The position numbers and the translations under genes were made by a program. DNA of 57,580 nucleotides, the filler included, from Squatina squatina (taxonomy: Eukaryota): NCBI GenBank assembly GCA_031763465.1. It is 3 parts of 3 records of this genome, joined end to end, with 100 filler letters (N's around TTAATTAATTAA, not from the genome) between each part and the next. Parts side by side here need not be neighbours in the genome. Positions count along the whole stretch, not along the records: positions 40,456 to 57,580 come from JARFOE010000230.1; 2 more parts are not named here. The stretch is one strand, 5' to 3'. The notes under the pieces are model-generated. The model saw only the letters and a list, made by a program, of their open reading frames with translations. It had not been told where the DNA came from and searched no databases. Positions 1 to 57,580 of this stretch are shown here, in pieces; within the stretch, counting starts at the first letter, position 1, and each line of letters opens with the position of its first letter.

Positions 1-2389
1 CATTGGTCTGAATTCTAAATCATTTAAATAGGCCTGTTTACCATCTAAGCATTCATGACACGTTATGCACAATCTTCCTATTCCATTTGCTAACTCAGTG
101 GAGTCTCCTCAACGCGTCTGTGCTTGCCCCCTCCAGTCTTTTTTTTAACCTTATCCCTGAAGTCAGTGGCTCATGTTCGAGTATAGTTGCTACCCCTGTT
201 GTGGTATTCAGCTGAAGGAAGGATGGCTTTGTTAGAGGATGAAATATTATTTTCCAGCCAACAGAAGAAGACATCTAGAGATTTTCTGTAATTATTTCTT
301 GAAGTAAAGTTTTAAAAAAACTGTAATTACTCCTGACAGCTCCCATCATCCACACTATGAGCATTTCCATAATTACTGTCCATGTCTATCGTTTTTGATC
401 CATCAGAAGTCACACTTCAGTGTGCTACAGGTGACCTGGCTGATATAAACAAGTAAAAATGTTAATCCAGGCTGGGATTAAAGCTCCTTTTAGCGTTTCC
501 TTTCCCGAAATAAAATGTTCTTATACTCTTGAAAACATGTACTGGGCCATTGAATTCATGATGCTCGTCCATTGAAAACATAATTCATTATAATAATATA
601 GAATGAAATTTTAACATGGATTCTCTAACTGAGATTTCAGTGCTTTGTTAGTTTAGCTAATAATTCATAGAAATCTACAGCACAGGAGGAGGCCATTCGG
701 CCCATTGTGTCCATGCTGGCAAATTGGGTAGAATTTTTCTCAAAGACTGAGTGGGACAGGGGAATGTAAGACATCTCAGCCATTGACAAGTGTATAATAA
801 TTAGACTTGATACAGTAAAATAACAAAACCTCATAATTACTCCCAAAAGTACCCAGCCAATAGTGGCCTTTTCAAGGATTAGGCAGTTTCAAATTAGCTC
901 CTAAACAGTTTGAAGTTGTGGCCCCAATTGCAATGGCTAGAAAATTTGTGGCAAGTTGCCACTATGTTTGAGAGAAATTGTACACTTTAAAATGTTATAT
1001 CATATTTTTAACTATATATATTTGAAAAGGGATATGGTGATAGAGTGACATGAAATAAGGTGGGAGGAGGCTCGTGTAGAGCACAAGCACCGGCTTNNNN
1101 NNNNNNNNNNNNNNNNNNNNNNNNNNNNNNNNNNNNNNNNNNNNNNNNNNNNNNNNNNNNNNNNNNNNNNNNNNNNNNNNNNNNNNNNNNNNNNNNCCCG
1201 AAACGTTGACTCTGTTTTTCTCTCCACAGATGCTGCCTGACCTGCTGAGTTTTTCCAACAATTTTTGTTTGTACTTAAGACACTTGCTGGTCATAGTCTT
1301 CATATATTCTGCAGCTCATCAGAACTCTTGTCTTATTTTTCAATATTTAGATGGAGAATGTACCTTAATGGACTTGCTCCGACTATAGGAATAATTTGAG
1401 TGATCAAAATAAAATCTTTAATCAACCATGTAGTGAGGTTGACAGCACCCCCTCCCTTATTCATACATTCACAGCTTCAAAAAAAATCATAGACATGTGA
1501 TGGGTCCACTTTAAAAGTGGGATTAATAACTGAGAATATTGGTAAAACACAGAAAATGCTGGAAATACACAGGTGGTCCAACACCATTCAAAAAGAAAAG
1601 ACAAGTTAATATTTTTGGTGCAAACCCTTTGTCAGAACTGATGGGCTTGTTGTGTAGTTCTCGCATTTTCTGTTTCATTTCAGATCTTCAGCGTTTAAAG
1701 CTTTCTCTTTGTAACTTGGCCTATAAAAGGTTCTCAATTTGAGTGGTGACACTTCTTTAAAATAAATAGGAAAACCACAGACGCTGCAAGCACATAATAG
1801 GGTGAGGCATTTTGAAGAGACTGTCATTCCTCCACTACTGGTTTTGAAAGCATGCAGTACAGGCAGCCAATCAACTTGCTAGCCTTTTAGAAACACAGTC
1901 CTTTTATGTGTTTCCCACAATACTCCTGTTGGTGCCATGGGGAAGCTGTCTGGGTATTAATGTGGTTCTCAGTCAGAACCATCCTTTATCCTTACTGGAA
2001 TATATGTTAATTTTTCTTTCTCAATTCTGATTAATTTAATAGTTTGTTAATTGTAAGAATATGTTCCTCAAGCAGCCTTTTCTGGACAATACATTTTTGG
2101 AAAATGTTGTAGAAAGCAGTACATGTTCATGTAAAACTAAAGTTCTAGTGAAAACAATAGAGGTAAAACATTATTTAAATACATGCTGTGCCCAGCAGTG
2201 GTATTTATCTATATCTCACTGTTTTCTCTCTTATATTCTGTCTTTATTAATCTGCCTGATTGTCACTTGGGTTTGCCATCTTCTCCATGATTGCCATTTC
2301 TCTGTTGAGCTCTGTTTCTCATTCCTAATGTTTCATTTGTCTCATTCTTCATTCTGCATTTGTGCATACCACCAAAAACATGCACATAC

Positions 2390-2520
2390 CTTCTCTTTCT
2401 TTCCTGGCTGCTTTCTATCTATCTATCTCCATCTCCATCTCTCTCTCTCTCTTGGCTTGTCACCAGCTTAGTGTGTCTGTGTGTATCTCTCACTATGCTC
2501 TTTTTCTTCCCCTCCCCTGT
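2390..2520 (+). repeat. TC-rich polypyrimidine tract
   Basis: tctatctatctatctccatctccatctctctctctctctt leading into a strong acceptor at 2521-2522. Confidence 0.7.
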
Positions 2521-5269
2521 AGAGAGCTCCACAATTAAAAAAAAAGTAGTGGCTGTCACAAAGACACAGTGAGCATGTAATGCTTGAAAGAGCTATGATG
2601 GACACCGCCACCATATTAAACTGTAACCCATTCTGTGTCGGCAAAGAATGGATAATTAAAACACAACTTTTAAGTGTGGGCATCAGATTGTACATTACAC
2701 TTAATTAAATATCAGCACTGAAGAATTTAAAGGTACTCGTGGCACTAAGCACGCTTCCCAATTCCCAGCATGTGAATGGTGTGGGCTGGTGTCACGTTCT
2801 AACTATTAATCAGGATTAGCAATTTCTATTTCATGAGAAATGAGGCTGATCTGAGGGGTGGTGCTACACGTCAGATGACTTGATAGGAATTGCATGCATT
2901 TTAATGGCTTTTAATGAGTTCGAGATAGATGAATAATGTTATTGCCTCCAATAGTCAAGTGCTCATGATTCATTTAGTGTACCTGGGCAGGTCCCATACT
3001 GCAGTGACTTCCACTCCCCAGTTCCACGCTGCAGTGTGTGCTTGACATTATCATGCTACCCATATTCTGCAGGCAACTTATAATAAGCCATTTCTCATTT
3101 CTTCACCAAGAGAGAGAACTCTTTTAACATGACACATCCACGTGGTCTGATGACNNNNNNNNNNNNNNNNNNNNNNNNNGAGAATCCCTACATCAAAGCC
3201 CAGGCTTAAATAGTCAGCAACCAACAGCCGTTGAATTTCAAATTGTAGTAATGGATCACTTTGCTCATTGAAAGTGATGGGAAGCGGCACCATGCTGGAG
3301 AGGTGTTGAGATAACTAACGTAGCACCATTACATTCTGGGGAATGAACCGGGCAGCAGGAATCTTTGGAGGAATCATAAAAACAATTTTACTCTCCTTTC
3401 ATAAAATTAGGTAGAGAGTTGGAGGACGCTTTCTTCCAGACGGCAGCAGTGGATTTTCTGCTGTTTTTTTTGTCCATCGTGAATCTATTTCGACCTGAAT
3501 ATTAAATAGTTCACTCAGGAACAGGAAATAAGTCAAGCAAGCACGTCAATACCCAGTGAGGGGACTTTCCATTCTGCGGTGACTACTGCAGCCAGTGCTG
3601 TTCAGTTCATTCAAAAGCAGCAGGAAATAGGAGGCTCTGGGATTACATGATGTGCTGTGAAACAGAGTTTCTTTGCGATAGAAACTTGATTTTGTTGTAC
3701 CTGGGACAGATATTAAACTCAAGGTAATAAAGTGCGATTGCTGGAAATCTGAATTAAAACAGTAAACTGACAGGAGTGCACAGAAGGTTAATCAGTATCT
3801 GAGAGACAGAGAGAGGCAGATTATGATTTCAGGTGGGGGTCTGCATCAGGATTTCATCAGATGCTTTGCTAAATTTACTTCTCTAACTGCTCGCTTTTCA
3901 AAGTCAAATGGTCCATATAAAACCTGATGAAGATAGTACTAAATCTGCACTTGGAAGGTTATATACACCTCTTCTAGACCCATCTTNNNNNNNNNNNNNN
4001 NNNNNNNNNNNNNNNNNNNNNNNNNNNNNNNNNNNNNNNNNNNNNNNNNNNNNNNNNNNNNNNNNNNNNNNNNNNNNNNNNNNNNNGACAGGAGGGTGGT
4101 TGAGAGCCTGACTCCTGGTCACTGTATCAGAATCCCGATCATCTGTATAATTTCTTTATTGTTTCTTGTTGGCTGTAATGAATGATTTTATATAAAAAAA
4201 AGAAAAAAAATCAAGCAACTTTCTTTCATACGGTTTGTACGACACGTTGATGCCCAGCTGGAAGTTCTTATTTTCAGTATATACTATAATACAACCAATT
4301 CCGTATATTTAGCGAAAAAAGGCCAACTGAGATTTTTTTTAAAAATAGAAGTTTGTGACTTGAGTACCTTGGCTTTATAAATTCATATTTTTCATTACAT
4401 AAATAAAGACCATTTTGGAAGTGCTTTTTTTTCAAATTGTGGGGAAAAAATGGATTTAAGAATGCTGTGTAAAGATTTCTTGCATATAACGATACATTCC
4501 CAAATGTCATACTGAAATTGTAAGTTAAAAGCAGCAAATTATCTTCGAATGCATCTGCTTTGTGACTCTATCAATTAGCCAGATAAAATTTTAACTTTTT
4601 CCGTTCAGACTTTTAGGGAGGAAAACAAGCACAAACACTGCACCATGCATAGTGGTGTTTTAAAAATGTAGTACAACAGCAGTAACCATACCACAGTACT
4701 GCCTTTGTATTGAATGAAAACACCCTTGTGAAAAACAGAGTGACTGTGCTTGCATCATTGTTCATCATGCTGTTCCCTGTTGGTTTAACCCTTTCAACCG
4801 CTTAAACCTATTTGTCTATTGGAGCAAAATGCTTCTGGGACACTGAAAACTTACAATTAACTTTGCACGGGTATCTTTTTCTCCTTTGTGAAATTAACTT
4901 GTGTAATAGACACAAAAAAGCTGTGCAGTTCAACAAATACTTCAAGACAAACTGCACAACGGACAGATTTGTACTACCACACTAAGCTTTTCAGTGAAAT
5001 AAGTCAGTGAAGGGGTTACGTAGAGATTACTTTTAGAAGAAAGTGGTAGGAAACAATTCAGATTTATTTGGTCTTGTTCATACTAGATACCAATCGATCT
5101 AGTTTAATTTCAGGAGAGGGTTTCTTTTAAGTGAATACATCACAATTTACTTGCAAACATTCACTGCTTCTTCATTTGCTGTAGTGTAATTGTCATAGTA
5201 GTTGCAACTTAAAAAAACACAAATTGAATTATTTTTATGTACTTCAATGAATTTTTTACTGTTTTAGTT

Positions 5270-5462
5270 ACAGGGGCGAGTAGCATAGATGCCTTTAAGG
5301 GGAAGCTGGTTAAACATGAGGGAGAAAGGAATAGAAGGATGTACTGATAGGGTGAGGTGAAGAGGGTGGGAGGAGGCTCATGTGGAACATAAACACTGGC
5401 ACAGACCTGTTGGGCCGAATGGCCTGTTACGGAGCTGTAAACTCTTCCTAATTCTATGTAAC
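5270..5462 (+). mobile_element. CR1 3' tail fragment
   Basis: gggtgggaggaggctcatgtggaacataaacactggcacagacctgttgggccgaatggcctgtt...attctatgta; related pieces at 1030-1096, 665-720, 22985-23300. Confidence 0.7.
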
Positions 5463-6814
5463 ATAAACCGTGGTCTGAATAATCTTTAAAATAATTCCCN
5501 NNNNNNNNNNNNNNNNNNNNNNNNGTGCCATCAGAAGAATTGTAATCATTTGCATAAACATGCTGAAGAGTCTAGTTTACCCCAAGTAACCAACGGATAT
5601 AATGTTGAAAGAGCAGTTTTAATTAAAAATAATTGTTGAAAAATCCTTTTAGTCATTTTATCTAAACCGTTAAGTGACCCAGTTTTTATTTGTGTTTCCT
5701 TTTTGCTCATGGAATCCCCAAAAAATTCTTACACAGTTCTTAAGAAGATATGAATGAGGGTTGTTCAACTTTGTACATAATCTTATGTTAAGATGCTGAA
5801 TAAAAACATGTTGAGAAAATAAGCGACAAGAACACTTATTGAGAAAATGGCACTTTTGTTTGTGTTTAACACCCTCGCAATGAAAGTTTTCAGTAATAAA
5901 AGACTGTTAGGTGGTAACTAGTAATAAGTAGTGAGTTAGAGCTCTTTCCTTTCACATCAAGGGCCCAAGTTCAAATTCAGCCCAAACTGATGCGGTCAAA
6001 ACCTTCATCGATTAGTTGACGGTTCAAAATGAAATGAGTTTAGAACATTCCCAACCTAGTTTGCTAATGAGTATTGCATCCACAGCACAATACCTTCCAT
6101 AATATGGAAATATATTGACCAAAATCATACAAGTGGCTGGTATACACCCCTATCACAACATACAAATCCCTATCTCTATAACCTCCAGCCATACAACCCT
6201 CCAAGATCTCCACTCCTCCAATTCTGGCCTCTTGCGCATCCCTGATTTTAATCANNNNNNNNNNNNNNNNNNNNNNNNNNNNNNNNNNNNNNNNNNNNNN
6301 NNNNNNNNNNNNNNNNNNNNNNNNNNNNNNNNNNNNNNNNNNNNNNNNNNNNNNCAATCTGTTGCAAAGTCCTTGAGACAGCAATGATGTCCTGCACTCG
6401 GCACTCCTTTCTTCTTTCAGAGGTCATCTACATCAATCAACTTGAGGCCCATGGAATGTCACGGTAGCGTAGTACCTCCAGGGCCAGCAGGGCCTTTCAG
6501 CGCTTAGCGCCTAAAGTGATTTGTGCCCCCCGATCTCGCCTCCTGGGAAAAAATGGGGAATTTTGTAACGTCATAGCGCCTCCAAATCGAGGCGCTACTG
6601 AGGTGCTAACTTTTGCCTTAACACCCCTGCAGAGGCGTCAGCCAATTTCACCTCCTTGGTTTAATAAGGGGTCGATTAGTTACCCATGTTATAAATATGT
6701 GCTGTTAGACTGAAAATGTACTTTGAAGTAAAATTCACTGAATTTTGTTGTATTGTTTATTTTGTAAAATATATTAATGTGCTAGAAAACTTTTCCATCG
6801 TATGTGTCTTTTTA

Positions 6815-7135
6815 TTTATTTATTCATTCACGGGATGTAGGCATTGCTGGCCAGGCCAGCATTTATTGCCCATCCCTAATCGCCCTTGAGAAGGTGGTGG
6901 CGAGCCGCCTTTTTGAACTGCATATAGGCCAGACCGGGTAAGGACGACAGATTTCCTTTCCTAAAAGACATTAGTGAACCAGTTGGGTTTTTCTGACAAT
7001 CCGGTAGTTTCATGGTACTAGTTTTTTTAATTCCATATTTATTTAATTAACTGAATTTAAATTCCCCCAGCTGCTGTGGTGGGATTTGAATTGGATTACG
7101 AGTCCAGTAACGTAACCACTATGCTCCTGTACCGT
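6815..7135 (-). mobile_element. tRNA-headed SINE with LINE-derived tail
   Basis: Reverse tRNA-like head agcatagtggttacgttactggactcgtaatcc; related heads at 14240-14312, 15752-15846, 28910-28965; tail piece at 31335-31382. Confidence 0.65.
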
Positions 7136-10100
7136 CTAGCATCAGCTACACGTACTCCCATACCACCTATAACATGGGTTATATATTGAGTATGGCTGTC
7201 TCTACTGTCTCCCAGTAATGTGCCTAATGACTAAGTTTAGAAGATCACCCACCACTACACAGTTTAGACCCAATTATTACCAAATTATGATTAATTTTCT
7301 GGTGTAGACATGCAACCATTAGAAACCAAATTGAAACCGTTCAAAATTTATTACGCGTTGGTGCAGAGAGAGGAAACTTTAATTCCTTAAGTCTGGATTG
7401 AATTCAAACCTAGGATCCCAGAGGTGAAAGGACAGAGTTCTAACTGTGTGATACCACAGAGCCCCTGATGACTGTACAAGCCAAGACAAATATAAGAGTC
7501 AGAATAAGCTACACTTTTGTATCATAGGATAATGATAAAATTTATGGTAATTAACATTTACTAAATCACACAGAAAAATAATCAAATTCACAGAATCATA
7601 CCCATCTGAAGACAGAATGTCTGTGTCAATAGAAGCAGACATACTCATGCAGCCACACCAGTTCCTTGATTCAATTAACAGAGTCAAAATCGTAATTGAA
7701 TCATTAATGGGTTAAGGAGCAGATCGCAGATAACACAGTCTCGCAAATGTTGTGATTTACATAGGAAACTTCTACTGAAATAGGGAACATCAAAGTTCTG
7801 ATTAAAGGCATTTGGTATCAGCGTACTTATTCTTGCATTCCCTTGATACCATTAGTCAACATGAATCTGTTTATTCTGCTTAATCTATAGAAGACACTGT
7901 CTTAACTTTCATCTCCATCATGGTTTTTATGTAAGAAAAAACAATTTTTAAATTATTTGCAACAACAAAGTTCTGATTGGTCCCCTTGGAGGGCAACAGC
8001 AGGTTTCTGATTGGTCCCCATGGAGAACGGGACACAGCCAACAGTTTGTCTGGAATGTGTAATTAGATCCTGCCNNNNNNNNNNNNNNNNNNNNNNNNNN
8101 NNNNNNNNNNNNNNNNNNNNNNNNNNNNNNNNNNNNNNNNNNNNNNNNNNNNNNNNNNNNNNNNNNNNNNNNNNCCATTTCATGCCAAATTTTTATACTC
8201 TTATCTGTGTTTCTTGGATGAAAGTCCAGATTGTTGTAACTGTCATGTAGCACATGATCACACCTGCACTTAAAACAAGGTAGGGCTGTCACTTAAACTG
8301 TTAATATTGTGAGAAAAGGAATGCGCACATAAGCATGAAATGAAAAACGTTCATAGCTAAAGATGTCAACGGGGTGAATAGAGGAACAGGTGATAGATAG
8401 ATAAAACATGTTTTCAATTTATTTTGAACAATACACTTAGCGTATTTATTTAGGAGTAATTAACCATGCAACATCTGATCAGACCTATGATTTTTAATTA
8501 CATTCACCACATTTGGTATTAGAATAAATATTTCTCAAAAGAATAAACACTTCTCAAAGTGAACCTTCTTGCAGTTCTTCTGTGGTAAGAAACATATGGC
8601 TAATCACCCATTGTTGTGTCCCTAGGAAACCTTTCTAGCTCAAAAATAAAATAGGGAAGGTGGCTCAACTGTGGCTAACAAGGGANNNNNNNNNNNNNNN
8701 NNNNNNNNNNNNNNNNNNNNNNNNNNNNNNNNNNNNNNNNNNNNNNNNNNNNNNNNNNNNNNNNNNNNNNNNNNNNNNNNNNNNNCCCCTGAGAAACCTT
8801 TCGAGCTCAAAAATAAACTTCACGACCCTTTGTTCTGATGAAACAGCTGCTTTGAGTAGAGATTGTTTTAAGTAAAATCAAGTTAAATGATCTGTTAAAA
8901 GAGGCTCCTTGGAACTTTGTCACTGAATTGATTGGGAAAATCTGTTTTCCCATGCCAAAGGCCGTCATCTGTCAGTAAAGCGTATCAGAATTCATGGATC
9001 TCATGTACACAAATATACAAGAAATGATGAATTTCCTCTCCTCTGAACAAGGGAGGTAATTGGATTCAGATTGAAGCATTCAGAATGTATAGGTTGTGAC
9101 TGGAAGAATCCCTGGGCCATTTTGGTTTCTGTCATATGCGCAGTTTTAGGATGTAATATTGACTGAGAGAGCGTATGTTTATTTTTTTTTGTTCCTGGAG
9201 ATTAGAGATAGCTGTTGTGGAAAGTGAGGGCTAGAAATTCGGAGTATTAACGCCTCCTGTTAGCGCCCCCTCCCCCCGGCAGGTGCTAAAGGGGTGCAAA
9301 TGCCTTACTGCCCGGGTGCAATGCTGATAATGTCTCCTGCAATATTGGGTGGGAGCTTAGCGGCGGCGCTATGGCATTATGCCCTGATCTCCTGCGCCCG
9401 GAGATCGTGATGTCATCGGCACGCACATCGCCCTGTTAAGTGCCTCGGTCCCGAAATTCACTTTTGCCCCCTGCAGCAGCGCCGGGCGAAAGCACTGACA
9501 GTGGCAGGNNNNNNNNNNNNNNNNNNNNNNNNNNNNNNNNNNNNNNNNNNNNNNNNNNNNNNNNNNNNNNNNNNNNNNNNNNNNNNNNNNNNNNNNNNNN
9601 NNNNNNNNAGTGGACTTGGGGCAATGGAAAGGTTTGAAATAAAGAGTGGTGAGCAGCTGGTACATGCCTTGTCAGCCGTTATTTGGTCTAGCAGTCAACC
9701 TGACGATGTGCTTGAGCAAAGAGCAAGAGAACAGTGGACTCAGATATTACAGTCTGTATCATATTGACAATTAAAGTATGCAAGACATTGATGTCAGTAA
9801 ACAATGTGGAACAAAGATCTTAAGCCTTATCACTACACTCAAATGGAAAAAGCGTAATAAAAGACATTTTTTCAGCAATTCCAAGAATACCCTGAATTAA
9901 TAAACATTCTTTGGTTCGATACGCTTCTCTCATTAGACTTTGTAGATCAGAATGTTAAAAATCCACATGTGAAAGCAAAGAGGTTTATATTTTGAAAGCT
10001 GTCTGTGCCTTTCAGTCCTCAAAAGGATTATCAACATGACAAATCTCGGCCTCCCATACTCGGGTTATTATAATCCAAGTTATTATTTTAAGAATTTCAT

Positions 10101-13100
10101 GTTACAAGATTCCACATAGACCCAGGGATTTGATTAAGTGTGACGGGCATATGACACGCAAATAATCCTTAATGCACTCATTATGGGATTGCCTACATTT
10201 CAAATTATTTTGGTCTACTGACTAATGATATATCTCACTGCCACATGCTGTGAACGTTCAATATTGTGCCTGCTTTGTGAATGTGATAGATATTTGATTC
10301 CTGTCCAAAAGCGCCCCAATTATAGACAGCACTTGCTGTAATTAAAAACATATTTTCAAAGCATTAAAAATCTAATATTGCCTACTGTAATTTTTGTTGC
10401 ATTATTAAGCTACAGTATGAAAAAAGTACTTTGCCATAACCTAATATAATAAAATGAAATATTAAAGGAGAAATTGACTACTTTATATTTTATAGTAATA
10501 TTTAATTAATATATTCAGTATCACTTCATCCTCATACGAGATCAGTGTGGATGTGATGTTTGAACAATCTACTATTAATTTTTCAGTAATAGCATGATGC
10601 AGGGATTTCACAGTTTATGAAGCAGACAATACAATGAGAAAAATGCACAGCTTCAAAGAACAATTATAAAAAAGTACTTGTTATAATTGGGGCACAACCT
10701 ATTCCCCCATGAGGAGACCATCTCCACACACAGTTCCTCATCTTTGTAAGTCGGTGCCAGCAGAGGTCAGGTGCTTTCCCGCAGGTTGGGTTGAGAAACT
10801 GGAGCAAGTGCGACCCCAGGTCACTCTCTTGTGTTTGGTAACAGAGCACCATTGGGGGAGGCCAGAGAGTAAGTTACTCACTCGCCTACTTTTAGGCTGA
10901 GACCAGTGCATTGCAAGGGGAGACTTAGGGGTCCTCAGTGGTCTCATTGAAATCGTGAAAAATCGGCGCAAACATGGCGCTAAGGACTTTGCGCCCACTG
11001 GCAGCACTACTGCCACCAGTTGCAGGTTTTTTTTGGCTCCNNNNNNNNNNNNNNNNNNNNNNNNNNNNNNNNNNNNNNNNNNNNNNNNNNNNNNNNNNNN
11101 NNNNNNNNNNNNNNNNNNNNNNNNNNNNNNNNNNNNNNNNCCCACAAAAAATTGATGCCTTTGCAAGTTTCAGGATGCCATTATCTCAAAACATTTGGTT
11201 CAGTGTATAATTTACCTTGTGAATTAAATTACAGTTTTCCTGTTAACTGCCGTACCTTAATTATGTTTCCTTAGATTAAAGAATCTGCCATTTAGTTTCA
11301 CAAAACTGCATGAGCTAACAGCGATGTGGTTGTCTGAAAACCAGGTGAGTCAGTGCATCGTATTTTTAAAATACACCCCTGGAAAATTAGAGCAGTACTG
11401 TAATCGTAAGACGCTTTATCATTTGCTAAGCTTTTTCGTATAAAACATCAATAGCCGCTAATGGGTAGACAATATGAGACATATTTCTGGTATGAACAGC
11501 AATGTTGAGCTGTTCTCAAGACAGACACCAGCCTTTTGATTCAGTACAGACTTGGTACTGTACCTCGGAATCACAGACTGGAAAAGGATGTTGTGCTTTT
11601 GATTTTTTTTTTGAAGCTGCTGGTGCAGACTAACTAAAATCAAAAGGAATCCTGTGCCATTAATATTCAAGGGTAAACTATGCCATATGTACGTTCAGCA
11701 AATGAAACAAGCCTGACCTCAACATGGCTGAAGCAATTATTGGGTCAGCCCATGTATTTTTTTCATTTGCTTTCGGATACATTTGGCATGTTTTCATCTG
11801 CTTTCTTTCAAAATCTTCCTGAATTCATTAAAGTATACAGATGTTGAATGATTTTTATAAAGTCAATAAAGGTTGAGACATTAGCAGATCAATCATTTTA
11901 ATTAACTACATCTGACATAAGTTCTCCTGGAATATTTTTACCGATGATGCATTTCCTGTGAATTTAACCCCGTTAGCATATTTTTAAAGCATGCATTTTC
12001 CTACAATATAACACTGACGTTTCTAACTCTGTAAACACTGGTATTAGTTTTCCTGGTCAAAGTTACAGCATGAAAGGCAGTACTGAATTTCAATTGATAT
12101 TGCTAAAGGCTTTCAGTTGTTCCGTCAACTAAAAACCTCTCTAGTATTTGCAGCATCCAAAGTTATGTTACCTTTTCCTTGCCTTGAAGTTGATTGCCCC
12201 TTCCTTAAAGTGAAATATGCCCCCTTTTCCCACAAAACTGGAGTTATTACTTGAAATCGACAGACGAGACCAAAATATATTGTAAATTCATCACATTTTG
12301 CATACAAACTTTCCTACCGAAAGATATTTCAAGTTAAAGTTGATAAGCGTTCCACACTTTCAATGACCGGTACTTGCAAGCTGCTTGCAAGTACTTTTGG
12401 ATCTTATCAAACTGCGGGCTTTTCCCGTCTTGTTTTCTTACGCAATGTAGTGGAAAATGTATTTTGCGTTCTGCTTGTGATTATATGCCCGCTGATCCTC
12501 TACATCTAATGGCCATTGAATGAAAAGGTAGCACAATTAGCAGTTCATCGGTGCGCTTTTATGGCGGCCTTTTTAGTGATTGCGACCCTCAATTTTGGAA
12601 AACAATGTCATAATGTTTCATTTATTTTCGACATAGGGAGTTTTGGCTTTTGCATAGTTTTGCCTTCGCATGTATATAATGCAATGCCTTAGCTTATCAA
12701 TACAAAAACACGTTTTCCCAAAACAATCTACGAAATTCGGAATAGTGGCAATGCAATCGGAAGTTCATTAATGCANNNNNNNNNNNNNNNNNNNNNNNNN
12801 NNNNNNNNNNNNNNNNNNNNNNNNNNNNNNNNNNNNNNNNNNNNNNNNNNNNNNNNNNNNNNNNNNNNNNNNNNNTCACTTCAACATTATGTGAAATTCA
12901 TTAATAGTGGACGAGGTTAGTTCTTTTTTTCTTCTTTTTTTAAAACAGCTAAAGAATTTTTACAAAATTGTGCATTTTCTTTATTATATACAGAACCCTT
13001 GTCCCATTCAGTTGCAAGGGAATAGCAAGGACATCATTTTCCTTTCTGTTTAAAACAGCTGCCTGCCAAGTGAATACATCGCCTTCATTTTCATTGTTCC

Positions 13101-14634
13101 GCTGTAAGGATTAAAGCAAATTAATGCAATAGGTTAGATGATAAGCAGCTCCTGGTTAAACCTATTATTATTGCAGCTGTATCCGTTTCTTGAATGCTGC
13201 TGGTGGCAACAGTGTTGGAATATAAATGAGATGGCACCAGTTCCTCTGGTGGCATGGAGACCCCCTTCAAGAGGTTGCCACGGGCTGCCATTTCACTGTG
13301 GCTGCTGGCAGGCAGGATCTCTCAGCCCCCCCTCCCCCTCACACCCAGCAATGTGGCTTTTGGTGATTCACAGAGGAGGGGAAGGTCGTGCGTCAAAACG
13401 TTGGCCTTTGAACCACAGTGGGCATGTGATCTTTTCCATGGGCACTTGATGCCAACACTGGGAATTTGCCGTTAGAATGTAGCACTAGAAGCCAAAATAT
13501 GTTGAATAACAGCTTCAAGGAAAAGTGGATCTACAGTATAAATGTGGCATGAGGTGGATTAACACCAGATTGTACTGTGGCCTGTTGCTAAGGTGATGTT
13601 ATCATAATAAGCCATATCCTGTTACTAAATAATGATGCCATCTAAAGGCTCCCTGTTTGGATTTGTTATGACTAACACCTGTGATGAATAGGCAGAACAT
13701 TAATGCACAAGCAAATGATCAAGATCTGACATTCTACTTTCACTGTTCCTATAATCAGGGCTCTGGTTTTAGTTATATTCTCAGTACAGCAGTTATGCAT
13801 AGTGAAATATTACTCTGCGCACACACACAAACACGCACACAAACACACATATGTTGAATCAAATTTCAAACATTATGAAATGAGACATTTGCACGTCAAT
13901 AATGCTTTCTTTAAGGTATTAAATCAACATTCCATGAGTATGNNNNNNNNNNNNNNNNNNNNNNNNNNNNNNNNNNNNNNNNNNNNNNNNNNNNNNNNNN
14001 NNNNNNNNNNNNNNNNNNNNNNNNNNNNNNNNNNNNNNNNNNCTCTTCCCCAGCGACAGGAAGAGGAAACTCACTGCTGCAGCAAAGTTGTCTGGGGGTG
14101 GCCCAGGAGGTCAACAGCAGGTGCATTGCGCCACAATCCTGGATTCAGTGAAGGAAATGACCTAACTAGATCAGGAAGGATGAGTAGAGTTGCACATCGC
14201 TCCCCTCACTCTGCCTTGTCAAGTCTACTCCACAAGTTATGTTACTCGACTAGTGATCCAGAGGCTTGGACTAATAATCTGGAGAATATGCGTTCAAATC
14301 CCACCATGGCAGTTTGATTTTGCAGATGGGGGGCGGGGGGCAGGGGCACAGTGCTGCTTCTTCTGAAGAGTGAAAGAGCAGCATTGGAACTGTGGAACCA
14401 CTGGGAGCCACGTGGACACTTGAACCTCAGCCTATAGCATGGTTTCACAGAATAGCATGACTGAAACTATTGCCGTTGCTGTTGGTTATGGAGGTGCTTT
14501 GGGCTGCTCCCTGTCAACTAGATCGCAAGCGGCCTAGCATTGCGAGAGACCCAGCTCAAGTGTCTCCATACTGACAAGGTAGTATGTGAGGCAAAGCATG
14601 TTCACTGAGGGTTCGTGGTTTGCCATTTCCATAA

Positions 14635-15100
14635 AAGAAAGGAAGACTTGCATTTCTAGCGCAGCTTACATGACCTCAGGATATCCCATAGCACCTTAGA
14701 GCCTGTGAAGTACTTTTGAAGTGTAGTCACTGCTGTAATGTAGGAAACAGTGACAAATAGTGCAAATAACAGCCAATTTGCACACAAACAACAATGTGAT
14801 AATGACCTGATAATCTGTTTTGGTGATTTTGATTAGGGATAAATATTGGCCAGCACACTGGGGGAGAACTCCCCTGCCCTTCTTCAAAATAGTGCCATGG
14901 GATCTTTTACATCCACCTGAGAGAGCAGACGGGGCCTCAGTTTAACGTCTCAACCAAAAGACAGCACCTCCGACAGAGCAACACTCCCTCAGTGCTGCAC
15001 TGGAGTGTCAACCTAGATTCCTTTGCTCAAGTCTGTGGAGTGGGAACCCACTACCTTCTGACTGAGAAGCAAGAGCGTTACTCTCTGAGCCACGGCTCAC
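14635..15100 (-). mobile_element. Deu-domain SINE (SacSINE1/AmnSINE-like), near full length
   Basis: Reverse of gtgcaaattggctg...cagtgactacacttcaaaagtacttca...tgcaagtctt tail; matches 45893-46200 in opposite orientation; family name from recall. Confidence 0.75.
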
Positions 15101-17633
15101 ACATGGATAGAAACTGTTGGCACAAGAATGATACTAATCAAATGAAATCATTTCTTGAAGTGAAAAGTATATATTGTCACAAATAACAGATATTCTGCAG
15201 TAATTCCGAGAAAATCTCCATGTTCAGGTGGCCGTTATGGATTGCTTGAGCTTTGCTCTCCTGGTTTATGATGTCATCTGGAACCTGTGTTAGATTACTG
15301 CCTGGTAATTAATCACTTCTAGGAAAAAATTATTCACTGGATAAGAGTAGAGTCTTGTTATAAATACCGTTCTACTTGTATGAATCTGTTTATTGGGAAA
15401 ATTACAAGAGGCATTGAGGTTTTAAAGTACAGTCTGCTCAGGAACCAGCCTCTTTCACAACACTCATTGTGTAACATTGCAAATGTTGTATACACAGCAT
15501 GACCGTAACACGCGAGCAGAGAATCTTCCGTTCATTTCCATTCAACATTCTAGAGCTCTCTTTTCTATTTGATTGGATGGACAAATTTAAAGAGGCACCA
15601 TTTTCTTGAAAAAGTTTGGCAAACCTGTTTTTAGTTGTGTAGAAGTTAATTGTGTGTGTCAGATACATCATTCTGAGTCACTGATAAAATTCAATAGAAA
15701 TACTTTTATGGTAATAGATTCACCATTATGAATTTTTCATAAACATTGACTCGGTGGTGGAGTGGTTAGGTTGCGGGACTAGTAATCCAGAGGCTTGGAC
15801 TATTGATCCAGAGATGTGAGTTTAAATCCCACCACAACAGCTGTGGNNNNNNNNNNNNNNNNNNNNNNNNNNNNNNNNNNNNNNNNNNNNNNNNNNNNNN
15901 NNNNNNNNNNNNNNNNNNNNNNNNNNNNNNNNNNNNNNNNNNNNNNGGCATTTCAAACCATTTGGGAAATTTGGGATATCATTAGGATATCTCCAGGCCA
16001 TTTTTTCCCCCACTAAAGATGGATATGGGAATTAGATAAGGGTTAGCCTGTAAACTTCAAAGACTGCACGAGACAGCCTGTTCCTGGGAGGAGCCCACTT
16101 TGAAGTCAAGAGAAAAGGGACCATGACCAAAGTGAGTGTGCGTATTGAGTCAAGGTCAGAGGTAGTAACTGCAGGCCAGATGTTTGCAGCTTGGCTTGTG
16201 TTCACTGCGGTTCAATCACAGCTCTCTGAGGGCCTGTAGGCCTAGTGCAGTTGGCTTCTAACATCATTTTCCCTGTGGGCCTGCATGCAGGGGTAAAGTT
16301 GGCCTGCATGCCTTAGCAAAACATTTCATGTGTTTCTTCACCTGTTTATAATTTACTAGGCGTACGTAGTAAACTGGCCCAGAGAATCAATCACATTTAA
16401 AGCTTCACCCTTCCTCTAAAGCCATGCAACGCCAAAAGGTTCTATCCAAAATGGCTGACAAACCTTCATAAAGTGTAAGAGTCACAGATGAAGCTCATTA
16501 CTAACCATTCACCAAAGTTGTCAGCGTTTCAAAAAAATCTATTTAAAATGAAAGACTTGCATTTATATAGCATCTTTCACGACCACTGGACACCCCAAAG
16601 CGCTTTACAGCCAATGACGNNNNNNNNNNNNNNNNNNNNNNNNNNNNNNNNNNNNNNNNNNNNNNNNNNNNNNNNNNNNNNNNNNNNNNNNNNNNNNNNN
16701 NNNNNNNNNNNNNNNNNNNGTCTGCTGACAATCTGTAAACACGCCACGGTGATTGAATGGTTAAACACTTGTATTGAAAATTTTGTCATGTACTAAAGTC
16801 TGGTACAGCTGTGACCTCTGTCACTGGTAGCATGAATGTTTGACTATCAGAAGGTGCAGACTTATTAGGATAATTGGATCCACCCCAATAATTAGCTAAA
16901 CTACAATATTTTTGATCCACTGGCCGCAAACATTTACTCCTGTGTTCAACTCTATCGGAATCTGCAGCCTGGCATCATCCACGCTTAAAGTACCCGAAAG
17001 TGCAATTTTTCCCCAGAAGTAATTGGGCAGTAAAATTACCTACAGTCCAAATATCTGCCCTTTAATACTTTCTGTTTCTTCATAATACATGCTTTACTGA
17101 CCTCAACATATGTTATAGATTCCTGAGCCATTTTGGCTGGGAAATGGAATTTGCGAAGAATTCATTTAACACATCTGCCATTTCCCGATGCCCTATAATA
17201 TTTCTACCCAACATCCCTTAAAGAACCTCTCTGGTAATTTAGACTCCACAACCTCCATACATCGCTGAAACAAATCTTTTAATTCCTTGTGCTGCTATCA
17301 ACAACCTTCCTTTCGAACGTTCTCTGAAGCTCAGGCTATTTATTTTCAACTGACATTAATCTGACTACGAGTCCTAATTGCTTCTTGGGCTTTAAAAACA
17401 ATTCTTTTGATTATTTTCAATTTCTCCATTCCTGCACTTGAGCACAAAAAATCGAGGCAGACACGCGACCGTGCAGTGCTGAGGGAGTGCTGCACTGTTG
17501 GAGTTGCTGCCTTTCTGATGAGAATTTAAACCGNNNNNNNNNNNNNNNNNNNNNNNNNNNNNNNNNNNNNNNNNNNNNNNNNNNNNNNNNNNNNNNNNNN
17601 NNNNNNNNNNNNNNNNNNNNNNNNNNNNNNNNN

Positions 17634-18338
17634 CTCCGGAGCCGGGACAGTCACCGCCGACCTTGGATCTCATGCTCCTGGCGTGGTATTGGCATTACTG
17701 CACCGGAGATGAAGTGGAGCCCTGTCCGCTTCACTTTCCGGCTGCAAATGGGTTGCACACGTGGTGCTACGTCCAGTGCCACGCTGATTGTGTCAACGCC
17801 GTGCTCTGGATACCAACGCTCTGCAGAAGCTTCGCAGAGCACGGACGTCACAGAAGTCCGCGCCCGTTTCCTTAAAGGGGAGCACCGCCATGCTTCGGAG
17901 TGGTGCTCCGATGGCCACCATGCGCGCCTCAGCCCGGGCTAACGGATGGCGGCCCGGTCGAGGTGAGCGCCGCCATTGGTCGGCCAACCAAAGAGTCATC
18001 CGACAGAAAAATATTGCGGCCGGCGGTGCAAAGGCCCTCCCCTTTACAGCTCGCGAAGCTGTTGGTACCATCGCCGGCAGCGGGTCTTGCGCTCCGCCGG
18101 GTAATTTCCCCCATGGGGTGCAAAGGGGTCACCGCAGGGCAGTAAGGGGTCAATGCACACACTTCTGCCATGGCGCGGCGAAATTCACGGGGCAAGCGCA
18201 GCGCATAGGCCCTTGCACCTCAGCCACCTCACAGGGAATTCCCCGGGAGGTGAGATCACCGCTCCGCCCCGACGAATATGATTTTATCGCCCCCTCTAAG
18301 GCGCTAACGGGGTGAAAACGAAGAGCAATTTCACCCCC
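17634..18338. mobile_element. GC/CpG-rich non-autonomous DNA transposon, Harbinger-like
   Basis: Ends in TIR-like caatttcaccccc; related GC-rich elements at 6480-6660, 9228-9508, 10940-11040, 36392-36720, 39953-40345. Confidence 0.6.
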
Positions 18339-19224
18339 TCAATTTTTGTCGTTCTATTTCCTACCCTCAACTTAGTCCTCCCAAGATCTTCTCTCACACT
18401 CCCAGACGTTGCTCTTCTAAATTCTTGCAAGGCTGTGATTATTATTTTTGGCCTTATCCTATATTACAACAAATTTGACTATTCAGCAATCACTTGCACT
18501 CAAGTGCATGTGCACTTCCAGGTTATTAATCATTTCTGGTAGACTGTTCAACACTAACCTAATATAGTATCCAGCCTCGTAGCCCGTTTCGCATATTTTG
18601 TTAAGAAGCAGTCACTCACTGCATCTAATTAATCTGTTTTTACTTTCATCCTGTCCTTTCACTCGACCGCAATCTGTACACTTTACCTCTGGGATGTTGA
18701 AATGCCCCATGGCTATCATTTTAGGATTCATTGCAGCCTCTCCTCCTTGCTAAACAACTGATTGGCGACCTGTTCACGTTGAGCTGGTGGTTGATAGAAC
18801 CTGACAGTTATTACTCTGCTGCACCTATTAGTTCCATTGCTAAAATATTATCTCTTTTGCTGTTAAATCCACGCTTTAGACAGTTCATTCCTTACTAATC
18901 AATGCCATTAGCCCCATCTGTCTTAATGTATATTCTTTGTTAAATATTGCACACCTTTTTAGCAGCATCTCAATCCCATCTTCTGCTCGTTGCCATTTCT
19001 TGTGAGATCAGTAGTTTTCCATATCTCCCAATCCAATACGTGCTCCTTGCATTAGTATAGCTCACCGCTTCTTGAATTCAATTATTTTTGCCTCAAACAA
19101 CCTTATTTTCTTCTGTTGCCTTGCCAACAATCACCACTTGCTCATCTATGTTTATCCATGTCTCTGACCACTCCTCTTCCACATTGAGTTCAAACAAATC
19201 TCAGTTACTAGTACAATATTCGAC

Positions 19225-19600
19225 AAGAACATAAGAAATAGGAGCCATTTTGCCCCTCGAGTCTGCTCCACCATTTAATGAGATCATGGCTGATCTGATC
19301 TTGGCCTCAACTCCACTTTCCTGCCTGTTCCCCAGAACCCTTGACTCCCAGTAGTTCAAAAATCTCTCTCTCTCAGCCTTGAATATATTCAATGACTCAG
19401 CCTCCACAGCNNNNNNNNNNNNNNNNNNNNNNNNNNNNNNNNNNNNNNNNNNNNNNNNNNNNNNNNNNNNNNNNNNNNNNNNNNNNNNNNNNNNNNNNNN
19501 NNNNNNNNNNACTGTCAACCCTTTCAGTATCACTCGCCAGTCTATCCTAGCCAATTCACGTCTCATACCATTAAAGTTACCTTTCTTTAAGTTTAGAACG
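19225..19600 (-). mobile_element. CR1-type LINE fragments either side of a gap
   Basis: AVEAESLNIFKAERERFL and RRELARIDWRVILKG motifs; acataagaa-type tail. Confidence 0.8.
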
Positions 19601-22361
19601 CTTGCCTCTGTCCTCCAAACAATAAAAAATGCAAAATCTTAGGTGTTGATTTCAAATGTTTAATGGGGTGACAGGTGGCTGTGGGTCAGCTCATCTATTT
19701 TACCATTGATTACAGTGGAGAAGAAATTTGGATGGGGGTTAAAATCGGATGGGGTGTAAAACGTGCATCGGACCCGCTGCTGCCCATTTCCTGCCGCTTT
19801 TTACTAACTTCCTAGTAGTGAAACAACATAACACATTCCTCTTTGGCCAGGTCTCGTGAAGCAGGGAGCTAATGATTACAGAAAAAGCTCCAGCACTTAC
19901 ACAACTCATATAATTGCCGGCGATTGCCAATTAAGTCAACCTAACGAAAAACGTTTAAAGGAACCTCGATAAATCCGATTCAGATTTTGTTGCTGGTCAT
20001 GGTGATGCACTCCAGTCCCTCTGGTCGCGGAAGGCCTCGAGCGTACCAGCGGACACCGCGCGCTCCATCTTCAGGGGACGTCCGGGCACCAACGTCAGCT
20101 CCTACACAAACGTTCTGGCTCCATCGAAAGATGAAATGGATTGCTCTGAATGGCCAGGTAATTATGATGATGCTAAACTTGAGATAACAACTTCCTTTCA
20201 AAACAATGAATAATGAATTTGCTGATTTTCATCAATCTGCAAACTCACATATATTATCATCTCGAGATAAAAGGAAAGTGGAATTCCGTGGGGGTTGCAA
20301 CAGGAGACTGGGGAACCCCCGGGAAAAATGACAGAACTGGCTATGTGTGCTTTATTTGCACTCCCTCTGCAAAGCAGTGACAACCCCTTTTATTGAGCTT
20401 TTTGTTAGGATTTACTGTTACAAAGCGACTGAGATCTAATGAATTTGCTGATCTGTATTGGAAAATACTGAAACCCAAATGAATTACACAGCACCCTGAG
20501 AGTCCATGGGCAGATCGCGTGTGATTGAGGTGCATGCACTCCAAGTTGTATGAACCTAGTTCAATATATATGTGTTTGAATGAAAAATTTAATTTTACTT
20601 CAGAACCTACTGTTGCATTAATAGGGCAAAATAACCCAGAGTTGATGGGGGAAACAAGTTGACAAGGCAATAGATCAGGAAACTAAATGGCTATTTCTGT
20701 TTGAACACAGCCCCTAGTAGGGCCGACCCTCTGTGAAATGTGCTCCGGGAGCTTCCTGCTGTGAAACGGGCGAAAACCAAACCAGCGATGGAATGAGATC
20801 TAAGGGACTAGCTACAACCTCCTGATGTGAGCACTATAATAAAAGGTCTCTTTGCGCTGAATTTTTCTCATTTGTGAAATCTCTTTTTAGTTCCCTCTTC
20901 TTGAGGCTATATTCAAATGTAAATGTCTTTTGTTGGGCTGATCTATTACTTTTGAAAAAATCACTTCACTATCAAAGAATCTGTCTTATTCAGCTTTGTT
21001 AATTCATTATACCATAACATGATATGCACCCTAATGTATAAATGGATTTTTTTTTTCCGCCGAAAAGATGGTTTGCACATAAGAAAACACACAGCGCTCT
21101 TCCCCCGGCCCAGTACACACAGGATGATCTATTCATTGGGGCCAGCAGGATTTTTAAACTGGTCTACTGGGTCAGACAAAGATTGTGCTGCAGGTGGGAA
21201 GGCAGCAGAGTGTAAGCATTTAAAGTCCAAAGCACTGGAAAGAATGCAGACTTTTTCCAGCCGCAACCATTTCTGTGACCGTGCTTGTTACTAGGCCTGA
21301 GCTATGGAGTTGTATTCATTTAGAAGTGGCCCTTTTACACACAGCCACAAGCCGGCAGGTCCCACTGACTCTCTCCTCCCTACTTAACACGGCACCCCAC
21401 CTGACTCTAGTCCAGCTGACTCCGGGGAGGGCTGTGAGATAAGGTTGGAGATTTGCTGTACAGCCNNNNNNNNNNNNNNNNNNNNNNNNNNNNNNNNNNN
21501 NNNNNNNNNNNNNNNNNNNNNNNNNNNNNNNNNNNNNNNNNNNNNNNNNNNNNNNNNNNNNNNNNCCCTCAGCTTAAGACCCCAGCTTGGCCACCTTGGA
21601 GGCTCTTTAGTTTCTAAAGTATTCGTCAAGAATTGACCGCCCCCCCACCTTTATAAATGTAAGTCATTCTTAATGCAGGCGGTTTATATTATGACTAACA
21701 CAAACAATTGATATTATCGCATTTAAAAACTAAGGAAACAAAACAGACTGGCCTAATCTATTTTATTTCTTTCCCTAGTTTTGAAATAAAAGTTTCAGAT
21801 AAAGGTCTGAGGCAGGGAGGCACAGCTGTAAGCTTCAACATACTTACGACAACATACGCGCTTAAACGGGAAAACACAAAGGAGGACACAAAGAAAGGGC
21901 TCACAGATCTAAATGTGTTCTTTCACTTCAAAGCAGCAATGAGAAAAGTTGTATTAAAGCCGTCACAACATAATCCCAGGGGAATGACATGTTTGGTTAG
22001 CAGCATGACAAGAGATTGGCACTGTGCTTCTGTTGAATCTGCACTTTGATTTATAGGTTTATGAACTTGGTCAGAAGAATAGAACATAAAAGGGAAGAGA
22101 AGGATTTCAACATCGGATTCCAGTGGAGAGAAAACGCTGACTGGCTGATGCCATTGGACTGAATAAAATTGCTCAATAATCTTCACAAAGGCAGCCGCAT
22201 TCTGGGCACTTGTTTGCAGTTAACCTCCCTCTACCTGGTGATTGGTCAGCAACCTTTAAAAAGAAAGACTTACATTTAAATAGCGCCTTTCACAACCTCA
22301 AGACATCTCAAAGCGCTTTACAGCCAATTAAGTACTTTTGAAGTGCAGTTACTGTTGTATT

Positions 22362-22461
22362 NNNNNNNNNNNNNNNNNNNNNNNNNNNNNNNNNNNNNNN
22401 NNNNNTTAATTAATTAANNNNNNNNNNNNNNNNNNNNNNNNNNNNNNNNNNNNNNNNNNNN
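22362..22461. other. Artificial scaffold linker 44N-TTAATTAATTAA-44N
   Basis: Exact 100-bp construct with stops in all six frames; identical to 40356-40455; cuts the LNX1 exon. Confidence 0.93.
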
Positions 22462-22787
22462 TGACGAAGATCGTGTCCATTGATGGCCAGTACTCGGTCA
22501 TTCACTTGCAGCTGGCCATCTTGGGCAGCTAGGCCTCCTTCAAGTAAATTAAATATAAAAACTCCAGATTCATCAGACCTGCGGACCAACTTTATTCCCA
22601 GCTGTTGATCAGCACTCTTGTGGAGAATAACATGGAAGCTGTCATCTCTGGAGCAGTTACTTTCAATACTGCTTCTACACTTATAGAGCTGTTCTCGGAG
22701 CACACTCAGCAGCAGAGTCTGGCAGGGCTGTTTCAATACTGCCAGTGCATAGTTATGAGGTACACTTTTTATGTCAGTTCCATTTAC
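22462..22787 (-). CDS. LNX1: LNX1 exon encoding end of PDZ1 and most of PDZ2 (truncated by gap)
   Basis: [23 protein letters not shown]...[24 protein letters not shown]...[13 protein letters not shown]; ttttgtccag acceptor; PHNYA and RDDSFHVIL match LNX1. Confidence 0.9.
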
Positions 22788-23319
22788 CTGGACAAAAAAA
22801 ATTATAATCATAAACACAAAAATAAATCATTAAGACACTGAAATCTGAGGGAATATTATACATTTAAAAAGATTTTCAGTAGCGTTTTATGGTAAGCTGG
22901 AGTGCACACTGTTTTATAACAGGGGTGCTTTAATCAATATAAACAAAAAATGCTGGAAAACTCAACAGATCAGGACTACTATTGATCGAGGTGTTTAAAG
23001 TTGTTAATGGATAGGACAGAATAGATAGAAATAGACTATATTAGATTAAAGTGTAAGCAGTTTAGGACAGAGGGCAGGAGAAACTATTTGACAGGATTGT
23101 GAGGTTGTGCAATGCACTGCTGGCCTTAGCGATTTGAAGGAGAAACCATGTCAACTTTTATGTCTAGATTAGATAGGGGTTGAAGGAAAGGGGAACAAAG
23201 AAATATGAGAGCAGGCACATGGGATTGGGACTACTGCTCATGTGGATTCTGAAGACCAACACAGACTATTTCCATGTTATAATTTCTATGTAATTCTATG
23301 ATTGAGCAAATGGGGAGAA

Positions 23320-23522
23320 GGATGGAGTTGGTGGCAGGGGCACAGAGTTCTTGGTGGGAGACAAGATGGCTTCAGTTATCACGACGTTCAGCTATCAAAT
23401 ATTGTAGCTCATCCACAGCTTGTTGTCGGACAGTCAGTCTGATAACACTGATGTGATGGTGGGATTAAGAAGGACGGTGGGAAGGTAGAGCTGGGTGTCA
23501 TCGGTATACTTCATGGAAACTG
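23320..23522 (-). mobile_element. Degraded L2/CR1-clade RT fragment
   Basis: KYTDDTQLYL (YADD-like RT motif). Confidence 0.6.
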
Positions 23523-25927
23523 NNNNNNNNNNNNNNNNNNNNNNNNNNNNNNNNNNNNNNNNNNNNNNNNNNNNNNNNNNNNNNNNNNNNNNNNNNNNNN
23601 NNNNNNNNNNNNNNNNNNNNNNGAGTCCTGTAGTCTCCACAAGGTCAGCCAGACCATCGGGCTGTTTTCCACTTATGCCCTCTATCAATAGTGACTGCAA
23701 ACAGAGGGATAATCAGTTTCATCAGCCCTGGGGTCAGACAGGTGACAATCAACTAACGATCAAAATAATAAGCTTCTCATGACTAGTAGTTTCCTGTAAC
23801 CTCAGATAACTGGTGCAGTTCTTAAAATGGTTTCAGATTCCCAGTTTCTGGCCTGACTACCACAAACTCCTCTTGTATCATAACTGCACAAAACTGAACA
23901 GAAGAAGAAAAAGAACAAGTGCATCATTGATATTTCTTTAACATTCCCTTTCATCAAAATGTTAAACATTTTTTTAAAAATTCAATGAAAACATGAAATT
24001 AAAACATGTAATTGAAGAATAACTGGCAATAATTTGCACACATTAATGATGTGTACCAAGTGTGTTTCCATTTACATAACTTTTCCTTGAAGTTTTGCAT
24101 CGGACTGCAATGTTATGTCCCAGGAAGGGTGAACCAGTTTACATGTCCAATTATCAATTGCTTCATACTGTATGGGATCATGAAATAGAAAGCATTATTA
24201 TCTAGGATGTCCATAGGGGTGCTACTAATCCACTTCAGTGCCCCTGGGCTAAGTAAGAAGTAAAAAAAAAAATCAGCAACGGCTCCCATTTCCAATAATA
24301 TTTATTCAGTAACTCTGTTGGAAAGTNNNNNNNNNNNNNNNNNNNNNNNNNNNNNNNNNNNNNNNNNNNNNNNNNNNNNNNNNNNNNNNNNNNNNNNNNN
24401 NNNNNNNNNNNNNNNNNNNNNNNNNNCCGTAGCCTGATCCTGCCCTCATCCCAAATCCACACTGATGTTGAAATAATTATATTGAGAATGTGATTCCCAC
24501 ACTGCGCAGCCACATAACCAATCGATGGATGCAAACAGCTCACATAACAATAAGGCCGCATGACTTTTTAAAAAGTTAAAACAAACAATGCTAAATGCTG
24601 TATGTTTTTCAAAAAGCAAAAAACAGGGTTCTGAACTCCACTGGGAGAACACTGGTTAAAGCATCCTTGTAAAATTCCCTTCTGCGCTACTTTGCACAGT
24701 TAAGTTGCTTGTTTCAAAAGGTTAATGACTGCATTAAAATAGCACATAAAGGAATTTTCTGCAGATGTGTTAACTAGTGCTTTGCAAAGAGAGAATTAAA
24801 CCCCAGATGGCAATCAATAATTAGAAACTCTCCCAGGAATAGTCCAATGTCTGCAGTGCGGTCTCTGATGAATGACACACAAGCCACAAAATTGCAAGAT
24901 TTTGCCACTGCCTGGCCATTAAACTCTAACTGTAGTCTGGGAATTTTGAGCTACAATCTTTATCATAGTCAAGCTAACTAAATTACTACCCACAGCCACA
25001 TACCTCTAATCAGATTGCTTTTTGTTTTAGGATAGTCACTGGATTCCTAACCAAAGCTTTCACACAGAGTGCAAAGAATAAAATTTACTGCCCTCAAGGT
25101 TTAACTAGTTGCAAATTTTCTCTCAGAATCTGCAACTGTGCTAAGAGGCAGAAGCAGCTGCCACTAATTTTAGTTCATGTTCATTAGGAAACTGACACTG
25201 GACTGGGATGTAAAATAAAAGATAAATGTTGACACCGAGAACTGGATATACTTGTGACAAAAATAAGTAGTCTTACTATAACATTGCATCTTTTTGACTC
25301 CTTTAATTCAGTCACACTACACAACGGGTTAAAAACCAACTTAATTCTTCAAAATACACCAGGATATGTTTTCCAATGCAATAGTTTTGCCTGAGCTGAA
25401 AGTCTAAGGGATAAACTACGCCATTCAATTCAGTTTAAATACTAACATTGCGTGGGATCAAAGACATACTTGATTGGCTGCTCCTTTGGAGTTTAACAGA
25501 ATTATGCAAATGTTACTGAACTCTTTGGAAGGAGATGGGCCAGAGAGTTTCCTTCAGTTAGCACGACAAAAAAAAAATCAGCCAATACCATCGACGACAA
25601 CAATTGAAAGCTAGATTGTTTCATGCACATGATGACCTGAAAGGCTAATTTTGTAGAGGGGGGAGCGGGACACAAATACAAAACATAGACCAATACACAC
25701 ACAATAGATCTTTACTACTAGAAAGGATTGCGACTCAAATGATTTCCGGTCAATATTAACTTATATTAAACTTCTAAAAATTTCTAAGTTAGTTGCAGGA
25801 TATTGCTGCTTTGATCAAACAGCAGCATTTCCAGGACACGATTGACAGATTGGCTGTAATGCCAACAGTTGAATCATTTCTTAGTAAATTTGTTTGGACA
25901 TGTTCTCCATCGGCCAATTGGACTTAC

Positions 25928-26319
25928 CTGCGATGTAAATGAGTTTCCAGCTCACAGCGTTGCAAGACTTCAGTGCAGTGTTCTTTAAATGGGCAGAAGA
26001 CCAATACTTTATCCAGCAGTTTATGCACCAGGAAGCTTGACTTCTTGCACACCTTCAGACACAAGGGCTTGCGATCCATGGGGCAGAAATCTTTGGCCAG
26101 TAGAAAGTTGGTAAGGCACAAAGTGCAAAAGGTGTGACCACATGGCGTATCCAGTGGCTGCACTAAGGGCTGTAGGCAGATGTGACATATGAGGTCGTCA
26201 TCTATTTCATCCCGGTAATTAAATGAATGATTTTCCTGAGGCAGGTGTGGTTGTCCACAACAAATACAAAGAGTCAGTGGAGTAGAATCCAAATCCACTG
26301 CAGGCTCACTCTGGCTCAT
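25928..26319 (-). CDS. LNX1: E3 ubiquitin ligase LNX1, first coding exon (Zn-RING-Zn region)
   Basis: C3HC4 [46 protein letters not shown]; [17 protein letters not shown] and [13 protein letters not shown] resemble LNX1 more than LNX2; exon starts at 26409 (ttctttcag acceptor, 90-nt UTR); donor gtaagt at 25927. Confidence 0.9.
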
Positions 26320-26735
26320 ATTCCCACAGTATGATGCTCAGTGAAAGCAAGTTCCAAATGAACGTTTGACAATTATGTAGATCGGCGAGTTTCAGGATAA
26401 ATCCCACAACTGAAAGAAACAAAATGGATATAGAAAATTAAAGAAGTTAATTTTTTTTCTTTTTATTTCTGACTCTGTTCCTCTCACTCATAATCCAATC
26501 TTTCTTTCACTCTCTTTATTTCTCTTTCTGTAGCTGATTTGACATTGAATTCACCTGCTTTATTTCACCTTCCTTCTCAGTCCTGCCACTGTTTATTTCC
26601 CAATCCCTGAATCTCATTTGTTATGGCCATACGTTGATGGCCTGTAGCTTAAGGGCCCAGATGCCCTGTTTCCCTTGCAGATGCCGTTAGATGCCCAGCT
26701 ACATCAAATTGTGGCCCCTTAATACATAGCTAAAT

Positions 26736-27084
26736 TAGAGTCATAGAGTCATAATGGCACAGAAGGAGGCCATTCGGCCCATCGAGTCCATGCTGGCTCT
26801 CTGTCGAGCAATCCAGTCAGTCCCATTCCCCCACTCTCCCTGTAGCCGTGCAAGTTGATTTCCCTCAAGTGCCTATCCAATTTCCTTTAGAAATCATTGA
26901 TCGTCTCCACTTCCACCACCCTTGTCCGCAGCGAGTTCCAGGTCATCACCACTCGCTGTGCAAAAATGTTCTTCCTCACCTCCCCCCTGTATCTATTGCC
27001 CAAAACCTTCAATCTGTGTCCCCTAGTCCTTGTACCATCAGCTAATGGAAGCAACTTTTCTTTGTCTATCTTATCAAAACCTGT
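26736..27084 (-). mobile_element. CR1-type LINE 3' end
   Basis: ORF2 C-terminus GFDKIDKEKLLPLADGTRTRGHRLKV...QRVVMTWNSL plus (tagagtca)n tail. Confidence 0.85.
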
Positions 27085-28484
27085 NNNNNNNNNNNNNNNN
27101 NNNNNNNNNNNNNNNNNNNNNNNNNNNNNNNNNNNNNNNNNNNNNNNNNNNNNNNNNNNNNNNNNNNNNNNNNNNNNNNNNNNNAAAGTTGCCACGGAGA
27201 CTTTGAAATAATTGAGTGACAATCAGTTATTATTTTTTGCTGAATTGGCCTGTAGTATAAACCAAGCAGAGTATCAGGTTATATTACCAAATTTCTTCCA
27301 ATGGAAGTGGTCTATAATCTAAAAAAGTTACAAGACTGCCTAACCTTCTTTCACGCAGTATCCTTTACAGCCAGCAGAAAGCGCGAACCTTTATCCTACC
27401 AGTGTTGGCTGGATTGGAACCCTTGCCCAAGGGGTGAAGGAGCTGTATACTGAGCTGAACAATTGGACAAGCCAATTTCTCCCTGGCCCCAACTCTGAAA
27501 AGATCAAGGTTATCAGTACTATTTTGTATTGCCAGATCACAGGTCATTATCTTGACTGCCGTGGATACCGGTACTGCTTAAACCAACTAGTACAGACAAG
27601 GTCTATAAAACAGTGAAACAAGAGTAAAAGAAGTTTTGCAGAGATGTATAAAAAACAGATTAAAAATCATATTTTCATACAAACTGCAGACACATCAATC
27701 TATTATACTTCCCTGCAAAATTTAACTTGATGCCCTTCCAATCTCCTCTTCCCAATTATAATACAGCAAAGCAGATTAAACATTGTGTTTGGTCAGGTTA
27801 TTTGAGCTTATGTCCACTTTACTGCAATTCTTTAATTACCAACAAATCAAGAATCCCTTCACTAACAAACCTCTGGAGGTTCACAGAGCCAGAGATTGGG
27901 AGTCTTTTGGGTGGAATCAATATTGGCGATATCCTGTAAACTCACAAATGCAGTAAGTGTTGACACCTGTATGTTAATGTAGGAAATGCACACCATAAAA
28001 ATGATACAGACACATCTCTGAAAGGTAAATATCCAGTATCAATGAAAAACTCAACTTCAAAAGTTAATCAAGGCAATGGATATTGTCAAATGCTTTGGAT
28101 CTTTCCATCTCCCCAGTGCTTTCTCAGCCTGTACACTGTACAAAGATTGAAGATTTTTGTTTGAAAAAATTATATTCTTTGGCTATGTAAAATACCTAAA
28201 GTCACTCCCAAAAGGCAACACAAACACTTCCTTTTTTTCCTCTCAACAATAAGCGGGTAGTTCTGAAGGCTCCTCTGTGTTTAGAAAGGCACTGGCTCTA
28301 ATTACTTCTGCATGTCCTGAGAGCACCAACTCACCCCCAACTAACTGCTAACAGTTTATTTCTCAAGTTTGCCTCCCTGCTATTGCATCCACTCCTTCAT
28401 TGAAGCCACTCTTCCCCACTTTATCAAATTGTAAAATCTTCCAAGTCTGCTTTCAAACATTCTCCCTACACTTCTAGTTAACAA

Positions 28485-28740
28485 TGGCCCTAAATTTGCG
28501 ATTGGAAGCTTCCTGTGTGTGGATGCCTCTGATCGCAAAAATCTCTACCAATTTACCTGACAGTCCGGGATCCACATAAACTTCCTGTCTTCTGCCCCCA
28601 CAGTTGGGCATGTGCTCTGTCATGTCTAAGTCAGACTGGAGAGGTCACATGGGAGGTCCCAACCAATCAGATAGGAGTATCTCTCATTCAAGCTTTGACG
28701 GATATGACAGATCTGTCAAAGCTTGAATGCGAGATACAAA
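28485..28740 (+). repeat. Interspersed repeat with CCAAT box and long internal hairpin (copy 1)
   Basis: Homologous to the reverse complement of 50485-50735 (cacatgggaggtcccaaccaatcagatagg vs cacgtgggaggccccaaccaatcaggtagg); begins with TIR-like ggccctaaatttgcg. Confidence 0.7.
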
Positions 28741-31700
28741 ACTACACAAACACATCAACAAAAATTAAAAAGCACTTGTAGCATTAAAATGTAATAAAAA
28801 TGAGATTTNNNNNNNNNNNNNNNNNNNNNNNNNNNNNNNNNNNNNNNNNNNNNNNNNNNNNNNNNNNNNNNNNNNNNNNNNNNNNNNNNNNNNNNNNNNN
28901 NNNNNNNNTCTGTATCAATAATCCAAGTCTCTGGATTACTAGTCCCGTAATTTAACTACTACATTACTGAGTCGCGAGTCTTAGATTCTTATGAATGAAT
29001 TTAAGTTCAAAGTTTCCATTTAGTATTTCTGAATTAATAGTTAAGAATTTCAGTTTTCATTTCTGGAAATGCACTGTTAGAATGAGATAATTTTATCAAT
29101 GAAATTGAAACTTTTTCTATATCGTAAGTGTGATCGAAGCATATTCCTACACAAGAATCCATGACAGAACAAAAACAGCCCAGCATTTTTCTTTTAACTT
29201 TGAGAAGCAAGAAAGAGGAAGCAGAGGAAGAAATATCCTCCTGTGGGTCTATTAGCTTCAATTATGTGTTCTTAGCAAATGTCTGTAGCGATTTCCACTG
29301 AGAAAGCAAACAATTTTTGACCTGGATAAGGGCTGATTTAGAAAGAGATTCTGCAGTAATCCCAGCCTCGCCTGTTGGAATGAAGGCAACAACTTCAGAT
29401 TCTACGATATTGGCATGTCAGAGGATGAAACGTATCAACCATGCTTTGCTTTTTTTTTAAACAAATAAAGTGTAAACCAGATGACCTTTATACTAATTAG
29501 GGTGCCAGATCACCATATTTGCTTTTCTAAATTCCTTGGGCATCTACCAAAAATTAAGGTTTCCATGCCACAGTCAACTTCTCCGAGGTTCTGGAAGCAA
29601 TCATCTGCATGTATGTTGAAGTACACGGAATTTCACAGATCCCAAGGCTGCTTCTGAATAGAAAAATGTTAGGGTATGTGAATGTTAAGACCATCTGCAA
29701 AAGCAAAACTCTCATCACCCTACATTGTTTGCAAGTGTCACGGGACTGCATCATCATTATGCTTATTCTGGCTCCAACTGTACACTGCTTCAGAAGATAT
29801 ATACAATGAGCGTGCTATTAAAGGCATAACAAAACACATTTTTGAGATTCTCACATTGCTGCTCCTTGATCTACTGTGCTATGATATATTCATCACATCT
29901 ACCACATTGTGGTCAACTTTCTTAACACTTCAGGGGCCATGGAATTCTGGTAGCCTTTTTAGAAGAGATGAACGCTTTCGATCAGCAGTTACGAACAGAT
30001 ACGAACTGGACAAGTTTGTGTCCTACTACAAATATTAGGGCCCATTAAACTCAATACTGCTTTTTCACAAACAAAATTCCTTGGTTTGAAGACACTGCTC
30101 CTAACTCAGTCTCTCTTTTAGGGAGTGCAGATTGGAGAGTTGCAAGTGACAGTCAAAATGTCGAATTCACAACATGCTCGATATTCTACACATTAAGGGT
30201 AAGTTTTATGGATTAGTGCACCTGGAGCAGAGTTTCACGCAAAGATTGCACATTTTGAGGATTGGACACACAGGTCAGCATGTCCCACACAATCTTTCAT
30301 CATTTAAAGTGAATGGATATCAAATCATGGGGGCATATGGACCTCCCTATCCAGATCCCCAATAGCTGGCTGGCTACTGTGCATCAGGAGGAACCTTTGG
30401 AACTGATGTGGACATTGTGACATGCAAATTAAGCCTTGGGATTGAAATGCTGCAAGTTGTGCCTCTTGTGCTGTTGCACGGGTAACCTGGCCTTGCCTCC
30501 ATTCTGACACACGTACAGGGTATTGGAGCAAGTTGGCTGGAGGGGATGCATATGCTGCTATCCTGAGAAATAGCTGCCTCATGTCAAAAGATTCTAGCCC
30601 TACCACTGGCACAGATTCTGAGTTGGAACTGATCAGCCAGATTACAAATCTAATTGATTCCACCGGATTCTGAAAATTCCAAGGGACTGTATCCTGCAGC
30701 CTTACCCCAAGTCTCTGAAGGCCAGAATGTAGGGCTCTCTCAAGCTCCTCGAGAGATGCAGTCTGGATTCCAATGTTTGCACTGACTACAACTAGCACTC
30801 TGCTGTGCGAGTGCAGGAATGGTCACAATATCTGAAAGGTAACCCTTCCAAATATAACTTCCTTTCTTTACCCTCCTTGGGCAATCTCATGAACAAGATG
30901 ATATGCATTCAGAAGAGCAGTCTGACACATCAAGCCTAACAAATCCAGCCACAACCATACCAATTCCATCATGGCAGCTTACATAGTCAAGCACAGCACA
31001 GATACACCCATTTTGGAGGATTTAATTCACAAATCACGGGGAAAATCACTGTGTGAAGCACCAAGTAGGTGGAGCTGTGAGTGAAAGAGGGACTGCTAAA
31101 CATTGCTCTATTGGGGATGAACAAACAATTGTCCTCAGCTGAGGACCCCAGGGACCCAGATCTCAGGGGCCCTGTCTTCAATAAAAAATAATACAGAAAC
31201 ATTAGATATCATGTATAAACTGTGGAGACAGTTTCCATGCATGTAATGGAGATTGGAGAAATATGAATGATTCATGACAATTAGCAAGCATTGACACATG
31301 ATATTATGTGCTTTGCATCAGGGATTAGCTTTTTCTATATTTGTTCATGGGATTTAGGCATCACTGGCAAAGCCATCATTTANNNNNNNNNNNNNNNNNN
31401 NNNNNNNNNNNNNNNNNNNNNNNNNNNNNNNNNNNNNNNNNNNNNNNNNNNNNNNNNNNNNNNNNNNNNNNNNNNNNNNNNNATGAATAATATTTTTACT
31501 GCATCTGAGGCACACTGTTTTTGATTACCTCTAAGTGGTCTGCATCCTGCTGAAGAAACCACATTTAAAAAACCTGAAGGGAATATAATGTTCTCAGTGG
31601 TGACTTAAAAGTAACTTAGCCAAGCTTAGGCATTGTGAACCTGGGGCAAAAAAAGTGACTAATAACTGTGGAAATCAGAAAGATTTCTTTAATCTGGAGC

Positions 31701-32439
31701 AATGAAATATGTGGTGCGGAGCAACTCAGAGTTCGTAAATCTCACAGCATAATGTATTCTGTTGGTTTATTTTGACTGGAGAATGATTACTGGCGAGTCA
31801 GATTTGAAATTCGATGTAGTCACACAGAAGGGTTTTGTGTCAGTGAAGCCCATGTGGCCCAACGATCTGTTAACTGCCTCAAGATTAACCCGCTCCCCCT
31901 TTGACCCTTGTGTTTTTTAAATAAAAGGCCTACAGGTGTTTATCTGCGGTCGGTCTGGGTATTGTGCATCTGGAAAAGAAATGGTTTCCTGAAGACTTTC
32001 TGCACTGTAGTCAGACCTTGTGGTCAGTGGCAGGTTAAAGTTCATTTTGTCTGGCAGTAAAGGACACAGACAATTGAAGACCATATCTGGATATTTAAAC
32101 TGCTGCCACAAATCCCTATTAGACAACACAAAGTTAAACAAGAAAACTTGGATTCACTTTGAACTGACTTCTGCTCCTTTAAGGGAGGTCTGTAGCCCAT
32201 CTGTACGTCAAATCTTAATGCCTTCACGGAAGAGTTGAATCGACTGCAACACAGGCATCTGGTCAATGTAGCTTTAAAGTGGTTGAGGAAAAAAAAATAC
32301 CTTCAGTGAAGGTGAATACGTTTGAAAAAAAAATTGTAATATTGGTGGATATAGCCAACAAAATGCATTTTACAAGCATTATACATATTTTGACAGAAAA
32401 CAATTTAATACTTATAGACTGCTCCCTGGAGGACTCAGT

Positions 32440-32546
32440 GGGGCCAATTTTACCCCTTCTCATTGGGCGGGACTCGACAGCAGTTGGTCAGCCGCCCGTT
32501 TTATACTCTGACACACTTTCCTTTCATTTCCATTAAAATTGACCCC
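32440..32546. mobile_element. Miniature MITE (~107 bp)
   Basis: TIRs ggggccaatttta / taaaattgacccc; TSD AGT. Confidence 0.65.
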
Positions 32547-35500
32547 AGTGAGTTGCTGAGCCACACTGATCAGCAAGGTTTAGCTTTGATTCCCCTGTGT
32601 GTGTTGAGTACGCTGACCTCAGCCAGAGTGGCAGTAGAGGTGTTACAATTAGCCTCGGCATCTCTGGGTAAGGCAGGGGAAATCAGCCAAGAGCTCAAGT
32701 TATCCCGCCAGCCCTGCTGGAAATCAGGTGAGGACAGACCTGGCTGAATAGCCTGCTGACACTCACTATCACACAAATAATGGCCACTTCTGCGAGATAC
32801 CACAGGGTATCTGCTGCCTACAGAACCATACTCCAGCAAAGAGTCTAAATCTTCAGATGAGAGTGGAGAAAAAGAATAAAAATAAACCAGGAGGTGAGTC
32901 TCAGCTCCAAAACATAATGGAAAAATATGCTTACTTACAGCACAGTGCTTTACGAGCTTAAGCTATTTATTATTGTTTAGATTTGCTAATATGTCAGGGG
33001 CAACAAAGCAACTCTGTCTGCAAATAAGTGTGTTTCACATCAAAAAGCTGCTGAGAGATGGTTGCTGCTCGATGTCAGTAGTAAATAAACCATTAATCAT
33101 GCTGTTACTCTGGGGGAAAGGGCCATCTATCCCACAGGACATGAACTTTTCACAGGTCACTAACATAAAACGCATCCACACCACCGTTGTGCACAACTTA
33201 AGGCCACTGAATGGAAATGTGTTAAAAAACATATGAAACAGAGTAAGTTGAAACTCAAAAAGAAGTAAACACTGCCATTTCTCAGGAATGTGAAAAGGTC
33301 TCTGGCACTCAGTGTTAATTATTTTTTGTCTATTCTTGGTTTCAGCTCAGCTTGCATTAGAGGTTCGCACCACTTCTGACTGCCCTCTCTGAACAAATTT
33401 CTTACTGTAATGTTTTGTGCTCCAGGTCCCTCTTTTTATCTCTGACCACCTTTTCAACATGTTTGCACATCGTTCTTACATTTATCAGTGAATCCCATAA
33501 TCCTTCAAGCTGCAGGAATTGTAGGAATTTTTCTTCCTCCCCTTACTTTGCTTCTGATTAATTTATCAATCAACTTAAGGTCATACTTGACCAGCGTACG
33601 CTTACTTCTTTTAGGATACGTATTTATCCTGCATTATGCTTTTACCCTTCACTGAAGTGCTGTTAAAGCAACCCCCATCAACAATAAATTCGCTTAAGCA
33701 CATCTTCGAAGTTAGCTGTTTCGAAATTCTATACTGCCTTCTGGTCCTTGTGTTTCTGAATCCCGGATCTTGTCAAACTTGATTATTCTGTGGTTCACCA
33801 TCATGAATAGAGACACGTGCTTATCAGACAGCGATCAGGAGCAGGGACCCTGACATGCTTTCAGCGAACAAAGAGCCTACTGTAGAGCTTCTACTCTTGC
33901 TCTGGCTGGGATGGGTGTTTCACAAGGTTACGGTACAGACTCAGNNNNNNNNNNNNNNNNNNNNNNNNNNNNNNNNNNNNNNNNNNNNNNNNNNNNNNNN
34001 NNNNNNNNNNNNNNNNNNNNNNNNNNNNNNNNNNNNNNNNNNNNTCCTCGAGTTTCTTTGAGTAACCGTGGGAGCAATCCATCAAGATTTACTTTGTTTA
34101 AATTTAAAAGATTTAAAGAAAACTTCTTCTACTAAATTGCCTGCTCAACGTCTGGGCAAAGTGGGAGGGGATGGAGGCAAGAAAATCGGCTTTATTTAGT
34201 TAATAGTTCTATAGAAAATAATTGGAGCTGAGGTTTGTTTTATATTTGTGAAATGCAACCTTGTTCCCATCTGGATATTCAGTGAATGGATGCAATGTCC
34301 TTATTAATGAGCATTTCATGAAGATCTATCCTCCTTAAGTCCTTGAATGGCAATCAGCTCTCAAAATAGCAACCACACATTGTAAGCACAAATTACTTTA
34401 ACATTTCATTCTTTTTTGGGGTACAATGTTCCAGTGTGCTCTGAAAAATGAGAAATAGAACTTCACAGTCTTCAGCTTCCAAACTGCTCTGCCTCAGAGT
34501 CGAATCCATCACAGCTTATGGATGGCAACCTATTGGTTTGCACGAGTTACACATTGTAATTGATATTCATTTAACCCGCAGTGTTTAATTTTACTCACCA
34601 AGGGGAGCCCTGATAATCTTTGTTATTTGACTGCTGTAGGCATCAATGTGCTGCATGCACACAGTTGACCATAGGGGTCCTTTCAAACAGCTGCAACTCG
34701 CTGAGTGAAGTGAGAGACCACCAAGTGTCATTATAGCAGTTAACTTGGTTCATGGTCATAGCTGGGGGGTGGAGGAAGAGTGCTTTTATCCTGGTCATGT
34801 TTGGAGAGGGACGGTAGTAAATGTAGAAAAATTTGAAGCTTGTTTTGACAACATGACCTTAAGCCTTTTTATGTTGTATGGGTCAAGTAAAAAAAAAACA
34901 CTTGTCTTTGTACTGCCATCGCGATGTAACACATTTACATGATGTGGGAAAGCTGACTTCCACGGATAGCTTACAAGAGCCGGCTTGCCAGTGTTTAGAA
35001 GTGGTGATGTTACAGGCACATTGAAAGAACAGTAGAGAAATCAGGCTGCTGCCTGGGAGCCAGTTTTCATTGTGTCTCCGGAGATTTCATTCGGTACTGG
35101 CCAAGACACATTCATTATAATTGGTTCATGAAAATAATAACCATTCATTTCGTGTACATTGCTTTAATGAAAGCAATCTGATTGTCAATTCCAGTTTAAT
35201 TCCAAAAATAGCAATTCGACCAACATATGATCTCTGTGTGNNNNNNNNNNNNNNNNNNNNNNNNNNNNNNNNNNNNNNNNNNNNNNNNNNNNNNNNNNNN
35301 NNNNNNNNNNNNNNNNNNNNNNNNNNNNNNNNNNNNNNNNTTAAGCTAATATGACAAAATGACAGATGGTTTCTCTGGTTTATCCCCTTCAGAAAGCTTT
35401 TCAAACGCTTGTTTATGAAAACAGTGTTGGATTAAAATAAATGAATTACGCACAAATAATAGATTCTTAGGAAAGGTACTGGACTCAGGGAATTGTACCC

Positions 35501-36797
35501 AGAGGAGTCAACACATCCAAGAGAATGGGGGATGGGGATGGAGGAGGAGGAGACAGAGGAAAATTGGTGAGGAGGAAAAAATTAAAATTTGTGAGACTGA
35601 AATTTCTCATGCAGATAAATTTGGGAAAAAAGTCAGTGTGAGTATAAAGTGAGGGTTTGTACTCGCAGTGACATTTTCACTAAAATGATTTTTCAATGCA
35701 TTCTCTCCTTTAAATAGGACACAGAAGAGACACATTGAAATCCAAGTTTCAGTTCTTTATTCTGGCTCTGTGAAACAACATGACTGGAGAATTGTATGTG
35801 GCCGTAAGGCCCTTGGAAAGCGATAAAATGTAATTTTAAAAAGTGAGTTTCTGCATCATTGATAGGAAACTGATGATATGTTGAAAAATTGAGAAATGGG
35901 TTTAAACATTTCAATCCTTGCTGATAACTCAGCCTCTGTGAAGATAACACTGTTGGAGATTTTTCACACTGGCTCTCAGATGTGACCAGTTTGAAAGCGG
36001 TGCTTATCAGTTGAGTGATACTTGCAACACGCTGGGCTCTGTTTGCCAGATGGGGCCTGCAGTGTGTGACCCAGGTCCCTGCTTTCCATCACTATTGACA
36101 CTTTGTATCAATGATGGTCTCCTGCCTCATGAAATTCTTGTTGCTTTGGTGGGAATTACCTAGAGTGCAGCTGAGAACATGTTTACACCTTTGTCAGAAT
36201 GAGGTTCCTAAGACACCAGCTGAAAACTACAAACTAACAAAGCTATTACTAAAGATAAGATAGAATGTTGACCTGTGGCAACCCAAGGTTGTGGATTGAT
36301 CACAAGGAATGAACAGGCTTCTGCTAATGTAAGCCGGAGATGCTTGAGCTCTACTCTGTCAATTTGCTGTTCATTTCTGAGTGAAAACTGTGGCCTAGAA
36401 ATTTGTGTTTGCCATGAAAGTTGGTGTCACCAGTAACTGGAGTTAACGGCCACAACGCGAAGGAGAATAAATTTGTCTAGAGGGCTGGAGATTGGTGCCG
36501 CAGCACGAACCTTTCGTGCAACGCCCTCCTGCTGGCACTAGTGGAGACCTCCGAGATGAAGTTCCCATCCTGAAGCGTTTGAGCTTCGCTCAGCCTCTGG
36601 GAGCGAGGCTGTGGAGCTCACAAGGAATTGTGGGCTATTAAAAGGGCTATGAATGAAAGGGGCAATGCACTCAGAAGTAATGCAAATTAAAATGCGTGAA
36701 AAAATACAGTTTTCAGCCCTTATTGCATTTTAAAAAAAACTTTAAAAAAAACCAAATGTGATGATTCAGCTCGTCTGAACCTAAAAAATGGGAAAAT

Positions 36798-37432
36798 NNN
36801 NNNNNNNNNNNNNNNNNNNNNNNNNNNNNNNNNNNNNNNNNNNNNNNNNNNNNNNNNNNNNNNNNNNNNNNNNNNNNNNNNNNNNNNNNNNNNNNNNNNN
36901 NNNNNNNNNNNNNNNNNNNNNNNNNNNNNNNNNNNNNNNNNNNNNNNNNNNNNNNNNNNNNNNNNNNNNNNNNNNNNNNNNNNNNNNNNNNNNNNNNNNN
37001 NNNNNNNNNNNNNNNNNNNNNNNNNNNNNNNNNNNNNNNNNNNNNNNNNNNNNNNNNNNNNNNNNNNNNNNNNNNNNNNNNNNNNNNNNNNNNNNNNNNN
37101 NNNNNNNNNNNNNNNNNNNNNNNNNNNNNNNNNNNNNNNNNNNNNNNNNNNNNNNNNNNNNNNNNNNNNNNNNNNNNNNNNNNNNNNNNNNNNNNNNNNN
37201 NNNNNNNNNNNNNNNNNNNNNNNNNNNNNNNNNNNNNNNNNNNNNNNNNNNNNNNNNNNNNNNNNNNNNNNNNNNNNNNNNNNNNNNNNNNNNNNNNNNN
37301 NNNNNNNNNNNNNNNNNNNNNNNNNNNNNNNNNNNNNNNNNNNNNNNNNNNNNNNNNNNNNNNNNNNNNNNNNNNNNNNNNNNNNNNNNNNNNNNNNNNN
37401 NNNNNNNNNNNNNNNNNNNNNNNNNNNNNNNN
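36798..37432. other. Large assembly gap (635 N)
   Basis: Run of N. Confidence 0.99.
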
Positions 37433-37530
37433 ACCTGCCTTCTTCTACTGTGCCTGGTGGTCACCCATTCCCTTCCTGCCTGTGCACTCTTTACCTCTGG
37501 TGTGACCACATCACTAAATGCGTTATCCAC
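37433..37530 (-). mobile_element. CR1-like ORF1 fragment
   Basis: VVTPEVKSAQAGREWVTTRHSRRRQ next to the large gap. Confidence 0.55.
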
Positions 37531-39952
37531 TGAAGGCATGGCCACCAATGGTGGTGTGATGAAAATCGGGGGATGTGCAAGAGGCCAGAACTGGAGGAGT
37601 CCAGATATCTCGGAGGGTTGTAGAGCTGGACGACGTTACGGAGATAGGCACATATTACCAACTGAACTGTGGCCTTCGATAATCATAGTAAGCATTTATA
37701 CTACATTTTAAAATGTATTACATTTAAAAGAGAGGATTCTTTAAACAATATCTATTTTTGTTACATTACTACTGATGTCGTATGACATAGCTCACTGGTG
37801 ACAAGTAAAGGATTAAGCATCAACCCCAGAGGCTACTTTTTAAAAAAGTGGGTACATACATATTTTAAAAATATATACAATTTTGGTTCACTTACTCCAG
37901 CACACCTCTAACCTGAATGATGATGTCTCACTCCTGACCAGGCGGTGTGACTGATACAGTAATAAGCCTATTCTAGCTGTTGTCACTTCGGTGCTGCATG
38001 CAGGAATGAGGTCAAGCAGCCGTTGATAGGATCCTTTCATTGCTCACCCTGCTTACATTGAAAATGGTGGGCCAGAGAAGGCCATGGAAGGGCTACTTTG
38101 GTTGACAGTAATTATACTTAGCTTTTATTTTTAAATGCCAGGTTGTTGGCAGTAAAGCCACAATAACAGCAATTCTACCAACAGCAACATTGCCTCATTT
38201 CCTTCATCCCTCTGGGCAACGCTCCCATCTTACACATGAACACAATTGCTAAATGCTTTGCTGTGATTTCAGCATTGTTCTGTTTAACACCATGAGATAT
38301 TTGTTTTCATAATGTGAGTTACTTGACCTGATATTTCATTGCATGGACAATATTTGTGCTTGAAAAAAATGGACCATTTTGCCTCTAAATATCTTTAACT
38401 GTCAATGTAAGAATGGGATGGCATTTACTGTACTCAATATGCCAGTGACATCTGGTCAACAGGTCATTAATAATTCACCAAGCATCATTCTTGTTAGAGC
38501 TGACAGACTTCAAGACTACATTGGACACCTTTGATCCTTTCTATAATTTCAAACTGAAATGTCAAACATCCATCAGCCAGACAGCTGGAAACAAAGCTAG
38601 ATCTAACACCAGTTTCAAGCAACACACTTCACATTGGATCAATTGTTCAACACAGCAGTATGTCGTTGGTTGAGTTATTTCATGGCTTGGCCACTTTGGA
38701 TCAGTTTCCAGGAACAAGAAAGATGGCAATCCTTCAATGACATACAATTAATAAGAAAAGGTTTGCATTTGTATTTAGCACCTCACCATGTCTCCCTGCA
38801 TCATCTCAGACCACATCACTCATAACTAAAATACTTTGAATTGCAATTACTGTTGTGTGTGCAAACAAATAACTATATGGAAAATGAGCTGTGTCCTTTC
38901 ATTTCTGTAAACAACTTCCTTGATAAAGAGGGAATATATCCCAGAACAAGAAAGCAAAGTGGAAAAAAGAATCTCTTGCTTGCCAGTACCTGTGGTACAG
39001 TGATTTGCACAATTCTGAAGTTTGGTTTGCATCCTGCTCAGACTGAAAGAAGGAAAACTTCTCTCTGATAGCTGTATGAATCTGTGTAACTCAACTTATT
39101 TTCAAATGGGTTCACATCAGTACTTCAAAATGATGGGCAAAATCAGCACCAATTGGCGGCCTCACTCAAAGAAACAATAAATGAGTAAGAATTCCTTTGC
39201 CACTATGTGTAACATTTTTAAATGTGTTTATGAAGATTTCCTCTGATCATTATTTCCAGAATGCATTTAATATTTCACTGGGAGATTGATTCACGCCCCG
39301 TTGGGGTGCTCACAGAACAGGAGTTGGCATTTCTCGCACCGGTGTCCGCCCCGCCCCCGCAGNNNNNNNNNNNNNNNNNNNNNNNNNNNNNNNNNNNNNN
39401 NNNNNNNNNNNNNNNNNNNNNNNNNNNNNNNNNNNNNNNNNNNNNNNNNNNNNNNNNNNNNNTTATACCCTTTCTAGAAACAGTGCATGGTTCCCATGTT
39501 TGTTTTACAAAGAGGGGTTACTGTACTACTAAGTGGCAAGAAATTGCACTTAGAAAGTTTGATCCCAAGGGGCATAGGCCTTTTTATGCTGACATACTGT
39601 TTATAGAAAGGTAACTGCTGACAAGTGCGGTATTTATTCTGCTTCAAAAGGTTTGCAGTGAACTAGCCCTCCAAAGCTGACCTTACCAGTCCCCAATCTC
39701 TTATTAATCCATGTTCAAAATGACAGATCGACCTGTTGCCAAGTCTCACCAGATGAGATAATGTCACTTCAAATAAACAATGAAAAAACAAGCATCGAAC
39801 TACATATCAAGTATTTTCCCAAAGACTTTCTGTAGCTGGTGCTGAAAGAAAACATGCAGTTTGTGTCAGCCTATATTTAATTGGCTTCTGCATTCTTATT
39901 GCAGAAGCTGTCATTCCAAATGTTGTACAATGAATAGATTTTAATACATTAA

Positions 39953-40345
39953 GGGCGGCGAATTCGTGGTAAAACTTCTAGCGAGAAATCGGCGCAAAAC
40001 TGGCGTTAAGCCACTTTTAGTGCTAAATCGCGGGCGCAGAATTTAGGTCCCGTTTGCGCCGGCACTAAACGGGCGCAAAGCCCATAACGCTTGAGGCGCT
40101 GCTGTTAGTCTTAACGCGCCGCTGTGACGTCATCATTGTGCACGCCGCCCAAAATGGCTGCCCGTCCAGAATTGTACAGTGTCACTGTGCACTAAATCTG
40201 GCGGTGACAACGTCTGCTTTTTTCAGCCTTGACACGGGCCTCACCTCAGAGAATCCGGTGCTAGCGGCAGGAGTCAGAATAGGCACCATTTTATTTTTGA
40301 TCTTCAGTTCCGTGATGCGCGCACCACATGACTCTGAATTTTAAA
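39953..40345. mobile_element. GC-rich Harbinger-like MITE
   Basis: Starts gggcggcgaattcg; shares aaatcggcgcaaa..tggcg.taag with 10955-10990. Confidence 0.55.
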
Positions 40346-40355
40346 AGCCTCACTC

Positions 40356-40455
40356 NNNNNNNNNNNNNNNNNNNNNNNNNNNNNNNNNNNNNNNNNNNNT
40401 TAATTAATTAANNNNNNNNNNNNNNNNNNNNNNNNNNNNNNNNNNNNNNNNNNNN
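40356..40455. other. Artificial scaffold linker 44N-TTAATTAATTAA-44N
   Basis: Same construct as 22362-22461; truncates MYH copy B. Confidence 0.93.
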
Positions 40456-40456
40456 C

Positions 40457-40548
40457 CCCGATTACAGGCCTCTCCTCCATCCCGATCGTGGGCACCTCCT
40501 CCCTCCCCATCACGGGCCTCTCCTCCCTCCTCATCACAGGCCTCTCCC
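40457..40548 (+). repeat. 24-bp degenerate minisatellite, about 4 units
   Basis: cccgattacaggcctctcctccat / cccgatcgtgggcacctcctccct / ccccatcacgggcctctcctccct / cctcatcacaggcctctccc. Confidence 0.75.
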
Positions 40549-40812
40549 CACCATTGCCGGGGACCATCTTCAAGAGTCCTGCCGCTGGTGATCCCTCCCG
40601 TCAGCCAGCCAGGCTGTCCATTTTGCTGACTGCTGAGCAGGAAATGGAGCTGAGAAGTGTTAATAAGGTTCAGCTGTTCGGCAGGACCTCCACGTCCCCG
40701 ACTTTGGGGAGTAGTTTAGCCATTTTCGGCCTCACCTGCACCTTCCCAGCCTCCCTGTTGTTATAGACTGCATGTCTATTTGGTCCGAATTGATATTAGT
40801 GTATGGACAAAC

Positions 40813-41016
40813 CTGAGAGTGCAGTAGCTGTACCCTCTCAGTGACATCAGTAAGCTCTTGTTCAGCGATTTTGCGAGCTCTATCTGTCTGTTCTAATGCC
40901 GCTCTCATTTCTTCAATCTCAGCCTGCTGCAGGCCACTTCTGCGCTCAACCATGGCCAATTGCTCCTTCAAGTCGTCCTGGCTTCTGCAAGCATCATCCA
41001 GCTGTAACTGGGTATC
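40813..41016 (-). CDS. MYH: MYH copy B exon 35 (rest of gene cut off at linker gap)
   Basis: [68 protein letters not shown]; 204 nt. Confidence 0.95.
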
Positions 41017-41266
41017 CTATTTAAACACAGAAACATTTATTGGAATGTAAGATTTTATTGGAAACTTAACATTTACATTTTATGTTAGTACGGATACATT
41101 TTCAGTGTTATACAGTGAATAATAAGTTTGCTTTTAACTTTTAATCAAGATGCTTAACAGTTTAAAAATTCTAAAGGTACTGACAAGGAATAATTTATTA
41201 ACTTACATTAATAATGCTTTAAATGTGATTACATGAAAAACAAACACAATGCACTATTATACACAC

Positions 41267-41575
41267 CTTGAATTGTCCCTGCAAGTTTCTGAGATGTTTC
41301 TGAGCTTCTGAAGCCTGACGATTAGCATGGCCCAACTGAATCTCCATTTCATTCAGATCTCCTTCCATTTTCTTCTTGATTCTTAAAGCATCATTTCTGC
41401 TCCTGACTTCAGAATCTAAGGCAGTTTGCATTGTTTCTACAACCCTCTGTTGGTTCCTCTTCAGCTGATCAATTTCTTCATCTTTCTCTGCAATTTTCCT
41501 GTCAACTTCAGATTTTACTTGGTTCAGTTCTAGCTGAACACGGAGGATCTTGCCCTCTTCATGTTCCAGAGAAGC
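41267..41575 (-). CDS. MYH: MYH copy B exon 34
   Basis: [64 protein letters not shown]...QGQFK; 309 nt. Confidence 0.95.
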
Positions 41576-42229
41576 CTGCAAAAGGAGATCACACAAAATT
41601 GTCAACATGTCACACATTTGTAGTTATAAGAAGTGCTTGAAGTACCTATGATAGTGTGTACTAACTACATGCATCTTTGTAGGTTAACTTTTAATTATGT
41701 AATTGAAAAGAAATAATGCAGCAACTGTTATATTATTTGATGAGCAATTATTTAAATAATTTAATGTCAAGAGCTCTTACATTTTGAGCACCAGATTTTG
41801 AAATATGGTGTTAATAATTGTGGCTTTGGCTTAGGACCTATGCAGGGATGTCACCATTGTGAGCGACCAGAGATTCCTTCAAAGGTTCCTATCTAATGAC
41901 TTTTCCCACTTTAGCAATGCATCATAACATTAACTTTCTAATGAGAATAAAGTAGAAAAGAGTTGCAACATCTGAGTTTTAAAGGTTTAGTATTGTGCAC
42001 TGCAGAAAGTGTGATTCATTACTTGGATTANNNNNNNNNNNNNNNNNNNNNNNNNNNNNNNNNNNNNNNNNNNNNNNNNNNNNNNNNNNNNNNNNNNNNN
42101 NNNNNNNNNNNNNNNNNNNNNNNNNNNNNNGGTACAAGGTAAGTTGGTGTGAGTAAGGATGTGCAGGAGTAGGGTAGGGAAGACAGAGTAATGGGGGATG
42201 TGATGAGTGGCACAGCAGGGCGAGGTTGA

Positions 42230-42365
42230 ACAAAAGCAAAATACTGTGGATGCTGGAATCTAGAATATAAACAAAAAAAAATGCTGGAAGACTCAGCAGG
42301 TCAGGCAGCATCTGTGGGGAGAGAAACAGAGTTAACGTTTGGGTCAATGACACTTTGTCAGAACA
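42230..42365 (+). mobile_element. Interspersed repeat, probably Penelope-like terminus
   Basis: aaatgctggaagactcagcaggtcaggcagcatctgtggggagagaaacagagttaacgttt; copies at 1197-1272 (reverse), 1545-1690, 3725-3830, 22940-22975, 53470-53568; family assignment from recall. Confidence 0.55.
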
Positions 42366-42838
42366 TTCTGTCAGTGTTTGCAGCTTCTGAATGCTGACAG
42401 GACAACTGCCAAAGAAAGTTGATCATGGTCTCTTTAAGAAAAGCAGCTGATGACGCATTATCAGACTGGCTTCCCGTTAATTGGAGGGGAAGCCCGCATG
42501 GCGAGCTTAACAAGAACAATCAAGGGAAGATTGCTGGACAGGGCAGGCTGGAGTTGGGAGCACGATCTGGGCACGTATGTGGCCCGCAACCAACCCGCCT
42601 CCCGTTGCAAAATCGTTGCCGAGGATTCACATTCAGACCAGGACATTAATCATACAGATGAATATTGGGGATTTAGACAATCTTTACGATTTATTATGAT
42701 TCTATGAATAATATAGTTCCAAAATGTTATAGCATTTAACATTTGTTGAATTAAAATACTATTTAGAATTGAAGTATTATTTAGAATATAAATTTGTGAG
42801 TAAATACTGCAGTGAAGTGAGACATATCAAACGGTTAC

Positions 42839-42977
42839 CTTCTGTGCCTTCGGGCTCAGCCTGCTCCTCACGCTGTTTTTGCTTGAATTTCATGTTGCCA
42901 CAGTGCATTACTGCGCCAGTGAGTTTGTAGATGCCCCATTTCTCATCAATGACGAAGCCCAGGATATCAATAGCGGT
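42839..42977 (-). CDS. MYH: MYH copy B exon 12
   Basis: [46 protein letters not shown]; 139 nt; ag/gtaacc. Confidence 0.95.
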
Positions 42978-43307
42978 CTTTAAACCCAAACGATAAAGTC
43001 AGAATCCAACAGAAACGCTAATACTGAAACCGCATTATCGACTTAGTTGTGCAAAAGTTTTTAAAATTTACTGTAAAACGGCTTTATGCCGGGTCTTGTA
43101 ACCCAACATTTTTTAAAATGTCTCTTTTTAAACCAACTGGATAGATCCACTTTTTTGATCATTCTTTTTTCCATATCAGGTCAGTTCTAGACATATGCAT
43201 TTTTGTACCAAAATGTATAATTGGTAATGTTTGGTCATATATGCACATTCCTTATGAAGCACAAGTGGTGATAAAGAATAAAAGTTACAGATACAGCTGA
43301 TACTTAC

Positions 43308-43411
43308 ATCAGTTGCTACCAGTTCTTCCGTATCGTCAATACTCTTGACAGTGATCTCACCCTGACTGATGAATGGATAATCATAGGGATTGGTGGTAAT
43401 GAGGCAAGATT
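43308..43411 (-). CDS. MYH: MYH copy B exon 11
   Basis: (E)[34 protein letters not shown]; 104 nt; acceptor falls in gap 43412-43511; donor gtaagt. Confidence 0.93.
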
Positions 43412-44164
43412 NNNNNNNNNNNNNNNNNNNNNNNNNNNNNNNNNNNNNNNNNNNNNNNNNNNNNNNNNNNNNNNNNNNNNNNNNNNNNNNNNNNNNNNNN
43501 NNNNNNNNNNNCTGCACCTATTTTCTATGTTTCTATGTCTATGTTTCCATCAACACCTACCATTGTCTGCACATATAATACACAGCACACGGTCCAGGCC
43601 AGTGCTTCTGCTGTGGAACTACTGGAGCCTCTGGCTAGCCGAAGAGGGTTGAGGGGTAGAGTGACCAGGTTTTAAATATTCAAAACCGAAACTATTGTGT
43701 ACCGCTTAATTTAATGGTGCCGCAAACGAGACAAACGGTTCGAAAATCCCATGTTATATTTTTTAATGTAATGTTCATTTGCCTGGCATGTTTATAATAC
43801 TAATGTGATTTAAACACCGTTCAATGGAATGTAAATAATATAAGGTACATTACGTTTCAGTTACACTAAATACTTCTGGAATAAACGTTTTGCAGTAGTA
43901 GTAAATGATGATCGCCCCGCCACTGTTGCAGTGTGTGGTATTTCTATGTCATTGAACTGCTATATGATTCTGTTTATCGATGCTGAACCAGCCGCTTGCA
44001 GTGCGGATAATAACCAGTGGGGAGTCATTAAAGTCTAATTAACGTGTAATTGAACTTGACGTCCTGTGAATGAAAGATAACCAGCACTTACGGTCAAAAC
44101 AATGATATTAAACTTTTCTATTTAAGAAATGTAGTTTACATTTGGTTGTCTTAACATCCGTTAC

Positions 44165-44205
44165 CTTTATCAGTCCCAGGTAAGAGAAAATGCTCCACAG
44201 CAATT
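44165..44205 (-). other. Likely non-coding 5'UTR exon 2 of MYH copy B (41 nt)
   Basis: ttttcttttgctag acceptor, AAG|gtaacg donor; vertebrate sarcomeric MYH genes have two short non-coding exons before the ATG exon. Confidence 0.6.
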
Positions 44206-44425
44206 CTAGCAAAAGAAAAGACATAATAGTTAAATTAATTTTACTTCTTTGGATCTGTTTTAAATGTATCAGTTACATTTATGTCTTTTATCCCTTATTT
44301 ATATTGAGATAATTTTCTGGATTGATTTCTTATACCATTTAATATTTTACATAACTTGATGAGGTCCTCTCTCCCTCTGCTTCACTGAGAAAAAATATAA
44401 TTAAGAAAGTTAGTGAGAAACTTAC

Positions 44426-44925
44426 CCTGATGGTTGGACACCAGCAGCTTTCTGTGTTCTCTGGACAACTTATATATGAGCTCTTTTTTGTGGGCACAGC
44501 AGGTCCAGTTTCTATATTTAGTATACAAAAGCCTGATGATTGCATTAACTGGTATTCTAATATCAGGATATAATTAGAGAAGCAACGTCAGTTATTTGGT
44601 TTGGAATTCTTCAGCATTAATCCAGCCATCATCATGTCTATCCATATAAGTTGAACACGTAAAGCTGACACATGACAAGTCCAGTTTATAAAATATCCAT
44701 CCACTGAACCTCTAAAATAGGCTTGTGTTTAACTGGTGGTGCTTTCTTGGTAAGCACACGCTGCATTTATAATTTAGAAATCCGCTTGCCAAAAAATACT
44801 TTGCTGTATATAAGTCCACTCATTTCTTTGTTGCTAATATAGATTTTGGAAGTATGGTCACAACACCTCAATACATAACATTTAGCTGGGGTTTATTTTT
44901 AAATTAAAATGCAAAATTGCTGAGA
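44426..44925 (-). promoter_or_regulatory. Likely promoter and non-coding exon 1 of MYH copy B
   Basis: Minus-strand TATATAA (44470-44476); MEF2 consensus CTAAATATAG (44512-44521); CTAATTATATCC resembling the AT-rich element of vertebrate fast MyHC promoters (from memory); strong donor AGG|GTAAGT at 44425; upstream of and co-oriented with copy B exons. Confidence 0.7.
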
Positions 44926-45892
44926 TGCATATTTTTTCTAAAATATCATACAGTTGAAAATTACATCTTTCTTACAAGCCCTTGCACATATTGTCCCAGA
45001 AACTGCTGGAAAAATAATGGCATATTAACAGCACTCACCAATATTAGTTCATACAAAATCCAGCAATTTTGAGGCAAGGGAAATATAGGTCATGAGTTCC
45101 GGTTCTTCACAAATTGTTGGATGCTTTTAACCATTAGTCTCAACAAAAACCAATAAAACCTCGCTGTGAGCCTCCCATTGAAATGAATTGCTTGTGGGGA
45201 TTCCAGAACTAAGGGCTATAACTATAAAATAGTTACTAACAAATCCAGTTGGCCTGTTTCTGTGTTGTAAATTCTATGTAATTTTATGTAATTGGGTGTC
45301 ATGAAATTGCTGGGCTTATGCCGTTAATATAAATTTATCTTGCAGCAGCCATTAATGCTGGTTATTCATGTTGTAAGGATGCTGTTAATGATGTAATCTA
45401 TGGTCCTGACATGACACTCAACATTGGCGGCCCAGAAAGGGAGCAATGAAGCTATGGAGTCTCACTCCAGCAGATAGTGAAGTGTTCCTAGAGGTTTTTC
45501 AAACTCTTGTTAGAGTTGGAAGGCAAACATTTTCGGATACAAAACTATTTTGGCACTCTGAAAAGCAAATTAGATATATTTCTTTCAGAAAATAATTTTG
45601 AGGTACAGTTAATGAATAATTTGAGACATGAAGTGGTAAGTATAATATGCCTGGACTTATCTCTGGGTCTATTATAAACTGACTGATAGAGATTGAATGC
45701 TATGATTAGTCAATAACTCCATTATCGTTGTATCATGTGACTACCATGATGGTATAAGGCAAACTAGATGGTCTTTGTTTTTTTTCATCTAGCAAGGCCT
45801 ATGTTCCTATGGAAGCAGTGCAATGGGCGTTTGCACTGGATGTTCCACTGCTCCTGATCATGATTGATGGTGCCACTAGTCCTATACTGCAC

Positions 45893-46200
45893 ACCAGTGC
45901 AGTGCTGAGGGAGTGCTGCACTGTCGGAAGTGCTGTCTTTCAGATGCGACGTTAAACCGAGGCTCCATCTGCTCTCTCAGGTGAATGTGTAAGATCCCAT
46001 GGCACGATTTTGAAGAAGAGCAGGGGAGTTATTCCCGATGTCCTGGCCAATAATTATTCCTTAATCAACAGAACAAAAACAGATTATCTGGTCATTATCA
46101 CACTGCTGTTTGTGGGATCTTGCTGTGCACAAATTGGCTGCCACGTTTCCCAAATTACAACAGTGACTACACTCCAAAAGTACTTCATTGGCTATAAAAC
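45893..46200 (+). mobile_element. Deu-domain SINE
   Basis: gtgctgagggagtgctgcactgtcgg...gctgtttgtgggatcttgctgtgcacaaattggctgccacgtttcc...aaagtacttcattggct; fragments also at 16548-16619, 17445-17533, 22262-22361. Confidence 0.75.
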
Positions 46201-46306
46201 TCAGACNNNNNNNNNNNNNNNNNNNNNNNNNNNNNNNNNNNNNNNNNNNNNNNNNNNNNNNNNNNNNNNNNNNNNNNNNNNNNNNNNNNNNNNNNNNNNN
46301 NNNNNN

Positions 46307-46515
46307 AGCAATGCATCTGCTATTTCTAGGGCCACTTCCTTAAGTACCCTGGGATGTAGATTATCAGGCCCTGGGGATTTATCAGCCTTCAATCCCGTCA
46401 ATTTCCCCAACACCATTTCCCTACAAATACTGATTTCATTCAGTTCCTCCCATGATCTTGTTAAAAGGCGGAGCAGGTTCGAGGGGCCAAATGGCCTACT
46501 CCTGCTCCTATTTCT
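46307..46515 (-). mobile_element. CR1 ORF2 fragment
   Basis: VLGKLTGLKADKSPGPDNLHPRVLKEVALEIADAL (KSPGPD motif upstream of RT). Confidence 0.85.
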
Positions 46516-46899
46516 AAATAAATTAACTCACAGAAACAGCATTGACTAGTTATGGATACTGTATTTCATATGTATCCACTAATTTTTGAACGGAGATAAG
46601 ACGATGCGATAACAATGTGTTTGCAAAATAATGTTTCATATTAATTGATCTCCAGAACCTTCCATTCATGTATTTTCATGAGACAATTAAATTTGCCAAT
46701 ATAAACTCAATGTCAAAGGAAAGTTCCATTTCCCAACACACTGCTTTGCCATTTAATTGGCACTTGCATACAATTTTCTAACAATTCGGTAAAACAAGAT
46801 GCAAAAATCGTTGGATGTCACAACCGACAAGATTTGCCGGAGCGCAATAAACACGATGCTTTCTGCATTTAGTCTATGCGAAATTTCAGGCGGCGGGGA

Positions 46900-47407
46900 A
46901 ACATTTTTGAATTTTCATTAAAACCATAAACCCCAGGTAAATACCAGGTATTGATGTAAATCAGTGCAAAAGGCCGTGACTTCGCTTTCAAATCTAGCCG
47001 GATTACTAAACTCCTGTAATATAAGGTATTTTAGGGGACGAGAATTGACTGAATTTTATTTGTGTTTTTTGCTGACCAAGCGTCACGAGCCGAAATTAGA
47101 GATTCAATCCGTTAAAGATTTTGCACTTGGTACAAATTGCCACGTTAGCTGTACGTGGTCAGTTGTGGAGACATTTGATGAGGACTGGATTAATGGTTCA
47201 AGAATTCCACACAAAACTACTGACATTGCTTCTCTAATTTTATCCTGATGTGAGAACACGAGAGTTAGTGCAATAAGCAAATCTGCTCGTCAGTCTTTTG
47301 AAATACCAAATGGGGACTGGACCTGCTGCGCAGGCAAAAATTCAGTGTATATAGGTTGACCCACAGACCATCAAACGCTTCTCGCGTCCAACCATCAAGT
47401 CTCTTCG
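46900..47407 (+). promoter_or_regulatory. Inverted paralogous MYH-type promoter and exon 1 (plus strand)
   Basis: Collinear homology to the reverse complement of 44426-44925: ctggattaatg, aagaattcca, ttgcttctctaatt, actggacctgctg, TATATA (47348-47353), gtccaaccatca; candidate donor CG|GTATTG at 47408. Confidence 0.7.
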
Positions 47408-47700
47408 GTATTGACTTTCTTCACGGTAATTAGGGAATTAATGATATTTTGGTAACACTGAATGATATTTGTGGTATTGTGGGTTAGTCCTTTAGACATC
47501 TCATCGTCTTTAACATGTTGAAACGTTATTGTTTTTTTATTTGTAATTCTATGCTGGAATGTAACAAAGCAATTTGTTTTCAGACTGTTTCGCATAAAAT
47601 GAAATGATTTTGTATACCGTAGTACAACATTTCTAAAGAGCGCCTTCCATTTTCAGTCGTGACATACGGATGATTCACTTATCTTTTTCTTTTGTTACAG

Positions 47701-47740
47701 TTGCTGGACACATCTTTTTCAATAAGCAGAATCAATCAAG
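47701..47740 (+). other. 40-nt non-coding exon homologous to MYH 5'UTR exon 2, plus strand
   Basis: atctttttcttttgttacag acceptor, AAG|gtaagg donor; downstream intron homologous to the one after 44165. Confidence 0.6.
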
Positions 47741-48906
47741 GTAAGGGATGCTAATGCAGCCGAATCTAAACTACATTGCTTAAAGAGAAAACAAACTTTA
47801 ATAGATCATCTTAACATTAAATCTGATCGAAAAAGCTGATTATTTAACATAAGACAGAAAGCTGGACTGCATGTTAATTAGTCATTATTGACTCACTGGT
47901 TGTCATCCAAGACCTGACGACAAGCAGCTGGTTCAGAAACGATGTACGTAAAGTATCAGATATCAATTTCAGTGACATCTGCTCCGGGGCACATTGTTAT
48001 GTATCCAACTGTACACAATACTCGGCGTTTTCCACAGTTACATTAATCCAGAAATTGAAATGTTATGGGCGCGTGAGTCACTTGCTAATCTGAAGTCTTA
48101 ACATTAAATCAGTATTTAAAATATGCAAGACAGGAAGCCAATAGATAAATAAGTCGTGTTCACGTGGTATTCCAACGTTTTTGTTTCACTTGCAACATTA
48201 TTAAAGCAAAATATCATTCAATACACAATTATATGGATTTTCCAAATTTNNNNNNNNNNNNNNNNNNNNNNNNNNNNNNNNNNNNNNNNNNNNNNNNNNN
48301 NNNNNNNNNNNNNNNNNNNNNNNNNNNNNNNNNNNNNNNNNNNNNNNNNCAGCCTGACAACAAAAGTTTTTTTTATACAAAATGATTTCAAAAGCCTTCC
48401 TGTGGAGCCCAGAGGGGCAGGCTTGCCCCTCCAACTCAACAGTTTTCATGATCGTTCCACTGTTGCCTTCTCCAACCCCGTTCCTGAGAATGATTTTTGG
48501 ACCACTGCTGGCAAGGTCAGCGACCCAACAATCAGCATCCTCAAATCTGCGAGCTGCCTGTGGAGGCAACACAGGTGTCTGCAGCTCACACAGAAAAACA
48601 TTAATAAGGCCTTAGGCCCACTTTAAGGCCGTCCTCGGGCCTCCCAGTTTGGGCGCTCATTGCCTGCAGGACCAGACGAATTTACACCCCAAAATTTCAA
48701 TGATAAAATAAAGTTACAGCAGATTCTTGATTAACAAGATTTCACATGCACCATTCTAATAGTTTCTCATTTTATATCCACACTAAACTATTGTTCGCAA
48801 TATAACTTTGTTGGAGTTTTTCTATGCATTACTTTTGTTCCTAGCATGATTATTGAATCATTTAGCAAACATAAGATGACGAAGAAACATTTTTCAGAAT
48901 TGCACT

Positions 48907-48912
48907 TTTATT
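48907..48912 (-). terminator. MYH polyadenylation signal AATAAA
   Basis: tttatt on + strand about 90 nt downstream of the stop, matching short MYH 3'UTRs. Confidence 0.8.
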
Positions 48913-49000
48913 TCTAAGGACAACACTACACTTATAAAGCAGTATTACAAAGAAGCACACATTTTGTGGATTTCTTCTTTGGACCATTTCAAATTGTCAT

Positions 49001-49015
49001 CTACTCCTCGGCGGC
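49001..49015 (-). CDS. MYH: MYH terminal coding exon 41 (AAEE-stop)
   Basis: attag|GCC GCC GAG GAG TAG; short acidic tail ending in EE as in fast MYHs. Confidence 0.88.
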   Translation of the reverse strand, partial: AAEE

Positions 49016-49184
49016 CTAATAGGTAAAAAGGAAATGCAAATGAATAAATAATGAAAAGATTGCTTTTAAAATATTATTTATGTTTTGATTAACAATGGAA
49101 ATCTTTACTAATAATTTTCATTATTGTCAGTGTTTCTTGAGCTGTATTTTTATTCAGTTTTAAAATCAGTTGCATATACTGTAC

Positions 49185-49319
49185 CTTGACATTTATGTCA
49201 CGGGTTTTAGTTCTAAGTTTGTTGACTTGGGACTCTGCAATGTCAGCGCGTTCCTCAGCTTCCTCTAGTTCATGCTGCACCTTCCTGAACTTGGACAGAT
49301 GAATATTGGCCTGCTCCTC
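49185..49319 (-). CDS. MYH: MYH exon 40
   Basis: [45 protein letters not shown]; 135 nt; ag/gtacag. Confidence 0.96.
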
Positions 49320-50252
49320 CTGAAGAGAATACAGTACAAGAAATGATCAGGTTGCAGGAAAGCACATTGACCGTAGGAGAATGCAAACTGTCACTCGGAT
49401 AGTAAAAGTGCAAGTTATTAATTCACAAAGTTTTTGACAAAAGTCATTATCTGTTTAGGGGGTGACTATCAGACTGTGATCCACACATTTTGAGGTTCGT
49501 AGAGCAACCACTCACAAGATACATCAGCTTTTTATTCTTTGTGGGAGAAGACTGGATTGTGGACTAGTTTAGCATCTTTTGCACCTGGGGCCTGAGTTTG
49601 AATCCAGCCTAGATTGGATGAAAGTTTCTGTTCACTGATAGGACTTTGGGTGTTGCAGTGGTTTCTGAAAATGGGCTACACTGCACACATTTTACACCTG
49701 TAAAACAGGTGCAATGTGGTCTAATTTCTGCCCCAAAATGTCTACAGTTGGAATGGGAGACAACACATACTAGTTAATGAAATGAGGGGGGAAATAGGCG
49801 AGACTTCATAAATATCTTCATTGGAAATGTGCTTGAGGTCATCGCACAGGATGCTACCAGTGCTGTCCTGAAGAACAACAGGCCAGACCCCACTAGTTGC
49901 TAGAATTCTTTGAAAATGTAGTGGATAGCCTAGCCAGGGGATATATTTAATTTTGATTTTCAGAAGGGATTTCAGGAATGAAGTGTGAGCTTTTTAAAAC
50001 AGCCAATTCCTGTGGATAGTAACAAATTCACTAGGTAGACTTAAAATTTCCTTGGCAATAGAAAGTGGAAGATGAAAATAAATGGCAGAGCTCTCTCACT
50101 TATGATTGGAGTTCTGAATGCCTTATTCTAGGGTCCCTTCTGGTCACAATAGTCTTAAATAATGATAATGAGCTTTGTAATCAGATGACAAATGTAAGGA
50201 AGATTAAAAGCATTCACAAAGATCTAGACCAATTATTTTTTCAGTTACTTAC

Positions 50253-50308
50253 AGCCTCCTCAGATTGTCTTTTGTAGGCCTTAACCTTCATCTGCAGCTT
50301 GTCCACTA
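50253..50308 (-). CDS. MYH: Second, partial copy of MYH exon 39 (5' part lost in gap)
   Basis: [18 protein letters not shown] then gtaagt; abuts gap 50309-50408; differs from the 51252 copy (EEA vs EET). Confidence 0.85.
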
Positions 50309-50484
50309 NNNNNNNNNNNNNNNNNNNNNNNNNNNNNNNNNNNNNNNNNNNNNNNNNNNNNNNNNNNNNNNNNNNNNNNNNNNNNNNNNNNNNNNNNNNN
50401 NNNNNNNNATTATATATAATTTTATTAAATTTTAACATTTCAGTAGTTTTTAAAACGTATTTTTAAGTGCTTGTGCTGTTTTAC

Positions 50485-50735
50485 TATCTCCCATTCATAC
50501 TTCTGCTGATCTTCATATATGACAGAGATCAGCAGAAGCCTGAATGGGAGATATTCCTACCTGATTGGTTGGGGCCTCCCACGTGATCTCACCAGTGCCT
50601 GCGCTGCACATACACTGGAGAGATCTGTGGGCCGCTGCAACTGCTGACCTGATGAGGAAGAAGAAATCAAATTTTTGCAGCTCCTGGACCATCAGGTAGG
50701 TTTGTAGAAACATTTACAGTCGGAGGCATAAAATG
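50485..50735 (-). repeat. Same hairpin-bearing repeat (copy 2), in MYH intron
   Basis: Homologous to 28485-28740; 28-bp stem at 50485-50553. Confidence 0.7.
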
Positions 50736-51242
50736 GTGAAGAATTTCAATGTGAATAATAATTCACTGAAATCTTCTGCTCAATTTAATGTGAAGAACTA
50801 AGACAATTCCACTATATGTCTCAAAGCACTTGGGTGTAATGAAGTTACTGTAATCTTATATAGATGGTGACCCCCAAACTCAATCTTATGCGCAATTTTT
50901 GGGCACCTTATTTCCAGAAAATATTGATGCATTTGAGAGTTTAGTTAAGAGCAAAAATAATGATTCTGTACTTAGTTCTGAGATTTGAACCTAAGTTATG
51001 AGTAGAAGTTTACAAAGCTGAATACGTCTTGTTGAACACGATAGGATACATAGATCAGTAAAAGGAGATGACCTGATAAATATATGAACTTCTATGCTTT
51101 CTGTGTAAACAATTTGATGATATTGCTGACTTTCTGTCAGTGTAGGTTGCATGAGCATTTGACGTTCTTTAATTTAAAGTTTAGTTTTCTAAAATAATTT
51201 TCTTTAAATATTTTTAAAGAATAAATTCAACTATTGTCTTCA

Positions 51243-51374
<132 letters not shown>

Positions 51375-51458
51375 TTAATTTGATTATAAAAAATGATTAT
51401 TACTGGTTCCCACAATGGTGTGCCACTCCAAATAATGAGCTTATAAACTGTACAATAC

Positions 51459-51563
51459 CTGATAGGACAGCTCCTTGACTCTTCTTTCATATTTGCGAAC
51501 ACCTTTGATGGCATCAGCACCTCGTTTCTGCTCAGTTTCCAGTTCATTTTCCAGTTCACGCAC
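51459..51563 (-). CDS. MYH: MYH copy A exon 38
   Basis: [35 protein letters not shown]; 105 nt. Confidence 0.96.
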
Positions 51564-51667
51564 CTAAGCCAGTCACCAATTAGTATTTGTTTTTACATCC
51601 ATTGCAAGTTTCATATTACCTTTTAAATTATGATCCTTTTTTTGATGCTATATTTTCACAAGCTTCA

Positions 51668-51901
<234 letters not shown>

Positions 51902-52007
51902 TCATTATTCAAACTCAAGCTCCTAATAATACCAACAAAGTACTTGAAGCGAGACAGTCAGTAATTGTAAAAATATGAATAAATAGTTAAGATAACTTCT
52001 GACTTAC

Positions 52008-52133
52008 ATCTGTGATAGCCTTCTTTGCTTTTTCTTCAGCATTTCTTGATTCCTGAATTTTTTCTTCCATTTCAGACTGGAGATGATTCAGGTCAGAATC
52101 CAGCTTCTTCTTCGTGTTGATGAGACTAGTGTT
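52008..52133 (-). CDS. MYH: MYH copy A exon 36
   Basis: [42 protein letters not shown]; 126 nt; ag/gtaagt. Confidence 0.96.
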
Positions 52134-52549
52134 CTGCGGAATCAATTTGTAAGAGCTTTGTTTTGTAGGATGTGTAAATTGTAAAAAAGACTATAGCATT
52201 GATATTAACCCCCATGATGGATAATTGGGAGCCCAATTTAGCATTTACTATTGCTGCTCGGGTTTCCCAGAGGACAGAAACTCAGCAGTGAAAAGAAGGC
52301 AGGAGCTGCAGCTTCCTGTCACTGGTGTTTCCACCTGCCAGCCGGCCATGCTATCCATTTGGTTCGCTGCCAGGTGGGAAACGGAACTAAAAATGTTAAT
52401 AAGGTTCTGCACTTTAAGTTCGGCAGAACCACCTCATCTTGATCTTTGCCGAATCTTTTGGCCATTTTACATCTCAACCACACCTTCTCTGTATTTAACA
52501 GGACTGGCATGTCTACTTGGTCCATATTGACATTACTGTGCGGACAAAC

Positions 52550-52753
52550 CTGAGTGTGCAGCAGCTGTACCCTCTCAGTGACATCAATAAGCTCTTGTTC
52601 AGCGATTTTGCGAGCTCTATCTGTCTGTTCTAGTGCTGCTCTCATTTCTTCAATCTCAGCCTGCTGTAGGCCACTTCTGCGCTCAACCATGGCCAATTGC
52701 TCCTTCAAGTCTTCCTGGCTTCTGCAAGCATCATCCAGCTGTAACTGGGTTTC
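52550..52753 (-). CDS. MYH: MYH copy A exon 35
   Basis: [68 protein letters not shown]; 204 nt. Confidence 0.96.
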
Positions 52754-53037
52754 CTATTTAGAGTGTAGAAATATTTTGTGAGCAGATATCATAGTAAACT
52801 GTAATATTCATATATTAGCATAAATTAGAATAATAAACCTTTTAGTGAAATCTTAAGTAGTTTGAATAATCTAAAACTGTTGACAAATGATAATTCCTGC
52901 ACTTTTCTATTAAGTTAGGTCATAGGAAAACGCCATTACATTTACTTAATTGACTGATGAATCACAATATTGAGAGCTAGATTAAAACTAACTGTCAGTC
53001 AGAAATCAATCAGAAATAAATGCACTATTGTACAGAC

Positions 53038-53346
53038 CTTTAATTGACCCTGCAGGTTTCTGAGATGTTTCTGAGCTTCTGAAGCCTGACGGTTAGCATG
53101 TCCCAACTGAATCTCCATTTCATTTAGATCGCCCTCCATTTTCTTTTTGATTCTTAAAGCATCATTTCTGCTCCTGATTTCGGAGTCCAAGGCACTTTGC
53201 ATTGTCTCTACAACTCTCTGGTGGTTCCTCTTCAGCTGTTCAATCTCCTCATCTTTCTCAGCAATTTTCCTGTCAACTTCAGATTTTACTTGGTTCAGTT
53301 CTAGCTGAATACGGAGGATCTTGCTTTCTTCATGTTCCAGAGAGGC
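53038..53346 (-). CDS. MYH: MYH copy A exon 34 (coiled-coil rod)
   Basis: [81 protein letters not shown]...QGQLK; 309 nt; ag/gt. Confidence 0.96.
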
Positions 53347-53469
53347 CTAGAGAGGGCATCACACATATTTTTGAACATTTCACACATTATAGTCATAAAA
53401 GTTGCTTTCACTCTCTATGATACTAGTGCACATTAAATTCATCTATCTTTCCAGACTATTATAGCATGA

Positions 53470-53815
53470 AAGAAGCGAAATACTGCTGATACTGGAATCT
53501 AGAATACAAACAAAAAATGCTGGAAAACCTCAGCAGGTCAGGCAGCATCTGTGGAGAGAAAAACAGAGNNNNNNNNNNNNNNNNNNNNNNNNNNNNNNNN
53601 NNNNNNNNNNNNNNNNNNNNNNNNNNNNNNNNNNNNNNNNNNNNNNNNNNNNNNNNNNNNNNNNNNNNTGAAAGCACCTCCCAAACCCATGACCTCTACC
53701 ACCTAGAAGGACAAGGGCAGCAGGCGCATGGGAACACTACCACTTCCAAGTTCCCCTCCAAGTCACACACCATCCTGACTTGGAAATGTATCATTGTTTC
53801 TTCATCGACACTGGG
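53470..53815 (+). mobile_element. Repeat fragments on both sides of the gap between MYH exons 11 and 34
   Basis: Penelope-like piece 53470-53568; LINE 3'-like piece 53670-53815. Confidence 0.6.
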
Positions 53816-53918
53816 ACAAAACTGTATTATTGGTTATGGCTGCCTAAACCTGCGCATGCCTTAAAATGCACAAGTAAAGATAAGAAAATAAAAATAAAGA
53901 TGTACAGCTGATACTCAC

Positions 53919-54022
53919 ATCAGTCGCCATCAATTCATCCCTATCATCAATACTAGTGACAGTGATCTCACCCTGGCTGACGAAGTGAAAATCATAGGGA
54001 TTGGTCGTAATGAGACAAGATT
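53919..54022 (-). CDS. MYH: MYH copy A exon 11
   Basis: (E)[34 protein letters not shown]; 104 nt; ag/gtgagt. Confidence 0.96.
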
Positions 54023-54367
54023 CTGTGGAAAACAAAATAAGTGTTTTGTAGAAAGACTTGTAATTTACCAACTGAAAGGAAGCATAAGTATCACCCAATT
54101 TTACAATTAGGTTTTCCCTCTTCCATTTGGCCAACTTGTTAAATTCAGTTTCAATTCAACATTGGTCTGGTAGTTGCTATACTGAGATATCACTGAAAGC
54201 ATTATAGACAGGAGATACATTCATAACATGAAAATCAGCTAAAGTTGAAAGAAAAGTATGGAAATGACAAAATATTAAATTATAATAGGTGACATTAGGA
54301 ATTTATTTCTACAGATCTATTAAAAGACTGAGATAAAGCTATATTGCAAACATTAATGTATCATAAT

Positions 54368-54868
54368 GGCCTGGATTTTGTGGTGGTAATGACGGTGAAA
54401 CTGTCAGCACACCAGAGATTCTGCCAGCAAGTGGGGACCGGCCGCCATACATTGACTGACAATAAATTCAGCCGATGGAAAAGCATGGCGGCCGGTGGCG
54501 CTATCAACATGCCTTTAAGTGGCCTTGGCAATGACGTGGGCCTCGCCATTGAGCTGTGCTCCAGTTCCGAACATGGCTCACCGGTGATGCAGATGGGGGT
54601 CGCGGGCCAGCAATTGTGGGGTCGGCGTGCGACTTGATGACATTGCACGCGTTACCCTGCTAGCAATGGCATCCCCGGCAATGAGGCCTTAGCTTTCTTG
54701 CTTTGGGGCCCGGGTACTGCCACTGCTCGGCGCTACCATGGGTCTAAAGGAGCCCAATTGGGCCCCCCTAAAGTTCCCGCCACAGAGATCGCAAGACCTT
54801 TGTGGGCAGCATTCTTCGGGGCCAGCGGCGATCGTCGTTGCTTCTCCACTGACCGCAAATTTGGGACC
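54368..54868. mobile_element. GC-rich MITE, PIF/Harbinger-like, in MYH intron 10
   Basis: Imperfect TIRs ggcctggattttgtgg / ccgcaaatttgggacc; 3-bp TSD AAT on both sides. Confidence 0.65.
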
Positions 54869-54938
54869 AATTATTGTTCCTGTGTGAGCAGACAACAAAA
54901 AGATGAAGGTAGCAACATTATAAAACTTCCGTCCTTAC

Positions 54939-55037
54939 CAACAATTTCTGGTTTATGGTTGGTCATCATCTGGTAGAAAATGTGGTAACTCCTTTCAGCT
55001 TTTAGCTGGAACGTTACTCTGGATTTTTCCAGTAGAT
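54939..55037 (-). CDS. MYH: MYH copy A exon 10
   Basis: (Y)[32 protein letters not shown]; 99 nt; ag/gtaagg. Confidence 0.96.
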
Positions 55038-55132
55038 CTGGAGAGATATGTGCACATACAAATGTAGATTTACTGAAGAACCAGTCTACCTATCAACCAG
55101 TTGTTTTATGGTCTTATTGCAAATCAAGTTCA

Positions 55133-55222
<90 letters not shown>

Positions 55223-55379
55223 TTAATCAAGTCAGAGATTTGAAACACGAATTCACAAAACGCGCACAATATAATTGTGTTATTGAAACATCCTGATTGT
55301 TACACTGCATTGATAATCAATATCGTGCACACTATGGGGTTCAATAGATGCAACTGTAGGGAATGTGCAAGAAACTTAC

Positions 55380-55472
55380 GAAGCGAGATGAGTTGTCATT
55401 TCTCACTGTCTTGGCATTTCCAAAGGCTTCCAGCAACGGGTTAGCCTGGATGATTTGATCCTCCAGGGACCC
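55380..55472 (-). CDS. MYH: MYH copy A exon 8 (switch I)
   Basis: [31 protein letters not shown]; 93 nt; ag/gtaagt. Confidence 0.97.
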
Positions 55473-55583
55473 CTGCAGAAATATTTTTGATTACCACGAG
55501 TTGGAGCATTTAACAAGTGAAGAAACGAATTACAGCTAAACAACGAGAAGTTGCCACATTTTATTGTATTAGTTTTGTCTTAC

Positions 55584-55701
55584 CTGTATCTTCCCAGATT
55601 GTTGAGCCTCCTTCTTCTTGGCATCACTCGTGGCTGCAACTGATGCAAAATACTGGATGACACGTTTCGTGTTCACAGTCTTTCCAGCACCAGATTCTCC
55701 A
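55584..55701 (-). CDS. MYH: MYH copy A exon 7 (P-loop, loop 1)
   Basis: [39 protein letters not shown]; 118 nt; ag/gtaaga. Confidence 0.97.
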
Positions 55702-55839
55702 CTGGATGGGGTGGGAGCAGAAAATGAAGAAATCAACAATTACCGCCCTAAGGAAATATTTAAAAAGACTGGAGTCGATTAGATTTCTATCAGATAACTA
55801 CCAACATCTAGGGGAATAGATCAAACCAGCAACACTTAC

Positions 55840-55867
55840 GTGATCAAGATGGACTGGTTTTCACGAT
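55840..55867 (-). CDS. MYH: MYH copy A exon 6
   Basis: 28-nt exon (D)RENQSILI(T); ag/gtaagt; phases fit neighbours. Confidence 0.95.
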
Positions 55868-56017
55868 CTGTAAACAAGACGATCACAAGATCAACGCTCG
55901 GTTCAGACAACACGGAGAATGTTGTATTTTTTTGCCCGTGGTCCCGGATTCAACGAGAATCCAAAATAATTCAGCGCTGGACAGCAAAAAATCTATAATC
56001 AAAACCTACACACTTAC

Positions 56018-56174
56018 CGGTTGACATGGCCTGATAAGCATTGTCAGAGATGGAGAAGATGTGGGGAGGAGCCTCTTGACGCTTCTTGCCTCTGTAACCA
56101 GTCACGACCTCGGGATCGTACACTGGCAACCACTTGTAGGGGTTTACAGTGACACAGAACAACCCAGAGTAGGT
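56018..56174 (-). CDS. MYH: MYH copy A exon 5
   Basis: [52 protein letters not shown]; 157 nt; ag/gtaagt. Confidence 0.97.
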
Positions 56175-56229
56175 CTAAAGTCAGAGAAAGGAATTAGGAA
56201 CCTTTAATTTGTTCAATTATGTTTTTAAT

Positions 56230-56800
56230 TTTGTAATTGAAAGGGGTGTAGGAACAGATAGACCTGGGGGTTCATATTGGCAGATCTTTGAAGGTGGCAG
56301 GACAATTTGATATGGCTGTTACAATGCGTATGGGATCCTCCTCGCCTTTATAAATGGAGGTAGAGCATACAAAAGCAAAGAAGTTATGCTAAACCTGTGT
56401 AAATCACTGGTTAGGCGTCAGCTGGAATGTTGTGTCAAATTCTGGCCACTGGTTGTCGGACTTTGTAGAAGGTGCAGAGGAGATTTACTAGAATTTTACC
56501 AACTGGGATTGTTCTCCTTAGAGCAGATAATGTTAAGGCAAGATTCAATAGAAGTGTTCAAAGTTACAAAGGATGTTGATAGAGTAAATAAGGAAAAATT
56601 GTTTCCATCGGCAGAAGGGTTGATAACCAGAGATAGGTCATTTGCAAAAGAACCAAAGGGGAGATGAAGATTGTTTTAGGCACCAGGAGTTGTTAGGATG
56701 TGTATTGCATTGCCTGGAAGGGTGATGGAATCATATTCAGTTGCAACTTTAAAAATAGAATTATATGCTGGAATAGGAACATTTTGCGGGACTATGGGGA
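56230..56800 (+). mobile_element. Degraded CR1 3' region in MYH intron 4
   Basis: MLNLCKSLVRRQLECCVKFWP...LGLFSLEQ...IEVFKVTKDVDRVNKEKLFP. Confidence 0.8.
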
Positions 56801-56826
56801 AAATGCTCTGAAGCTATTGTACTTAC

Positions 56827-56970
56827 GTAGATCATCCAGGCTGCGTAACGCTCTTTGAGGTTATACAGCACAGTTGCTTCATTCAGGTGGGTCATCATGG
56901 CCATGTCCTCGATTTTATCGAATTTTGGAGGGTTCATAGGGAAGACCTGGTCCTCTTTAAGAGTTAGTGT
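56827..56970 (-). CDS. MYH: MYH copy A exon 4
   Basis: [48 protein letters not shown]; 144 nt; ag/gtaagt boundaries. Confidence 0.97.
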
Positions 56971-57063
56971 CTGCAAAATAATCAACAGATCTTTTTGGAT
57001 TCTTTTTTTAAAAAAAGTGACCACAGCTCTATTTTTCTAACATTAACTTTTTGAAGCACGTGC

Positions 57064-57267
57064 CTGTTTATCCAGGGTCTCAACGATCACTTTACCACCT
57101 TCCTTGCTCTTGATTTTGCCTTTTGTGAACTCATTCTTCGGATCGATGCAGTAGCACGCGGTTTTAGCCTCGAAGGGTCGGTTTTGGGCTTCAATTCGTT
57201 CTTTCTCCGTCTTTCGCAGGAACGGCGCCGCCACCCCAAAAATGGCCATTTCCGCATCCGAACTCAT
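57064..57267 (-). CDS. MYH: MYH copy A, first coding exon (exon 3), fast skeletal-type myosin heavy chain N-terminus
   Basis: [32 protein letters not shown]...; 204 coding nt as in vertebrate fast MYH; acceptor ttttcacag at 57280-57281; accATG context; donor is GC (CAG|GCACGT). Symbol is family-level only; exact orthologue not assignable. Confidence 0.95.
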
Positions 57268-57465
57268 GGTTGTAGTTTACTGTGAAAACAATTATACAGC
57301 ATCAATGACAGTGTTTGTAGTCTTCTTGAAAATTATTTTTAAAGAAGACTTTTAGCCCAATAACAATAAAATGTAAAATTTAACTCCCTTGTATATCCGC
57401 GTGTCCACCTTGCATCGCATCAGGATACAAAGGATAACAACTTTAATTCATGTTTTACTTTTCTT

Positions 57466-57580
57466 TCCTTCTTCTTAGGCAGTCCCTCGAGGTTGAGGAT
57501 GACTTGCTTCCACTCCGGAGTTGTGGCCTCTGAGGTGACTGAAAAGTCCAATCCGGGATCCACAAACTCTACCACAGGTG
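57466..57580 (-). mobile_element. RTE-clade LINE 3' end
   Basis: Reverse reads ggaagcaagtcatcctcaacctcgagggactgcctaagaagaag with a (GAA)n tail. Confidence 0.6.

Follow-up and report, generated by a model that had tools for sequence, protein, structure and literature searches.

Vertebrate sarcomeric MYH genes carry two 5'-untranslated exons before the ATG exon, and the fast skeletal MYH clusters of lamprey and tetrapods are head-to-tail, as described in the accessible part of PMC3869912. The accessible text of PMC3983002 places the six fast MYH genes of zebrafish in triplets on opposite strands, and that of PMC12776057 terms these triplets two inverted clusters; a fast MYH cluster spread over both strands is therefore not new, going by those passages. 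We found no paper on the layout of a shark fast MYH cluster in a literature search beyond which most subscription journals lay. The locus described here lies in a 57,580-nt stretch of Squatina squatina DNA (the window), which maps to C230 with an offset of 1,754,620 and around which 160 kb were examined. Like the lamprey and tetrapod cluster in the available portion of PMC3869912, the shark locus holds several fast MYH paralogues with two predicted 5'-untranslated exons; it departs from the head-to-tail order given there in that the scaffold carries the A genes on the strand opposite to B, C and D. The initial annotation had described an inverted duplicate of an entire MYH promoter and 5'UTR module forming a head-to-head pair. 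We found that the inverted homology between the two modules is real, and that the contig carrying the plus-strand module is probably displaced by a placement error (a probability of about 60%) instead of marking a new gene arrangement.

Self-BLAST of the window matched 43946-44919 to 46902-47978 in three inverted, collinear blocks with identities of 68-79% (Table 1). The inverted alignment had a local score of 148, as against 24.5 ± 2.9 (maximum 35) in 100 doublet shuffles and 22 for the same-strand control. The order ATAAACCCCAG, CTGGATTAATG, TTGCTTCTCTAATT, TATA, GTCCAACCATCA and exon-2 donor was conserved across both copies; homology ended at 44919/46902, and the interval between was largely repeats. 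These results bore out the annotated pair of collinear, diverged MYH promoter/5'UTR homologues, and the shared motifs named for it were all present in both copies in the same order. An exon 2 of 41 versus 40 nt with intact AG/GT was likewise counted from the sequence, and contig 46307-48249 indeed had a 100-N gap on each side. The annotation needed correction on two points: intron 1 aligned poorly and gave no BLAST block between the copies, and the exon-1 donor GTAAGT was absent from the plus copy, in which GTAATT was the nearest strong candidate. Both copies had the anatomy of an MYH 5' end, with a TATA and an exon 2 flanked by AG/GT, and the minus copy has a canonical exon-1 donor, for which the plus copy offers a candidate. 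The transcription starts of both modules, predicted from TATA spacing, were ~2.9 kb apart, and each copy had its own TATA with ~450 nt of upstream sequence homologous between the copies, a layout that does not correspond to a shared bidirectional promoter.

Table 1. Features of the fast MYH locus, in positions of the window
Feature	Position	Strand	Remark
Gene A1 coding exons	40813..43411	-	aa 304-381 and 1547-1718 of P0001; remainder missing at gaps
Promoter and 5'UTR module of A-class fast MYH gene A1	43850..44930	-	intron 2 82-83% identical to L003 and L022
Inverted block 1	43946-44170 vs 47978-47735		68%; self-BLAST
Inverted block 2	44428-44669 vs 47397-47144		70%; self-BLAST
Inverted block 3	44865-44919 vs 46957-46902		79%; self-BLAST
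Predicted non-coding exon 2, 41 nt, AG/GT	44165..44205	-	alignment and printed sequence
Predicted non-coding exon 1	44426..44446	-	start predicted from TATA spacing; donor GTAAGT at 44425
TATA box (TATATAAG)	44469..44476	-	
Old dispersed repeat immediately upstream of minus module	44990..45200		36/41 query matches fall here
High-copy repeat ending left contig	45880..46206		depth ~1-9 million; 9 non-self matches in 218 kb; presumably SINE-like
100-N placeholder gap carrying head-to-head join	46207..46306		
High-copy repeat opening plus-module contig	46307..46515		depth 1.7-8 million; 5 non-self matches; presumably LINE-like
Divergent promoter and 5'UTR module, likely of single-copy B-class fast MYH gene	46900..48070	+	link to B putative
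TATA box (TATATAGG)	47348..47355	+	
Predicted non-coding exon 1, start and donor uncertain	47378..47425	+	candidate donor GTAATT at 47426
Predicted non-coding exon 2, 40 nt, AG/GT	47701..47740	+	alignment and printed sequence
100-N placeholder gap	48250..48349		relatives continue beyond 48249, unlike 48350 onward
A-class coding exons, gene A2	49001..56970	-	stitched from three contigs; aa 339-1547 missing at gap 53569-53668
B-type ATG exon joined to A-type downstream exons	57064..57279	-	ATG at 57267; no promoter module detected upstream in scaffold

The minus module is, by its sequence relationships, the 5' end of an A-class gene. Its intron 2 matched two unplaced contigs, C918818 and C872573. 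The second of these (L022) was 85% identical to the minus module over 222 nt and then ran into an MYH ATG exon, confirming that the module is an MYH 5' end; this exon was A-type at 8 of 9 diagnostic sites, and the remaining site was of neither type. The window's own minus copy is broken by a gap before its ATG exon, the link to such an exon being shown via the paralogue L022.

The ATG exon in the window best matched shark fast MYH proteins, with up to 88% identity. A tree of 25 proteins had two classes, A, which is expanded within lineages, and B, which has a single gene in each species; the two were sister clades, with a support of 0.94 on the branch separating both from the outgroups. Three A-type copies of intron 2 were 82-84% alike while the plus copy was 54-61% identical to those three, a pattern that mirrors the expanded A clade and the one-gene-per-species B clade. 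A different paralogue as the owner of the plus copy than of the minus copy is supported. The plus module, as a divergent singleton, suits B, which is likewise single-copy and the sister of A; it is therefore likely the promoter of this B-class gene, and possibly that of C or D instead. Genome searches, whose counts are lower bounds, found no closer copy of the plus module in genome G000, and nhmmer detected no module copies near genes B, C and D in 160 kb. We found neither an overlap nor a linking sequence from the plus module to a coding exon. A 30-nt continuation past the module in a relative was absent from G000 at up to 3 mismatches, the best site in the 160 kb having 10. Joining the plus module to the ATG exon at 57267 was also considered and rejected, as the intron upstream of that exon was dissimilar and the contig ends did not overlap.

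Classification of exons and tblastn placed the cluster, from left to right, as D (3 contigs, +), C (9 contigs, +), the body of B (3 contigs, +) and A1 with A2 (6 coding contigs, -). The B body occupies the window-equivalent positions 29643-35503, outside the window's stretch, 11-17 kb left of the plus module and on the + strand. Strand was constant for each class (15/15 non-A coding contigs on + and 6/6 A coding contigs on -), placing the plus module on the strand shared by B, C and D, and all 21 coding contigs fitted the single linear order D-C-B-A1-A2. This collinearity leaves the plus module as the sole misfit, and scaffold order is not shown to be wrong elsewhere. We had considered the three leftmost + contigs as displaced pieces of gene C and rejected this; they were 76% identical to the C reference, compared with 89-93% for the others, indicating that they form a separate gene D. 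With D separate, misordering of the scaffold is unproven and the case for an artefact is weakened. Accession numbers in RefSeq, taken as a stand-in for gene order, were uninformative: among the seven species with at least two A accessions, the B accession lay outside all A numbers in four (Carcharodon, Hypanus, Mobula hypostoma and Heptranchias) and among them in three (Mustelus, Cetorhinus and Heterodontus). For a distant myosin at C230 ~1.88 Mb, none of 172 candidates passed the E-value of 1e-20 set for naming.

The join that brings the two modules head-to-head is without sequence support. The 160 kb around the window comprised 61 contigs (median 1,116, maximum 3,912 bases) with 37 gaps of exactly 100 N, which are unsized placeholders. 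At gap 46207-46306 the contig ends shared no end sequence, and none of the relatives' pieces listed bridged the gap, mapping being swamped by repeats. At the other end, three contigs of relatives' run X11 and one of run X6 extended past 48249, and the extension did not match 48350-48435. Elsewhere, gap 43412-43511 hides the coding exons before aa 304, gap 53569-53668 conceals aa 339-1547, and on either side of gap 50309-50408 lie two copies of one exon, not identical but 94% alike.

The assembly is fragmented and the head-to-head placement depends on one of its gaps, so the placement is likely to be erroneous. Displacement of the plus-module contig is further favoured by the lack of a detected promoter module for B, C or D, by the position of the plus module on their strand, by 100-N gaps that here conceal whole exon series and by high-copy repeats at both ends of gap 46207-46306. 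Against it, similarity-based placement beside an A promoter would have given the strand of the A module and not the opposite one. The initial annotation had offered a mis-oriented or misplaced contig as one explanation; misplacement is now the likeliest reading, with the position of contig 46307-48249 rather than its strand probably at fault. We infer both the assignment to B and the true position within this reading: the plus module would belong upstream of the + strand B coding contigs at C230 ~1,784,000, and the simplest repair would be to shift one contig ~17 kb to the left. In the repaired cluster D, C and B would occupy the + strand and the A genes the - strand, with B and A meeting tail-to-tail; each module would drive transcription of its own gene, beginning at a TATA and passing two short non-coding exons before the ATG exon. 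Neither a hidden third MYH gene nor an orphan promoter, both put forward earlier, is needed, since the + strand bodies of B, C and D lacked a detected promoter module and a B-type ATG exon lay at 57064-57267. We keep displacement at the probability given above, a true head-to-head pair as a minority view and an orphan as a small residue because the coding contigs are collinear and no sequence directly links the plus module to B.

A genuine head-to-head pair, in which A1 and a + strand gene diverge from separate TATA promoters with one gap of the placeholder kind added to the spacing given above, is unlikely, though it deserves to be kept in view. The + strand gene could then be B, its body misplaced, or the gene at 49001-57279 with a B-type head and an A-type body, this block having been flipped. 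The collinear, strand-consistent order of the remaining contigs indicates that the scaffold holds real order information; the sister clades A and B lie on opposite strands, as an inverted duplication would give; and in zebrafish, by the accessible text of PMC3983002, two fast MYH triplets occupy opposite strands. However, the arrangement requires three B or three A contigs to be misplaced instead of one, the gap is unbridged among the pieces listed, and homology between the copies gives way to mostly repeats before the join.

The B/A combination in the window was assessed by comparing classes in 76 of 83 cartilaginous-fish proteins. The ATG exon at 57267 had B-type residues at 9 of 10 diagnostic positions and A-type at 0, and was 88% identical to P0001, whereas exons 4, 8 and 10 of the same contig (53669-57580) were A-type and exon 11 was mixed. 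Full-length proteins with a B-type ATG exon (n=21) had a B-type tail exon in every case (21/21) and a B-type exon 10 in 20; exon 10 of Narcine P0012 scored 88 versus 85 towards A. The unplaced contig C352141 covers exons 5-9, has the B residue at the sole diagnostic site covered, and its first 77 nt are found unchanged within exon 5 of contig 53669-57580; 77 is a usual de Bruijn word length. Contig 53669-57580 fits a misjoin through gene-converted exons, and it may alternatively be a real, recombinant B/A hybrid gene. On both readings the window holds a B-type ATG exon for which no promoter module was detected. We regard as rather doubtful the wider idea of an ancient mixed-strand shark cluster, in which a single-copy B stands head-to-head with an expanded A across a few kb and the B promoter and ATG exon have perhaps recombined onto an A-type body to give a hybrid with swapped regulation.

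It is quite improbable that an inverted duplication left the plus module behind as an orphan promoter that serves no coding gene. The plus copy does lack the exon-1 donor and the minus copy's two canonical sites of what we take to be the MEF2-type motif pattern, and no coding exon is linked to it. But the plus module was conserved at ~87-92% identity in 5/5 DNA-type runs under four organism labels, its exon 2 retains AG/GT, and gene B needs a promoter while no other B-like module was found. Among the pieces listed from relatives' runs, those covering the modules were ~87-96% identical. Counterparts of both therefore exist in relatives, the plus module being covered under four organism labels and the minus module under three. 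The suggestion that the modules are two copies of a high-copy transposable element, or alike by chance, is barely credible and was ruled out: repeats adjoin both modules, and nothing further favours it, but the modules lacked a high-copy dispersed character, the four matches of the plus module in G000 (itself, two in the minus module and one on C918818) were all at MYH 5' ends, depth in four runs from other organisms was 4-84 over the plus module (46520-48211) and 3-311 over the minus against millions on the gap-side repeats, and the inverted-alignment score was far beyond the shuffles.

The most likely yield of this locus is two shark fast-myosin promoters with conserved upstream blocks, usable as muscle-regulation footprints, and neighbour relations read from this scaffold should not be trusted. 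Were the head-to-head pair or the B/A hybrid real, cartilaginous fish would provide a case of an inverted fast MYH cluster and of a natural promoter swap between myosin isoforms, of interest for how muscle genes evolve though no new kind of system. The exons of the window fall into the elasmobranch 'myosin-4-like' (class A, e.g. XP_041072631) and 'myosin-1B-like' (class B, e.g. XP_041072615) clades, and contig 53669-57580 differs from these in combining a B-type ATG exon with A-type exons. A comparable case is zebrafish chromosome 5, where the accessible portions of PMC3983002 and PMC12776057 describe opposite-strand fast MYH paralogues with distinct 5' regions in a narrow region; these portions state opposite strands for the triplets and leave head-to-head versus tail-to-tail unstated. 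The zebrafish copies resemble one another at 96-98% in mRNA; the shark classes A and B, in contrast, are old clades.

As ordered in this scaffold (C230 of the searched genome, G000), the fast MYH cluster is of mixed strands: genes D, C and B lie on the plus strand and the A genes on the minus strand, and the two sets stand tail-to-tail near 1,790,200. A myosin heavy chain that is more distantly related is represented by tail exons about 65 kb to the right of the cluster; these share 52-66% identity with the reference protein P0001.

Coordinates of features in the window and in scaffold C230
Feature	Sequence	Position	Strand
Genes D, C, B	C230	~1,749,100-1,790,100	+
A genes	C230	~1,790,200-1,812,200	-
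Distant myosin tail exons	C230	~1,877,650-1,884,200	-
Contig with ATG exon	window	53669-57580	-
Intron after ATG exon	window	56971-57063	-
Exon 5, copy 1	window	56014-56176
Exon 5, copy 2	C230	1758128-1758290
Exon 5, copy 3	C352141
Exon end and donor, copy 1	window	50230-50308
Gap in A2	window	50309-50408
Exon end and donor, copy 2	window	51228-51307
Palindromic element, copy 1	window	28635-28799
Palindromic element, copy 2	window	50420-50596

One exon end with its donor was present twice, on either side of a gap in the A-class gene A2, with 94% identity between the copies, which indicates that two paralogues or alleles were pieced together to give the 3' end of A2. A short element that contains an internal palindrome and may be a non-autonomous DNA transposon also occurred in two copies that were 72% alike.

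A single contig carried a B-type ATG exon together with A-type exons. The unplaced contig C352141, with exons 5-9, begins with an exact 77-nt overlap inside exon 5 of that contig, which is either chimeric or a real hybrid gene. The 93-nt intron directly 3' of the ATG exon begins with GC and was called by reading frame as the GC-AG type. Three MYH paralogues belonging to different classes shared 94-99% identity in exon 5, whereas their adjoining exons were 70-90% alike; this difference in sequence identity suggests gene conversion at exon 5.
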